NCBI GenBank assembly: GCA_963650905.1
Contig: CAVJNC010000001.1
Location: 1 to 47,382, forward strand
Length of the DNA: 47,382 nt
Direction of reading: 5' to 3'
DNA from: Subdoligranulum sp. APC924/74
GTDB taxonomy: Bacteria; Bacillota; Clostridia; Christensenellales; Borkfalkiaceae
Shown here piece by piece: positions 1 to 47,382 of the stretch (the first letter of the stretch is position 1; every line of letters starts with the position of its first letter). Below the pieces are notes generated by a model. The model ran no database searches and had not been told where the DNA came from. It saw only the letters and a program-made list of their open reading frames with translations. The translations under genes and the position numbers were made by a program.

Positions 1-33
1 ACGTAAAGCCGGGCGGAAACCGCCCGGCAAAAA

Positions 34-414
34 TTATTTTTCAAGAATTAAAATGGCGTCAGTGTCTTCATAAATAACTGTATTTCCGTTGACCGCAATG
101 GAAATACTTCCGCCGTCTACGAAACAATTATAAATGCAATCATCGATTTTGCACCACACTCCTTTTATTTCAAAGGACGAGCCGCTATCGGTAATTTTAA
201 TTATAAGCGTATGGTCGTCATTTACGGTGGCAATAATGGAATCTTTGGAAAGTTTATTGCCTTCATACGTATCTCCGGGTTCATACAGTTTATTGTCGGC
301 GTAAATCATTTTCAAACGATATTTGCCGCTGATGCCAGAAGAACAAGAGCATAACGAGAATAAAAGCGTTAAAACGCACAATAATGATAAAATAGAGATT
401 GTTTTTCTTTTCAT
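34..414 (-). CDS. Small secreted lipoprotein, function unknown
   Basis: 126-aa ORF with an N-terminal signal peptide and a lipobox-like LFSLCSC. No catalytic motif recognised. GC hairpin at 8-28 lies just past the stop. Confidence 0.6.
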   Translation of the reverse strand: MKRKTISILSLLCVLTLLFSLCSCSSGISGKYRLKMIYADNKLYEPGDTYEGNKLSKDSIIATVNDDHTLIIKITDSGSSFEIKGVWCKIDDCIYNCFVDGGSISIAVNGNTVIYEDTDAILILEK

Positions 415-497
415 AATATCTCCTCCTTTATCTTATTGTATCACGCCTGATAGGCGTAAGTCAAGCAAATTACGCCCATTGATTGTAATATATATAT

Positions 498-710
498 ATG
501 ATTACATTAATGCAGATACAGAAAAAAATATCGGAAGCAATTACGCAAAGCAATATGACGCAAACCGAAATAGGGAAAAGGCTGGGCATTTCGCAGCAGT
601 CGGTTTCGCATTACGTCAAGGGGGATAAACTGCCCGCACTCGACACTTTGGCAAACCTGTGCGTTTTGTTGGACGTTGATCCTGCGGATATACTTTGCAC
701 CGAAGATTAA
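498..710 (+). CDS. XRE-family helix-turn-helix transcriptional regulator (70 aa)
   Basis: MTQTEIGKRLGISQQSVSHYVKG is a classic HTH_3 motif. The start could instead be the second ATG at 510. Confidence 0.8.
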   Translation: MITLMQIQKKISEAITQSNMTQTEIGKRLGISQQSVSHYVKGDKLPALDTLANLCVLLDVDPADILCTED

Positions 711-722
711 AAGTAAAATTAA

Positions 723-753
723 GCGGCTCGGAATCGAAACGATTCCGAGCCGC
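723..753. terminator. Bidirectional hairpin terminator between convergent genes
   Basis: gcggctcggaatcg-aaa-cgattccgagccgc forms a 14-bp stem. It is flanked by A-rich sequence on the left and atttta on the right. Confidence 0.6.
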
Positions 754-776
754 ATTTTAAATTGTTATCGAATTGG

Positions 777-1655
777 TTAAAACAAAGAAATGATTATCCC
801 CGAAACCGCGCCGATAAGATAAAGCGTTAACGCAAGCAGAAGATTCCGCTTGGTTTTTTTCGTGTTTCTGAACAAAATCGCAAGCCCTACGCCCGCGTTG
901 GAAATAAGCCCCGCGGTCATCGCCCCGAACGAAATCGCTCCGCTTACGAACGCGCTCGTGATAACCGCCGACGAAGCGCAATTCGGGATAAGCCCTACGA
1001 GCGAAGTCACGAGCGGCGCGAGAAATTTCGATTTTTCAAGAAAAGCCGCGAGTTTTTCTGAGCCGACCAAGCCGTTTTCGGCAAAAAGCAATCCGAAAAC
1101 GAACGTTACGGCGAAAACGTAAACGAACGTTTGCAACGCGTGGATGAGGGGTACGCCGATATATCTTTTAAAGCGGACGCGTTTGTGGTCGTCCTCGTCC
1201 TCAGTGCCGTGGTCGTGGCAGTGCGCGCAGATATCTTCGTGTTCGAAATTCTCGTCCTCCGCCGTCGTTTTTTTGCCGGATATCGCGTTTACGACTTCGC
1301 CGACGATAATCGCGAGTATGATTTTTATCAGCAAAAGGGGAATGAGATAAACGCGTTTGTCGCTGGAAATTAGTATCGAAAACGCCTCGTCGCTCGTCGC
1401 GATGAACACCGAGAGCAGAGTTCCGAGCCCGATAAGACTTTTTTCGTAAAGTTTTGCCGACATAACCGAAATTCCGCATTGCGGAAACGCCCCCGCGAGC
1501 GAGCCGAGAACTGGCGCCGCCTTGCCGGTTAAAAACTTACCGTTTTTCGCGAAGTTCGCTTTTCTTTCGAGAATTTCGATGACAACGTAAGTCAAGAATA
1601 TAAACGGCAGCATTTTAAGCGAATCTAAAAAACTGTCTTTTAAAATTTCAAGCAT
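777..1655 (-). CDS. ArsP_2-type ~10-TM putative metal-ion permease/exporter
   Basis: Polytopic membrane protein with PQCG and IPNCASS motifs and a His/Asp/Glu-rich loop (EDENFEHEDICAHCHDHGTEDEDDHK). I place the start at ATG 1655 (MLEILKD), preceded by AAGGAGGG. The 341-aa ORF-track extension is upstream leader sequence. Confidence 0.65.
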   Translation of the reverse strand: MLEILKDSFLDSLKMLPFIFLTYVVIEILERKANFAKNGKFLTGKAAPVLGSLAGAFPQCGISVMSAKLYEKSLIGLGTLLSVFIATSDEAFSILISSDKRVYLIPLLLIKIILAIIVGEVVNAISGKKTTAEDENFEHEDICAHCHDHGTEDEDDHKRVRFKRYIGVPLIHALQTFVYVFAVTFVFGLLFAENGLVGSEKLAAFLEKSKFLAPLVTSLVGLIPNCASSAVITSAFVSGAISFGAMTAGLISNAGVGLAILFRNTKKTKRNLLLALTLYLIGAVSGIIISLF

Positions 1656-1736
1656 AACCCATGAACCCTCCTTTATCGATTTTGTATCGCTTCGCGTCTG
1701 CGGCGTGTTGCGTGACTTTGGAATATCGACTACAAG

Positions 1737-1765
1737 ATTATACCCTTTTTTATGAAAAAAATCAA
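1737..1765 (-). promoter_or_regulatory. Sigma-70-like promoter of the metal permease
   Basis: On the minus strand: TTGATT, 17-nt spacer, TATAAT. It lies about 80 nt upstream of ATG 1655. Confidence 0.6.
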
Positions 1766-1939
1766 ACGTAATATCGCCCGTCGTCGTTTTTAGTTTTTTC
1801 ACCGCCGATGAGACTTCGACATTTCCGCCGAGAAACGACCGCCGTTCAGTCGATTTTCGTTTTTCCGCCGATAATTTTTTCCGCCGATAATTTTTCGTCG
1901 CCGCGCCGTCGGGATTTTTTAATCCCGACGGCGCAAAAA

Positions 1940-1971
1940 CCCGAAGCCGCGGATATTTCCGCGGCTTCGGG
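1940..1971 (-). terminator. Intrinsic terminator after the XRE-membrane regulator gene
   Basis: cccgaagccgcgg/ccgcggcttcggg forms a 13-bp stem followed by TTTTT on the minus strand. A second hairpin at 1903-1934 lacks a U-run. Confidence 0.7.
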
Positions 1972-2150
1972 CTATAATGGAGAATGATTTATAAAAACAA
2001 GAAAAAACTTGGGGTGAGCGAATTCGATTCGTCCTGACCTGAGAAGAACGACTTTGCTTAGCCGAACTCATCTCTCAGATTACGCTTTCATTATATTCTT
2101 AAGTTATGTTGCGCGTTTGACGGCATAATATTTCTTTGGTGAAATATATT

Positions 2151-2870
2151 TCACTCAGTTTTTTCCTTGACGGGGTTCGTTTCCGCTTCGGCAGATCTTA
2201 TAAAACCGTGTTTTCTCGGCTTTTTTTCGTTCTTTTTATCCGCGTAATCCGCCGGCCTGAAAATGGAGAACGAAATGAAGGTGCTGGTTTTGCTGAACAA
2301 CGTGGAAACCACGATCATCGCTTCTATCGGAATGCCTATGAAGAAAATCGGCCACAGGTTATAAGAGAGAATCTGCAGATACGCCGCGACGATGATTCCC
2401 CAGCAGATCAGCGAAAACAAAACGGTGTTCACCCATCTTATGTTGCCGTGCGCTTTGTTATATTTGGCGCAAAGATATGCCGAAACGGGTATCGCCCAGA
2501 TAAACACCTGCCAGAAAACGACTTTCTTTATGATAAAAAAGGCAACGTAAAGCGTTACGGCGATGGTGAAAACCGAAAGGACGGAAAGGCAGAGCATGAC
2601 TATGTCGTTCGATTGATTGGCGGATTGCTTTTTTTCGCGGTTGATCAGATTTTCCGCCGCGTTTTCGTTTATCAGATCGTCCACCGTTATGCCGAACAAA
2701 TCCGCCACCGCGCCGAGCGCGACGATATCCGGAACGGACGAACCGTTTTCCCATTTGGAAATCGTCTTGTCGGAATAGGCGATTTTCTCGCCGAGTTCCG
2801 ATTGTTTCATTCCGCTCGCCACCCGCAATTCCTTAATATTTTTGGCTATGTTTGTTTCTATCTGATTCAT
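2151..2870 (-). CDS. Membrane-anchored XRE-family regulator (N-terminal HTH plus about 4 TM helices)
   Basis: MKQSELGEKIAYSDKTISKWENG is the HTH_3 motif. Hydrophobic helices follow, then a Lys-rich tail. Confidence 0.8.
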   Translation of the reverse strand: MNQIETNIAKNIKELRVASGMKQSELGEKIAYSDKTISKWENGSSVPDIVALGAVADLFGITVDDLINENAAENLINREKKQSANQSNDIVMLCLSVLSVFTIAVTLYVAFFIIKKVVFWQVFIWAIPVSAYLCAKYNKAHGNIRWVNTVLFSLICWGIIVAAYLQILSYNLWPIFFIGIPIEAMIVVSTLFSKTSTFISFSIFRPADYADKKNEKKPRKHGFIRSAEAETNPVKEKTE

Positions 2871-2879
2871 CGTGACTGG

Positions 2880-2908
2880 ATTGTAACACTAATCTTCGAT
2901 TTTGTCAA
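2880..2908 (-). promoter_or_regulatory. Promoter giving a near-leaderless mRNA for the XRE-membrane regulator
   Basis: Minus strand: TTGACA, 17 nt, TACAAT. Only 9 nt separate the -10 box from ATG 2870, and there is no Shine-Dalgarno sequence. Confidence 0.6.
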
Positions 2909-2917
2909 GTCCGATTC

Positions 2918-3009
2918 GAAAACCGCCGGCAATAAAATTTTAAAAACCGCCGGCAATAAAATCTGAAAACAGCCGGCAATAAAATTTTAAGATTCGCTTT
3001 ATTGCGGCC
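2918..3009. repeat. Three tandem ~23-nt repeats plus one inverted copy
   Basis: The core CCGGCAATAAAAT occurs at 2926-2938, 2950-2962 and 2973-2985. An inverted TTTATTGCGGCC lies at 2998-3009. The inverted copy plus the nearest direct copy form the araC terminator hairpin. Confidence 0.75.
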
Positions 3010-3046
3010 GACGAAGATTTCCGTTATACCGAAGCCGACGGGAATT

Positions 3047-3880
3047 TTATTTGTTTCTTATCCTGTTCGGCGTGGCGTTGTAAACGTTTTTGAAGAGATG
3101 GTAAAAATACGAAACGTTGTCGAACCCGACGTTTTCGCATATCGCTTCGACGGGTTCGTCGGTGGACGCGAGCAGCATGTAAGCGTAATTCATTTTCTGA
3201 CGGTTAAAATAATCGGTCATCGTAACGCCCGTGTATTCTTTGAAAACGCGGCGCATATAGTTGGCGTTATACGCGTATTTTCCGGTTATTTCGGAAACGG
3301 AACGGCGGAAATTTCCGCGCGAGTTGAAATCGCCGAGCAGACCGAAAAGCCATTTCGGCATAGGCGGTTGTTTTTCCGCGCCGCGGGCGATAATCATTTC
3401 TATAAACGTCGAAACGAGAATTTTCGCCGTCGTTTTATAGGTTTCCTCCGTCGGGCTTAAAAACAAAAGCGGTACGTAATGGTCGATTTGTCGCATTTTT
3501 TCCGCGGAAATCCTGAACGTGACGGCGTTTCCGCCGAAGAACGCCGCCGAATGCGTCGGCGAAAAATAGTCGAACGCCGACCTGAAAAATTCCGCTTCGA
3601 CGCAAACGTCCGTATGCCGCGTTTCCGAGCCTTTCACGGGTTCGAATCCGTGAACGTCGTTCGGAGTGAGAATGCACGCGTCGCCGGATTTTACGGGGTA
3701 TTTTTTCCCGTTGAGAATATGCGTCGCTTCGCCTTCCGTAGTATAGAAAAATTCAACGTAATCGTGTTTGTGCAAAGGTGTGGTTTCGTTTCTGGAATCC
3801 CGAGGGAAAACGGGAGCGTTTTTAGGCATAATTTCTTCAAAAACGAATAAAAGCGGTTTTTTTTGCTGATTTTTTTCCAT
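3047..3880 (-). CDS. AraC-family transcriptional regulator (N-terminal cupin, C-terminal HTH_18)
   Basis: Cupin region: HKHDYVEFFYTTEGEATHILNG. C-terminal AraC signature: MTDYFNRQKMNYAYMLL...VGFDNVSYFYHLFK. Confidence 0.85.
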   Translation of the reverse strand: MEKNQQKKPLLFVFEEIMPKNAPVFPRDSRNETTPLHKHDYVEFFYTTEGEATHILNGKKYPVKSGDACILTPNDVHGFEPVKGSETRHTDVCVEAEFFRSAFDYFSPTHSAAFFGGNAVTFRISAEKMRQIDHYVPLLFLSPTEETYKTTAKILVSTFIEMIIARGAEKQPPMPKWLFGLLGDFNSRGNFRRSVSEITGKYAYNANYMRRVFKEYTGVTMTDYFNRQKMNYAYMLLASTDEPVEAICENVGFDNVSYFYHLFKNVYNATPNRIRNK

Positions 3881-3995
3881 TTTTCGTCGTCCGGTAAAAT
3901 AAATTCGTTGTTTTCATATTAACACAATTTTTCCGTAATGACAACGAAACGGGTGAAAAAGTGTGTCCGGCACAATAAAAAGTGCGATTAAAGCA

Positions 3996-4024
3996 TTGAA
4001 AAAAACGACGGATAATAGTAAAAT
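3996..4024 (+). promoter_or_regulatory. Promoter of the nucleoside hydrolase gene
   Basis: TTGAAA, 17 nt, TAAAAT. It implies a 5' UTR of about 170 nt. Confidence 0.5.
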
Positions 4025-4197
4025 GAAATCGCTCGGAACGAAAGGGAAAAGCCTTACGATTCCGGCCGATATCCGGCGTATGATTTTCGGGAGCGATTAT
4101 GCGGAAAGGAAGACTCACAATCTATAGAAATAAAACACGAACTGAAAAACGGCGGAATCGTTTCGACGATCGGTCTGCCGGACGGAGTGAAAAAGAT

Positions 4198-5103
4198 ATG
4201 AAAAAGTATATTTTCGATACGGACATAGGCGCGGATTGCGACGACGCCGTCGCGCTTTTATATGTTCTCGGCAAAATGAAAAGCGGCGAGTGCGAGATTA
4301 AGGCGATAACCATTTGCGCGGCGAGGAAATACGCTTCCGCGGCGACGCTCGCTTTAATAAAAGACTTCGGTTGCGGCGATATTCCGATAGGCGGATATAA
4401 GGGCGAGCCGCTGCCTTGCGACGCGGCAGACAACTATGCCGAGGCGTTGGCGGACGGCAAAAATTTTATCGCCGAAGACGCCGTAAAACTCATACGGAAA
4501 ACGCTTGCCGAAAACGATAAAATCGATATCGTCTGCTTAGGTCCGTCGTGCAATATCGCGGGGCTTATGAACAGCAAACCCGACGAGTATTCGGATAAAA
4601 ACGGCGTTGAACTTATAAAGGAAAAAGTCGGGAAACTGTATATAATGGGCGGCGCGTTCGAATCTGACAAAGGCGAAAAACCGTTCGTCGAATGGAATAT
4701 CGAACAAGATATACCGTCCGCAAAGAAAACGTTCGGAGAGTTTCCCTGCGAAATCGTGGTCGTTCCGTCCGAAGCCGGCGCAAGGGTGGCGACCGTTGCG
4801 AGCAGTACAAAAGGGCTTACGAGAAAGGCTATGGAAACCTTTTTTAAAAACGCGGACGGGCGTAACGGAATAAAATACGAAGAAAACCCCGAAAGAACCC
4901 GGCCGAGTTGGGATCCGCTCGCTTGCATGGTCGCGCTCGACGAAGATAAGTATAACTATTCCGGGTACGGAGAAGTCGTCGTTTCGGAAAACGGAATTAC
5001 CGAATTTAAAAAGAATAAAACGAAGAAACACCGCTATATGTCGATTAACAACGATTTTATGCAAGCGGAAAAGGAACTCAACGACTACCTGAAGTCTTTA
5101 TAA
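4198..5103 (+). CDS. Inosine-uridine-preferring nucleoside hydrolase family protein
   Basis: N-terminal DTDIGADCDDAVALLYVLG matches the IUNH Ca-binding aspartate motif (DTDxGxDDxxAL). Start chosen at ATG 4198 after GGAG. The basic 33-aa extension from 4099 is rejected. Confidence 0.7.
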   Translation: MKKYIFDTDIGADCDDAVALLYVLGKMKSGECEIKAITICAARKYASAATLALIKDFGCGDIPIGGYKGEPLPCDAADNYAEALADGKNFIAEDAVKLIRKTLAENDKIDIVCLGPSCNIAGLMNSKPDEYSDKNGVELIKEKVGKLYIMGGAFESDKGEKPFVEWNIEQDIPSAKKTFGEFPCEIVVVPSEAGARVATVASSTKGLTRKAMETFFKNADGRNGIKYEENPERTRPSWDPLACMVALDEDKYNYSGYGEVVVSENGITEFKKNKTKKHRYMSINNDFMQAEKELNDYLKSL

Positions 5104-5114
5104 ATGCTTGATTT

Positions 5115-5144
5115 AGCCGATAGGAATTCGAATTCCTATCGGCT
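5115..5144. terminator. Perfect 30-nt palindrome between convergent genes (possible terminator)
   Basis: agccgataggaattc|gaattcctatcggct. Neither side has a clear U-run. Confidence 0.4.
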
Positions 5145-5170
5145 ACGGCGTATTCAGGTTAAAGTTTTCG

Positions 5171-5269
5171 CGGTTTATTCGAGTTCGAACGCGCCGGCAT
5201 ATACGGTTTATTCGAGTTCGAACGCGCCGGCGTATACGGTTTATTCGAGTTCGAACGCGCCGGTGTATA
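5171..5269. repeat. 3 x 33-nt tandem repeat spanning the stop codon of the ABC gene
   Basis: The unit cggtttattcgagttcgaacgcgccggc[a/g/t]tata starts at 5171, 5204 and 5237. Copy 3 encodes the real C-terminus (...GAFELE*). Copies 1-2 are in-frame pseudo-C-termini that each carry their own stop. Confidence 0.9.
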
Positions 5270-7148
5270 ATTGATAATAAGCGCCGCGCTTTGCGATGAG
5301 TTCTTCGTGATTGCCTTCTTCGATGATTCTGCCGTGGTCGAGAACGAGAATTTTATCGGCGTTCTGCACGGTGGAAAGACGGTGGGCTATAACGAAAACA
5401 GTTCTGCCTTTCATTATTTCGTCCGTGCCTTTCTGCACGAGTTTTTCCGTTCTCGTGTCGATAGAAGAGGTCGCTTCGTCTAAAATAAGCAACGGAGTAT
5501 CCGCGATAGCGGCGCGGGCGATGGAAAGAAGTTGGCGTTGCCCCTGCGAAAGATTCGCGCCGTCGCTACTGAGCATCGTACCGAATCCGTCGGGTAATTT
5601 CATAATGAAATCGTAAGCGTTCGCCGTTTTCGCGGCGGCGACGATTTCCTCTTCGGTCGCGTCGAGTTTGCCGTAACGGATATTGTCGGCGACCGTTCCC
5701 GTAAACAGATTGGTTTCCTGCAGGACCACGGTGAGCGAATTACGCAGGTCGGCTTTTTTGATTTTGTTGATATTGATTCCGTCGTAACGGATTTTTCCGT
5801 CCGCTATATCGTAAAAGCGGTTTATAAGGTTGGTTATGGTCGTTTTTCCCGCGCCGGTCGCGCCGACGAACGCCATTTTTTGCCCCGCGGCGGCATTTAT
5901 CGAAATATCGTGAAGAACGACGTGATTTTCTTCGTAACCGAAATCGACGCGATCGAGTACGATATTGCCTTTCAGTTCCGTGAGAGAGGTCGTTCCGTCA
6001 TGATGCGGGTGTTTCCATGCCCAGAGACCGGTTTTTTCTTTACATTCGCAAAGTTCGCCGTTTTCGTTACGTATCGCGTTAACGAGGGTGACGTATCCGT
6101 CGTCCTCTTCCGGTTTTTCGTCTATAAGAGCGAAAACTCTGTCCGCCCCCGCGAAAGCCATCGCGCACATCGCCGTTTGTTGCGACACCTGAGCGATTGA
6201 CTGCCCGAACTGTCTCGACATTTGCAGAAACGAAACGATAACCGCCGCGCTCATTGCCGAAACGCCCGCGAGCGACACGTTTTTAAACCCCGGGACGAGG
6301 CAGAAAACGCCGCCGATGAACGCGAGAAGAACGTACATATAATTGCCCGTACCCGAAAGGCAAGGCATGATTACGTTGCCGTATTCGTTGGCTTTTGCCG
6401 AATCGTTTTTCACGGTTTCGTTGATTTTTCTGAAATCTTCAACGGAACGATTTTCGTGAGAAAAGACCTTGACGACCTTTTCTCCGCCGATGATTTCCTC
6501 GATAAAACCTTCGATCTTAGCGGTGGAATGTTGTTGAGCCACGAAGTATTCCGCGGACTTGCCGCCCGCTTTTTTTATAATCGCGAGCATAACCGCGGCG
6601 CACGCGTAAACGATTATCGTAAGCCACAGCGAGAAATAAAGCATGGCGACCGTCAATATGACGAGCGTGAATACGGTGTTCATGATCTGAATCATGCTTT
6701 GCGAAATGAATTGTCGTATCGCGTCTATGTCGTTGGTGTAATAAGACATTATATCGCCGTGTTTATGCGTGTCGAAATATTTCACGGGGAGTCGTTCCAT
6801 TTTCGCAAACATATCTTTGCGAAGCCGATTAAGCGTTGTTTGTCCCATTTTCGCTACTATAAACGAATAGCAGGTCGTTGCGAGAATGCCGAGCCCGTAA
6901 ACGACGACCATCGAAACGACGAGCGCGATAAACGTTCCCGCAACGCTTGCGAATCCTTCCGAAAGAGCGGGCGTTACCACGTCGTTTATCAGGACGAACA
7001 TAAACACGCCCGACGCTGACGACGCTATCGCGGAAACGAAAAGACAAATCGTTACGATTATCATCGCCGCTTTGTTATGCGAGAAAATGTATTTAATCAA
7101 CCGTTTCATGCTCGACGGTTTTTTATTGTTTAATGCCGCGTTATTCAT
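5241..7148 (-). CDS. Heterodimeric ABC exporter subunit (TMD-NBD), consensus-site half
   Basis: Six TM helices plus an NBD. Walker A GATGAGKTT, Walker B LLILDEATSSID (catalytic Glu present), degenerate signature LSQGQRQL. 8-nt overlap with the upstream partner. Confidence 0.9.
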   Translation of the reverse strand: MNNAALNNKKPSSMKRLIKYIFSHNKAAMIIVTICLFVSAIASSASGVFMFVLINDVVTPALSEGFASVAGTFIALVVSMVVVYGLGILATTCYSFIVAKMGQTTLNRLRKDMFAKMERLPVKYFDTHKHGDIMSYYTNDIDAIRQFISQSMIQIMNTVFTLVILTVAMLYFSLWLTIIVYACAAVMLAIIKKAGGKSAEYFVAQQHSTAKIEGFIEEIIGGEKVVKVFSHENRSVEDFRKINETVKNDSAKANEYGNVIMPCLSGTGNYMYVLLAFIGGVFCLVPGFKNVSLAGVSAMSAAVIVSFLQMSRQFGQSIAQVSQQTAMCAMAFAGADRVFALIDEKPEEDDGYVTLVNAIRNENGELCECKEKTGLWAWKHPHHDGTTSLTELKGNIVLDRVDFGYEENHVVLHDISINAAAGQKMAFVGATGAGKTTITNLINRFYDIADGKIRYDGININKIKKADLRNSLTVVLQETNLFTGTVADNIRYGKLDATEEEIVAAAKTANAYDFIMKLPDGFGTMLSSDGANLSQGQRQLLSIARAAIADTPLLILDEATSSIDTRTEKLVQKGTDEIMKGRTVFVIAHRLSTVQNADKILVLDHGRIIEEGNHEELIAKRGAYYQLYTGAFELE

Positions 7149-8889
7149 CGTCGTTACCTCCCGTTTTATTCTGCGTTTCGTAAATGTCTCTGTATATCGC
7201 GTTCGACTTCAGAAGTTCTTCGTGAGAACCTGTTCCGTTAATCGTTCCGTTATCCATAACTATGATTTTGTCGGCGTCCTGAACGGACGAAACGCGTTGC
7301 GCGATTATTATTTTGGTGGTTTCGGGCATCGTTTCTTTTAAGCCTTTACGAATAAGAGCGTCTGTTTTCGTGTCGACGGCGCTCGTGGAGTCGTCGAGTA
7401 TTAAAATCTTCGGCTTGCGGAGAAGGGCGCGGGCGATGCAAAGGCGTTGTTTCTGCCCGCCCGAAAGGTTCGCTCCGCCTTCTTCGAGATAAGTTTTATA
7501 CCCTTCGGGGAAAGCGCGTATATATTCGTCCGCCTGCGAAATTTCGCAGGCTCTTTTCATTTCTTCTTCCGTCGCGTTTTCGTCGCCCCACCGTAAATTT
7601 TCTTCTATCGTTCCCGAAAACAGAACGTTCTTTTGCAGAACCACGGCGACGCTTTGGCGGAGAACGTCGAGGTCGTATTTCTTCACGTTCACGCCGCCGA
7701 CTTTCACCTCGCCTTCCGTAACGTCGTAAAGGCGCGAAATCAGATTGACGAGCGAAGTTTTGCTCGAACCCGTTCCGCCCAGAATTCCGACCGTTTCGCC
7801 CGATTTAATATGCAGGTCGATATCGTTCAGGACGGTGTTTTCGGCTTTATCGGAATATCTGAAAGTCACGTTATCGAAATCCACCGAGCCGTCCGCGACG
7901 GTCGTCAATGCGTTTTCGGGAGTCGTAAGGGTGCTTTCTTCTTCCATGACTTCGGCGATACGCTTTGCCGAAGCGACGGACATCGTTATCATAATCAGTA
8001 TCATCGCAAGCATCATAAGAGAGGAAAGAATATTGATTCCGTAAGTTATGAGCGAAGAAAGGTTGCCCGTGGTGAGCGTTCCCCAGCCGAGTCGACCGGT
8101 GATGACGCAGGCTCCGAGTACCGAAATGATAACGTAGCAGGCGTACATGAAAAAGGTCATCGAGGGCGTGAGCCACGCGACGATTTTTTCGGCGTGAACG
8201 AAATCGTTCGTCACGTCGTCCGCGGCTTTTTCGAACTTTTTGTTTTCGTAATCTTCCCTTACGTAAGTTTTTACCACGCGTATGCCTTTCACGTTTTCGT
8301 GTACGGAATTGTTGAGCGCGTCGTAACGTCTGAACACGCGGGAAAAGGTGGGCGTCGCTTTGCTTATAATAAGAACGAGAATACCGCCTAAAACCGGCAC
8401 GCAGACAAGGAAAACCCACGCGAGCGACGGACTGACGATCAACGCCATGATCACCGAGAATATCATCATGAGCGGCACGCGCACGGCGATACGGATTATC
8501 ATGCCGAAAGCGTTCTGAATGTTCGTTATATCCGTAGTCATTCGGGTGACGAGAGAAGACGGGGAAAATTTATCTATGTTCGCGAACGAATATCCCTGAA
8601 CCTTAACGAACATATCGTCGCGCAGATTCGCGGCGAACCCCGCGCCCGCTCTCGCCGCGCATTTTCCCGAAATAACGCCGCACGCAAGCGCGCAGGCGGA
8701 GAGCGCGACCAGAATTCCGCCGTAAATCAGAAGACTTCTCCAATCGACGCCGCTGCTGTCGATGAGTTTTGCCATAACGAAGGGCAGGGCGCATTCGCAA
8801 ACCACTTCGAGAGCGACGAACAAAATACTTAAAAATGCATTCTTTTTGTTCTCCCGAAGCGATTTCATAAGAAGTTGAATCGTTTTCAT
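7141..8889 (-). CDS. Heterodimeric ABC exporter subunit (TMD-NBD), degenerate-site half
   Basis: Walker A GGTGSSKTS, canonical signature LSGGQKQR, Walker B ILILDDSTSAVD (Asp replaces the catalytic Glu). Start at ATG 8889 (MKTIQLL) after GGAGG. Confidence 0.9.
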   Translation of the reverse strand: MKTIQLLMKSLRENKKNAFLSILFVALEVVCECALPFVMAKLIDSSGVDWRSLLIYGGILVALSACALACGVISGKCAARAGAGFAANLRDDMFVKVQGYSFANIDKFSPSSLVTRMTTDITNIQNAFGMIIRIAVRVPLMMIFSVIMALIVSPSLAWVFLVCVPVLGGILVLIISKATPTFSRVFRRYDALNNSVHENVKGIRVVKTYVREDYENKKFEKAADDVTNDFVHAEKIVAWLTPSMTFFMYACYVIISVLGACVITGRLGWGTLTTGNLSSLITYGINILSSLMMLAMILIMITMSVASAKRIAEVMEEESTLTTPENALTTVADGSVDFDNVTFRYSDKAENTVLNDIDLHIKSGETVGILGGTGSSKTSLVNLISRLYDVTEGEVKVGGVNVKKYDLDVLRQSVAVVLQKNVLFSGTIEENLRWGDENATEEEMKRACEISQADEYIRAFPEGYKTYLEEGGANLSGGQKQRLCIARALLRKPKILILDDSTSAVDTKTDALIRKGLKETMPETTKIIIAQRVSSVQDADKIIVMDNGTINGTGSHEELLKSNAIYRDIYETQNKTGGNDDE

Positions 8890-8954
8890 TTTAACCTCCG
8901 AAATTGTAAAGAAGAATAGTTTCCCGAGGAAAGAATAGTTTCCCGGGGAAACAA

Positions 8955-8970
8955 AGTTTGATATCAAACT
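8955..8970. promoter_or_regulatory. Perfect 16-nt palindrome, candidate MarR operator between marR and the ABC genes
   Basis: AGTTTGAT|ATCAAACT. It shares the GTTTGA/TCAAAC half-site with the palindrome at 9470-9484. Confidence 0.45.
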
Positions 8971-9013
8971 ATTTGCCGGTTTTTTTCGTCGTTCCCGAAG
9001 AAACGACGACGGA

Positions 9014-9445
9014 TTACTTGTTTTGAATATTTGATTTTATGACGTCGATGCAGCGGAGAAAAGTTGTTATCTGCTCTTCGGTCAACCCTTTCACGAGCGA
9101 TTCGTCGTGAGCGTAGATGAACTTGTCGAACTTTTCCACCAGATTTTTTCCTTTTTCGGTGATGACGATTTTTTTATACCTCGCGTCCTCCACGCCGCGG
9201 CGGTCGATCAGTCCTTTCTGCTGCATTGTGGACAGAACCTTCGAGCAAGTGGATTTCGTTACGGACAAAACCTTTTCCAGATCGCATTGAAAAAGGTCTT
9301 TTCCCTCGTTTTCCGTCAGGTATTTCAGGATAAACAAATTCTGTCCTGACACCATATCCTCGCCGAGGGTTGACGTAAATCCGTCGAGTTGTCTCGATAT
9401 TAAATTCTGCAAACTGCGTATTTCCGCGCCGATAAGTCTTTTCAT
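9014..9445 (-). CDS. MarR-family transcriptional regulator
   Basis: 143 aa with a winged-helix core: LFILKYLTENEGKDLFQCDLEKVLSVTKSTCSKVLSTMQQKGLIDR. GGGAGG ribosome-binding site. First gene of the marR-ABC-ABC operon. Confidence 0.85.
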   Translation of the reverse strand: MKRLIGAEIRSLQNLISRQLDGFTSTLGEDMVSGQNLFILKYLTENEGKDLFQCDLEKVLSVTKSTCSKVLSTMQQKGLIDRRGVEDARYKKIVITEKGKNLVEKFDKFIYAHDESLVKGLTEEQITTFLRCIDVIKSNIQNK

Positions 9446-9469
9446 TCCGCGCCTCCCATAAAATTCGCC

Positions 9470-9520
9470 GTCAAACTGTTTGACGTAAAACTATTATACT
9501 CGAAGTTTTGCTTTTGTCAA
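9470..9520 (-). promoter_or_regulatory. marR operon promoter with a downstream palindromic operator
   Basis: Minus strand: TTGACA (9515-9520), 16 nt, TATAAT (9493-9498), then the palindrome GTCAAAC-N-GTTTGAC at 9470-9484. Confidence 0.65.
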
Positions 9521-9559
9521 GCGTTTTATTCTTGTCCGGCATGATTTTTTTAAAAAAAA

Positions 9560-9590
9560 TCGTCGGGGAATCCTTTCGTCATCCCCGACG
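9560..9590 (-). terminator. Intrinsic terminator of the Zn-peptidase gene
   Basis: cgtcggggat/atccccgacg stem followed by a T-run on the minus strand (A-run at 9552-9559 on plus). Confidence 0.7.
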
Positions 9591-9643
9591 TCTGTTGCAA
9601 GCGATTACGTCAAAATCCGCTGAAATACCTGTCTATAAGTCGA

Positions 9644-10366
9644 TTAATCCCTTCTGCGGTTTTTCATCGAGCCGATAATCAGAATGAATCTGAGGAGATA
9701 TAAAAGCGAAACGACCAGCGAAGCCACGTAAGTCATCGCGGCGGCGGTAAGAACCTTTCTCGTTTTTCTCAGTTCGTCGTCGTTCATGACGCCCGTTTCG
9801 GCGAGCATGCGCATGGCTCTTCTCGACGCGTCGAATTCGACGGGGAGAGTGACGAGCGCGAACAGGGTGGAAAGCGAATACAAAGCGACGCCGATCGCTA
9901 TTATCAGATCCGCGGTGTCGGGATTGATCAGAAAACTGAGCAGAACGCCGACCACGGCGACGGGAACGGCAAGCCTCGAGCCGATATTCGTCACGGGGAC
10001 GAGAACGGAGCGGAGCGTGAGCAGAAAAGAACCGGTGTGTTTCTGAACCGCATGCCCGCATTCGTGCGCGGCGACTCCGAGCGACGCTATGTCCGTTCCG
10101 GAATAAACGCTGTCCGAAAGGCTTAAAACGTCCGTGGACGGGTTGTAGTTATCGGTGAGCGAACCGCTTATTCTCCTGATTTCTACCGACCTTATGCCTT
10201 GTCTTTCCAGAAGCATGTCGCTCATTTCGTTCGCCGTCCATTGCGAGGACGACTGAACGCGCGAATATTTTTTGAATCTTGTCGACACGAGAATCTGGCA
10301 GATCAGGGCGAACAGAATGCCGGGGATCACCACGATGTACGACGCGTAATAAATGAAATAAATCAT
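9644..10366 (-). CDS. YugP-like membrane zinc metallopeptidase (Zn_peptidase_2)
   Basis: HExxH motif in AAHECGHAVQ, flanking TM helices, length about 240 aa. Confidence 0.8.
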   Translation of the reverse strand: MIYFIYYASYIVVIPGILFALICQILVSTRFKKYSRVQSSSQWTANEMSDMLLERQGIRSVEIRRISGSLTDNYNPSTDVLSLSDSVYSGTDIASLGVAAHECGHAVQKHTGSFLLTLRSVLVPVTNIGSRLAVPVAVVGVLLSFLINPDTADLIIAIGVALYSLSTLFALVTLPVEFDASRRAMRMLAETGVMNDDELRKTRKVLTAAAMTYVASLVVSLLYLLRFILIIGSMKNRRRD

Positions 10367-10502
10367 AACTTTACCTCTTTAAAAAAATTATATCATATGT
10401 CTGGCGGAATAATTATAAAAATCACGTAAAATTTATTCCGCCGGTTGCGGCGACGATTCGCGCCGTAAAAAACGACCATATAACGACTATATTATATAAC
10501 GA

Positions 10503-11075
10503 TTATATACCGTAAACCCTCGCCTTGAAATTTCTTATCCAGAATTTCGTGTATTCGTAAAGCCTTTCCGGCGTGTTTGCCGAAAAGCCTCTGCAATATT
10601 TGACGTATTCGCATAAAAGCCCGTCGATGAAAACGTTTATTTCGAGTTCTATGTTTTCGCGGTTCACGACGTTTTTGTCGTTGCAACAGATTTCCAGAAA
10701 TTTATTGCTCGCGATCGTCACGAGTTTTTTCGCCGCGAACAGAAAATCGTTGGAATTGCACAAAAGTTTATAGTTTTCGTCGTTTTTCTTTATATAATCG
10801 AAGAACGAATCGGTAAAACTTTCGATATTCTGCGTGCCGATAAGGCGCGTGTCGTCGAAGAACTTGTCGATGAGTTCGTTTTCGTAGTCCTCGGCGACGG
10901 CGTAAACGTCGTCGTAATGCGAATAGAACGTTCCGCGGTTGATGTCCGCGCGATTAACCAGTTCCGTAACGGTTATTTTGTTGATTTCTTTTTTTTCGGA
11001 GAGCATCTCCGCGAACGTCGATTTTATCAGCGCGCGCGTCTTTATCGACGATCTGTTCAGGTTTTTTGCCTTCAT
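10503..11075 (-). CDS. TetR/AcrR-family transcriptional regulator
   Basis: N-terminal HTH: ITVTELVNRADINRGTFYSHYDD. Divergent from the ABC-2 operon. Confidence 0.85.
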   Translation of the reverse strand: MKAKNLNRSSIKTRALIKSTFAEMLSEKKEINKITVTELVNRADINRGTFYSHYDDVYAVAEDYENELIDKFFDDTRLIGTQNIESFTDSFFDYIKKNDENYKLLCNSNDFLFAAKKLVTIASNKFLEICCNDKNVVNRENIELEINVFIDGLLCEYVKYCRGFSANTPERLYEYTKFWIRNFKARVYGI

Positions 11076-11098
11076 TTTATCCTTTTTTACACACCGTA

Positions 11099-11200
11099 TT
11101 CAACACTGTTAATATTTCAACACTGTCGTTAAAATTGTGCTTTTCATTTCCTTTCTTTTGCATTATACTCCTTTGCGTAAAGAATGTCAACAGTGTTGAA
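11099..11200. promoter_or_regulatory. tetR/ABC divergent control region with three copies of a CAACA-N-TGTTG-type operator
   Basis: TTCAACACTGT occurs at 11099-11109 and 11116-11126. The inverted copy GTCAACAGTGTTGAA at 11186-11200 overlaps the -35 box of the tetR promoter (minus strand TTGACA 11185-11190, 17 nt, TATAAT 11162-11167). Confidence 0.6.
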
Positions 11201-11266
11201 TAAATTTTATTTACGGTCGACAAAATAAGGTTTGCATAATGCGGTCGACAAAATACGGAGGTAGCA

Positions 11267-12199
11267 ATGAGCGTAATTAACGTTGAACATCTCACAAAAG
11301 ATTACGGCTTCGGGCGCGGCGTTTTCGACGTAAGCATTCACGTCGAAAAAGGCGAAGTGTTCGGCTTTTTAGGGCCTAACGGCGCGGGTAAGTCCACCAC
11401 GATCCGTCATCTTATGGGATTTTCTCAGCCGGACGACGGCAAAGTCGAAATTTTCGGCAAGCCGACTTTCGGGAAGTATTACGAAATTTTAAAAAACGTC
11501 GGTTATATCCCCGGGGAAGTCGCTCTTCCCGCAGGGCTTACCGGCAAGGAATTTCTGAAAATGATGCAGGATTTAACGGGCATTCACAATGACGAACGAC
11601 TCGGAATGCTTCTCGACCTTTTCGAACTCGACGAAGCGTCTCTTCTCGGCGACGTAAAACGGATGAGTCTCGGGGTGAAGAGAAAACTCGCGGTCGTTTC
11701 GGCGTTTATGTCCGATCCGGAAGTTCTTATTCTCGACGAACCCACGAGCGGACTCGATCCCGTCATGCAGGAGCGGTTCATAGAGTTCATCCACAAGGAA
11801 AAGGAACGCGGCAAAACGATACTTTTATCGAGCCACATATTCTCGGAAATCGATAACACGTGCGACAGAATCGCAATAATCAAGGACGGAAAAATAGTTT
11901 CCGAATTCGTCGCGAACGATTTGAAGCACGCGTCCAAAAAGTACTACACGGTGGACTTTAAAACGGAAGAGGACAAGAAAAAGTTTCTTAAAAGTTCGGT
12001 CGGCATAAAATCGCTGACGATGATAACCGACAAAGAGAAAGAAATTTTCATTTCGATAGAGGACAAGGATTTGTCCGGAACGATAAATCTTCTTTCCGCG
12101 GTCGACGTGACGAAATTCAGCAACAGAAAGGAAAGTCTGGAGGATTACTTCATGAAATTCTATAAGGAAGACAAAGACTTCGGAGGCGCGATAAAATGA
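11267..12199 (+). CDS. ABC transporter ATP-binding protein (ABC-2 type), subunit 1
   Basis: Walker A GPNGAGKST, signature MSLGVKRKL, Walker B LILDEPTSGLD. GGAGG ribosome-binding site. Confidence 0.9.
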   Translation: MSVINVEHLTKDYGFGRGVFDVSIHVEKGEVFGFLGPNGAGKSTTIRHLMGFSQPDDGKVEIFGKPTFGKYYEILKNVGYIPGEVALPAGLTGKEFLKMMQDLTGIHNDERLGMLLDLFELDEASLLGDVKRMSLGVKRKLAVVSAFMSDPEVLILDEPTSGLDPVMQERFIEFIHKEKERGKTILLSSHIFSEIDNTCDRIAIIKDGKIVSEFVANDLKHASKKYYTVDFKTEEDKKKFLKSSVGIKSLTMITDKEKEIFISIEDKDLSGTINLLSAVDVTKFSNRKESLEDYFMKFYKEDKDFGGAIK

Positions 12200-13119
12200 G
12201 CGGAAAAAACGTTATCGAAGTTAAAAACCTGACCAAGGATTACGGTTACGGCAAAGGCGTGTTCAACGTAGACCTTAATATAAAGGAAGGTGAAATGGTC
12301 GGTTTCGTCGGCACGAACGGGAGCGGAAAAACCACGACGATAAGAAGCATTCTCGGGTTTATAAAGCCCACCGGCGGCGAGGCGAAAGTGAACGGACTGA
12401 ATTCGTGGGAACACGCGAGCGAGGTTATAAAAAACGTGGGTTACGTCCCCGGCGAAATAGCCTTTCCCGACCTTAAAACGGGCGTGGATTTCCTCAATTC
12501 TCAAAGGGAATTCCTGAATATGAAGGATATGAATTACGCGAACGAACTCATAGAGAGACTTCAACTCGATCCGCGCGCGAACTTAAAGCGAATGAGCAAA
12601 GGCATGAAGCAGAAAACCGCGCTCGTCGCCGCGCTCATGAACGACGCGCCGATTATAATTCTCGACGAACCCACCACGGGGCTCGATCCTCTTATGAGAG
12701 TGACCTTCCTCGATATCATAAAAGAAGAGCATAAAAAAGGCAAAACCATTTTTATGAGCAGTCATAACTTCGAGGAGTTGGAAGGAATCTGCGACAAAGT
12801 CGCGCTTATAAACGACGGGCATATCGTCGACGTGTGCGACATGAAAACGATAACCGAACCCGCCGAAAAGACGTTCAAGATAGAATTCAACAACGAAAAA
12901 GACTATCTTGATTTCCTCAAAGAGGATTACGTCGTGATAAGAATGCAGGATATTTACAATCAGGCGACTATAAAGATAGGCGCGGACGATACGGCGAAAC
13001 TTCTGAAAACGCTTAACAAATACAGCGTTAAGTTCATTTCGGAAATTCCGTACACTCTGGAAAAACACTTCAAAGAAGTATTAAAAGCAAAACGGGAGAA
13101 TACAGAAAATGTTCAGTAA
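12196..13119 (+). CDS. ABC transporter ATP-binding protein (ABC-2 type), subunit 2
   Basis: Walker A GTNGSGKTT, signature MSKGMKQK, Walker B IILDEPTTGLD. ATGA overlap with the upstream gene. Confidence 0.9.
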   Translation: MSGKNVIEVKNLTKDYGYGKGVFNVDLNIKEGEMVGFVGTNGSGKTTTIRSILGFIKPTGGEAKVNGLNSWEHASEVIKNVGYVPGEIAFPDLKTGVDFLNSQREFLNMKDMNYANELIERLQLDPRANLKRMSKGMKQKTALVAALMNDAPIIILDEPTTGLDPLMRVTFLDIIKEEHKKGKTIFMSSHNFEELEGICDKVALINDGHIVDVCDMKTITEPAEKTFKIEFNNEKDYLDFLKEDYVVIRMQDIYNQATIKIGADDTAKLLKTLNKYSVKFISEIPYTLEKHFKEVLKAKRENTENVQ

Positions 13120-14749
13120 AGCGTTATTTAAACAATCTTGTAAAGCAAACGGCGTCATGTGGTCGATAATAACATTCGCGGTGTGCTTCATGCTCGCGTG
13201 CGTAATGCTCATCAGCGGTAACGGCGACATCGGCGACACGAAAAACGCCATCGAAGACACCATAATTCAGAAAGAAATCGACGCGGCGATAGAAGAACGC
13301 GCGATAAATTACTATTCGCTTTCCGACAGCGCGCTCACGACTTTCGATAAGGAATATATCGCGGCGTTCGACAAAGCGGAATATATTCAGACGGTAACAG
13401 CCCTTATGGCGAACGGAAAATCCGAAAGCGAAGCGAAAACCTCGGCGGCGAGCAAATATTACGTCGTCGCCGCGATGAAAGTAAAATTCGCCGCGCAGCA
13501 GAAAGCGGTCGACCTCGGATACGGCGACGACGAGAATAAAACTCAGGAAATAGTCGGCGTTTCGATGTTCGCGCTCGATCCCTCACTCATAGAAGAGGGC
13601 AGCAAAGAACTTTACGACTCCTATCTCGAAAAAACGGACGATATTCTCGCCGATTACGACGTTGCTTCGCTCGTGGCTTACGCGATGCAGGACAAAGGCG
13701 AAGAATATATAACGTCTATCGAGAGAAGGGATTACGTTTCCACCCGCGCGGAAAAAGCGAGCGCGAATTTCATCGCTTTGAATATGGTCTCGGATAAAGC
13801 TGTGAACGAAATGATAAAAACTTTATCTTCTTACGGCGTAACGCTTGAAAAATATAACGGATTCGGGTATAATTATAATAACGTGAAAAAACTTGCCCGC
13901 AACACGGTAATCACTTACAGTAATCGTCTCGAATACGAACTCGCCGAACTTAAAACCAAGTACGCGTCCGGCGGATTCTCTTCCGAAGAAGAATACGAGG
14001 CGGCGGTTAAAAAGACCAACGAAGATCTCGTAAAAGACATATCGGGGAGTCTGCTCGATTCGCTTCCCGCGGAAGTGAGCGACGCTCTCGAAGAAGTCGG
14101 TCAGGCGGATTTGTACACGCTCATAGTCGGCTCGATATTCTATAAACTCGCCGGTCTGTTGCTCCCCATAATCTATATGATCATGGCTTCCAACAACCTT
14201 ATCTCGGGGCAGGTGGACAGCGGCTCTATGGCTTACGTTTTATCCACTTCCGTCAAGAGAAAAACGGTCGCGTTCACTCAGGCGGTTTACCTTATCGGTT
14301 CGCTCCTCGCAATGTTCGCGCTCACCACGGTAACCGGTTGCGTGTGCCTCTCGATAGTGGGAACGGACGTCGGTCTGACTTACGGAAATCTGTTGCTTCT
14401 CAATCTCGGCGCGTTCCTCGTGTTGTTCGCTCTTTCGGGACTTAACTTCTTCACGTCGTGCTATTTCGACAGAAGCAAACGCTCGATGGCGATCGGCGGC
14501 GGACTCAGTATATTCGCGCTCGTCGCGGCCATGCTCGGATTGTTCGGCAGCCCCGTGATTCCCTCGGTCATTCGTCTCGATTCGCTTAATTATTTCAACT
14601 ATACGACGATAATCACAATGTTCGACGTGGTCTCCATAATGGACGGAACGACCGTGTTTATCTGGAAATTCGCGATTCTCGCGGTACTCGGAATAATCGG
14701 GCTTATAGCGGGTTCTATGAAATTCACGAAGAAAGATCTGCCGCTTTAA
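13109..14749 (+). CDS. ABC-2 type permease with a large (~300 aa) extracytoplasmic domain
   Basis: One N-terminal TM helix, a long hydrophilic Ala/Glu/Lys-rich domain, then five or more C-terminal TM helices. Overlaps the ATPase gene by 11 nt. Confidence 0.75.
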   Translation: MFSKALFKQSCKANGVMWSIITFAVCFMLACVMLISGNGDIGDTKNAIEDTIIQKEIDAAIEERAINYYSLSDSALTTFDKEYIAAFDKAEYIQTVTALMANGKSESEAKTSAASKYYVVAAMKVKFAAQQKAVDLGYGDDENKTQEIVGVSMFALDPSLIEEGSKELYDSYLEKTDDILADYDVASLVAYAMQDKGEEYITSIERRDYVSTRAEKASANFIALNMVSDKAVNEMIKTLSSYGVTLEKYNGFGYNYNNVKKLARNTVITYSNRLEYELAELKTKYASGGFSSEEEYEAAVKKTNEDLVKDISGSLLDSLPAEVSDALEEVGQADLYTLIVGSIFYKLAGLLLPIIYMIMASNNLISGQVDSGSMAYVLSTSVKRKTVAFTQAVYLIGSLLAMFALTTVTGCVCLSIVGTDVGLTYGNLLLLNLGAFLVLFALSGLNFFTSCYFDRSKRSMAIGGGLSIFALVAAMLGLFGSPVIPSVIRLDSLNYFNYTTIITMFDVVSIMDGTTVFIWKFAILAVLGIIGLIAGSMKFTKKDLPL

Positions 14750-14823
14750 AATTACGAAAAACACATAAAGATTACGAAAAATATATAAAGCGAAAACGCT
14801 TTTAAAAAAAAAGGAGAGTAAAA

Positions 14824-15276
14824 ATGTTTGAATTCAACAAAGTAATGAAAGATTACGAAAACCTCAACGCCATCGAACGCGGACTGATGCTTACCGAAAA
14901 ATCCGTAAGCATTCTCGCAAAACTTTCCGCTCTCGATATCGACGGACTCGATCCCGTCGGAACGCTCGCGTCGTTCATAATCGGCTCGGTCGTTGCGGAC
15001 GGAAGACTGCACGAGAAGGAATATCTTCTCATCTATCCCGCGCTCGTAAAGGTTTTCGGCAGCGATTTCGATTACGAGAGCATCAAAAAGGAGTTCGAGG
15101 CCGATAAGGACGGAAGAAAGGATATCGCGAAGTACACGACCGATCTTATCCGTATTCTCGAGGCGGCGGACGAAAGTCTTTATGAGGACGTAATCATTCT
15201 CTGCCTTTGCGTCGTCACGATAGACGGCAAGGTTTCTCTGAGAGAGAAAAACTACATTAAACGCCTTATAGCGTAA
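14824..15276 (+). CDS. TerB-like (tellurite-resistance TerB/DjlA N-domain fold) protein
   Basis: Two copies of the ADG/IDGxxxxxE(K)xY motif (VADGRLHEKEY and IDGKVSLREKNY). AAAGGAGAG ribosome-binding site. Confidence 0.55.
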   Translation: MFEFNKVMKDYENLNAIERGLMLTEKSVSILAKLSALDIDGLDPVGTLASFIIGSVVADGRLHEKEYLLIYPALVKVFGSDFDYESIKKEFEADKDGRKDIAKYTTDLIRILEAADESLYEDVIILCLCVVTIDGKVSLREKNYIKRLIA

Positions 15277-15301
15277 CGTCTGCAACGCGATTACATTCGA
15301 A

Positions 15302-15327
15302 AGCCGCCCCTTTTCGGGGCGGCTTTT
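15302..15327 (+). terminator. Intrinsic terminator
   Basis: agccgcccc-tttt-cggggcggct followed by TTT. Confidence 0.7.
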
Positions 15328-15347
15328 GCGTTTTCTCGTTCATACGT

Positions 15348-15376
15348 TTGACAGACGACTACGGAAAAGTTATACT
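15348..15376 (+). promoter_or_regulatory. Promoter of the yoaK-like gene
   Basis: TTGACA, 17 nt, TATACT. Confidence 0.6.
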
Positions 15377-15408
15377 GTGAATACGGCTCCGCGAGCCGGG
15401 GAGATGCG

Positions 15409-16086
15409 ATGCCTATGAAAAAAACGAACGACGAAATATCTCAATCGATGTTTGTGCTTTTGCCGATAATAACTTCGGCGGGATTGCACGACGCGTATTC
15501 TTTTTTCTGCCGCGGCGGCGTTTTTGCCAACGCGCAGACGGGGAACATAGTGCTTCTTTGCATGAATATCGTGAGCGGCAACGCGGAGGGAATCGTGAAA
15601 TATCTCGTGCCGCTGACGTTCTTTACGCTCGGCGTGATTCTTGCAAAAACGTTGTTTTTCGTCATCGGCGAAAAGAAAATATTCTGGAAACAGGCGGTTC
15701 TGCTCGTCGAAGCGGTCGCGCTGTTATCGGTCGGATTTATGCCGCGGAGCATGGATTTATACGCGAACGCGATCGTGTCGTTCGCCTGCGCGATGCAGGT
15801 GCATACCTTCAACAAAATTTACGGCAACGCTTTCGCAAGCACGATGTGCATAGGCAATCTCGCGCGCGTGTCGGACACGTTCGTAACGGCGATCGCGAAA
15901 AAAGACAAAGAGGCTTGGAGAAGTTGCGGGTTGTACTTCGCGGCGATAGTCGTATTCGCCGTCGGGGCGACCGCGGGCTATCTGTTGCAGAAAGCGTTCG
16001 GCAGTTATACGATAATGTTTTCCGCCGCGCTCGTTTTTTTGGCGTCGTTCGCCTTTATCGGCAAAAAAGATTGCTTCAAGGCTTGA
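15409..16086 (+). CDS. YoaK/DUF1275-family membrane protein
   Basis: SAGLHDAYSFFCRGGVFANAQTGNIVLL matches the DUF1275 signature (F.s.qTGN). About six TM helices. Confidence 0.7.
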   Translation: MPMKKTNDEISQSMFVLLPIITSAGLHDAYSFFCRGGVFANAQTGNIVLLCMNIVSGNAEGIVKYLVPLTFFTLGVILAKTLFFVIGEKKIFWKQAVLLVEAVALLSVGFMPRSMDLYANAIVSFACAMQVHTFNKIYGNAFASTMCIGNLARVSDTFVTAIAKKDKEAWRSCGLYFAAIVVFAVGATAGYLLQKAFGSYTIMFSAALVFLASFAFIGKKDCFKA

Positions 16087-16127
16087 TTGAAAACAGAAAT
16101 ATGCCGACGATTACGCGCGCGGAAAAA

Positions 16128-16219
16128 TCATTCCGCATAGACCGGATCGTCGGCTTTTTGTTTGCCGTCCGGATCATTCCGCATAGATCGGATCGTCGGT
16201 TTTTTGCTTGCCGTCCGGC
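16128..16219. repeat. 2 x 46-nt tandem duplication spanning the MATE stop codon
   Basis: Copies at 16128-16173 and 16174-16219 differ at about 4 positions. The second copy encodes the real C-terminus (...KQKTDDPIYAE*). Confidence 0.9.
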
Positions 16220-17535
16220 CATTTCGAGGTTAAATACAAAACAATGGAAAGTATCGCGGCGATCGTCCAGCCGATGGGCCACGATATCCAGATTCCCGTC
16301 GTGCCGAGAGCGGTACGCGAAAGAATTTCTGCAAGCGCGACGCGCAGGATAAGGTCCGTAAACGTCGTTACCATAAACTTTTTCATCAGTCCCGCGCCGC
16401 GCAGAATGCCGTCCGAAACGATTTTCGCCGCCACGATGAAATAGAAAGGCGACACGATACGCAAAAACATCACGCCCGTTTCCATCGCTTCGCCCGCAGG
16501 ACTGTCGAGAAATATGAACACGAGCCATTTCCCCGCGAATTCATAAAGCAGAACAAGCGGCACGCAAAGAACCCAGACGAGTTTCAGTCCGGCGGGGAAG
16601 CCCGCTTTCACGCGGTCGAATTTCGCCGCGCCCATGTTCTGCGCCGTGAAGTTCGATATGCCGTTCCCGAGCGTGGTAAGCGACGTGATCATCATGTTGT
16701 TGAGTTTTACCGCCGCGGAATATCCCGCCATAACCGCCGCGCCGAACGAGTTGATTATGCTCTGTATCACGATATTTCCCACGGAAATAAAACTTTGTTG
16801 AAGAATGCTCGGCACCGCTACGCTTGAAAAACTGCCGAAAAGTTGCCACGAAAACACTTTGATTTTGCCTTCGGTTCTGATTTTGCGGAATCTGAAAAAA
16901 ACCACGACGAGGGCGAGTACGCAACTTATGCCCTGACACAAAAACGTTGCCCACGCCACGCCCGCGACTCCCATTTTAAACGCCGTGACGAAAAGGATAT
17001 CAACGCCGATATTCGCAAGAGAAGAGCAGGCGAGGAAGATAAACGGGGTTTTCGAATCCCCGAGAGCGGAGAAAATACCCGTCGCCACGTTATAGAAAAA
17101 GACGAAAGGCAAGCCCCAGATATATATGTCGAGATACAATTCGGAATCGGCGAAAACCTCTTCGGGCGTTTTGATAAGGCGGAGCAGTCCGTCGGAAAAG
17201 ACAAGGCCGATCGTCATGAGCAGAACGCATATCGCGCCGCTCGCGATCAACGCCGTATACACTGCGCTTTTAAGGTCGTTATAACGTTTCGCGCCGAAAA
17301 GTTGCGCCGCCAGAACCGAACAGCCGATATTGCAACCGAAAGCGAACGCGATGAAAATCAACGTAATTTCGTAACTGTTACCGACTGCCGCAAGAGCGTT
17401 GTCGCTGATGAACTTCCCCGCGACGAAACTGTCGGCTATGTTGTAAAGTTGCTGAAATATTATGCTGCCGAAAAGAGGAAGACAGAACTTGCAGAGAACG
17501 CTTTCCGGTTTTCCTTCCGTTAAATCTTTGTTCAT
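16174..17535 (-). CDS. MATE-family multidrug efflux transporter
   Basis: 453 aa, 12 TM helices. N-terminus (LPLFGSIIFQQLYNIADSFVAGKF) is typical of MatE. Confidence 0.85.
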   Translation of the reverse strand: MNKDLTEGKPESVLCKFCLPLFGSIIFQQLYNIADSFVAGKFISDNALAAVGNSYEITLIFIAFAFGCNIGCSVLAAQLFGAKRYNDLKSAVYTALIASGAICVLLMTIGLVFSDGLLRLIKTPEEVFADSELYLDIYIWGLPFVFFYNVATGIFSALGDSKTPFIFLACSSLANIGVDILFVTAFKMGVAGVAWATFLCQGISCVLALVVVFFRFRKIRTEGKIKVFSWQLFGSFSSVAVPSILQQSFISVGNIVIQSIINSFGAAVMAGYSAAVKLNNMMITSLTTLGNGISNFTAQNMGAAKFDRVKAGFPAGLKLVWVLCVPLVLLYEFAGKWLVFIFLDSPAGEAMETGVMFLRIVSPFYFIVAAKIVSDGILRGAGLMKKFMVTTFTDLILRVALAEILSRTALGTTGIWISWPIGWTIAAILSIVLYLTSKWPDGKQKTDDPIYAE

Positions 17536-17589
17536 TTGTTTATTATCTCCGGAATTTTTAAAAAGTTATCGAAAACAACGCGTTTGTCG

Positions 17590-17640
17590 TTGACTTTTTT
17601 TTAACTCAGATAGTATAATCCGATTGTCTGTATATGTAAA
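17590..17640. promoter_or_regulatory. Face-to-face overlapping divergent promoters (lysR on plus, MATE on minus)
   Basis: Plus strand: TTGACT (17590-17595), 18 nt, TATAAT (17614-17619). Minus strand: TTTACA (17635-17640), 17 nt, TATACT (17612-17617). The two -10 boxes overlap. Confidence 0.55.
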
Positions 17641-17695
17641 ATACTTAATTCATATGGTTGTTATATCGGAAACATATTGCAAAAGGGACGCGGTT

Positions 17696-18571
17696 ATGTA
17701 CGTAAATTACGAATATTACAGAGTTTTTTATTACGTCGCCAAATACGGAAGCATTACGCAGGCGGCGAGAATTCTTTTCAACAATCAACCCAATCTGACG
17801 CGTACCGTGAAAACGTTGGAAAACGAACTCGGTTGTCCGCTTTTTATCCGCAGCAACCGCGGCGTTAAACTCACGCCGGAGGGCGGTCGCCTTTACGAGC
17901 GCGTGCGCGTCGCGTTCGAAAACATCGAGGCAGCCGAAGCCGAGATAACGGAAAGCAGAAATTTAAAAACGGGCGTGGTTTACGTGGCGGCGAGCGAAGT
18001 GGCTCTGCATTGCGTTCTTCTCCCCGCGCTTAAACGATACCGCGCGTTGTATCCGGGCATAAAACTGAAAATAAGCAATCATTCTACTCCGCAGGCGGTC
18101 GACGCAATAAAAAACGGCATCGCGGATATCGCCGTGGTTACGACGCCCACTTTGCCGTCCTCCGCGATCGAAGAGATCACCGTGCGGAAATTCAGGGAAG
18201 TCGCCGTGCGCGGTCACTCTTTTGCGGAACTTTCGGGGCGCAGGGTAAGTTTTGCGGAACTGCTCGCGAATCCCGTGATTTCGCTCGGAACGCAGACGAA
18301 AACGTATGAATTTTATTCGGACTTTTTCGCGAAAGAAGGTCTGAGTTTCCGTCCGGAAACGGAAGCCGCCACCGCCGACCAGATTCTGCCTATGGTCAAA
18401 GCCGATCTCGGAATAGGATTCGTTCCCGAAGAATTTCTGGAAGGAGTCGACAGAGTGTCGGTTATAGAAACGGAAAAACCGCTTCCGGAGCGTGAAATAC
18501 GCCTTCTGAAGCGGCGCGAACAACCGCTCGGAATGGCGGCGAAAGAACTCGAAAAGTTGATTCTGGAATAA
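17696..18571 (+). CDS. LysR-family transcriptional regulator
   Basis: HTH: YRVFYYVAKYGSITQAARILFNNQPNLTRTVKTLENELGCPLF. Start at ATG 17696. Divergent from the MATE gene. Confidence 0.85.
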   Translation: MYVNYEYYRVFYYVAKYGSITQAARILFNNQPNLTRTVKTLENELGCPLFIRSNRGVKLTPEGGRLYERVRVAFENIEAAEAEITESRNLKTGVVYVAASEVALHCVLLPALKRYRALYPGIKLKISNHSTPQAVDAIKNGIADIAVVTTPTLPSSAIEEITVRKFREVAVRGHSFAELSGRRVSFAELLANPVISLGTQTKTYEFYSDFFAKEGLSFRPETEAATADQILPMVKADLGIGFVPEEFLEGVDRVSVIETEKPLPEREIRLLKRREQPLGMAAKELEKLILE

Positions 18572-18595
18572 TTCCGCAATATATCTTGCCGAAAA

Positions 18596-18630
18596 CAAGG
18601 CGGCTGCGCAAAACGCAGCCGCCTTGTTTT
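18596..18630. terminator. Bidirectional intrinsic terminator
   Basis: caaggcggctgcg-caaaa-cgcagccgccttg forms a 13-bp stem, flanked by AAAA and TTTT, between convergent lysR and potD. Confidence 0.8.
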
Positions 18631-18709
18631 CATATTAAATTTAAATCCATAACAGAAGAGCCGGTTCGCGCGGTCGCCTTGTTTTCATATCGGAAGAAAT
18701 CGCCGACGA

Positions 18710-20476
18710 TTATCGTATTCTTTCGCTTTTTACGAGTTGACCGTATACTTTAGGTTTATGTCTGATTTTTATTCCGCGCTTTTTCAGTATCGAATAAACG
18801 GCGAAGGACAACAATACGACGCCTATTATGACCGGAACGGTGATGAGAAACGCCGCGGAAATATCGCCCACTTTAACGTCGCTCCACATTTTGTTCAGGT
18901 CTTTGAGTTCGGATTTGGAAAGCGTCGTCATCAGGGCGCATCTGTCCACCGTCGATTTTTCGGGATATTGAGTGGTCAGTTGTCTGCCGATGTTTTCAGG
19001 CGAACTGTAAACTATGACTTTTCCGTCCTCGGTTTTGTATTCGTCGGAAATATCGGTGAAATAATAGGAATAGTCTATTTCATAAGTCAGGCCGTTCTTT
19101 TCCGCCTCGGCGGGATCGGTGGTGAGTTCGTAGGTGTCGAGCAATCTTTCGAACACTTCGTCGCCCGAAATCGGACTGACGTAACCGATATAATCCATAT
19201 TCGAAATCGCGCATTCGGGACTTGAGATGAAGTTCACGAAATACTGAGCGAGTTCTTTGTTCGCGCCCTTGGGCATAACCCACGCGTCGAACCAGATATT
19301 GCTCCCTTCTTTCGGGACGGCGTAATACAACTTCGCGCCGTCGGAATATTCGTCGGCGGTGTCGAGCGTGTATGACGCGTCGCCCGACCAGGCGAAGTTG
19401 ATCGCGATTTTGCCCGCCGCCATATCCTTTTTACCGCTGTCCACTTCGAAGCCGTAAACGTTGTGTTTGAGTTCTTTAAGGCTTTCGCTCACGATATCCA
19501 CGGTTTTTTCGCCGTTGTCGGGGAAAATCTTCGCGAGCGTCGCCAACTTGTCCTGCGAAAGCCCGAGCGTGGCGAATTCTTCCGAAAGGGGAGTGTTCAC
19601 GTTGTTGAAAACCTTGATGATAATCTTCTGATATTCGTCGTGAGTAAGTTCGCCGCTCTCCCAGAGCCGCCTTAATTCGAGCAGTTCTTCGCCGTAAACC
19701 TTGCCCACGGCGAGAGCGTAAGTGTCCCTGATGCTGTCTTTTATCGTGCCGAGATTTTTATAGTACGCCTGCCACGGCAAAGCCCAGGTGTTAGCCTTCA
19801 CGTATTCTTCGAGTTCGCTTCCGGTGAGCGCGATTTCGCCGTCCTCGTCTAAAAGTCCGTTCATATCGATATCGGCGTTCGTTTCGGCGAGTTTCACGGG
19901 GTTATAGATGAAGCCCATCGTGCCCCACATATAACAAACCGCGTATTCCGCCCATTTTTTCACGCTGCCGGTGACGTAATTCTCTTCCTCTTTGGAATCG
20001 AACAGGTCTTTTATGAAGCCGGAAGCGTAGTCGTTGTAATTACTCACCGCGTCGTAAACGATTCCGCCGTCCGCGTTTTCCGTCACGTCGTAAGTTTCGA
20101 GCATGTTCTCGTTTATCATCCTTTGAATCATATAATCGGACGGGCAGACGAGGTCGTAGGCGTAAGTATATTCGCCGTTCCTGCCTTTCTTCTTGGTGAG
20201 TTGCAGTTCGTTATACATATTTTCGATCGTGCCGAAAGTGGAGTAATTCACCTTCACCTTTTTCCCGAATTTTTCGGTGGCGGCGGCCTCGAATTTTTCT
20301 ATAATGTCAAACGTTTCCCAATCGGCGTTATATTCCGAAATATATTCTTCGGCGTTATAAACGTTGAGTTCCAGAACGCCCGAATCCTCGCCGCCTCCGC
20401 CGCAGGAGGCGAACGACGAAAAACAGAGAACGATTGCAAAAAGCAGGGCTATAAGCCGTTTAACGCTTGTTTTCAT
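18710..20476 (-). CDS. potD: Spermidine/putrescine-type ABC substrate-binding lipoprotein, enlarged, with a C-terminal TM anchor
   Basis: Lipobox FASCGGG. PotD-like regions (NVYNAEEYI, MWGTMGFIYNP, NIWFDAWVMP). 588 aa against about 350 typical. The C-terminal hydrophobic helix AAFLITVPVIIGVVLLSFAVYSIL is followed by a basic tail. Confidence 0.7.
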   Translation of the reverse strand: MKTSVKRLIALLFAIVLCFSSFASCGGGGEDSGVLELNVYNAEEYISEYNADWETFDIIEKFEAAATEKFGKKVKVNYSTFGTIENMYNELQLTKKKGRNGEYTYAYDLVCPSDYMIQRMINENMLETYDVTENADGGIVYDAVSNYNDYASGFIKDLFDSKEEENYVTGSVKKWAEYAVCYMWGTMGFIYNPVKLAETNADIDMNGLLDEDGEIALTGSELEEYVKANTWALPWQAYYKNLGTIKDSIRDTYALAVGKVYGEELLELRRLWESGELTHDEYQKIIIKVFNNVNTPLSEEFATLGLSQDKLATLAKIFPDNGEKTVDIVSESLKELKHNVYGFEVDSGKKDMAAGKIAINFAWSGDASYTLDTADEYSDGAKLYYAVPKEGSNIWFDAWVMPKGANKELAQYFVNFISSPECAISNMDYIGYVSPISGDEVFERLLDTYELTTDPAEAEKNGLTYEIDYSYYFTDISDEYKTEDGKVIVYSSPENIGRQLTTQYPEKSTVDRCALMTTLSKSELKDLNKMWSDVKVGDISAAFLITVPVIIGVVLLSFAVYSILKKRGIKIRHKPKVYGQLVKSERIR

Positions 20477-21266
20477 TTCTTTTTGCCCTCCTTGAAGCCG
20501 CCACGTTCTGTATCACGAGGATAAGAACCATAAGCACGAATATGAGAGTGGATAACGCCCTGAGCGCGGGAACGGACGAACCTTTTCCGCCTTTCGCGTA
20601 TGCGTCGAAAACGTAAGTGGAAATGGTGTCGAACGTGGGCGGGCGGGTGAACGTCGTGACGATGTAATCGTCGAGCGAAAGGGTTACGGCGAGCATGAAG
20701 CCGCTGAATATCCCGGGGAGAATTTCGGGGATGATCACTTTGAACAAAGCCTTCGTCGGGCTTGCGCCGAGGTCGAGAGCGGCTTCGTAAAGGTTTCCGT
20801 CGAGTTGTTTGAGTTTGGGCAGGACGGAAAGGTAAACGAACGGGAAGCACAGAACGATATGCCCGATGAGAAGGGACGCGTAAGTTCTGCCGAACGAGAA
20901 CATCGTGCAGACGAGCGCGATCGAAATCGCCGTGACGATTTCCGCGTTGATTACGGGAATCTGCGTGAGGGCGTTGAGCGCGCCTTTGACTCTTCTTTTG
21001 GAATAAAACGTGCCTATCGCGCCGACCGTGCCGAGAATCGTCGAGCAGACGGAAGCGAGAAGAGCAAGCACCACGGTGTTCAAAACCGTCTGCATGATCG
21101 ATTTATCCGTGAAAAGTTTCCTGTAAAGCCCGAAGCCCCATTCTTCCGACCAGATGCCGATCGAGGGCGAAAGGTTGAACGAATAAACGGTGAGCAGAAT
21201 AATCGGCGCGTAAATAAACGCGAGCGCGAGGACGATATATGCGATTTTTATAATCTTTTTTACCAT
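20460..21266 (-). CDS. potC: Spermidine/putrescine ABC transporter permease
   Basis: Six TM helices with an EAA-loop region (EAALDLGASPTKALFKVIIP). Overlaps its neighbours. Confidence 0.85.
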   Translation of the reverse strand: MVKKIIKIAYIVLALAFIYAPIILLTVYSFNLSPSIGIWSEEWGFGLYRKLFTDKSIMQTVLNTVVLALLASVCSTILGTVGAIGTFYSKRRVKGALNALTQIPVINAEIVTAISIALVCTMFSFGRTYASLLIGHIVLCFPFVYLSVLPKLKQLDGNLYEAALDLGASPTKALFKVIIPEILPGIFSGFMLAVTLSLDDYIVTTFTRPPTFDTISTYVFDAYAKGGKGSSVPALRALSTLIFVLMVLILVIQNVAASRRAKRNENKR

Positions 21267-22099
21267 AATCCGCCTCCTCTCGTGTTGACTTCTTCGTCGG
21301 AAAATTTACGCGTTATGAACATCGTCAAAAAGATAAGCACGAGCAGAATCATCGCTATCGCCGAGCCGGCGTGCCAGTCGAACATAGTCGAGAACTGGTC
21401 TTCGATGAGTTTGCCGATGATCGTGACGTTTCCGTTGCCGAGCGTGTCGGAAATAACGTAACTCGTCGTCGTGGGGAGAAGTACCATAGTTATCGCCGAA
21501 ACGATTCCGGGGGCGGAAAGGGGGATAACGACTTTGAAAAACGTTTCCGCGCTCGTCGCGCCGAGGTCGGCGGACGCTTCGAGAATGCTTTTGTCGAGTT
21601 TTATAAGCACGGTGTAAAGGGGCAGAATGGTGAACGGAAGATAATCGTAAACCATGCCGATTACGGTGTTTACCATGCTGAGTTTGCTCGATTTATACAT
21701 TCCTATTTTAAAGAGCAGTTCTTTCATCGCCGCCGTTCTTAAAACGAAGTTTATCCACATCGGCAGAATGAAGAGCATAAGGACTACGTTCTTCCATTTC
21801 ATTTTAGAGCGGGCGAGAATGTATGCCACTGGATAGGCGATGAGCAGGCATAAAGCCGTGGTTATTATCGCAAGCCCGAAACTGACGTAAATCGCGCGGA
21901 TGTTAGCCGAACTGCCGAAGAAATAGACGAAGTTTTCGAACGAGAACGAGAATTTCGTTATGTCGTTCGTCGTCGGTTCGCCGCGTTCTACGGTGAACGC
22001 GTATAAAACGATGAGAAGAAGGGGCAACACCACGAATATGGCGATGAACGCCGCGTAAGGTATTCCGAGATTCTTCCTCGAAAATTTAAGCGCTTTCAT
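21260..22099 (-). CDS. potB: Spermidine/putrescine ABC transporter permease
   Basis: EAA loop: EASADLGATSAETFFKVVIP. Six TM helices. Confidence 0.85.
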   Translation of the reverse strand: MKALKFSRKNLGIPYAAFIAIFVVLPLLLIVLYAFTVERGEPTTNDITKFSFSFENFVYFFGSSANIRAIYVSFGLAIITTALCLLIAYPVAYILARSKMKWKNVVLMLFILPMWINFVLRTAAMKELLFKIGMYKSSKLSMVNTVIGMVYDYLPFTILPLYTVLIKLDKSILEASADLGATSAETFFKVVIPLSAPGIVSAITMVLLPTTTSYVISDTLGNGNVTIIGKLIEDQFSTMFDWHAGSAIAMILLVLIFLTMFITRKFSDEEVNTRGGGLW

Positions 22100-22100
22100 T

Positions 22101-23603
22101 TTATTTGGTCACCGCCTTTAACTTAAGTTTAATCTTATCCGCGGGGATTTTAACCGAAACTCTGTCGTTTTCGTTCCACGTGTATTCCGTGTCGACCACG
22201 AAATCTTCTTCCTCTTCGTCCGTTCTGATGATAACCTGATAGTGATCGCCCTTATAAACTATCTGAATTATCGTTCCGCAGGCGTCGCCGTCCTCGTCGT
22301 TGTCGATGATCTCGATATCCTTAAGCCCCACTTCCACGGAAACGTCGACGTCCGTAAGGTCGATTTTTTCGCCGTCCGCGGTGATGAGATAACCCTCTTC
22401 GTCGAGGTGAGAACCCTCGTAAAGTTGAGTGACGTCGCAGGCGAATTCGCCGTCGGCGAAGCAGACGGTGTTCTTTTTGGTGATGTATCCGTCGTAACGG
22501 TTGCAGTCGAATTCTTTCGCCATAATGTGGATATCGTCGGGCTTTATGATGACGGAGCATCTTTCGCCCGCCTTTCTTTCCATGGTGTCCTGAATGACGA
22601 TTTCGGTTTTACCCACGACGAAAGTCATTTCGTAATGCACGCCCTTGAAAATGGAGGAAGTAATCGCGCCGTCTACCTGACCTTTCCCCTCGTCCACGAG
22701 GAAAACGTCCTCGGGGCGGACCACCACGTCCACTTTTTCGTTAAGCGGGAAGTCGTCCACGCAATCGAAAACCTTGTTGATGAAGCGGACTTTGGTTTTG
22801 CCGACCATCGTGCCGGAGAAGATATTGCTTTCGCCGATGAAGTCCGCCACGAACGCGTTTTTGGGTTCGTTATAGATATCCTTCGGCGTGCCTATCTGCT
22901 GAATGGTTCCGTCCTTCATGACGACGATCGTGTCGCTCATCGTCAGGGCTTCTTCCTGATCGTGCGTGACGTAAATGAAGGTTATGCCGAGTTTTTTGTG
23001 CATCTCTTTAAGTTCGAGTTGCATGTCCTTTCTCATTTTGAGGTCGAGCGCGCCGAGAGGCTCGTCCAGAAGAAGAATTTCGGGTTCGTTGACGATCGCT
23101 CTCGCGATGGCTATCCTCTGTTGCTGACCGCCCGAAAGAGTGGTTACGTCTCTCTTTTCGAATTCTTCGAGGTCGACGAGTTTGAGAACTCTCGAAACTT
23201 TGGCGTCGATGACGTCTTTCGGGAGTTTTTCCGTTTTCGTAATGATTTTTCCGTCGTTCGTTTTATAGGTGTTTCTGAATTTTTTGAGTTTCAGTCCGAA
23301 CGCGATGTTGTCGTAAACGTTGAGGTGCGGGAAGAGCGCGTAACGCTGAAAAACGGTGTTTATCGGTCTTTCGTAAGGCGGAACGTTCGTTATATCCTTT
23401 CCGTTGAGCAGAATTTTGCCTTTATCGGGCATTTCGAAGCCCGCGATCATGCGGAGCGTGGTCGACTTTCCGCAACCCGAAGGCCCTAAAATCGTAATGA
23501 ATTCGCCTTTTCTTACGTAGAGATTCATATTCTCCACAGCCTGCTCGCCGTCGAATGTTTTCTCGACGCCGATAAGTTCGATGATTTTTTCTTCTTTTTC
23601 CAT
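22101..23603 (-). CDS. potA: Spermidine/putrescine ABC transporter ATP-binding protein with an extended C-terminal region
   Basis: Walker A GPSGCGKST, signature LSGGQQQR, Walker B LLLDEPLGALD. Start at ATG 23603 (MEKEEK) after GGAGAC. 500 aa against about 370 typical. The extra ~130-aa acidic C-terminal segment looks like a second TOBE-like domain. Confidence 0.8.
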   Translation of the reverse strand: MEKEEKIIELIGVEKTFDGEQAVENMNLYVRKGEFITILGPSGCGKSTTLRMIAGFEMPDKGKILLNGKDITNVPPYERPINTVFQRYALFPHLNVYDNIAFGLKLKKFRNTYKTNDGKIITKTEKLPKDVIDAKVSRVLKLVDLEEFEKRDVTTLSGGQQQRIAIARAIVNEPEILLLDEPLGALDLKMRKDMQLELKEMHKKLGITFIYVTHDQEEALTMSDTIVVMKDGTIQQIGTPKDIYNEPKNAFVADFIGESNIFSGTMVGKTKVRFINKVFDCVDDFPLNEKVDVVVRPEDVFLVDEGKGQVDGAITSSIFKGVHYEMTFVVGKTEIVIQDTMERKAGERCSVIIKPDDIHIMAKEFDCNRYDGYITKKNTVCFADGEFACDVTQLYEGSHLDEEGYLITADGEKIDLTDVDVSVEVGLKDIEIIDNDEDGDACGTIIQIVYKGDHYQVIIRTDEEEEDFVVDTEYTWNENDRVSVKIPADKIKLKLKAVTK

Positions 23604-23665
23604 AAGTTCTGTCTCCGGTTCCGACGTTCGGTCGTTACGCAGTTCCTGCCGACCGAAAGCGGGTT

Positions 23666-24199
23666 TTAAAAAGTGGGCGGAGTGGCTACCCATATGAATC
23701 TCGCCACTCTGTCGGTGTTGTTTTCTATATAATGTTCTTTGTTTGCCTGATAATAAAAACTTTCGCCTTTATTCGCTTTGTATTTTTTGTTGCCGAGATG
23801 AATCACGACCGCGCCCGAAAGGACGTAACCGAATTCCTCGCCCTCGTGCGGAACGTCCGGTTCGGTGCTTTTTTTCGGCATCAGATCGACAAGCACCGGC
23901 TCCATTTCGTTTTTCTGCGAATTGGGAACGAGCCAGTTGAGAGTGTATTGCGTCGTTTCCTTTTCGATGAATTCCTGCTCCCTGAAAACGATTTTTTCCT
24001 CGGGTTCTTCGCTGAAAAAATCTTTGAGGTTTGTGCCGAGCGCGGATAAAATATCCATAAGCGTGGCGATCGACGGGCTTGTGAGTTCGTTTTCGAGTTG
24101 ACTTATATAGCCCTTGGTGAGTTCGCATCTGTTCGCGAGTTCTTCCTGCGTGAGATCGCATTGCAATCGCAGTTGCTTGATTTTGTTACCGATTTCCAT
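23666..24199 (-). CDS. XRE-HTH plus cupin transcriptional regulator (PuuR-like)
   Basis: N-terminal LTQEELANRCELTKGYISQLENE. C-terminal cupin HEGEEFGYVLSGAVVIHLG. First gene upstream of potABCD. Confidence 0.8.
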   Translation of the reverse strand: MEIGNKIKQLRLQCDLTQEELANRCELTKGYISQLENELTSPSIATLMDILSALGTNLKDFFSEEPEEKIVFREQEFIEKETTQYTLNWLVPNSQKNEMEPVLVDLMPKKSTEPDVPHEGEEFGYVLSGAVVIHLGNKKYKANKGESFYYQANKEHYIENNTDRVARFIWVATPPTF

Positions 24200-24262
24200 A
24201 ATTTAACCCGTCCGTTTTCATAATTTAACCCGTCCGTTTCCGTATTTTAACCCGTCCGCAGC
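24197..24262. repeat. 3 x 22-nt tandem repeat spanning the start codon and ribosome-binding site of the XRE-cupin gene
   Basis: cataatttaacccgtccgttt[t/c] occurs at 24197 and 24219, with a diverged copy at 24241. The duplication creates a second upstream ATG (24219-24221) and an 11-codon uORF that overlaps the real start. Confidence 0.85.
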
Positions 24263-24465
24263 CGCGGATGCGGAAGCGATCGCCCGCGCCGTCGTTTCGT
24301 TCGTGCCGTCGTTCCGTCCGCGCCGTTTCGTCCGCGCCGTTCCGTTCACGCCGTTCCGTTTCGTCCGCGCCGGCGTTTCGTTTACGGCTACCATACTAAA
24401 CAAAAAGTTTAAAAAGGTTAGCAAATATAAACTTAAAGTTTAGCAAAAGTAAACGCAATGGTGGC

Positions 24466-24494
24466 ATTATATACGGAACGGCTCTTAATGTCAA
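24466..24494 (-). promoter_or_regulatory. Promoter of the XRE-cupin/pot operon
   Basis: Minus strand: TTGACA, 17 nt, TATAAT. It implies a leader of about 260 nt. Confidence 0.6.
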
Positions 24495-24707
24495 CTGTTT
24501 TAACGGCGTTTACACAAAATTATAAAAAAAATTTTTCGTCGCCCGTCGGGTTTTAATTCCGGTTTTAATTCCGGCGCGTTCCGCATATTATATTATCGTA
24601 TTATTCCCGAGCGGGATATCGTCGGAAAGTCCGATAAAATAAGCGGTATTTCGACAATATTTGTCGGATTTTTTCCGCGGGCGGATGATATAATCGAGGA
24701 GCGTTGA

Positions 24708-25466
24708 ATGAAAGAGAGAAAGAAGTATGCGACGACCGTTTTTGCGGGGATTCTGACGATAATTTTTTCGTCGGTAATCCTTTTTTCGAGCGGAAGTTAC
24801 GCCGTTTACACGGCGAACACGACCAGGCGGAAGTTGCCCGTGTACGGCGTAGGCCGCGACGACGGCGCGTTGTCGATTTCCTTCGATTGCGCGTGGGGAA
24901 CGGATTATACCGACAAAATTCTCGACGCGCTCGATTTTTATAACGTCAAAGCCACCTTTTTCGCGGTGCAGTTCTGGGCGGAAAAATATCCCGATTATCT
25001 TAAGAAAATAGTCGAAAGAGGTCACGAAGTAGGCACTCATTCCAAAACTCACCCGAAGATGTCGGAACTTTCGGCGGCGGAAATCGAAGAGGAACTGAAA
25101 AGTTCCGTCGCGGCGATAGAAAGCGTGACGGGGCAGAAAGTGAAACTGTTCCGCCCGCCGTTCGGCGATTATGACGACGACGTTATAACCGCCGCGGAAA
25201 AACTCGGGCTTTATACCATTCAGTGGAACGTCGACTCGCTGGACTGGAAAAACCTTTCCGCGGAACAGATCGCGGCGCGCGTTATAAAAAAAGCGGGTTC
25301 GGGTTCGATTATTCTGATGCACAACAACGGGCTTCACACGGCGGAATCGCTGCCGCTCATCTTCACCGCAACGCAACAAAAAGGACTCGTTTATCGACCT
25401 ATAAGCGAACTTATTTATACCGATGATTTCAGAATTACGCCAGACGGAACACAAATAAAAAACTGA
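24708..25466 (+). CDS. Polysaccharide deacetylase (NodB homology domain; PdaA/PdaB-like)
   Basis: SFDCAWG, HEVGTHSKTHP, LFRPPFG and IILMHN motifs, with an N-terminal TM/signal anchor. Confidence 0.8.
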   Translation: MKERKKYATTVFAGILTIIFSSVILFSSGSYAVYTANTTRRKLPVYGVGRDDGALSISFDCAWGTDYTDKILDALDFYNVKATFFAVQFWAEKYPDYLKKIVERGHEVGTHSKTHPKMSELSAAEIEEELKSSVAAIESVTGQKVKLFRPPFGDYDDDVITAAEKLGLYTIQWNVDSLDWKNLSAEQIAARVIKKAGSGSIILMHNNGLHTAESLPLIFTATQQKGLVYRPISELIYTDDFRITPDGTQIKN

Positions 25467-25480
25467 TTCGGAGAACAAAG

Positions 25481-26173
25481 ATGAACGTGGAAGAAAAACA
25501 AAACAACAAAGTATTTTTAAGCGGCGTGATAGTTGCCGAGGCAAAATTTTCGCACGAAGTTTACGGCGAGGGGTTTTATGAAACGGAAGTGAACGTGAAA
25601 AGGCTTTCGGGGCAGGCGGATATCATTCCCGTAACCATTTCGGAACGGCTTATCGAAAGCCATAACCTTTCGGTCGGCTCGGAGATCTGCGCGATCGGCC
25701 AGTTCAGAAGTTATAACAAACTCGTGGACGGAAAGAGCAAACTGATGCTCACCGTTTTCGTCCGCGAAATCGTCGGCGGCGACGGCGCGAGAAATCCCAA
25801 CAACATAGTCCTTTCCGGCTATATCTGCAAACCGCCCGTTTACAGAACCACGCCCTTCGCGAGGGAAATCGCAGACGTGCTTATCGCGGTGAACAGGGCG
25901 TATAACAAGTCCGATTACATTCCGTGCATCGCTTGGGGAAGAAACGCGAGATTCGTGAAAAATCTCGGCGTGGGCGAAAAGATCGCCGTTTCGGGGAGAA
26001 TCCAGAGCCGCGAATACGTGAAGAAAATTTCCGAAACGGAGAGCAGGACGATGACCGCTTACGAAGTTTCGATTTGCCGTCTCGCCGCTTACGAAAACGC
26101 GGATACGTTCGATCCCGAGGCGGAGTTCGATTCGAATTTCATTCCGTCCGCCGCGCTTGCGGATTCGGTGTGA
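25481..26173 (+). CDS. SSB-like protein with two tandem OB folds
   Basis: Two internally similar halves (VFLSG...GQFRSYN... and VLSGYI...SGRIQSREY), reminiscent of the SSB/PriB OB fold, with an acidic tail. Assigned by pattern only. Confidence 0.45.
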   Translation: MNVEEKQNNKVFLSGVIVAEAKFSHEVYGEGFYETEVNVKRLSGQADIIPVTISERLIESHNLSVGSEICAIGQFRSYNKLVDGKSKLMLTVFVREIVGGDGARNPNNIVLSGYICKPPVYRTTPFAREIADVLIAVNRAYNKSDYIPCIAWGRNARFVKNLGVGEKIAVSGRIQSREYVKKISETESRTMTAYEVSICRLAAYENADTFDPEAEFDSNFIPSAALADSV

Positions 26174-26328
26174 ACCCGCGGAACGAACAACGAGGGACGG
26201 TCGGTATTCCGCCGGACGGAAATCAGACGATCGACGACCGAGTCGGCTGCCGATGCCGGACAAGAATAAGACGTAAAACCGATAAAACACAAAACAAAAT
26301 ATTTCACAAATTTTTCATAATCCGGTTG

Positions 26329-26420
26329 TTGACTTTTATTTTAAAATGTGATAATTTGCAAGCAACGGTTTGAGACGCTCCCGTACGCAAAGGCTATCTG
26401 CGTGCGGGAGCGTCTTTTTT
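26329..26420 (+). promoter_or_regulatory. Module E1: promoter-like sequence plus conserved 5' tract plus 16-bp terminator-type hairpin, upstream of the ABC exporter
   Basis: TTGACT (26329-26334) and TGTGATAAT (26347-26355). CAACGGTTTGAG at 26363-26374. Stem 26374-26389 pairs with 26399-26414, loop AAGGCTATC, then TTTTTT at 26415-26420. Paralogous to 30001-30090. Confidence 0.6.
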
Positions 26421-26451
26421 ATTTATCACGAAAACAGGAGGCGTCGTTTTT

Positions 26452-28185
26452 ATGAGATCGATATTGCGTTTTTTAAAACCGCATTGGAAATTGTGCGTTA
26501 TCATAACTTTGCTTATGGTCGTTGAAACGGTCTGCGCGTTGCTTGTTCCGACATTTGCCGGCGAAATGCTCGATAAAGGTTCGTCGGCGGATACGAGTTT
26601 CGACGCGCTTGCGATAACCGGAATCAAAATGGCGGCCGTTTCTGTTTTAGCGGGGGCGGGCGGAATTGCAGGCGGGTATTCGTGCGCAAGGCTTGCCGCG
26701 GATATCGGCACGGATATAAGAGAAGAATTGTACAAAAAAACGCTGGATCTCTCCGTTTACGATTTCCGGACGTTCGGCGCGGCGTCCGTGACGACGCGTA
26801 CCGTTTCGGACGTAGCGAACGTTCAACTCGCGGTTGTCAATATCTTCCAACTTATATTGCCTGTCCCCGTTATTTTCGTCGCGGCGATAGCGTTGGCTTT
26901 TTCGACGGATCGGGTAATCGGTCTGATTTTATCGGGGTTTCTGATTCTTCCGATTATCTGCGCTCTGCTTATATTCAAAGGCGCGTCGCCGCTCTTTAAG
27001 AAACTGCAGAAACTTCTCGACAAGATGAGTACGATACTGCTCGAAAACATCTCGGGCGTGAGGGTTATCCGCGCGTTCAATAAAGAGGAATACGAAACGA
27101 AGCGACTGAACGCCGCGTTCGAGGGCTATAAAACGACGGCGGTAAAAGCCGACAGAATGTTCGCTTCGCTCGACGGACTGTCGTATTTTGCCGTCAATAT
27201 GTTCGCGGTGGTAATATATTGGATATGCGGCGCGAGGATTACCGTCGGCGCGTTTAAGTTCGGCGACGTAACCGCCGTAATCGAATACGCGATGCTTGCC
27301 TTGTACTATCTGATGATGGCGCAAATGCTCGTTTTAACGCTTCCGAGGGCTTTCGAATGCGCGAACCGCATAAACGCCGTTTTAAATTTTTCGCCCGAAA
27401 TCGCCGATAAAACGGACGAATACGTTCCGCTTGACGAAAATAAAGACGTCTTTACTTTTGAAAACGTCTCTTTCCGTTATGCCGACGCGGACGAATACAC
27501 GCTTAAAAATCTTAATTTTTCCTGCAAAAAAGGGACGGTTACGGGGATTATCGGCGGCACGGGGAGCGGGAAATCGACTATAGCGTCGCTTATGCTTCGG
27601 TTCAACGACGTTACTGAGGGCGCGATTAAACTGAACGGAACGGACATACGCGAAATGCCGCAGAAACAACTTCGGGATAACGCGGCGTGCGTCCGGCAAA
27701 ACGAGTGGTTGTTTTCGGGAACAATTGCCGAAAACCTTCGTTACGGAAACAAAAACGCTTCCGACGAGGAGTTATGGCGCGCTCTCGACATTGCGCAGGC
27801 AAGCGATTTCGTCCGCAATCTGCCCGATAAACTCGATTCTTTCGTGGCGCAGGGCGGCGCGAATTTTTCGGGCGGACAAAAACAACGCTTGTCCGTCGCC
27901 CGCGCTATCGTTAAAAATCCGCAGGTTTACGTATTCGACGACTGCTTTTCCGCGCTCGACGCCGAGACCGAGGCAGCCCTTCGCAAGGCGTTGCTCCGCG
28001 AAAAAGGCGACAAGACGATGATAATCATCGCGCAGAGAGTCGGTTCGATTAAAACCGCCGACCGCATTATCGTTCTGGACGACGGCAAGCCCGTCGGCAT
28101 AGGCGCGCACGAAGAATTGCTCGAAAATTGCAGGGTTTATCGGGAAATTTACGAATCTCAGACAAAGGCGGCGAGCGAAATATGA
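26452..28185 (+). CDS. Heterodimeric ABC exporter subunit (TMD-NBD), degenerate-site half
   Basis: Walker A GGTGSGKST, signature FSGGQKQR, Walker B VYVFDDCFSALD (Asp replaces the catalytic Glu). AGGAGG ribosome-binding site. Confidence 0.9.
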   Translation: MRSILRFLKPHWKLCVIITLLMVVETVCALLVPTFAGEMLDKGSSADTSFDALAITGIKMAAVSVLAGAGGIAGGYSCARLAADIGTDIREELYKKTLDLSVYDFRTFGAASVTTRTVSDVANVQLAVVNIFQLILPVPVIFVAAIALAFSTDRVIGLILSGFLILPIICALLIFKGASPLFKKLQKLLDKMSTILLENISGVRVIRAFNKEEYETKRLNAAFEGYKTTAVKADRMFASLDGLSYFAVNMFAVVIYWICGARITVGAFKFGDVTAVIEYAMLALYYLMMAQMLVLTLPRAFECANRINAVLNFSPEIADKTDEYVPLDENKDVFTFENVSFRYADADEYTLKNLNFSCKKGTVTGIIGGTGSGKSTIASLMLRFNDVTEGAIKLNGTDIREMPQKQLRDNAACVRQNEWLFSGTIAENLRYGNKNASDEELWRALDIAQASDFVRNLPDKLDSFVAQGGANFSGGQKQRLSVARAIVKNPQVYVFDDCFSALDAETEAALRKALLREKGDKTMIIIAQRVGSIKTADRIIVLDDGKPVGIGAHEELLENCRVYREIYESQTKAASEI

Positions 28186-29984
28186 TCAAACGTCAATCGG
28201 TAATGATAAAAGATGTTCCGAAAAACGCGTTCGAAACGGCAAAAAGATTGTTCAAAGAACTGAAAAACCAGAAATTCAGGTTGACGATAGTCATAATTTT
28301 CGTTGTGATTTCAACCGTTCTGAACGTTTTCACGCCTTATTACAGCGCGCGGATTATAGATTTGCTTTTCGATACCGTAAAAAGGTACGCGGCGGGCGGA
28401 ATTCCGTTTTCGATACAATGGAATCCTCTCGGAAAAGGACTGACCGCAATGACGGCTCTGTATCTTTCGGTTGCGATTCTGAATTATTTTCAGTCGTTGC
28501 TCATGGCGAGCGTCGCCGAAAAATTGATACTTACGCTGCGCGAGCAAATAAGCGCAAAGTTACATAAATTGCCGCTCGAATTTTACGATAACAACAAACG
28601 CGGGGAAATATTGTCCAAGGTGACGAACGACCTCGACAAAATTTCCGAAACTTTGCAGACGGGGTTGCTTAAATTCGTCGTTTCCATAGGTACGGTCGTC
28701 GGTTCGCTCGCGTTTATGTTTTATTTCAGTCCGTCGCTGACCATGATTTTCCTCGGGTTTGCCGCCGTGAGTTTTGTCGCGACGAAAATCGTCGCGAACA
28801 AAAACCTTGCGTTTTCGGCGGACAGACAGGAGAAAATCGCCGTTCTCACGGGAGTCGCCGAAGAGCAGTATACGGGGAGAGACGCGGTAAAAGCCTATAA
28901 CAATGAGAAAAACAGCGAAAAAATATTGAACGACGCCATAGAAGACGTTGCGAAAGCGAGCAAAAAAACGGACTTTCTTACTCATTGCGTAGATCCCGTG
29001 ATAACGTTGTTGTTGCGATTCGCTCAAGCGTGTATTTTGCTTATCGCTTGCCTGCGGATGATGAAAGGAGATATGTCGTTCGGCGTTGCGCAGGCTTATT
29101 TCCGGTACACGGGGCTTTGTTCCGATCCGTTGACGGAAGCCTCGTTTATGATAAACTCGTTGCAATCGGCGTTCGCGTCGGCGGAAAGAACGTTCGGATT
29201 TCTCGACGAACGCGAAGAAGTTCCCGACGTTGCTTTGCCGTTCATTCTGCACAGGGCGAGAGGTCTGATTTCGTTCAAAAACGTGAGTTTCGGCTACACG
29301 CCCGATAAAATTCTTATGAGAAACGTAAGTTTCACGGCGGAAGAAGGGCAGAAAATCGCGATAGTCGGTCCTACCGGCGCGGGCAAAACGACGCTCGTCA
29401 ATCTGCTCATGCGATTTTACGAGGCGAACGACGGGAAAATAAAGATAGACGGCGTTCTCGTCACCGACCTTACGAGGAAGAACCTGAGAAGCAATTTCGG
29501 CATGGTTTTGCAGGATACCTGGCTTTTCGGCGGAACGATAGCCGAAAATATCGCCTACGGGAAAGAAAACGCCACGCGTGAGGAAATAGAACGGGCGGCA
29601 AAAACGGCGGGAGCGGATTACTTTATCAGAACCCTGCCGCAAGGTTACGACACCGTTATCGGAAGCGACGCGGCGAATATGTCCGCAGGTCAACGCCAAC
29701 TTCTGACCATTGCGAGAGTGTTTCTGCGCGATCCGCCCGTTCTCATTCTCGACGAAGCGACTTCGAGCGTGGACACGCGCACGGAAGCGGAAATCGGCAA
29801 GGCGATGAAATCGCTTATGAGGGGCAGAACTTCTTTCGTTATCGCGCACCGCCTTTCCACCGTCCGCGACGCGGATAACATATTGTTTATGGAAAACGGA
29901 AACATTATCGAGCAGGGCAACCACGAGGCGTTGCTTAAAAAAGGCGGCGCTTACGCAAGGCTTTACAACAGTCAGTTTTTATAA
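28182..29984 (+). CDS. Heterodimeric ABC exporter subunit (TMD-NBD), consensus-site half
   Basis: Start at ATG 28182 (ATGA overlap with the upstream stop). Walker A GPTGAGKTT, degenerate signature MSAGQRQL, Walker B VLILDEATSSVD. Confidence 0.9.
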   Translation: MIKRQSVMIKDVPKNAFETAKRLFKELKNQKFRLTIVIIFVVISTVLNVFTPYYSARIIDLLFDTVKRYAAGGIPFSIQWNPLGKGLTAMTALYLSVAILNYFQSLLMASVAEKLILTLREQISAKLHKLPLEFYDNNKRGEILSKVTNDLDKISETLQTGLLKFVVSIGTVVGSLAFMFYFSPSLTMIFLGFAAVSFVATKIVANKNLAFSADRQEKIAVLTGVAEEQYTGRDAVKAYNNEKNSEKILNDAIEDVAKASKKTDFLTHCVDPVITLLLRFAQACILLIACLRMMKGDMSFGVAQAYFRYTGLCSDPLTEASFMINSLQSAFASAERTFGFLDEREEVPDVALPFILHRARGLISFKNVSFGYTPDKILMRNVSFTAEEGQKIAIVGPTGAGKTTLVNLLMRFYEANDGKIKIDGVLVTDLTRKNLRSNFGMVLQDTWLFGGTIAENIAYGKENATREEIERAAKTAGADYFIRTLPQGYDTVIGSDAANMSAGQRQLLTIARVFLRDPPVLILDEATSSVDTRTEAEIGKAMKSLMRGRTSFVIAHRLSTVRDADNILFMENGNIIEQGNHEALLKKGGAYARLYNSQFL

Positions 29985-30000
29985 AATCACGATTTATTCG

Positions 30001-30090
30001 TTGACGTTTATCTGAAAATACGATGGTTTATCGACAACGGTTTGAGACGCGTCCGTACACAAAGGCTATTTGTGTACGGACGCGTTTTTA
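30001..30090 (+). promoter_or_regulatory. Module E2: paralogue of E1, between the ABC exporter and the MATE gene
   Basis: TTGACG at 30001-30006. The -10 region is degenerate (TACGATGGT). CAACGGTTTGAG at 30035-30046. Stem 30046-30061 pairs with 30071-30086, loop AAGGCTATT, then a T-run reaching 30089. Confidence 0.6.
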
Positions 30091-30161
30091 TGTGGTTTTA
30101 ACAAGAAAATCCCCCGTTTCTGACGGGGCGGAAAAAATTCATCTCAAAAAGGAGCGTACCG

Positions 30162-31499
30162 ATGAAAAACAAAGCGATTTTCAAAGATTTTTCGAAATAT
30201 GTGTCATTGAGCGTTCTGGGGCAGATCGCATTGTCCTGTTACACGCTCGCCGACACGTTTTTCGTGTCCGCGAAATTGGGCGCGAACGGACTTACCGCGC
30301 TCAACCTCGCGTTTCCGATATTCTGCGTCGTCAACGGCATAGGGCTTATGATAGGAATGGGCGGCGGAACAAAATATTCCATATATCGGAGCAGAGGAGA
30401 AAACGACGCGGCCGACCGCGTTTTTACGAACGCTTTATACGTCGTAGCCGCGTTTACCTGTCTTTTCGTTCCGGCGGGAATATTCTTTTCAAGGCAGATA
30501 GTGAGATTTCTCGGCGCGGACGAAACGGTGATCGAAATGACGAATACTTACGCGCATGTAATGCTTTTGTTCACCCCCGCTTTTCTGCTCAACAATCTCT
30601 TGCAGTGCTTTATCCGAAACGACGGCAAGCCGTCGCTTTCGATGGCGGCGATGATCACGGGCAGTTTATCCAACGTCTTGCTCGATTACGTATTCATTTT
30701 CCCGCTCGATATGGGGATATTCGGGGCGATTTTCGCAACGGGATTAGCCCCGATCATAAGCATTTGCGTTTTATCCCCCTGCATTATAAAACGAAAAAAC
30801 AAGTTCCGTTTCGTGAAATCGAAGCCCGACGGCGCGAGAGTGAAAGAAATTCTGGCGAGCGGATTTTCGCCGTTCCTCACGGAAGCGACGTCGGGCGTGG
30901 TTATGTTTTTGTTTAATTTTATTATCTTGCGGATAGCGGGCAATATCGGCGTTGCGGCTTTCGGCGTCATATCGGTTATATCTCTCGTGATTATCGCGGT
31001 ATACACGGGCTTATCCCAGGGCGCGCAACCGGTTATGAGCAGCAATCACGGAGCGGAAAATTCCGGAAACGTGAAAACCGTTCTGAAATACAGCCTGATA
31101 GCCATGCTCGTTTTGTCGGGCGTGATTTACGCCGCGATATTTTTCGGCGCGTCCGGTCTGACTTCGATATTCAACGGCGAGAAAAACCAAACGTTGCAAT
31201 CGCTTGCCGAAACGGGTTTAAAAATTTATTTTATCGCCTGTCCGTTTATAGGGTTCAATATCGTGCTTGCTACCTATTTTATCTCCACGGAAAAGCCGTT
31301 ATACGCGCAGATTATATCGCTTTCCCGCGGATTTATAGTCCTGATACCCGCGGCGTTTCTGTTGTCCGCTCTGTTCGGCATGACGGGCGTGTGGCGCGCT
31401 TATCCGACGTCGGAATGTATCGTCGCGACGACGGGATTAATTCTGTATATAACCGGCGAACGCCGTAAAAATCGAAAAAAGAGCAATAAATCGCAATAA
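30162..31499 (+). CDS. MATE-family multidrug efflux transporter
   Basis: 445 aa, 12 TM helices. AAAGGAG ribosome-binding site. Contains VLLDYVFIFPLDMGIFGA, which is also present in the MATE gene at 41737. Confidence 0.85.
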   Translation: MKNKAIFKDFSKYVSLSVLGQIALSCYTLADTFFVSAKLGANGLTALNLAFPIFCVVNGIGLMIGMGGGTKYSIYRSRGENDAADRVFTNALYVVAAFTCLFVPAGIFFSRQIVRFLGADETVIEMTNTYAHVMLLFTPAFLLNNLLQCFIRNDGKPSLSMAAMITGSLSNVLLDYVFIFPLDMGIFGAIFATGLAPIISICVLSPCIIKRKNKFRFVKSKPDGARVKEILASGFSPFLTEATSGVVMFLFNFIILRIAGNIGVAAFGVISVISLVIIAVYTGLSQGAQPVMSSNHGAENSGNVKTVLKYSLIAMLVLSGVIYAAIFFGASGLTSIFNGEKNQTLQSLAETGLKIYFIACPFIGFNIVLATYFISTEKPLYAQIISLSRGFIVLIPAAFLLSALFGMTGVWRAYPTSECIVATTGLILYITGERRKNRKKSNKSQ

Positions 31500-31504
31500 A
31501 AAAA

Positions 31505-31529
31505 CCTTGCGGAAGAGAGATCCGCAAGG
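31505..31529 (-). terminator. Intrinsic terminator ending the rex-hydA operon (hairpin shared with the convergent MATE gene)
   Basis: ccttgcgga-agagaga-tccgcaagg. On the minus strand it is followed by TTTTTTT (31498-31504). Confidence 0.75.
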
Positions 31530-31607
31530 TCATTCGATTGAAAACGCGATTTCGGAATTTACCCGTTAACCGCTTTTTGCCGGTATCCTTTTTGTCGCGA
31601 CGAAATA

Positions 31608-33050
31608 TTATTTCGCGGAATCGGAGGGCTTTATGAGTACGCTCAACGCGTCCGAAATAGTTTTTTCGAACGCCTCTCTGCCGTATTTGTCCACTTCCGC
31701 TTTGTTCTTTTCGCCGTGAGTCAAGCAACCCGCGCCGCCTATGCAACCGCCCACGCAAGCCATACCCTCGATGAAATTCGCCTGCAATTTGCCCGCGCGT
31801 TTCTGCAAAAGCGCGATTTTGCATTGTTCGATTCCGTCGCAGGAGCAGGGTTTAAGCACGAATTCGAGATTCTGCTCCCTGATTCCTTCCGCAACCGCGT
31901 CGGCAAGTCCGCCGCTGCGCGCGAAGATTCTGCCGAAGTAAGAAGCGTTGTCGAGAACGTCTTCGCCGAGCGCGGTTATGTCTATATCCTTGCTGTCGAA
32001 AAGAGCCTGAAGTTCTTCGAACGTCAATACCGCGTCGATATAAGGTCTCACGGATTCCTTCCGGAACTCCATTTTTTTGGCGGTGCAAGGGCCGATAAAC
32101 ACGGTTTTGCAGTCCTTTTCCGTTTCCTTGATATATTTCGCGATCGTCGCCATAGGCGAGAGGTTATGCGAAACGAACGGCTTTAAATCGGGGAAGTTCT
32201 TGTCGATATAATCCACGAAAGCGGGGCAGCAGGAACTCGTTAAAAATCCCTTTTCGGCAAGTTCTTTAGATTCCGCCTGCGCGACCATATCCGCGCCGAG
32301 AGCCGCCTCGATGACCGTGTGGAAACCGAGTTTGCGAAGCCCCGAGATGACCTGACCTAATTTCGCGTAAGTGAACTGACTGGAAATCGACGGAGCGACT
32401 ATCGCGTAAATTTTGTAATTCTGATTGCCGTGGCTGCCTTTGAGCATATCTATGACGTTGAGAATGAACGATTTATCCGTTATCGCGCCGAACGGGCAGG
32501 CGTAAACGCACGCGCCGCAGGATATGCACTTGTCGTTGTCGATGCAGGCTTGTTTTTCGTCGCCCATCTTTATGGCTTTGACTTTGCAAGCCGTTTCGCA
32601 CGGGCGTTTGTAGTTGAGAATCGCGCTGTAAGGGCATACCTTGGAGCATGCGCCGCATTCCTTGCATTTGGTTTTGTCGATATGCGCCACGTGATTTTCG
32701 TCGAAGGTTATCGCGCCGAATCTGCATGCGTCCTCGCAGCGGTGCGCAAGGCAGCCGCGGCAGGCGTTCGTGACTTCGTAGCCGCCCATAGGACATTCGT
32801 CGCAGGCGATATCGATAACTTCTATGACGTTCGGGTTCTGCTTGTCGCCGCCCATAGCGAGTTTAACGCGTTCCGCTAAAATCGCGCGTTCCTTATAAAC
32901 GCAGCAACGCATCGTCGGGATTTTCCCCGGGACGATTATTTTGGGGATATCGAGCAGATTATCCTGCAACGTGTCGTTCCACGCCTGCCGAGCCACTTCG
33001 CGCAGAACTTTATATTTTAAATGTTGAACTTTTGTATCGAATTTTCTCAT
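31608..33050 (-). CDS. hydA: [FeFe] hydrogenase catalytic subunit, group-B-like architecture
   Basis: Several N-terminal Cys clusters (CKECGACSKVCP, CISCGACVYACP). H-cluster motifs TSSCCPAF, GPCTAKKMEF and EGMACVGGCIGG. Confidence 0.8.
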   Translation of the reverse strand: MRKFDTKVQHLKYKVLREVARQAWNDTLQDNLLDIPKIIVPGKIPTMRCCVYKERAILAERVKLAMGGDKQNPNVIEVIDIACDECPMGGYEVTNACRGCLAHRCEDACRFGAITFDENHVAHIDKTKCKECGACSKVCPYSAILNYKRPCETACKVKAIKMGDEKQACIDNDKCISCGACVYACPFGAITDKSFILNVIDMLKGSHGNQNYKIYAIVAPSISSQFTYAKLGQVISGLRKLGFHTVIEAALGADMVAQAESKELAEKGFLTSSCCPAFVDYIDKNFPDLKPFVSHNLSPMATIAKYIKETEKDCKTVFIGPCTAKKMEFRKESVRPYIDAVLTFEELQALFDSKDIDITALGEDVLDNASYFGRIFARSGGLADAVAEGIREQNLEFVLKPCSCDGIEQCKIALLQKRAGKLQANFIEGMACVGGCIGGAGCLTHGEKNKAEVDKYGREAFEKTISDALSVLIKPSDSAK

Positions 33051-33061
33051 AATAATACCGA

Positions 33062-34234
33062 TTAAAAATAACTGACTTTGATTCGCTTACCCATTTTTTT
33101 AAGACAAGCGGATAATTCTTCCACAAGATTCATTTTGATGTTGAAGTTTATCGGCAAGTCGGGGTTCTGGTGCGCGGGGTTAACGGCTCTGCCGACGTAG
33201 AAATTGATGTCCGTGCCTTCTTCGAAGAGCATCCGGCATATTAAAGACGCGCCGTCGTGTCCGCAACTCCATTTTTCATATAGTTTGTTTTCGCCGAGAA
33301 CGTCGTGGGCGTATTCCACCACGCGGTTCATCGTGATAACGCCTTCCGTAACAAGGTCCACGCCTTCGATTTTCGCTATCGGGGGAATATCCGAATTTGC
33401 GAAATTAACGCTCACTTCAACCTTTTTCCCGAGATATTTTGCGGCGATCGAAGAGGTCGTTCCGCCGCAGACGATATGCTTGCCTTCTTTGGAGAAGAAC
33501 AAAGCCATCATGCGGTTCGCGTCGTCCCTGTCTCTCGGCGGGCCGAACAGAATGTTCATAGGCTCGCGTTTTCTGATTTTCACGACGCACGCCGTGGCGT
33601 CGTCGCCGGGGCGATGAGCGTAAAGTTCGTCCACCTCGTCCAGAAGAATGGTAGCCATCGTTTTCGCCGCGTATTCCCCGGCGACGACGACTTTCATGAA
33701 TTCTATGATTTCTTCCCTTTTCCAGCCGAAATTATAGGCAAGCCCGATGCCCGCGTGCGGGCAACCGTCGCTCATCGTAACGAACACGTCGCCTTCCTGC
33801 AACTTTATCATCGAATGATAAATCTTTTTGCCGTCTATGTTCATCTCCGTTTTCGGGTAGAGATAATTCTCGCCGTCGCGGATAAGAATGGTAAGCGGGT
33901 TGTCGTACTGAATGAGTTCCATTTCGCGGTTTTCCACGAGGTGCATGATGGTGAACGTGGAATAAGCGACGCCCCTCACCGAGCATATCGGCAAGGTCTT
34001 TGCGATCGTTTCCACGCAGTCCGAAAGGGTAAGCCCTTCCGCCATCATCGTGGAAATGATCTTGCTCGTGAGCGTGGAAAGTATGCTTGCCTTAACGCCG
34101 CTGCCGAGTCCGTCCGCAAGGACGATCACGGTGGAATCGTCGTCGCGCTCCACGACGTCGATATGATCGCCGCAGAGTTGTTCCCCGAAATGGTTTATGC
34201 TTTTGTAACCTATGTCGGCGCAAAGATTATTCAT
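33062..34234 (-). CDS. SpoIIE/PP2C-family serine phosphatase with a C-terminal domain of unknown function
   Basis: GEQLCGDHIDV...VLADGLGSGVKAS...DGCPHAG are PPM-type metal-binding Asp/Gly motifs. A further ~170-aa C-terminal region is unassigned. 8-nt overlap with hydS. Confidence 0.75.
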   Translation of the reverse strand: MNNLCADIGYKSINHFGEQLCGDHIDVVERDDDSTVIVLADGLGSGVKASILSTLTSKIISTMMAEGLTLSDCVETIAKTLPICSVRGVAYSTFTIMHLVENREMELIQYDNPLTILIRDGENYLYPKTEMNIDGKKIYHSMIKLQEGDVFVTMSDGCPHAGIGLAYNFGWKREEIIEFMKVVVAGEYAAKTMATILLDEVDELYAHRPGDDATACVVKIRKREPMNILFGPPRDRDDANRMMALFFSKEGKHIVCGGTTSSIAAKYLGKKVEVSVNFANSDIPPIAKIEGVDLVTEGVITMNRVVEYAHDVLGENKLYEKWSCGHDGASLICRMLFEEGTDINFYVGRAVNPAHQNPDLPINFNIKMNLVEELSACLKKMGKRIKVSYF

Positions 34235-35903
34235 CGGAAATGCTCTCCTTCAGTTTGGTAAGAGCGATTTTCGTTTCCGCCGCGGTTTCGCCGAGCAGCG
34301 AGGCGATTTCCTGAACGATGCGCATTTGCTTATCCACCACGTTATCGGCGGTTTCAACCGTCTGATTACGCAGTTTTTCGCGCTTTTCGCGCTCGTTTTC
34401 CTGTTCGGTGATATCCCTCATTATGCACAGAAGCATATGATAGGTGGTGTCGTAAATAATCGTCTGTTCGACGAATCTGTTGTATTCCGCAAGGAAAGTT
34501 TTGCGGTTGCGGACGCTCTTCTTGCTCTCGAGAACTTCGAGGAAGGGCTTCGGATCGAGAATGCGGACGACCTGATCGCCGAGCACGTCCGAAGCGTATC
34601 TTATGTTGAGAATTTTCCGCGCCGCGGGGTTGATCTGCTGAACTTCGAGCGCGTCGTTGACCACTATGAGCGCGTTCGGCGTGTTCGAGACGATGCAATC
34701 GGAGAAACTTTCGGCTTTATCCTTAAGATAGGGCAGACACATCGAAATTTCCGCCTTGCCGTGAATGATCGCTATCGCTTTTTCGCGGCAGGTATCGTAT
34801 CCGCAGGAGCCGCAGTTGAGTTCGTCCTCCGGTCTGTTTTTGCCCATCTTTTTAAGAACTTCCTGAATTTCGCTTTCGGACGGAGTAACGTTTCTGCGTT
34901 CGATAGGCTCGAATCTCTTTTTTAAGTCGAGCGAATCGGGCTGAGGGGTTTCGAAGTCCTTCGTTCCGGCGTACTTCGCGACCGACTGATAATCGATTAC
35001 GGGCGAGCGGTGATATTTTTCCATGACCGGCCCGCCGATGCAACTGCCCGCGCAGGCGGACATTTCGATGAAGCACTTATGAACGTTGCCCCGCTCGATT
35101 TCTTTGAGCGCGGCTATGCAGTTTTCGATGCCGTCCACCGCGAAATAAGTGTAATCGGGAGTTCTGTTTTTCATCGTCTTCAGAATTCCTCCCGCGGTGG
35201 GGAAGAAACGGGCGCGACTGTTATCCGTGTCGTCCATATCGGACGGAATCTCGACATGCTCGTCGCTAAGCCATTTCGTGAGTTCTTCAAACGTTAAAAC
35301 GGCGTCCACGATGCCTTCGTAATGCTGAGCCTCGTCCTTTTTCGCCACGCAGGGCCCGATAAAGACGGTTTTCGCTTCGGGATGTTTCTTCTTTATCTCG
35401 GAGCAGTGCGCCTGCATCGGCGACATCACGTCCGCCAGATCGGGCAGAAGAGACGGGAAATATTTCTGAATAAGAAGATTTACCGAATGGCAACAGGACG
35501 AAATAACTATATCCCGCGTTTCTTCGGCAAGCATTTTCTCGTATTCGTTTTTGACCACGGTCGCCCCGACAGCGGTTTCTTCCGCGTCGGCAAAGCCGAG
35601 TTTTTTAAGCGCGGATCTGATTCCGTTTATGCCTGTTCCGTGATAGTTTGCGATAAAGGACGGGGCTACGCTGGCGTAAACCTGCGCGCCCGACTGAATC
35701 ATTACTTTAACCTTTTCGGTTTCTTCCACGATCTGTTTCGCGTTCTGCGGACAAACGACGAAGCACTGTCCGCAAAGAATGCACTCGTTACCGATGATAT
35801 GCGCCTGATTGCCCGAAAATCTTATCGATTTCACGGGGCAGTGGCGTATGCATTTATAACAGTTTTTGCAGTTGGATTTTTTGAGCGTCAAACATTCCGA
35901 CAC
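34227..35903 (-). CDS. hydS: Sensory-type [FeFe] hydrogenase (HydS-like): 2x[4Fe-4S] ferredoxin, H-domain, Cx2Cx4Cx16C, PAS
   Basis: CKNCYKCIRHCP and CILCGQCFVVCP. H-domain motifs SSCCHSV, GPCVAKKDEA and EMSACAGSCIGGP. CGSCGYDTC-x16-C. PAS-like segment IVSNTPNALIVVNDALEVQQINPAARKIL. Start assigned to GTG 35903, 8 nt after GAGGAG. The Arg-rich extension to 36038 overlaps the ferredoxin gene and is rejected. Confidence 0.8.
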   Translation of the reverse strand: MSECLTLKKSNCKNCYKCIRHCPVKSIRFSGNQAHIIGNECILCGQCFVVCPQNAKQIVEETEKVKVMIQSGAQVYASVAPSFIANYHGTGINGIRSALKKLGFADAEETAVGATVVKNEYEKMLAEETRDIVISSCCHSVNLLIQKYFPSLLPDLADVMSPMQAHCSEIKKKHPEAKTVFIGPCVAKKDEAQHYEGIVDAVLTFEELTKWLSDEHVEIPSDMDDTDNSRARFFPTAGGILKTMKNRTPDYTYFAVDGIENCIAALKEIERGNVHKCFIEMSACAGSCIGGPVMEKYHRSPVIDYQSVAKYAGTKDFETPQPDSLDLKKRFEPIERRNVTPSESEIQEVLKKMGKNRPEDELNCGSCGYDTCREKAIAIIHGKAEISMCLPYLKDKAESFSDCIVSNTPNALIVVNDALEVQQINPAARKILNIRYASDVLGDQVVRILDPKPFLEVLESKKSVRNRKTFLAEYNRFVEQTIIYDTTYHMLLCIMRDITEQENEREKREKLRNQTVETADNVVDKQMRIVQEIASLLGETAAETKIALTKLKESISDE

Positions 35904-35905
35904 GG

Positions 35906-36178
35906 TTAATTCTCCTCGGCTTTCGCCTTTGCGACGGCGGGCATAACCGATTTTTCCCAGAATTCGCCGAATCCTTCGGGCGTTATGCCGACGTAAACCT
36001 CGCCGTCCACGGTTATCGTCACGCCGACGCGGTTGCACTTGCCGGAGCAGAACGCCCCGACAAGCGCTATTTCGTCTTCCAGACGATTATTCGCTATTTT
36101 TTCCTGTAACAATTCAACGATCCTCGGCGCGCCTTTCAGGTGACAAGAACTGCCGACGCAAACTTCGACGATTATCAT
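35906..36178 (-). CDS. Thioredoxin-like [2Fe-2S] ferredoxin (NuoE/HndA-like fold), 90 aa
   Basis: Cx4C...Cx3C pattern: VCVGSSCHLKG ... FCSGKC. Confidence 0.7.
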   Translation of the reverse strand: MIIVEVCVGSSCHLKGAPRIVELLQEKIANNRLEDEIALVGAFCSGKCNRVGVTITVDGEVYVGITPEGFGEFWEKSVMPAVAKAKAEEN

Positions 36179-36417
36179 TGCAATTTCGCTTTTATTTCTT
36201 TATCGAAAAATTCCTTTACGGTTTCGGGCGTGACGGAATAGAAATTATCGTCTACCGTAACGCAGACGCCGAGTTGGCATTTGCCCATGCAGAACGTTCC
36301 GCCGAGTTCGACTTTGTCGCCGAGCCCCGCTTCGTTGATATAATACTGAAGACCTTCGACTACTTTACGCGATCCTTTGATATGGCAGGAAGAGCCGATA
36401 CATACGGTAACTTTCAT
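36175..36417 (-). CDS. Thioredoxin-like [2Fe-2S] ferredoxin, 80 aa (paralogue of 35906-36178)
   Basis: VCIGSSCHIKG ... FCMGKC. 4-nt overlap with the next gene. Confidence 0.7.
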   Translation of the reverse strand: MKVTVCIGSSCHIKGSRKVVEGLQYYINEAGLGDKVELGGTFCMGKCQLGVCVTVDDNFYSVTPETVKEFFDKEIKAKLQ

Positions 36418-36432
36418 TATTTATTCTCCTTT

Positions 36433-37182
36433 TTATTCATAATCGACGACGTTTACCCACGAGAGAAGGAATTCGCGTTCTTTCTCGTTGCCTTTAACGA
36501 TCTGCGAAGCCGCTACGATGGGCATCCATTTCTGAATGTATTGCTTTTCGGTGTGGCTCTTCGCGCAGAAGAGGTCGAGATATTTCTTCGCCCCGTCTAT
36601 ATCGCCGTTGAGCCAGAACAGAAGATAAGTTCTCGCCACGTCCGCCGAGGCGTTGCCCTGAGTCGCGTGCGACCAGTCGAGAATATAAGGCGTTCCGTCT
36701 TCGGCGATGATGATGTTGGAGGGGTTGAAATCTCCGTGGCAAAGTTTGTTGTGCTTCGGCATCGCGTCGAGGCGGGTGTGAAGTTCGTAACGGGTAGTCG
36801 CGTCGAGATCGGTGTTTAAGATCTTGCGGTTCATCTTGTCCTTCAACTTGGTGAGAAGAGGGCAGGTTTTGGACTGAACTTCCATCTGAAGATCGACGAA
36901 CATATTGAGATATTCGTCTTTCTTGTCGGGGTTCTCGCTCATGATCTGAGCGAGAGTTTTACCTTTGATATAATCGGTCGTTATCGTCCATTTGCCGTCG
37001 ATGACGGAGACCTCGCGGATTTTGGGAACGTTAAGCCCCGTTTCCTCCACGAGCGCGTGATTGAGCGCTTCGTTTAAAACCTGCGCTTTCGAATAAGTAT
37101 TGTCGAATACTTTAAGACACAAATCGCCGTCACGATAAACCGTTTTGTTGTTTCTTACGGCAATTATTCTGTCAAGTTTCAT
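36433..37182 (-). CDS. APH/choline-kinase-fold protein kinase-like protein
   Basis: Catalytic-loop and DxD-type motifs: LCHGDFNPSNIIIAEDGTPYILDWSHA. 249 aa. Confidence 0.7.
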   Translation of the reverse strand: MKLDRIIAVRNNKTVYRDGDLCLKVFDNTYSKAQVLNEALNHALVEETGLNVPKIREVSVIDGKWTITTDYIKGKTLAQIMSENPDKKDEYLNMFVDLQMEVQSKTCPLLTKLKDKMNRKILNTDLDATTRYELHTRLDAMPKHNKLCHGDFNPSNIIIAEDGTPYILDWSHATQGNASADVARTYLLFWLNGDIDGAKKYLDLFCAKSHTEKQYIQKWMPIVAASQIVKGNEKEREFLLSWVNVVDYE

Positions 37183-37194
37183 CTTTTTTCCTCC

Positions 37195-39909
37195 TTATGC
37201 TTTTTTAATTCCGCTTTTTGCGCGGCGGTACGCTTGTTTGAAGTTATGAGTGTCGTCCGCAGGCGCGGCTTCCGCTTTCGGCATTTCGGGTTCGGTGAAA
37301 TGTTTGTTTCCGTAATAAGCGTTGAGATACATCTGCTTGATTTCGCTCATGAGCGGGTATCTCGGGTTTGCGCCGGTGCATTGATCGTCGAACGCCTGTT
37401 CCGTCATCGCGTCGAGGCGGTTGAGGAAGTCGGCTTCGTCGGGGACGTAATCTCTGATTGTGGGTTTGATTCCGACTCTCGCTTTGAGGTCGTTAACGGC
37501 TTTGATGAGGTTTTCGAGTTTTTCGGTATCCGTGTTGCCGCCGAGACCTAAACAGTCGGCAACTTCGGCGTATCTCGCCAAGGTGTGCGGGTGATCGTAC
37601 TGCGAGAACGTACCCATCTTTACGGGCGCTTCCGCTGCGTTGAAACGAAGAACTTCTTCGATCATCAGAGCGTTTGCCACGCCGTGAGCGATGTGGTGGA
37701 ACGCGCCGAGTTTGTGAGCCATCGAGTGGCAGACGCCTAAGAACGCGTTAGCGAAAGCCATGCCTGCCATGGTTGCGGCGTTTGCCATTTTTTCACGGGC
37801 TTCGACGTCTGCCTGACCGTTGTCGTAAGCGCGCGGGAGATATTTGAATATCGTCTGCAACGCCTGTTTCGCAAGACCGTCCGTATAATCGGTAGCCATA
37901 ACCGAAGCGTAGGCTTCCAACGCGTGGGAAACGGCGTCGATACCGGAAGCGGCGGTAAGTCCTCTCGGCGCGCTCATATGGAAATCGGTGTCGATTATAG
38001 CCATGTTGGGCAGCAACTGATAGTCCGCGAGAGGATATTTGATTCCGCTGTCCTGATCGGTGATGACGGCGAACGGAGTGACTTCCGAACCGGTACCGGC
38101 AGAGGTCGGGATAGCGATGAAGTATGCTTTTTCTCCCATCTTCGGGAAGGTGTAAACTCTCTTACGGATATCGATGAATCTCATCGCCATATCCATGAAG
38201 TCTGCTTCGGGATGTTCGTAAAGAACCCACATTATCTTGCCGGCGTCCATTGCCGAGCCGCCGCCGAGAGCGATGATGACGTCCGGTTTGAACGAACGCA
38301 TGAGTTCCGCACCCGCTTTGGCGCACGCGAGAGTGGGATCGGGAGCGACGTCGAAGAACGTCTCGTGAACGATGCCCATCTGATCGAGTTTGTCCTCGAT
38401 GGGTTTGGTGTAGCCGTTATTGTAAAGGAACGAGTCCGTTACGATGAACGCGCGTTTCTTGTTCATGACGTGCGTCAACTCGTCGAGAGCGACGGGCAGA
38501 CAACCTTTTTTGATATAAACCTTTTCAGGCGCGCGGAACCAAAGCATGTTTTCTCTCCTTTCTGCAACAGTCTTAATGTTAATCAGGTGTTTGACGCCCA
38601 CGTTTTCCGAAACGCTGTTGCCGCCCCACGAGCCGCAGCCGAGCGTTAAAGACGGAGCGAGTTTGAAGTTGTAAAGATCTCCGATTCCGCCGTGCGAAGA
38701 GGGAGTGTTCACGAGGATACGGCAGGTCTTCATACGCGAAGCGAATTCGTCGAGTTTGGCCTTTTCCGTCATTACGTTGAGGTAAATGGACGAAGTGTGT
38801 CCGTATCCGCCGTCCGCGATAAGGTGTTCCGCTTTGGAGAACGCGTCCTGAATGTCCTCGGCTTTATACATCGCGAGAACGGGGGAGAGTTTTTCGTGAG
38901 CGAATTCTTCCGAAAGTTCCACGCTTTCCACTTCGCCGATAAGAATCTTCGTTCCTTCGGGAACGGTAACTCCTGCGAGCGCGGCGATCGTAGCGGCTTT
39001 CTGACCGACGATTTTCGCGTTGAGCGCGCCGTTTATGATGATCGTTTTGCGGACTTTTTCGGTTTCTTCGGGGTTAAGGAAGTAGCAACCTCTGTTCGCG
39101 AATTCGATTTTCACGGCGTCGTAAACGTTCTTATGAACGATGACCGACTGCTCGGAAGCGCAGATCATGCCGTTATCGAAAGTTTTGGAGTGAATGATGG
39201 AGTTGACGGCAAGCACGATATCCGCGGAATCGTCGATGATCGCGGGGGTGTTGCCCGCGCCTACGCCGAGAGCCGGTTTGCCGGAAGAATAAGCGGCTTT
39301 GACCATTCCGGGGCCGCCCGTAGCGAGGATAATGTCCGCTTCTTTCATGAGGAGGTTGGTCATTTCGAGAGAAGGAATATCAACCCAGTCGATGATTCCT
39401 TCGGGCGCGCCGGCTTTAACGGCCGCGTCGAGAACGACTTTAGCCGCGGCGATAGTCGATTTTTTCGCTCTCGGGTGCGGACTGATGATGATCGCGTTTC
39501 TCGTTTTGAGGGCGATCATCGTTTTGAAAATCGCGGTGGACGTGGGGTTCGTCGTCGGGATAACCGCGGCGATAACGCCTATCGGCTCGGCGATTTTCTT
39601 TATGCCGTAAGCCTTGTCCTCTTCGATAACGCCGCAGGTTTTCGTGTTCTTGTAAGCGTTATAGATATATTCGGCGGCATAGTTGTTTTTGATGACTTTG
39701 TCCTCAACCACGCCCATGCCTGTTTCTTCCACCGCCATTTTCGCGAGGGGAATACGCGCCTGATTGGCGGCGATGGCGGCGGCTTTGAAAATTTTGTCCA
39801 CCTGTTCTTGCGTGTAGGTCGCGAATTTACGCTGAGCGTCCTTTACTCTTGCGATAGTCGCTTCGAGCGTCTCGACGCTGTCGACTATCTGTCGTTCTTT
39901 GTTTTCCAT
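37195..39909 (-). CDS. adhE: Bifunctional acetaldehyde-CoA/alcohol dehydrogenase
   Basis: N-terminal ALDH domain (catalytic-Cys region FDNGMICASEQS) plus C-terminal Fe-ADH domain (GGGSAMDAGK, HSMAHKLG). 904 aa with a ~35-aa Ala/Lys-rich C-terminal tail. Confidence 0.95.
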   Translation of the reverse strand: MENKERQIVDSVETLEATIARVKDAQRKFATYTQEQVDKIFKAAAIAANQARIPLAKMAVEETGMGVVEDKVIKNNYAAEYIYNAYKNTKTCGVIEEDKAYGIKKIAEPIGVIAAVIPTTNPTSTAIFKTMIALKTRNAIIISPHPRAKKSTIAAAKVVLDAAVKAGAPEGIIDWVDIPSLEMTNLLMKEADIILATGGPGMVKAAYSSGKPALGVGAGNTPAIIDDSADIVLAVNSIIHSKTFDNGMICASEQSVIVHKNVYDAVKIEFANRGCYFLNPEETEKVRKTIIINGALNAKIVGQKAATIAALAGVTVPEGTKILIGEVESVELSEEFAHEKLSPVLAMYKAEDIQDAFSKAEHLIADGGYGHTSSIYLNVMTEKAKLDEFASRMKTCRILVNTPSSHGGIGDLYNFKLAPSLTLGCGSWGGNSVSENVGVKHLINIKTVAERRENMLWFRAPEKVYIKKGCLPVALDELTHVMNKKRAFIVTDSFLYNNGYTKPIEDKLDQMGIVHETFFDVAPDPTLACAKAGAELMRSFKPDVIIALGGGSAMDAGKIMWVLYEHPEADFMDMAMRFIDIRKRVYTFPKMGEKAYFIAIPTSAGTGSEVTPFAVITDQDSGIKYPLADYQLLPNMAIIDTDFHMSAPRGLTAASGIDAVSHALEAYASVMATDYTDGLAKQALQTIFKYLPRAYDNGQADVEAREKMANAATMAGMAFANAFLGVCHSMAHKLGAFHHIAHGVANALMIEEVLRFNAAEAPVKMGTFSQYDHPHTLARYAEVADCLGLGGNTDTEKLENLIKAVNDLKARVGIKPTIRDYVPDEADFLNRLDAMTEQAFDDQCTGANPRYPLMSEIKQMYLNAYYGNKHFTEPEMPKAEAAPADDTHNFKQAYRRAKSGIKKA

Positions 39910-39930
39910 AGAAACCTCCTGTGTTTCGTA

Positions 39931-40530
39931 CTATGATTTTTGTCTTATTTTGTTTTGCAGGTGAGCCAGAGAGAGCGCGAGATCCTCGTATTGAACCGTA
40001 ACGCCTTCGGGAACCTGCAGTTGAGAGTGAGAAAAACACCACACGGCTCTGATTCCGCTTCTTATCATCTCGTCCGTCGCTTCCTGCGCCGCGGCGGCGG
40101 GAACGGTAAGAATGCCGAGTTCGATCTGATGCAACAGGCAGTACGATTTCATTTCGCTTATCGGAAGGACGTTGTCTCCGAACTTGTTTTCGTCGTTGTC
40201 GAACGCCTTCGCGACTTTCAGTCCGTACTCCGAAAAACCCGCGTAGCCCAGAAGAGCCATGCCGAGTTTCCCCGCGCCGACGATGATCGCTTCCTTCTGA
40301 AACTTATCCGGAAGGACGCTTTCCATGCTTCGGATCAGGTCGGTTACCTTGTAGCCGATTTTCGGTTTTCCTTTGCCGCAGACGGAAGCGAGATCTTTCC
40401 GCACCTGAACCTCGCCGAGCGAGAGTTGCTTCGCGAGCGCGGTCGCGGAAATTTCCGTGGCCGAATCGGGCAACGCCTTCAGACGTTTCAGATACATCGG
40501 TATTCTGCTTAAAGTCGCTTTGGATATCAT
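39931..40530 (-). CDS. rex: Redox-sensing transcriptional repressor Rex
   Basis: Winged helix ISATALAKQLSLGEVQVRKDLASV plus Rossmann motif VGAGKLGMAL. Start placed at ATG 40530 (GAGGAG 9 nt upstream). The ORF-track start at 40551 has no ribosome-binding site. Confidence 0.9.
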   Translation of the reverse strand: MISKATLSRIPMYLKRLKALPDSATEISATALAKQLSLGEVQVRKDLASVCGKGKPKIGYKVTDLIRSMESVLPDKFQKEAIIVGAGKLGMALLGYAGFSEYGLKVAKAFDNDENKFGDNVLPISEMKSYCLLHQIELGILTVPAAAAQEATDEMIRSGIRAVWCFSHSQLQVPEGVTVQYEDLALSLAHLQNKIRQKS

Positions 40531-40556
40531 CGCGTTTTTCTCCTCTTCCATCGTAA

Positions 40557-40585
40557 AGTATAACGCAACGCGCGGAAAATGTGAA
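40557..40585 (-). promoter_or_regulatory. Promoter of the rex-adhE-hyd operon
   Basis: Minus strand: TTCACA, 17 nt, TATACT. The -35 box coincides with a single Rex-type TTCACA half-site. Confidence 0.5.
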
Positions 40586-40644
40586 TTGCTTTATTTTTAT
40601 ATCGGTATGGTATTTATCGATATAACACGGAAAGAAATAAAAAA

Positions 40645-40670
40645 CCGCAGAAAATCAAGGGTTTTTGCGG
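40645..40670 (-). terminator. Intrinsic terminator of lysR (40680-41609)
   Basis: ccgcaaaaa/tttctgcgg stem (one mismatch) followed by TTTTTTATTT on the minus strand. Confidence 0.65.
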
Positions 40671-40679
40671 CTTTAAAAG

Positions 40680-41609
40680 TTACGATGCGCCGAACAATTC
40701 GCGTTTTACGCGGCACAGTTCGGTAACGAAAGCCTTATCGAGATCGGTAAGGGCGTAGTCTTTTTTATAAATAAGAAGGTCTTTATACGTTTTTTTGTTC
40801 TCGGCGCAGGTTTTTTCCGTCAGCCCGTAAGCGAGAAGCGTGGACTTAGGAACGGCGGACACCCACATAAAGGTGCGCGGATCCTTGGAGAGCAGTTCGA
40901 ACTGGCTCGCCCGTTCGAAAACGAAAATACGCCGTTCGGTTTGCGGCAGTTCCTCTTTTTTCACTTCCGAGAGCGATAAAAAGGGAACGTAAGGATCGGC
41001 GTGCGCGATCTCGGTTTTGTCGGGAAGGTCGGAAAATTTCACGTCGTCGACGGCCGCGAGCGGAGAATCTTTGCTCACGAGCAGGCGATAACGGAACTCC
41101 GTGACGAGTTCGTAAGCAAGCCCTTTCGCGTCGAGCGATTCCTTATAATACGAGTCGTACTGTTCGGCGTAACGGATGATGCCGAGGCGATAGTCCGATT
41201 CGAGAATGTTTTTTATGGCGCGGAGCGAATTCGTTTCCTTATAGAAAAACTCGATTTTTTCTTTGTCCGGCAACTTGCCGACGAAAGACGAAAACGCGTC
41301 GCTTATATAACTGGCGCGGGGAACGGAAACGGAGAACTTTTTGTTTTCCGGAAGGTCGCCGCGGAACATGTTTTCCACGGTGTCCACCTGCTTGAGTATG
41401 CTTTTCGCGTATTTCAGAAATTCCTCGCCGCGCGGGGTTACCTTTATCCCGCGGGAAGAACGTTCGAAGAGATTCACTCCGAGCGACGTTTCCAGTTCCT
41501 TTATGCAGCGGCTGAGGTTGGATTGATCCATATAAAGCGATTCGGCGGCTTTGTTGATCGATCCGCAGGAAGCCACTTCCACCGCGTATTTCAAATACAT
41601 TAAATTCAT
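40680..41609 (-). CDS. LysR-family transcriptional regulator
   Basis: HTH: LKYAVEVASCGSINKAAESLYMDQSNLSRCIKELETSLGVNLFER. Confidence 0.85.
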   Translation of the reverse strand: MNLMYLKYAVEVASCGSINKAAESLYMDQSNLSRCIKELETSLGVNLFERSSRGIKVTPRGEEFLKYAKSILKQVDTVENMFRGDLPENKKFSVSVPRASYISDAFSSFVGKLPDKEKIEFFYKETNSLRAIKNILESDYRLGIIRYAEQYDSYYKESLDAKGLAYELVTEFRYRLLVSKDSPLAAVDDVKFSDLPDKTEIAHADPYVPFLSLSEVKKEELPQTERRIFVFERASQFELLSKDPRTFMWVSAVPKSTLLAYGLTEKTCAENKKTYKDLLIYKKDYALTDLDKAFVTELCRVKRELFGAS

Positions 41610-41613
41610 GCGA

Positions 41614-41663
41614 ACACCTGTAATTATAGGTGTATTATATTATATTAACAACGGATTTGTCAA
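41614..41663 (-). promoter_or_regulatory. lysR promoter with an inverted repeat over the transcription start and ribosome-binding site
   Basis: Minus strand: TTGACA (41658-41663), 18 nt, TATAAT (41634-41639), then ACACCT-N8-AGGTGT (41614-41633) ending 5 nt before the ATG. Confidence 0.5.
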
Positions 41664-41671
41664 CCTTTTGC

Positions 41672-41704
41672 CGTAAATTTACGTTATTTCGCCGTAAATT
41701 TACG
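41672..41704. repeat. 2 x 21-nt tandem repeat, each copy containing the 12-nt palindrome CGTAAATTTACG
   Basis: Palindromes at 41672-41683 and 41693-41704, about 30 nt past the MATE stop codon. Confidence 0.8.
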
Positions 41705-41736
41705 TTGCTTCGCCCTCTTTTTTCGCCGCGCGTTCT

Positions 41737-43143
41737 CTATTTTTCGTCCGGATCGGGAATCCGGTTCGTTTTGTTTAACGCCTGCTTTAAAAATATCGCC
41801 GAAACGACGCACGTGAGAATTTCGGCAATCGGGAACGTCCACCACACGAGATTAAGCACGTTGTCGGAGAGCGTGAACAGATAAGCCGTCGGGAAAACGA
41901 AAACGACGAGCCTTAAAAAAGCGGTCGCGAGCGGGCTGACCGCGTTGCCGAGAGCCTGCAAAACGCCCTGAACGGCAACGTTGAAACCCATAAACACGAA
42001 ACTTAAAGCGGCTATTCTCGTCGCTTTGGCGCAAACGTCCGTTAGCGCGGCGGAACTGCCGCCGGAAAGGGCGAAGAGTTCCGAAAGAGGAACGGCGATT
42101 ATCTCGAACAAAACGGTTATGCAGAGCGTGACGAGAAGAGTGTCGAGAATTCCGTATTTTATGCAGTCTTCGGAACGTTCTTTGCTTTTCATTCCGTAAT
42201 TGAAAGAGAGAACGGTGATTATCGTGTTCGACAACCCGAACGCCGAAAACAAAGCGATTTGTTGTATTTTATAATAAATTCCGAACGAACCGACAAGAAT
42301 CGTCGGATCTGCGTTCGCCGAGCCTAAAATCGCGTTCATTCCCGCCATCATAACCGATAGCAGAGCCTGCATAATCGCGGCGGAAACGCCTATTTTGTAA
42401 ATCGAAGCGATTATTCCGCCGTCCGGACGGATATATTTCGGGTTGCCGCCGATTTCTTTGTTTACGGAATAATGCAGAGCCATCGCGATGAAAAGCGAAA
42501 CGAACTGCCCGATAATCGTCGCCCACGCCGCCCCGGCGACGCCCATATCGAGCGGGAAAATAAACACGTAGTCCAAAACGACGTTCGTCAGCGCGCCCGA
42601 GATCTGCGCGATCGTGGAGAGCATCGTTTTGCCCGTCGCCTGTAAAAATCTCTCGTAAACGGCGAAACCTATCGACCCGAGCGAAAAACATACGCATATG
42701 CGAAGATAAGAAGTTCCCATTTCCTTAACCGCGTCGTTTTCGGTGAAAAGCCCGATAAACCATTCCGAGAGAAACAGCCCGAAAAGCAGAAATACGGCAT
42801 AAATTACGAGGCAGAGAAAAATTCCGTTCCCCGCGACGGCGTTCGCCTTTTCCTTGTCGCCTTCGCCGAGGCTTTTGGAGAGCATCGCGTTCAGTCCCAC
42901 GCCGGTGCCTACGCTCACTGCGATGATCATTATCTGTACGGGGAAGGCAATCGTGAGAGCCTCGTTCGCGAGCGCGCCCGAGCCTTGCATGTTGGCTACG
43001 AAAACGCTGTCCACAACGTTATAAAGAGCCTGCAGAACCATGGATATTATCATCGGCAAGCCCAGTTTCCACATCAACTTTTTCACGGGCTCTGCAGCCA
43101 TTTTGTTTTGCTTTGTTTGTTCCGTTTGTTGCATTTGTTGCAT
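41737..43143 (-). CDS. MATE-family multidrug efflux transporter
   Basis: Start at ATG 43143 (MQQMQQTEQ...). 12 TM helices. PMIISMVLQALYNVVDSVFVANM is typical of MatE. The 77-codon upstream extension covers the structured leader and is rejected. Confidence 0.85.
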   Translation of the reverse strand: MQQMQQTEQTKQNKMAAEPVKKLMWKLGLPMIISMVLQALYNVVDSVFVANMQGSGALANEALTIAFPVQIMIIAVSVGTGVGLNAMLSKSLGEGDKEKANAVAGNGIFLCLVIYAVFLLFGLFLSEWFIGLFTENDAVKEMGTSYLRICVCFSLGSIGFAVYERFLQATGKTMLSTIAQISGALTNVVLDYVFIFPLDMGVAGAAWATIIGQFVSLFIAMALHYSVNKEIGGNPKYIRPDGGIIASIYKIGVSAAIMQALLSVMMAGMNAILGSANADPTILVGSFGIYYKIQQIALFSAFGLSNTIITVLSFNYGMKSKERSEDCIKYGILDTLLVTLCITVLFEIIAVPLSELFALSGGSSAALTDVCAKATRIAALSFVFMGFNVAVQGVLQALGNAVSPLATAFLRLVVFVFPTAYLFTLSDNVLNLVWWTFPIAEILTCVVSAIFLKQALNKTNRIPDPDEK

Positions 43144-43182
43144 TTTAATACCGTCCTTTTTGGCGTTCGGAATTCTCTCGGC

Positions 43183-43226
43183 TATCCGCGGGCGGTTGCG
43201 TTTGCAAACGCAACCGCCCGCGGATA
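43183..43226. promoter_or_regulatory. Perfect 44-nt palindrome in the MATE 5' leader
   Basis: tatccgcgggcggttgcgtt-tgca-aacgcaaccgcccgcggata forms a 20-bp GC-rich stem. It lies 40 nt upstream of ATG 43143 and has no U-run on either strand. Confidence 0.7.
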
Positions 43227-43229
43227 AGC

Positions 43230-43268
43230 AAAAAAAATGCGTAAACCCGAAGAAAATCGGATTTACGC
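43230..43268 (-). terminator. Leader intrinsic terminator (attenuator) upstream of the MATE gene
   Basis: Minus strand: GCGTAAATCCG-attttctt-CGGGTTTACGC (11 bp including one G-U pair), then A TTTTTTTT. Confidence 0.7.
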
Positions 43269-43321
43269 AAAGGAATATCAAAGAAAATTCCGCTGTTTTT
43301 TGCCACTCATTTTCGGTAATC

Positions 43322-43349
43322 ATTATAGCGATTTTCCGAAAAAAGTCAA
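43322..43349 (-). promoter_or_regulatory. Promoter of the MATE gene 41737-43143
   Basis: Minus strand: TTGACT, 16 nt, TATAAT. Implied leader of about 170 nt. Confidence 0.6.
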
Positions 43350-43415
43350 GTTTTTTTCCGCCGTTTTCCGCCATGCGGAGAAAAAATTTCCCCGAAGAAT
43401 GTTTTTCCTTGTGGC

Positions 43416-43485
43416 ATTAAACGGTCGCCGCGCCGTCGCTTTCGGGCGATATTAAACGGTCGTCGCGTCGTCGCTTTCGGGCGGC
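43416..43485. repeat. 2 x 35-nt tandem duplication spanning the stop codon of the MATE gene 43452-44867
   Basis: attaaacggtcg[c/t]cgcg[c/t]cgtcgctttcgggcg occurs at 43416 and 43451. The second copy encodes ...ESDDATTV*. Confidence 0.9.
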
Positions 43486-44867
43486 AGGGAACCGGACGGC
43501 TTGTGTTTTTTCAGCGCCGAGTAAGAAGCGAAGAAATAAATCGTTTCGGCGATGCCCGTTATTATCCAGGAAACGGGATAAAGCAGGAACAGGGACGTTA
43601 TCGTTCCGTAATAAGCGAAAACGGTGTAAATCCACACCACGCGGAACACGCACGAGCCTATGATTACGATTATCGTCGGCGTAAGACTCTTTCCTATTCC
43701 TCGCGAAGCGGCTATGGAATTGTCCATAAACGCCGAAACGCAGTAGGAAAAGCCCATGATTTTAAGTTTCTGCATTCCCGCGGCGATTACTTCGGGATCG
43801 CTGTCGAACAGAACGATGAAGAGATCGCCTTTGAAAAACAGGAATATACCGAGAGCGAGTCCGAACGCGAAAGCGTAAAGCGTCGTTATGTAATAACTCT
43901 TGATCGCTCTGTCGCGCTTGCCCGCGCCGAAGTTCTGTCCGATGAACGTCGAACAAGCGGTGTAAAACGCCATCATCGTGTTGAAAATTATCGTGTCGGC
44001 GTTCTGGGCGGTGTTTATTCCCGTAACCTCTTTATATCCGAATTTGTTTATGCCCACCTGAATGAAGATATTCGCCACGGCGAATATGCCGTTCTGAATA
44101 CCCGCGGGAACGCCGAGCGCGAGAACCTCGCCCGCTTTTTTCCATTTAAACGAGAAACTTTTCAGGTCGAGCCTGTGCGCTTCTTTTATCTTTAAAAGTC
44201 TGACGATGACGGCGACGGCGGACATATACTGCGTTATCACGCTCGCGATCGCGACGCCCTCCACGTCGAGTCCGCAGCAGAGAACGAAGAAAAAGTTAAG
44301 CCCGATGTTCGAAAGCCCCGAAACGGTGAGGTAAACCAAAGGTCTTTTGGTGTCTCCCGCCGCGCTTAAAACGCCGTTGCCGTAATTGAAAATCGCGAGG
44401 GCAGGCATTCCGAACGAGTAAATGCGGAAATACGTCACGGCTTTGTCGAGCAGTTCGGTTTTGGTTTTTAAAAGTTCGAGCAGTTGCCTTGCGAAAATAA
44501 AGCACAGGGCGAAGATTATCACGCCCGCCGCCGCGCTTAAAATAAGAGAGGTGTCCACCGTCTCTTTAACGTCCTTTTCTCTTTTCGCGCCTAAATATTG
44601 CGCTGCTTTGACGTTTATTCCCGCGCCGATGCCGATCAGAAACCCCGTGAACAGAGTCAGAAGCGTGCTTGTGGAGCCGACCGCGCCGACGGGGATCGTC
44701 GAATCCGCAACGCCTTTGCCGACGATTATTACGTCGGAAATATTGAAAAGTACCTGCAGAATCTGCGACGCCATAAGCGGCAGACTGAACAGAATTATGC
44801 CCTTGAACAGGGAGCCTTCGGTAAAAGTAGTCAGAGATTTATGTTTTTTCAGCGTCAGTTCTTTCAT
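43452..44867 (-). CDS. MATE-family multidrug efflux transporter
   Basis: 471 aa, 12 TM helices. N-terminal LPLMASQILQVLFNISDVIIVGK. Only 18 nt downstream of the rluA-like gene. Confidence 0.85.
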   Translation of the reverse strand: MKELTLKKHKSLTTFTEGSLFKGIILFSLPLMASQILQVLFNISDVIIVGKGVADSTIPVGAVGSTSTLLTLFTGFLIGIGAGINVKAAQYLGAKREKDVKETVDTSLILSAAAGVIIFALCFIFARQLLELLKTKTELLDKAVTYFRIYSFGMPALAIFNYGNGVLSAAGDTKRPLVYLTVSGLSNIGLNFFFVLCCGLDVEGVAIASVITQYMSAVAVIVRLLKIKEAHRLDLKSFSFKWKKAGEVLALGVPAGIQNGIFAVANIFIQVGINKFGYKEVTGINTAQNADTIIFNTMMAFYTACSTFIGQNFGAGKRDRAIKSYYITTLYAFAFGLALGIFLFFKGDLFIVLFDSDPEVIAAGMQKLKIMGFSYCVSAFMDNSIAASRGIGKSLTPTIIVIIGSCVFRVVWIYTVFAYYGTITSLFLLYPVSWIITGIAETIYFFASYSALKKHKPSGSLPPESDDATTV

Positions 44868-44885
44868 TTTCGTTTGTGTTCTTTA

Positions 44886-45806
44886 TTATCTGTGATTTGT
44901 CGATTCGGGCAGAGTAAGCGTTTTGCCGTGATAGCGTTTCGTCGATTCGGGCAAGGTAAGCGTTTCGCTGTGATAGCGTTTCGTCGGTTCCGGCAATATA
45001 AATGTTTTGCCGTCGAGATAAAAAAGCGGGCTTTCTTTGCCGAACCCGAGTTCGGTTTTACACGCCGTGAGTGATTGCGTTTTTTCTTTAAATCGGCTGT
45101 TAATCGACTTATAGCCGTATTTTCCGTCTCCGATTAAGGGGTGACCGACATGCGCGAGGTGCGCGCGGATTTGGTGTGTTTTGCCGGTTACGAGTTCCAC
45201 GTTGAGTAAAGACGTTTCGCCGTCCTCGGACAAAACTTCGTAGCGGGTTATGATTTTAACCGCGCCATTTTTCGGCTCGTCGAAAATTTTCACTTCCGAT
45301 TTTTTTTCGTCTTTTAAAAGGTACGCTTCGAGCGTTCCTTTTTTTTCGTCGAACGTTCCGTAAACCCTCGCCAGATAGTATTTTTTGAACGTCCGGTTTT
45401 TAAAGCCTTTCAGCAGTTCGTCGTTCGCGGTCGGATTCAGGGCGAAGAGCATTATTCCGTCGGTGTTCCTGTCCAGCCGATGAACGAAAAACGCGGTCGG
45501 GTGAGTTTTCTTTATCAATTCGAAAAAATCTTCCGAAGTTATGCCTTTGGGCTTTACCGCGACGAGAATATTGTCGTCTTCGAAGAGGACGTTTTCCGCG
45601 CGGTTATCGTAAGCGGCGGTGTAAACGCTTATTTCGTCGCCTTTCGCAACGGCAACGTCTTTGTTCGTCCGCTCGCCGTTGATTTTCACGTCCTTCCGGC
45701 GGATCAACTTCATCGCGAGCGAATAGGACATCGCGCCGTTGAATCGGGCGAGAATCGCTTCTGAAAGTTTTTCGTTGCCGTCGGCCGTAAATTTTATCAG
45801 ATTCAT
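44886..45806 (-). CDS. RluA-family pseudouridine synthase with an N-terminal S4 domain
   Basis: S4-like MKLIRRKDVKINGERTNKDVAVAKGDEISV. Catalytic motif HRLDRNTDGIMLFA. TGKTHQIRAHL also present. Start at ATG 45806 (ATGA overlap with the feoB stop). Confidence 0.8.
   Translation of the reverse strand: MNLIKFTADGNEKLSEAILARFNGAMSYSLAMKLIRRKDVKINGERTNKDVAVAKGDEISVYTAAYDNRAENVLFEDDNILVAVKPKGITSEDFFELIKKTHPTAFFVHRLDRNTDGIMLFALNPTANDELLKGFKNRTFKKYYLARVYGTFDEKKGTLEAYLLKDEKKSEVKIFDEPKNGAVKIITRYEVLSEDGETSLLNVELVTGKTHQIRAHLAHVGHPLIGDGKYGYKSINSRFKEKTQSLTACKTELGFGKESPLFYLDGKTFILPEPTKRYHSETLTLPESTKRYHGKTLTLPESTNHR
44899..45017. repeat. About 2.8 x 42-nt in-frame tandem repeat inside the 3' end of the pseudouridine synthase gene
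   Basis: Copies at 44899-44940 and 44941-44982, with a diverged copy from 44983. The encoded C-terminus reads ...ILPEPTKRYHSETLTLPESTKRYHGKTLTLPESTNHR*. Confidence 0.9.
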
Positions 45807-47382
45807 ATAAAAATTCCCGTTAAGTAATATACCGCGTAAGCCGCGGAGAGAGCGACGAGCAGTTGATAAACCGCCGAAATCAGGGCGTACCCGAAGCCGA
45901 CGGTTTTTCTTATCGCCGAAAGCGCGGTTAAACACGGCGTGTAAAGGTAACAGAACGCGACGAGCGCAAGCCCCTGATCGACCGCGAGTCGTAACCCCTC
46001 GGGGTAAAGCAGCGAAAACGACGAAACGACGCTTTCTTTTGCGAATATTCCCGAAAGGAGCGCGGCGGGCATACGCCAGTCGAAGCCCATAGGCTCGAAC
46101 GCGAACGCTAAACCGGAGCCGAGCCTTGCCAGAACCGAGCGGTCGATGTCTTGCCGCGAGAGCAATTCTGCGCTCGGCGAAACGTTCGCGCCCAGCCACA
46201 CCGCCAGCGAAACGCAGAACACGACCGTGGATAACCTGATTATAAACTCTTTGAAAGTTTTTAGCAAGGATTTTAACAGGGGGAACAACTCGGGAATTTT
46301 AAAATTTGCGATTTCTTCGATCAACGGTTCGGGCTTCCCCCTGACGACCGTTTTCGAAAGCAACAGAGAATGAACGAGCGGGGCGGCGAGCGAGAGAAGA
46401 TATACGACGCAGATGACGAGAAAAGCGTATTTTTCAAACGCCGCTTTCGCCACGAACAGATAAACGGGCGTTCTTGCCGAGCAACTTATGAACGGCATCG
46501 AAAGCACTGCGCGAAGCCGCACGTTTTCGTCGTCTATTCCGTTCGCCGTAACCGCGGAAACCGCGGTGCAGCCGAATCCGCAGGCGAGAGAATAAACGCT
46601 TTTGCCGGAGAGCGAAAAGAATTTCAACGTTCCGTCCGTAACGGCGGAAATTCTCGAAAGATAACCCGACCGGTCGAGAAAATCGAGACAGAACGAAAGA
46701 GCGCAAATCTGCGGAATGAATTCCGCCACGCCCGACAGTCCGCCGATAACGCCTTCGGAAAGGAGCCTTGCGAGAAACAGATTGCGCGGCGCAAGCGAAT
46801 CGTAAACCCGATTAGCGACGAAATCGTTCAATAATCGACTTATAGCCCCGCTTATCGTCGCTATCGGAGAATTATTGCCGAAAGCGAACCAGAAGCAGAA
46901 GAGCATGACGAGGACGAAAACGGGGAGCGCGGTGAATCTGCTCGCGACGATTTTTTCAAATGTCGGGCGATGGCTTTCGGGCGCGACGTAACCGAACGGC
47001 TCGTTCGTTGCCCGCAAAATCGGAATTTCGCCGAATATCTTTTCTTTTAATTTTCTGACGTCGCGTTCGTTTATCGCCTCGCCGCGGATGACTTCAACGC
47101 CCGCGCTTTTCCCGAATTCTTCCGCATTCAGTTCGCCGCCGCGCTTCAAAAAGTCCGCGTATAAGTTGATAAACGCCACAATCGGCACGCCGAACGATTT
47201 CAATTCGCGGATCAGTCTCAACCCCCGTTTCAACTTTTCCGCCTCGACGACGACAACGATTGCGGAAAAACCGCCTTTTTTCAGCGTTTCCGCCGCGGCG
47301 TTTTCTTCGGCGTCGTGGTTTTTGAGAGAGTAAATGCCGGGGAGGTCCGTTATTTCCGCCGTTTCGGTCTTCAGTCGGGCGG
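45803..47382 (-). CDS. feoB: Ferrous iron transporter FeoB (5' end lies outside the window)
   Basis: The reading frame stays open to the window edge. G-domain G3 motif TDLPGIYSL is encoded at about 47320-47346. A polytopic membrane domain follows. The ORF-track TTG at 47233 is internal. Confidence 0.8.
   Translation of the reverse strand, partial: ARLKTETAEITDLPGIYSLKNHDAEENAAAETLKKGGFSAIVVVVEAEKLKRGLRLIRELKSFGVPIVAFINLYADFLKRGGELNAEEFGKSAGVEVIRGEAINERDVRKLKEKIFGEIPILRATNEPFGYVAPESHRPTFEKIVASRFTALPVFVLVMLFCFWFAFGNNSPIATISGAISRLLNDFVANRVYDSLAPRNLFLARLLSEGVIGGLSGVAEFIPQICALSFCLDFLDRSGYLSRISAVTDGTLKFFSLSGKSVYSLACGFGCTAVSAVTANGIDDENVRLRAVLSMPFISCSARTPVYLFVAKAAFEKYAFLVICVVYLLSLAAPLVHSLLLSKTVVRGKPEPLIEEIANFKIPELFPLLKSLLKTFKEFIIRLSTVVFCVSLAVWLGANVSPSAELLSRQDIDRSVLARLGSGLAFAFEPMGFDWRMPAALLSGIFAKESVVSSFSLLYPEGLRLAVDQGLALVAFCYLYTPCLTALSAIRKTVGFGYALISAVYQLLVALSAAYAVYYLTGIFI

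Follow-up and report, generated by a model that had tools for sequence, protein, structure and literature searches.

A terminator-like leader conserved upstream of a MATE efflux family, and its second copy before an ABC exporter operon, as a candidate conditional terminator

Two copies of a promoter and hairpin element at an efflux locus

The window analysed here is a stretch of 47,382 nucleotides from contig CAVJNC010000001.1 of Subdoligranulum sp. APC924/74. It contains the genes of a heterodimeric ABC exporter followed by that of a MATE efflux transporter, with one copy of a repeated element, E1, before the ABC genes and a second, E2, before the MATE gene (Table 1). The nearest NCBIfam matches of the MATE protein are FepA and PRK09575, both below the curated cut-offs. 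E1 (26328-26417) and E2 (30000-30089) rank first among the direct-repeat families of the window, with 77% identity over 90 nt. Both comprise a TTGAC box, a long hairpin, and a T-run, and the identical tract CAACGGTTTGAG has its only exact matches in the window at 26363 and 30035. Alignment bore out the original prediction that the copies align without gaps and differ by compensatory stem changes, namely T-A to G-C (columns 17/48), C-G to T-A (18/47), G-C to A-T (25/40), and U.G to U-A (22/43). As RNAs of 61-62 nt, E1 and E2 have folding energies of -35.0 and -34.5 kcal/mol, with z-scores against shuffled sequences of -3.0 and -4.6. A covariance model built from 29 homologues matched only E1 and E2 in the window, at 79.9 and 82.9 bits.

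Table 1. Features of the E1 and E2 units and the efflux genes that follow them.
Feature	Position	Strand	Description
E1 promoter (predicted)	26329..26357	+	-35 TTGACT 26329-26334; 17-nt spacer; TG 26349-26350; -10 TAATTT 26352-26357
E1 5' leader AACGGTTTGAGA	26364..26375	+	Family-invariant CGGTTTGA; predicted transcript 5' end
E1 terminator hairpin (putative)	26374..26414	+	5' arm 26374-26391, 3' arm 26397-26414; from folding and family covariation
E1 loop region AAGGCTATC	26392..26396 (invariant GGCTA)	+	
E1 T-run TTTTTT	26415..26420	+	Directly 3' of stem
E1 post-terminator linker	26421..26451	+	Shine-Dalgarno AGGAGG 26436-26441; homologous to MATE leader linker of relatives
ABC exporter subunit A	26452..28185	+	577 aa; Pfam ABC_membrane and ABC_tran; orthologues 68-79% identical
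ABC exporter subunit B	28182..29984	+	600 aa; start overlaps subunit A stop (ATGA)
E2 decayed promoter	30001..30029	+	-35 TTGACG 30001-30006; CG for TG 30021-30022; TGGTTT for -10 30024-30029
E2 leader AACGGTTTGAGA	30036..30047	+	Every family-invariant position retained
E2 terminator hairpin (putative)	30044..30088	+	Core 30047-30085, 17 pairs; loop GGCTA 30064-30068
MATE efflux transporter	30162..31499	+	445 aa; Pfam MatE; family carrying the leader everywhere

By sequence and folding, both copies have the hairpin and T-run of an intrinsic terminator. A terminator scan flagged E2 with 20 pairs; the 9-nt loop of E1 exceeds the loop limit of that scan. This loop, which had been described as conserved in both copies, is present in E1 but not in E2 or most homologues, where CAAA:UUUG pairing leaves a 5-nt GGCUA loop. 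G.U and A-U pairs carry the E2 hairpin on into the T-run (30085-30089), and it lies 60 nt past the ABC-B stop codon. The earlier suggestion that E2 may also terminate the ABC operon is supported.

Both copies had also been taken for promoter modules. The -35 box is indeed kept in both; as a sequence pattern, however, the sigma-A extended -10 promoter occurs in E1 (TTGACT-17-TGaTAATTT) and not in E2, whose -10 region reads CGaTGGTTT where the family has TGnTAnnnT. Because this region is degenerate, E2 is probably not a working promoter module. A simple sigma-70 scan flagged neither promoter, and the promoter call is a prediction from comparative evidence: the geometry TTGnnn-17-TGnTAnnnT, with the -10 box ending 7-8 nt before CGG, is conserved in 32-33 of 38 distinct homologues. 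With an extended -10 promoter immediately upstream, the transcript should start 1-2 nt before the invariant CGGUUUGA(A/G)ACGC; for E1, promoter geometry alone predicts a start at about A26364. Only 31 nt separate the E1 T-run from the ABC-A start codon, which leaves no room for a further promoter.

Distribution of the element and selection on its RNA

The element is represented by 44 distinct copies from gut Clostridia and Negativicutes. With few exceptions, these stand right behind an extended -10 promoter and directly upstream of a gene of one MATE efflux family. When one genome per species was scanned with a DNA pattern, about 17 true copies were recovered, from Lachnospiraceae, Eubacteriales (Bianquea), Negativicutes (Phascolarctobacterium), and Clostridia MAGs. 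The scan demanded exact AACGGTTTGA and CAAAGGCTAT and is thereby biased in its sampling, so that invariance is independently tested only by the loci collected through their proteins. These loci, gathered by MATE protein similarity alone (all sampled proteins being at least 60% identical), carried the element wherever upstream DNA exists, with the single exception of an IS-disrupted copy; all homologues of the MATE protein of the window at 60-88% identity have it. The gene downstream belongs to the same MATE family in nearly all cases, the exceptions being another MATE gene (locus L022) and ABC-A (E1 of the window and locus L019). Homologues are thus present at dozens of loci with tight linkage to transporters, contrary to the refuting outcome named in the original prediction, and the proposed gating of efflux genes is supported. 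At gathering thresholds, Rfam 15 gave zero matches in the whole window; in E-value mode, with E up to 10, its only matches were artefacts caused by hairpins (miRNA precursors, BTnc201 at E = 0.16, trpB at E = 0.51). The element is a family absent from Rfam 15.

The original prediction left open whether the modules are short sRNAs or attenuators. A predicted promoter and terminator of its own would equip each element as a stand-alone sRNA gene, with a terminated transcript of about 55 nt acting in trans and the pumps expressed from elsewhere; sRNAs have been suggested to arise from premature terminators ahead of efflux genes (PMC13613805). However, orientation and position directly before the pump Shine-Dalgarno sequence are fixed in essentially all loci. 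The Shine-Dalgarno sequence and pump start codon follow 30-60 nt downstream in most loci without another promoter, for which such linkers are too small; some Lachnospiraceae copies have an untranslated leader of 110-430 nt. The window holds no targets complementary to loop or leader beyond chance, and the Shine-Dalgarno linker moved to the ABC operon along with the element, which indicates leader-like behaviour. While the attenuator half of the earlier proposal stands, a free-standing sRNA is the less economical explanation given the Shine-Dalgarno sequence and start codon just downstream, and we regard it as quite improbable.

The hairpin is supported by covariation. In the family alignment, 92.3% of its cells are paired, and double (compensatory) changes affect 7 pairs and 38 cells, a level reached in 0 of 500 shuffles; RNAalifold independently recovered the same stem. 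T-rich tails follow in all homologues. Leader columns 4-11 show no variation in either of two sets of 29 and 37 distinct sequences. Mean pairwise identity reaches 0.97 in the leader and 0.99 in the loop CAAAGGCUA, compared to 0.39 in the spacer of the promoter, 0.31 downstream of the terminator, and 0.42 at third positions of MATE codons. The element is therefore under purifying selection on RNA structure as well as loop sequence, as the original prediction had proposed from the two copies. C14 and G15 are invariant even where unpaired. The arms are constrained unequally: non-consensus cells number 37 in the 5' arm versus 84 in the 3' arm, and stem mismatches arise 19 times from the 3' arm and twice from the 5' arm. 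Hence the 5' arm is under tighter constraint than the 3' arm.

This pattern bears on two further explanations. An unregulated element, be it a constitutively leaky terminator, a hairpin that stabilises the 5' end, or an insulator, would do no more than hold expression low and end the upstream operon, and could owe its sequence identity to horizontal spread of a cassette, which is indeed mobile (relaxase context, IS insertion). Its strong hairpin and U-run would suit such a role, as would the finding that E2 is the sole terminator-like structure after ABC-B in the window, with the same situation in relative L002. Yet the flanks, the spacer of the promoter, and third positions of codons have almost reached saturation while leader and loop are highly conserved, a plain terminator requires neither a fixed loop nor a fixed 5' tail, and the asymmetry of the arms would be left unexplained; we consider this explanation improbable. 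The second explanation takes the hairpin as incidental to a DNA operator, an inverted repeat downstream of the start that is bound by a dimeric TetR/MarR-like repressor acting as a roadblock. Overlap with +1 to +50 is typical of efflux-pump operators, and the MATE protein resembles FepA, which in Listeria is under a TetR-type repressor. In contrast to expectations for such a site, the half-sites are unequally conserved, conservation peaks in the loop and in the leader, which is not palindromic, and a U-run always follows. Complementarity is maintained by strand-specific G.U pairs (25 on the + strand versus 14 A.C mismatches), and a linked repressor gene was not found at the loci examined. An operator is thus highly improbable.

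A proposed exchange of control at the ABC operon

The orthologous ABC operons of the relatives L001, L002, L005, and L063 are preceded by a divergent MerR/GyrI gene and are served by a promoter of the form TTGACTGTATAG..-TA(C/T)AAT, whose 19-bp spacer is palindromic (TTGACTGTATAGTTGCTACACAGTATACAAT). Among these loci, the element occurs only before the MATE gene, in L002 and L063; L001 and L005 lack a MATE gene downstream of the ABC operon. No MerR homologue is encoded in the window, and the MerR-type gene and promoter of the relatives are absent from its ABC locus. The same target operon that in the relatives adjoins a divergent regulator of the MerR/BmrR type therefore has E1, a putative RNA-level device, in place of regulator gene and promoter.

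The E1 promoter is nearly the same as that of the MATE gene in L063, the closest relative, and E1 promoter and linker both match the MATE leaders of L063 and L064. Within the linker, TTATC.C.AAAACAGGAG is common to E1, to L063 and L064 (MATE), and to L019 (ABC). Judged by these comparisons, the element is probably ancestrally that of the MATE gene and E1 is a putative secondary copy. We propose that a complete unit of MATE promoter, leader, and Shine-Dalgarno sequence was copied in front of the neighbouring ABC exporter, where it would have displaced the MerR/GyrI-type control that the relatives have. E2, as the original copy, would then have lost its -10 box, which is intact at the equivalent place in L063 (TTGACT-17-TGaTAGTAT). 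With this box decayed, E2 is probably an operon-internal gate and terminator, ending the ABC operon and controlling a second time whether transcription continues into the MATE gene. As E2 keeps all invariant positions while probably no longer 5'-terminal, a 5'-terminal position cannot be essential.

A candidate sensor embedded in the terminator

In our preferred reading, to which we assign a probability of roughly 0.6, the element is a conditional terminator close to the promoter that carries its sensor within the terminator itself. It would be a conserved 5' leader acting in cis on genes of the MATE family, and was copied to the ABC operon here. Its over-conserved loop and leader in the 5' UTR of coherent genes, MATE or ABC exporters, fit the pattern of a terminator-embedded riboswitch. 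An extended -10 sigma-A-type promoter would fire just ahead of the invariant leader, and polymerase would then produce a hairpin of 17-20 bp with the invariant tip and the U-run. By default, transcription would terminate after about 55 nt and leave the pump gene OFF. Expression would require that the invariant stretch of about 35 nt (leader, 5' arm, and loop) be trapped in a competing fold before the 3' arm has been transcribed. The likeliest trigger would be a small ligand, making the element a terminator-embedded aptamer and an ON riboswitch, with a host factor as the alternative. The leader segments CGG and UUUG may pair with CCG and CAAA of the 5' arm in competition with the 3' arm. This candidate pairing is 100% complementary, and as every position in it is invariant, the alternative fold has no covariation support; it is also short (predicted at only about -3 kcal/mol), and its topology is strained because no loop separates the two 5' strands.

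The same conservation would be accounted for by a protein- or factor-dependent attenuator, as suggested originally, in which the RNA itself would sense no small ligand. An RNA-binding protein acting in trans, or a specialised elongation factor shared by these Firmicutes, would instead read the invariant leader and loop and thereby prevent or promote termination. Protein sites typically take the form of long perfect stems topped by conserved loops, PBC motifs have been discussed as such (PMC8632094), and the RNA is very short for an aptamer, some 35 nt being the bottom of the size range. However, neighbouring genes vary between loci, and no conserved regulator lies beside the element in the more than 20 different genomic contexts examined, among them a mobilisable element that encodes a relaxase, a pattern that speaks for a sensor complete in itself. 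Rfam gave no match to known protein-binding leaders, and the cassette occurs in at least two classes (Clostridia, Negativicutes), so that a trans factor would have to be universal. We hold such a factor to be unlikely, and a ligand-sensing aptamer looks at least as likely. The latter reading was absent from the original prediction.

Ribosome-mediated attenuation is known from bmrB-bmrCD in Bacillus subtilis and requires a translated leader peptide and alternative hairpins. E1 is similar in that a heterodimeric ABC multidrug exporter lies behind a promoter-proximal terminator, but the element has neither a Shine-Dalgarno sequence nor an AUG before the stem, where only about 10 nt are available. 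This is equally too little for a classical antiterminator, as had been pointed out. A leader-peptide attenuator of the bmrB-bmrCD or ermC kind was rejected: UUG/GUG frames are unconserved in length and sequence, and stem changes hit codon positions 1 and 2. The initial analogy to BmrCD accordingly fails, both for want of a leader peptide and in view of the MerR/GyrI-like control of the orthologous operons.

Closer parallels are found among riboswitches. The HMP-PP riboswitch (thiS motif) is an ON switch of about 50 nt that looks like a plain intrinsic terminator, except that its loop is unusually well conserved and nucleotides upstream of the stem are conserved too; the alternative ON fold recruits the 5' segment together with the lower left part of the stem, and the decision falls within a few nucleotides of transcription (Atilho et al. 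2019, PMC6478431). The element is likewise compact and terminator-like, with over-conserved loop and 5' nucleotides. In contrast to HMP-PP riboswitches, it shows no sequence similarity to them, precedes efflux pumps instead of thiamin genes, and has a candidate alternative fold that lacks covariation. Membership was rejected on the downstream genes and on the lack of an Rfam match even at E up to 10. The guanidine-IV riboswitch (mepA motif) is often upstream of mepA/MATE genes (PMC6478431; bioRxiv 10.1101/2020.10.21.349134; PMC8632094) and is an ON switch formed by a terminator hairpin with a conserved loop; its variant Gd4v, enriched in gut metagenomes, is still an orphan. Both depend on a separate P1 hairpin further upstream, the loop of which joins that of the terminator in a pseudoknot or kissing interaction (bioRxiv 10.1101/2020.10.21.349134; PMC7736828; PMC9788692). 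The element resembles them as a terminator hairpin with a conserved loop upstream of MATE exporters, and is an orphan like Gd4v. However, it has about 10 single-stranded nt before the stem and, upstream of these, a promoter with a non-conserved spacer. Guanidine-IV and Gd4v were rejected because there is no room for P1 and no Rfam-level similarity, although the presence of that family in Rfam 15 is unconfirmed.

We tentatively raise the possibility, to which we give less than even odds, that the element represents a new orphan riboswitch class, among the smallest, with an aptamer that begins at +1, lies within its own terminator, and senses a toxic metabolite or xenobiotic frequent in the vertebrate gut, in response to which the exporter would be turned on. 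Promoter, sensor, and Shine-Dalgarno sequence would form a portable cassette re-used for other pumps, namely the ABC exporter here and at L019 and a second MATE type in Bianquea, and the two copies in series in this genome would form a double gate. As a sensor, the element would add to a very small set of terminator-embedded regulators, easily overlooked as ordinary terminators, and a self-contained ON switch of 55 nt would be useful as a synthetic-biology part for anaerobes. The window offers a clean natural case of apparent regulatory rewiring at an ABC exporter, from a MerR-type protein sensor to a copied RNA leader whose donor copy would subsequently have lost its promoter. If the element is a sensor, it marks a compound that many gut Clostridia and Negativicutes must expel, and would point to a physiological substrate for a large MATE family otherwise annotated only as 'multidrug' efflux.

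Two copies of a promoter-hairpin element ahead of efflux genes

The strongest direct repeat of the window consists of E1 and E2, two copies of 90 nt that align without gaps at 77% identity. E1 lies ahead of the genes for a heterodimeric ABC exporter (ABC-A/ABC-B) and E2 between ABC-B and a MATE transporter gene. In both, TTGAC is accompanied by a long, perfectly paired hairpin and a T-run; the tract CAACGGTTTGAG is identical in the two copies and has no further match within the window. Folding of the corresponding 61-62-nt RNAs yielded -35.0 (E1) and -34.5 kcal/mol (E2), 3-4.6 standard deviations more stable than shuffled sequences. All four stem differences listed in the original prediction were confirmed, and pairing is preserved throughout.

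Element copies and other features of the window
Feature	Position	Strand or direction	Remark
Tandem repeat	2918-2990
Tandem repeat	5171-5269
Tandem repeat	16127-16218
HTH-cupin regulator gene	23666-24199	-
Repeat-rich intergenic region	24193-24494
Consensus promoter	24494-24466	-	TTGACA-17-TATAAT
Polysaccharide deacetylase gene	24708-25466	+
SSB-domain ORF	25481-26173		upstream of E1
E1	26328-26417
GUG frame	26402-26455		17 codons, starting in E1 3' arm
ABC-A	26452-28185	same as E1/E2
ABC-B	28182-29984	same as E1/E2	ATGA overlap with ABC-A
E2	30000-30089
Additional hairpin	30112-30128
MATE transporter gene	30162-31499	same as E1/E2
Tandem repeat	43416-43483
Tandem repeat	44899-45013

The SSB-domain ORF has about 100 residues ahead of its SSB domain (Pfam match residues 107-190); either its annotated start is too early or it has an unusual N-terminal extension. 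The intergenic region between the HTH-cupin regulator and deacetylase genes is dense in short tandem repeats (periods 22, 14-17/33 and 22) and includes a promoter that matches the consensus perfectly. The five other tandem repeats comprise 2-3 copies of 23-46-nt units with 83-96% identity.

Conservation of the element and linkage to a MATE subfamily

An exact-pattern DNA scan of one genome per species returned 26 stretches, about 17 of them with hairpin and T-run; L007-L010, L013, L020, L021, L025, L031 and L032 were discarded as chance matches in coding sequence, where the hairpin is absent. Carriers belong to Lachnospiraceae, Bianquea, Gallintestinimicrobium, Phascolarctobacterium and unnamed Clostridia. 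Several further bins are labelled Bifidobacteriaceae, Parasutterella or Bacteroidales, which is doubtful, and the taxonomy assigned to several MAG bins cannot be relied on. The first ORF 3' of the element almost always encodes the same MATE subfamily, with the N-terminus ..KDFxKYVSLxILGQxAxSCYTLADTFFVS... A set of 25 metagenome loci and five additional protein look-ups, collected by MATE protein similarity alone and so not dependent on the DNA pattern, contained the element wherever upstream DNA exists. In total, 44 distinct promoter-plus-element regions were obtained, covering the family within MATE proteins that are all at least 60% identical; covariance-model E-values are rough.

The element precedes ABC-A instead of the MATE gene in the window (E1) and in the relative locus L019 (79% identity), and it precedes a different MATE type in L022 (Bianquea). 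In L029 it is truncated by a recombinase gene. In L070 an IS (HTH_Tnp_1 and rve transposase genes; L070:1441-3000) is inserted within the hairpin after GGCTACTTTG, with the remaining 3' arm CTTTGTACGCGGGAGCGTTTTTT and the MATE gene beyond it; this may be a natural terminator knockout that places the pump under IS-borne transcription. The genes around the element vary freely between loci, one context being a mobilisable element with a relaxase. In these loci (L059-L062), which also encode an excisionase-like HTH_17 and a NikA-like protein, the element-MATE unit follows a second MATE gene, whose leader is longer, of a different type and provided with hairpins of its own. No regulator gene was found to travel with the element across the contexts compared. 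The occurrence in many contexts and two bacterial classes without a linked regulator argues for a sensor within the RNA itself or for a factor that is universal; a protein factor acting on the element, which this pattern would allow if the factor were universal, is considered unlikely.

Within 37 distinct sequences, 92.3% of the stem cells are paired, and double changes occur at seven pairs (38 cells), a level reached by none of 500 shuffles. Pairing falls to 27-61% in slid registers, and RNAalifold finds the same stem unaided. By these comparative measures the stem is real. Alignment columns 4-11, 13-15, 19-21 and 26-34 are invariant, and C14 and G15 are fixed even where unpartnered. Identity is 0.97 in the leader and 0.99 in the loop, compared to 0.32-0.39 upstream, 0.31 downstream and 0.42 at MATE third codon positions; with flanks and third positions near saturation, recent transfer cannot explain the identity of the element. 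An unregulated terminator would account for the hairpin and U-run, yet is very improbable given this leader and loop identity. The two arms are also unequally constrained: non-consensus cells number 37 in the 5' arm versus 84 in the 3' arm, which is the source of mismatches 19 times (5' arm, twice), indicating that the 5' arm has a second job. On the + strand, G.U pairs outnumber A.C mismatches (25 to 14); given this excess, a DNA operator at the inverted repeat is very unlikely.

In 32 of the 38 distinct copies, a -35 TTGnnn and an extended -10 TGnTAnnnT, separated by a 17-nt spacer, lie upstream of the element, and the distance from the end of the -10 to CGG is 7 or 8 nt in 33 of 38; the spacer sequence is only 39% identical. 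From this fixed geometry, the predicted transcript start is an A located 1-2 nt 5' of CGG, at about 26364 for E1. A simple promoter scan of the window listed neither the E1 nor the E2 promoter. The RNA is laid out as (A)ACGGUUUGA(A/G)ACGC, a stem of 17-20 pairs with the tip CAAAGGCUA(U), the 3' arm and the U-run. A promoter and terminator of its own would also suit an sRNA gene, as originally proposed; however, targets in the window complementary to loop or leader were not above chance, and we regard this reading as highly unlikely.

Proposed rewiring of the ABC operon

In the ABC-A orthologues of L001, L002, L005 and L063 (68-76% identity), the element is not upstream of ABC-A. Instead, a MerR+GyrI-like regulator gene is divergently oriented at these loci, and ABC-A is preceded by a promoter of the typical MerR type, whose 19-bp spacer is palindromic. 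In L002 and in L063, the closest relative with both the ABC operon and the MATE gene, the element separates ABC-B from the MATE gene. The E1 promoter TTGACTTTTATTTTAAAATGTGATAAT is nearly identical to its counterpart at the L063 MATE gene, TTGACTTTTATTTTAGAATATGATAGTAT. As far as AGGAGG, the E1 linker matches those of the MATE genes in L063 and L064. E2 has kept an upstream flank (TTATTCGTTGAC) of the kind typical for the MATE copy; its promoter has CG for TG and TGGTTT in place of the -10, and its linker is a different one that carries an additional hairpin. This G+C-rich hairpin (CCCCGTTTCTGACGGGG), between E2 and the MATE SD, is absent from the relatives' MATE leaders and looks like a - strand terminator, as an A-run follows on the + strand. 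No MerR homologue was found anywhere in the 47-kb window. In the simplest history, a duplication would have brought the whole promoter-leader-SD unit of the MATE gene to a position ahead of ABC-A, the ABC locus would have lost the MerR gene together with its promoter, and the E2 promoter would have decayed as the last step.

The E2 hairpin is located 60 nt after the ABC-B stop codon and probably terminates ABC transcription or acts as a gate on read-through to the MATE gene. Since E2 keeps every invariant base, the element probably needs no 5'-end position. The same element-to-ABC-A junction occurs in L019, indicating that the rewiring is older than this genome. On this 2436-nt contig the element directly follows the stop codon of an ABC-B gene and precedes ABC-A. 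The ABC operon may be in tandem there, or the assembly may have passed through two copies of the element, as a window-like arrangement would allow.

Predicted read-through and a putative embedded sensor

In most loci the pump SD and start codon lie 30-60 nt 3' of the U-run (31 nt from the E1 T-run to the ABC-A ATG). This linker is too short for another promoter, and pump expression would therefore have to come from read-through, with termination at the element hairpin as the presumed default state. The claim that there is no room for a classical antiterminator was upheld: only about 10 nt precede the stem, which likewise excludes a leader peptide. Leader-peptide attenuation was also rejected because neither an SD nor an AUG is present, and the candidate UUG/GUG frames lack conservation. 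One of these, the GUG frame at E1, is preceded by the loop AAGG and ends in a TGA overlapping the ABC-A ATG (ATGA); homologues do not share this frame, which is probably due to chance. In a comparison by eye, none of the CcpA (cre), CsrA, PyrR, RAT and ANTAR-like sites fitted.

The literature gives two hallmarks of terminator-embedded aptamers, a terminator whose loop is conserved and further conserved nucleotides on the 5' side; the element shows both. CGG and UUUG in the leader repeat those segments of the 3' arm whose partners in the 5' arm are CCG and CAAA, and the four variable positions of the 5' arm fall exactly between these partners. We hypothesize that the leader segments could pair with CCG and CAAA in an alternative fold, which would fit the conservation. 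All 37 of 37 sequences are complementary for this pairing, but it never varies and so cannot be judged by covariation; it is also weak (about -3 kcal/mol) and topologically tight.

A helix of the 5' CGGUUUG with a downstream CAAACCG occurs in a few Lachnospiraceae copies but was not above chance family-wide (7 of 45 observed, 5.2 expected by shuffling). In L012, L014, L033, L034/L058 and L051, CAAACCG, CAGACCG or CAAGCCG, complementary to the 5'-terminal CGGUUUG, follows the U-run by 5-15 nt and could clamp the ends of the read-through RNA. The Lachnospiraceae loci L014 (4630-4690), L016 and L023, with 5' UTRs of 110-430 nt, have a second conserved long hairpin, AAAAGGCGTTTGGGGCTGCC...GGCAGTTCCAAACGCCTTT, between element and MATE start codon, which is absent from the window copies.

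Rfam 15 gave no match for the whole window at gathering thresholds; when E2 and L014 were searched in E-value mode, the hits were all hairpin artefacts. No match was found in plasmid and phage collections (blastn, 55-nt consensus) or in IMG/VR (pattern search). Full-text literature searches with the element's own sequence strings gave only coincidental matches, and the element could sit in the supplementary alignment of a motif screen. One such match, the 3' end of a Cas13d direct repeat (GGUUUGAAAC), was judged to be chance because the repeat's stem is absent from the element and position 12 varies (A/G). Among MATE-linked motifs in the Breaker and Weinberg motif papers, only guanidine-IV and Gd4v were found; both have a P1 hairpin, which the element lacks, and thiS bears no similarity to it.

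All conclusions on the element rest on sequence comparison. We favour, at a probability of roughly 0.6, a conditional cis-acting attenuator with an embedded sensor. A true small-molecule riboswitch takes the larger share of that figure and is itself proposed only tentatively. The element would work like terminator-embedded ON riboswitches without being a member of the known ones.

Follow-up and report, generated by a model that had tools for sequence, protein, structure and literature searches.

A hydS-containing eight-gene cluster in an uncultured gut Clostridia bacterium, an orthologue of a described Ruminococcus albus 7 system

Background

Eight consecutive genes for a Rex repressor, AdhE, a kinase-like phosphotransferase, two ferredoxins, two [FeFe] hydrogenases and a PP2C phosphatase raise the question of whether they constitute an H2-responsive signalling unit, and whether such a unit has been described before. 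The genes lie in the window, i.e., the whole 47,382-nucleotide stretch analysed here, which comes from an uncultured member of the gut Clostridia, a relative of the 'CAG:727' MAG; the rest of the 47-kb contig carries transporter and housekeeping-type genes. In our assessment it is probable that the locus is an orthologue of a cluster of R. albus, in which an H2 signal from HydS would be passed through a phosphorylation state, governed by the PP2C phosphatase and the kinase, to transcription of the operon.

Gene content of the cluster

The eight ORFs called in the window are arranged in the order rex-adhE-kinase-fdx1-fdx2-hydS-PP2C-hydA, all on the minus strand (Table 1). The successive distances from rex to hydA are +21, +12, +15, -4, +2, -8 and +11 nt, with overlaps of 4 nt between the ferredoxin genes and 8 nt between hydS and the PP2C gene. 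The ORF coordinates thus bear out the earlier note, which had described eight same-strand genes spaced by -8 to +21 nt; its family assignments for all eight products likewise agree with the Pfam and NCBIfam profiles. The catalytic and cofactor motifs are intact across all of the cluster proteins.

Table 1. Features of the cluster and its flanking regions in the window
Feature	Position	Strand	Evidence
Intrinsic terminator	31503..31531	-	11-bp stem, 6 G-C pairs, then TTTTTATT; between operon and convergent MatE gene
HydA, group B monomeric [FeFe] hydrogenase	31608..33050	-	TIGR04105 (group B1), 576 bits, cut-off 450
PP2C/SpoIIE-type Ser/Thr phosphatase	33062..34234	-	SpoIIE PF07228, 57.7 bits, cut-off 25
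HydS, group C (M2f) putative sensory [FeFe] hydrogenase	34227..35903	-	Fe_hyd_lg_C 1.2e-49; FeS PF04060 7e-11
Thioredoxin-like [2Fe-2S] ferredoxin 2, 90 aa	35906..36178	-	PF01257, 27.7 bits, cut-off 24.8
Thioredoxin-like [2Fe-2S] ferredoxin 1, 80 aa	36175..36417	-	2Fe-2S_thioredx PF01257, 33.6 bits, cut-off 24.8
APH/RIO/Bud32-fold phosphotransferase, 249 aa	36433..37182	-	APH PF01636, 48.8 bits, cut-off 23.2
adhE, bifunctional acetaldehyde-CoA/alcohol dehydrogenase	37195..39909	-	NF010378, 1392 bits, cut-off 951
rex, redox-sensing repressor	39931..40551	-	NF003994, 218.9 bits, cut-off 130
Sigma-70-type promoter-like site	40557..40585	-	10/12 positions match
Operator-like element (dual box)	40598..40624	-	ATATCGATA-N6-ATACCGATA at 40623-40600
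Bulged hairpin CCGCA...TGCGG, then T-run	40635..40670	-	Direct reading of sequence; 3' of lysR
LysR-type transcriptional regulator gene	40680..41609	-	HTH_1 PF00126 2.9e-19

The rex gene most likely starts at its second ATG (40530), since a GAGGAG ribosome-binding site (40545-40540) precedes this codon, the first ATG is just 5 nt past the -10, and the CAG:727 orthologue begins at an equivalent MISKA. AdhE carries a C-terminal tail of about 35 residues. The 249-residue phosphotransferase corresponds to what the published cluster names a 'Ser/Thr kinase'; it shows additional weak matches to the RIO1 and Bud32 profiles, and its residues K24, H149-G-D151 and D168-W are invariant among 45 orthologues. 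All four cysteines of ferredoxin 1 (C6, C11, C43 and C47) are conserved in 76 orthologues. HydA contains the motifs TSSCCP, GPCTAKK and EGMACVGGC; it is a catalytic, presumably ferredoxin-dependent enzyme, and we assign it as the HydA2 orthologue.

Counterparts in other genomes

The R. albus 7 genes hydA2, hydS, aad, Ser/Thr kinase, phosphatase and rex are reportedly one transcription unit, as Zheng et al. are said to have described in 2014 in J Bacteriol. The earlier note had pointed to this likeness, and direct comparison confirms it: the eight genes on plasmid pRUMAL01 (NC_014824.1, 138999-147916) are identical in content and order to those of the window, down to the overlap of hydS and the PP2C gene. 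The R. albus set comprises LysR, Rex, AdhE, a 250-aa phosphotransferase, two 2Fe-2S ferredoxins, HydS, a SpoIIE-type phosphatase and HydA2. Identity between the two species is 75% for AdhE, 73% for the kinase, 81% and 60% for the ferredoxins, 70% for HydS, 76% for PP2C and 75% for HydA2, Rex being the least conserved member (50%). The R. albus copy resides on a 420-kb megaplasmid, and that of the window on a 47-kb contig of a different, uncultured species. From gene content, order and protein identity, the locus is assigned as the orthologue of the published rex-adhE-kinase-fdx-fdx-hydS-PP2C-hydA2 cluster.

At high H2 the R. albus 'putative eight-gene cluster' shows strong expression; growth together with an H2-consuming organism brought it down 111-fold (Greening et al. 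2019, ISME J, PMC6776011). This joint drop supports the view that the orthologue is regulated as a single unit.

Gene order was surveyed in 81 related loci, and counts are given over 73 or 60 of them. The hydS-PP2C pair, whose reading frames overlap, is invariant (73/73), and a group B hydA lies next to it in 63 of the 73, the other 10 being without an adjacent one. A ferredoxin gene is found upstream of hydS in 55 of 60 loci, and ferredoxin 2 in 41 of 60; the optional members are the kinase (31/60), adhE (22/60), rex (19/60) and the upstream LysR gene (24/60). Ten loci have the kinase but no adhE, and only one has adhE but no kinase, which argues that the kinase is part of the sensor module rather than of adhE. 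Gene order in the CAG:727 relative matches that of the window. Co-localisation of the gene families is seen in dozens of related genomes, so that the objection from its absence, foreseen in the earlier note, fails.

Clostridium thermocellum possesses the same rex-adhE-kinase-fdx-hydS-PP2C block in the region of its hfs genes, with 48-80% protein identity to the window (80% for AdhE, 73% for the kinase). It has a single ferredoxin gene where the window has two, and the hydrogenase downstream of the block is of the NuoE/NuoF/HydA bifurcating type, as opposed to group B in the window. The core shared with the hfs genes consists of the PAS-containing HydS (HfsB), the PP2C phosphatase (HfsC) and a catalytic hydrogenase; hfsB is hydS, and in C. 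thermocellum corresponds to Clo1313_1795 (PMC5707799, PMC11837493). HfsA of Thermoanaerobacterium saccharolyticum was described as unlike known proteins (PMC11837493); in this species, unlike the window, adhE and rex are located elsewhere in the genome. Deletion of hfsB in Thermoanaerobacterium and C. thermocellum alters adhE expression and ethanol yield (PMC5707799, PMC11837493). The evidence on the sign of regulation is mixed: hfsB deletion raises adhE expression in T. saccharolyticum, whereas the R. albus cluster is induced by high H2.

These mutants also bear on a second reading, in which HydS, PP2C, ferredoxin and HydA would together form one catalytic, ferredoxin-dependent complex (the 'Hfs hydrogenase'), with the kinase and phosphatase acting post-translationally (e.g., on HydA or AdhE) and not on transcription. 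Deletion of the whole hfsABCD reduces hydrogenase activity and H2 in Thermoanaerobacterium (PMC5707799, PMC11837493), the adhE transcript shifts left some changes in enzyme activity unexplained (PMC5707799), and the tight coupling of the genes, with overlaps of -4 and -8 nt, is what such a complex might show. However, deletion of hfsB by itself raised hydrogenase activity, and the phenotype was restored by hfsD alone (PMC5707799, PMC11837493), so HydS is dispensable for catalysis. Moreover, the varied downstream hydrogenase, bifurcating in C. thermocellum and with no adjacent group B hydA in 10 of 73 loci, is more in keeping with a portable regulator than with a fixed subunit. We consider a catalytic complex of this kind quite improbable, and retain HydS as the likely sensor.

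HydS and its phosphatase partner

HydS begins with a GTG codon, the mechanical ORF extending to 36038. Its domains are arranged as two [4Fe-4S] clusters, the H-domain, a 4-Cys FeS domain, PAS and a conserved C-terminal helix. The PAS match is weak (20.4 bits, below the Pfam cut-off of 22.6). The earlier note had named lack of an H-cluster domain in this product as the result that would overturn it; the domain is present (Table 1). In the motifs SSCCH, GPC and EMSAC..SC, the CpI methionines M353 and M497 are replaced by Gly and Ser, a pattern that fits the active-site signature of group C sensory-type HydS (PMC8163306). Within the family, the M353 position is Gly in 30 of 34 sequences, the M497 position is Ser or Asn, and the C299 position is variable; the window HydS retains a Cys at the latter (SSCCH). 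The C-terminal helix or tail is near-invariant in the HydS alignment. By its description in the literature, HydS of Thermotoga maritima, a spectroscopically characterised sensory [FeFe] hydrogenase (group C, M2f), has the same plan of N-terminal [4Fe-4S] domain, H-domain, C-terminal 4-Cys cluster and PAS, and likewise Gly and Ser in place of the two methionines.

What HydS would sense can be read in another way, namely that it reports the cellular redox state (the ferredoxin or NADH pool) rather than H2. Its FeS clusters, fed by the two thioredoxin-like ferredoxins, would then register how reduced the electron carriers are, the H-cluster being vestigial or merely equilibrating with H2. One or two small 2Fe-2S ferredoxins indeed precede hydS in 55 of 60 loci, HydS has three accessory [4Fe-4S] sites, the NADH sensor Rex is often co-encoded (19/60), and PAS hydrogenases were suggested in earlier comparative work to be possibly 'involved in redox sensing' (PMC3561251). 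Against this, none of the H-cluster ligands and motifs varies across 34 diverse HydS sequences, which speaks for a working H2-binding site, and the R. albus response follows the H2 level whether the organism is grown alone or in co-culture (PMC6776011). A redox sensor is hence unlikely in our view, and H2 remains the favoured signal.

The PP2C protein is composed of a phosphatase domain (residues 1-225) and a highly conserved alpha/beta C-terminal domain of 165 residues (226-390), for which sequence searches of Pfam and PDB gave no match. The metal-binding motifs GD23, D41G, SD156G and D211D are invariant in the orthologue alignment. The AlphaFold model (pLDDT 88) matched SpoIIE 5mqh at 1e-14 in Foldseek, and in structure the phosphatase domain is closest to the SpoIIE, RsbX and RsbU-type PPM phosphatases.

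The region upstream of rex

The earlier note was right about the eight genes, but it missed a conserved LysR gene and an operator-like dual box. The LysR gene, outside those eight, adjoins the operon directly upstream on the same strand and is part of the conserved neighbourhood; its product has a weak LysR_substrate match (0.046), and the R. albus 7 gene at the equivalent position is 54% identical. The bulged hairpin is a probable terminator separating lysR from the operon; being bulged, it went unreported in a consensus terminator scan.

The dual box (consensus ATAYCGATA-N6-ATAYCGATA) is situated 12 nt upstream of the -35, and may equally be read as an inverted repeat, TATATCG-N13-CGATATA. 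It is unique in the window, with 0 mismatches, compared to 0.12 matches expected at three or fewer mismatches, and is retained in CAG:727, further relatives and R. albus 7, where it likewise lies between lysR and rex. With up to two mismatches, the inverted repeat occurs in 13 of the 26 loci that have lysR upstream and in 4 of the 35 that do not; among 2000 random windows of 250 nt, 15 contain it.

The single promoter-like site and single, strong terminator of the eight genes were both found again, a MatE gene lying convergently beyond the terminator on the hydA side. The promoter-like site consists of a -35 TTCACA (40585-40580), a 17-nt spacer and a -10 TATACT (40562-40557). Such matches occur at chance level across the region (7 observed versus 8.2 expected); the -35 and -10 positions of this site are conserved in the CAG:727 relative. 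No canonical Rex box or operator was found at the operon promoter of the window.

The canonical Rex box that overlaps the -10 in many relatives would suit a plainer reading of the cluster, as a Rex- or LysR-regulated fermentation operon with a non-signalling, small-molecule phosphotransferase fortuitously adjacent. The APH fold also phosphorylates small molecules, which counts against the kinase being a protein kinase; its matches to APH, choline-kinase and thiamine-kinase type families are weak, and some sources label cluster members 'Bud32' or just 'phosphotransferase'. Fortuitous adjacency is nevertheless at odds with the linkage of the kinase to fdx-hydS-PP2C even where adhE is missing (10 loci), with its high conservation (73% identity to its counterparts in R. 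albus and in C. thermocellum), and with the hydS-PP2C pairing in 73 of 73 loci. We regard this reading as very improbable, and proceed with a signalling role for the module.

Proposed signalling mechanism and relation to known systems

According to the favoured mechanism, H2 would be bound or oxidised by HydS at a low-turnover H-cluster, with the small 2Fe-2S ferredoxins as putative redox partners. The signal would then pass via the C-terminal FeS/PAS domain and conserved terminal helix of HydS to the co-translated PP2C, which, jointly with the APH-fold kinase, may determine how far a target is phosphorylated and, through this, how the operon itself is transcribed. Binding to DNA would probably fall to the neighbouring LysR-type regulator, to the Rex encoded in the operon, or to both, at the dual box. 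Since the operon encodes a ferredoxin-dependent HydA together with AdhE, it is proposed that at high H2 electrons would be directed to ethanol and ferredoxin-linked H2.

As in the SpoIIE/SpoIIAA/SpoIIAB and RsbU/RsbV/RsbW partner-switching modules, a PP2C relative is co-encoded with a dedicated kinase. Unlike those modules, the window has no GHKL (RsbW/SpoIIAB) kinase and no sigma factor nearby, and neither a STAS-domain protein nor another classical PP2C substrate is encoded near the cluster; its kinase is of the APH/RIO fold and its phosphatase has the unique 165-aa C-terminal domain. The logic proposed for the cluster is the same as that of HoxBC-HoxJ-HoxA of Cupriavidus necator, in which, as outlined where PMC5707799 and PMC6776011 cite it, a low-activity hydrogenase serves as H2 sensor and controls catalytic hydrogenase transcription via a PAS-containing kinase pathway. 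The C. necator sensor, however, is a [NiFe] enzyme unrelated to [FeFe] HydS, and employs histidine kinase/response regulator chemistry as opposed to a Ser/Thr kinase and PP2C.

The proposal of the earlier note, that H2 is converted into a phosphorylation state which, together with Rex, partitions flux, is the hypothesis already published. The cluster is real and well conserved, yet it represents an already described system, to which the present analysis adds the dual box, the lack of a canonical Rex box at the promoter of the window, the C-terminal domain of PP2C and the terminal helix of HydS.

Organization of the operon

Profile searches assigned all eight products of the rex-to-hydA operon to the families named in an earlier note on this DNA, which had read the genes as a putative H2/redox-sensing signalling module for ethanol and H2. 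The ORF coordinates likewise bear out its description of eight consecutive same-strand genes separated by -8 to +21 nt, and both the promoter-like site and the strong terminator that it had described were found. Co-transcription of the eight genes is suggested by these proxies, i.e., the short gaps, one promoter-like site and one terminator. The region as a whole shows no enrichment of promoter-like matches; both hexamers of the site are kept in position in the MAG "Acidiphilium sp. CAG:727" (hereafter CAG:727; HydS identity 88%).

Positions of the operon genes, of sequence elements within and upstream of them, and of neighbouring genes
Feature	Position	Strand	Gap to next gene (nt)	Assignment or remark
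rex	39931-40551	minus	+21	NF003994, 218.9 bits (cut-off 130)
adhE	37195-39909	minus	+12	NF010378, 1392 bits
kinase	36433-37182	minus	+15	249 aa, APH PF01636
fdx1	36175-36417	minus	-4	thioredoxin-like [2Fe-2S], PF01257
fdx2	35906-36178	minus	+2	thioredoxin-like [2Fe-2S], PF01257
hydS	34227-35903	minus	-8	Fe_hyd_lg_C (H-domain) 1.2e-49; FeS PF04060 7e-11; weak PAS
PP2C	33062-34234	minus	+11	SpoIIE/PP2C PF07228, 57.7 bits (cut-off 25)
hydA	31608-33050	minus		TIGR04105 group B1, 576 bits (cut-off 450); followed by terminator
Terminator, strong	31531-31503	minus		consensus scan
Promoter-like site	40585-40557	minus		consensus scan
Dual box	40623-40600	minus		ATATCGATA-N6-ATACCGATA; also readable as TATATCG-N13-CGATATA
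Bulged hairpin with T-run	40670-40635	minus		between LysR stop codon and -35
lysR	40680-41609			LysR-type regulator gene, directly upstream of the operon on the same strand
AdhE basic tail	37195-37300	minus		residues about 870-904
HydS C-terminal stretch	34227-34360	minus		residues about 515-558
PP2C C-terminal domain	33062-33559	minus		residues 226-390
MatE-family transporter gene	30162-31499	plus		flanks operon and lysR
MatE-family transporter gene	41737-43374	minus		flanks operon and lysR
MatE-family transporter gene	43452-44867	minus		flanks operon and lysR
ABC exporter genes (two)	26452-29984			further downstream

Two gene starts deserve comment. The first ATG of rex (40551) lies only 5 nt past the -10, and a second ATG at 40530 is preceded, 9 nt upstream, by GAGGAG (40545-40540). 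Since the CAG:727 orthologue also begins at the equivalent MISKA, matching ATG 40530, the latter is probably the true start. For hydS, GTG 35903, situated 2 nt past the fdx2 stop codon, gives a protein of 558 aa; it was preferred because it has the Shine-Dalgarno sequence GAGGAG in front and because this length is common to the homologues. The upstream GTG 36038 was rejected as a start, as its frame would overlap fdx2 by 133 nt. Scans of the whole window for Rfam families and tRNAs gave no matches. Three MatE-family efflux transporter genes flank the operon and lysR, and two ABC exporter genes lie further downstream.

The orthologous cluster of Ruminococcus albus 7

When plasmids were searched by tblastn with HydS, the megaplasmid pRUMAL01 of R. 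albus 7 was found; its annotation lists LysR, Rex, AdhE, a "phosphotransferase", two (2Fe-2S) ferredoxins, HydS, a SpoIIE-family phosphatase and a HydA2-type hydrogenase. The gene order on one strand is that of the window, and the eight proteins are 50-81% identical (Rex 50%, AdhE 75%, kinase 73%, the ferredoxins 81% and 60%, HydS 70%, PP2C 76% and HydA 75%), with LysR at 54%. As judged from exactly the same gene series and from these identities, the window cluster is the orthologue of the R. albus cluster of Zheng et al. (2014); the gene set that the earlier note had given for R. albus is thus confirmed by direct comparison with R. albus DNA. In R. albus 7 the cluster resides on a 420-kb megaplasmid typed as mobilizable (MOBP; NC_014824.1), whereas the window is a 47-kb contig of ordinary appearance. 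The host belongs to the Clostridia of the gut and is uncultured; among named relatives CAG:727 is the nearest, and it carries the same eight genes together with LysR.

According to the account given in PMC5707799, Zheng et al. (2014) proposed that HydS senses H2 and that the signal reaches the neighbouring Ser/Thr kinase by way of the PAS domain. When R. albus was grown together with an H2 consumer, its "putative eight-gene cluster" underwent the largest change in the transcriptome, being 111-fold down, and direct H2 sensing by a group C hydrogenase with a phosphatase subunit was proposed (Greening et al. 2019, PMC6776011). H2-linked expression has been shown for the R. albus orthologue (PMC6776011), and the window cluster is known from its sequence.

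HydS and HydA

The HydS protein consists of two N-terminal [4Fe-4S] motifs, an H-domain, a four-Cys FeS domain and a weak PAS match. The H-cluster domain, on which the earlier note had made its reading depend, is thus present. In an alignment of 34 homologues all cluster-binding cysteines are invariant, including C138, C185, C284 and C288 of the three H-cluster motifs and C364, C367, C372 and C389 of the FeS domain. The two methionine positions framing the diiron site are occupied by other residues, the first by Gly (GPC; Gly in 30 of the 34 sequences) and the second by Ser (17 of 34) or Asn (12 of 34), the window motif being EMSAC. The corresponding replacements in TmHydS, M353 to Gly and M497 to Ser, serve as a criterion for sensory enzymes (PMC8163306). 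The position equivalent to C299 varies among Cys, Ser and Ala, and is Cys in the window protein. The PAS match falls short of its threshold (20.4 bits, cut-off 22.6), and the precomputed match in the C. thermocellum orthologue is also faint. Together, the H-domain, the methionine replacements and the C-terminal four-Cys site and PAS place HydS among the group C (M2f) putative sensory [FeFe] hydrogenases.

The best-conserved non-cysteine stretch among the 34 diverse HydS proteins comprises the last ~40 residues (KQMRxVQEIASLLGETxAETK), in which I533, A534, L537, G538 and E539 are invariant. This C-terminal helix is likely to be the contact to the co-translated PP2C. The HydA protein is a group B1 monomeric [FeFe] hydrogenase with the L1-L3 motifs TSSCCP, GPCTAKK and EGMACVGGC intact in the translation.

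The PP2C phosphatase and the kinase

The metal-binding residues D23, D41, D156, D211 and D212 of PP2C are invariant in 150 sequences. AlphaFold prediction from the single sequence gave a pLDDT of 35, and the 150-sequence alignment raised it to 88 (pTM 0.87). In the latter model, residues 1-225 resemble SpoIIE, RsbX and related PPM phosphatases (Foldseek, SpoIIE 1e-14). The remainder forms a predicted alpha/beta domain of 165 aa, which keeps an identity of 62% or more throughout the loci examined and carries invariant GGTT, TEG, NPAHQ and KVSYF-type motifs. This domain has no significant match in Pfam or among PDB sequences, and Foldseek with the whole PP2C model returned only PP2C folds among the matches listed. 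A sugar isomerase (SIS) identity was considered for it and rejected (PDB profile search, 3trj E = 0.11; hhalign versus E. coli GmhA, probability 2.7%).

The sole match above cut-off for the kinase is APH PF01636; matches to RIO1, Bud32 and choline kinase are weak, and the profile searches found no Hanks-type Pkinase-family domain in it. The protein is accordingly classified by its profile matches as APH/RIO-like rather than Hanks-type. Since the catalytic Lys, HGD and D(W) are kept in 45 orthologues, it is probably an active phosphotransferase, with putative protein-kinase activity. Partner-switching modules combine a PP2C with a STAS antagonist as substrate and a GHKL kinase. In contrast, neither a STAS nor a HATPase_c (GHKL, RsbW/SpoIIAB-type) match was found in the eight products or the neighbouring genes.

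Comparative survey of hydS loci

The initial listing of homologues, which comprised only relatives of at least 87% identity, was replaced by a representative search and a profile-based genome scan. With a profile built from 34 diverse HydS sequences, 80 loci were fetched from species-representative genomes, mostly MAGs of gut and rumen Clostridia, with HydS proteins 59-86% identical to that of the window; the window proteins were then mapped onto them by tblastn.

The gene families proved to be co-localized across related genomes, as the earlier note's reading had required. Every one of the 73 loci with sequence available has hydS followed by an overlapping PP2C gene, and in 63 of them a group B hydA comes next. 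At least one 2Fe-2S ferredoxin gene immediately precedes hydS in 55 of 60 loci. The other members are less constant: the kinase is present in 31 of 60, adhE in 22, rex in 19, and a same-strand lysR stands in front in 24. The full order rex-adhE-kinase-fdx(-fdx)-hydS-PP2C-hydA is found in 13 loci, 10 of them with LysR in front. Ten loci have the kinase without adhE and only one has adhE without the kinase, which argues that the kinase goes with the sensor module and not with adhE.

In C. thermocellum (CP013828; locus L087, 996-12251), rex, adhE, the APH kinase, a 2Fe-2S ferredoxin, HydS and PP2C (48-80% identical to the window proteins) are followed by NuoE/NuoF/HydA genes, so that a bifurcating hydrogenase replaces the group B enzyme of the window. 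This arrangement indicates that the sensor block is portable and that the catalytic hydrogenase placed after it is interchangeable. The block corresponds to the region of hfsB (Clo1313_1795), the hydS counterpart, the deletion of which leads to a higher ethanol yield (PMC5707799). A NuoE-like gene also lies 3' of PP2C in another locus of the survey (L065). A distant HydS homologue of Acetoanaerobium noterae (locus L084, 6998-11957; 37% identity, 568 aa) has no adjoining PP2C gene; the neighbouring genes encode one protein with a RelA/SpoT domain and one with an HD domain. These neighbours hint at a different output in that lineage, possibly a nucleotide second messenger.

AdhE also differs among these species: a basic C-terminal tail of ~35 aa (..FKQAYRRAKSG.KKA) is common to the window, R. 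albus and close relatives, and the C. thermocellum AdhE is devoid of it.

The promoter region

The Rex protein contains Put_DNA-bind_N and CoA_binding domains, in line with the winged helix and Rossmann NADH domain of its family. A search of the window at up to three mismatches revealed no canonical Rex operator (TTGTGAA-N4-TTCACAA or TTGTTAA-N4-TTAACAA) near the operon, and consequently this promoter provides no operator support for the Rex-mediated part of the earlier model. Several relatives (survey loci L020, L022, L023, L026, L031, L032, L033, L042 and L008) have a near-perfect canonical Rex box (TGTTAAAATATTAACA) that overlaps their -10, and most of these have adhE-first operons. It is absent from the window (40540-40600), CAG:727, locus L003 and R. 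albus 7, all of which have rex-first operons. Given the good boxes at the -10 of the former, the absence is specific to the latter.

The lysR gene is conserved upstream of the operon in R. albus 7 and many relatives. Between lysR and the -35, within 40598-40624, lies a dual box with the consensus ATAYCGATA-N6-ATAYCGATA, which occurs as a single copy in the window (0.12 expected at up to three mismatches). R. albus 7, CAG:727 and numerous further loci have it as well, at -75 to -140. Of 26 loci with an upstream lysR, 13 have the inverted repeat at up to two mismatches; the counts are 4 of 35 for loci without lysR and 15 of 2000 for random windows. The box may serve as an operator, its regulator being LysR or else the Rex of the operon with altered specificity.

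Mechanism

The best-supported explanation is the published one. HydS and PP2C would constitute an H2-responsive sensor which, together with the kinase, would set a phosphorylation state and thereby the expression of AdhE and the ferredoxin-dependent hydrogenase; we infer each step of this chain, as well as the substrate on which the kinase and PP2C act and the DNA-binding output. The window locus contributes its anatomy, intact motifs in all proteins and the conserved hydS-PP2C pair, and the orthologues contribute H2-dependent expression and the hfsB phenotypes (PMC6776011, PMC5707799). Against this mechanism, the C-terminal cluster of the group D TamHydS is unresponsive to H2 (PMC13104023), and the effects reported are of opposite sign: high H2 induces the R. 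albus cluster (PMC6776011), and deletion of hfsB in T. saccharolyticum raises adhE expression (PMC5707799).

Alternatively, HydS could sense redox state instead of H2, the products could assemble into a multi-subunit catalytic complex under post-translational control, or the genes could form a plain Rex- or LysR-regulated operon that includes an unrelated small-molecule kinase. All three are less likely on the grounds of genetics, HydS being dispensable for catalysis, and of synteny, the sensor block being portable and the kinase linked to the sensor.

It is also conceivable, but in our judgement improbable, that the HydS pathway acts through LysR at the dual ATAYCGATA box and not through Rex, with the APH-fold kinase and a PP2C bound to HydS setting the activity of LysR by Ser/Thr phosphorylation. 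The 165-aa C-terminal domain of PP2C would then be a phospho-acceptor or a metabolite-binding switch, and the locus, if this were true, would represent a self-contained module of a new kind, comprising sensor, phosphatase and substrate.

Significance

The R. albus 7 cluster has already been described as a transcription unit and by RNA-seq, the core of the cluster is on record under the name hfs from Thermoanaerobacterium and C. thermocellum, and catalogues of "dimeric PAS sensory hydrogenases" date back to 2010-2012. The finding is thus already known and is no new kind of system, since the window adds just one more orthologue, from an uncultured species. The additions are small and testable. 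They concern the HydS-PP2C core, which is invariant, the C-terminal domain of PP2C, the tail of HydS, the dual box together with LysR, and the fact that this promoter has no Rex box.

The comparison nevertheless sharpens the targets. What stays invariant is HydS together with a PP2C whose C-terminal domain is unique, and a small 2Fe-2S ferredoxin is usually part of this unit. The kinase accompanies the unit independently of adhE; the dual box and lysR are candidates for the missing DNA-binding output. H2 sensing by gut and rumen fermenters would underlie their choice between acetate plus H2 and ethanol, a choice that bears on interspecies hydrogen transfer, on rumen methane and on the engineering of ethanol producers.
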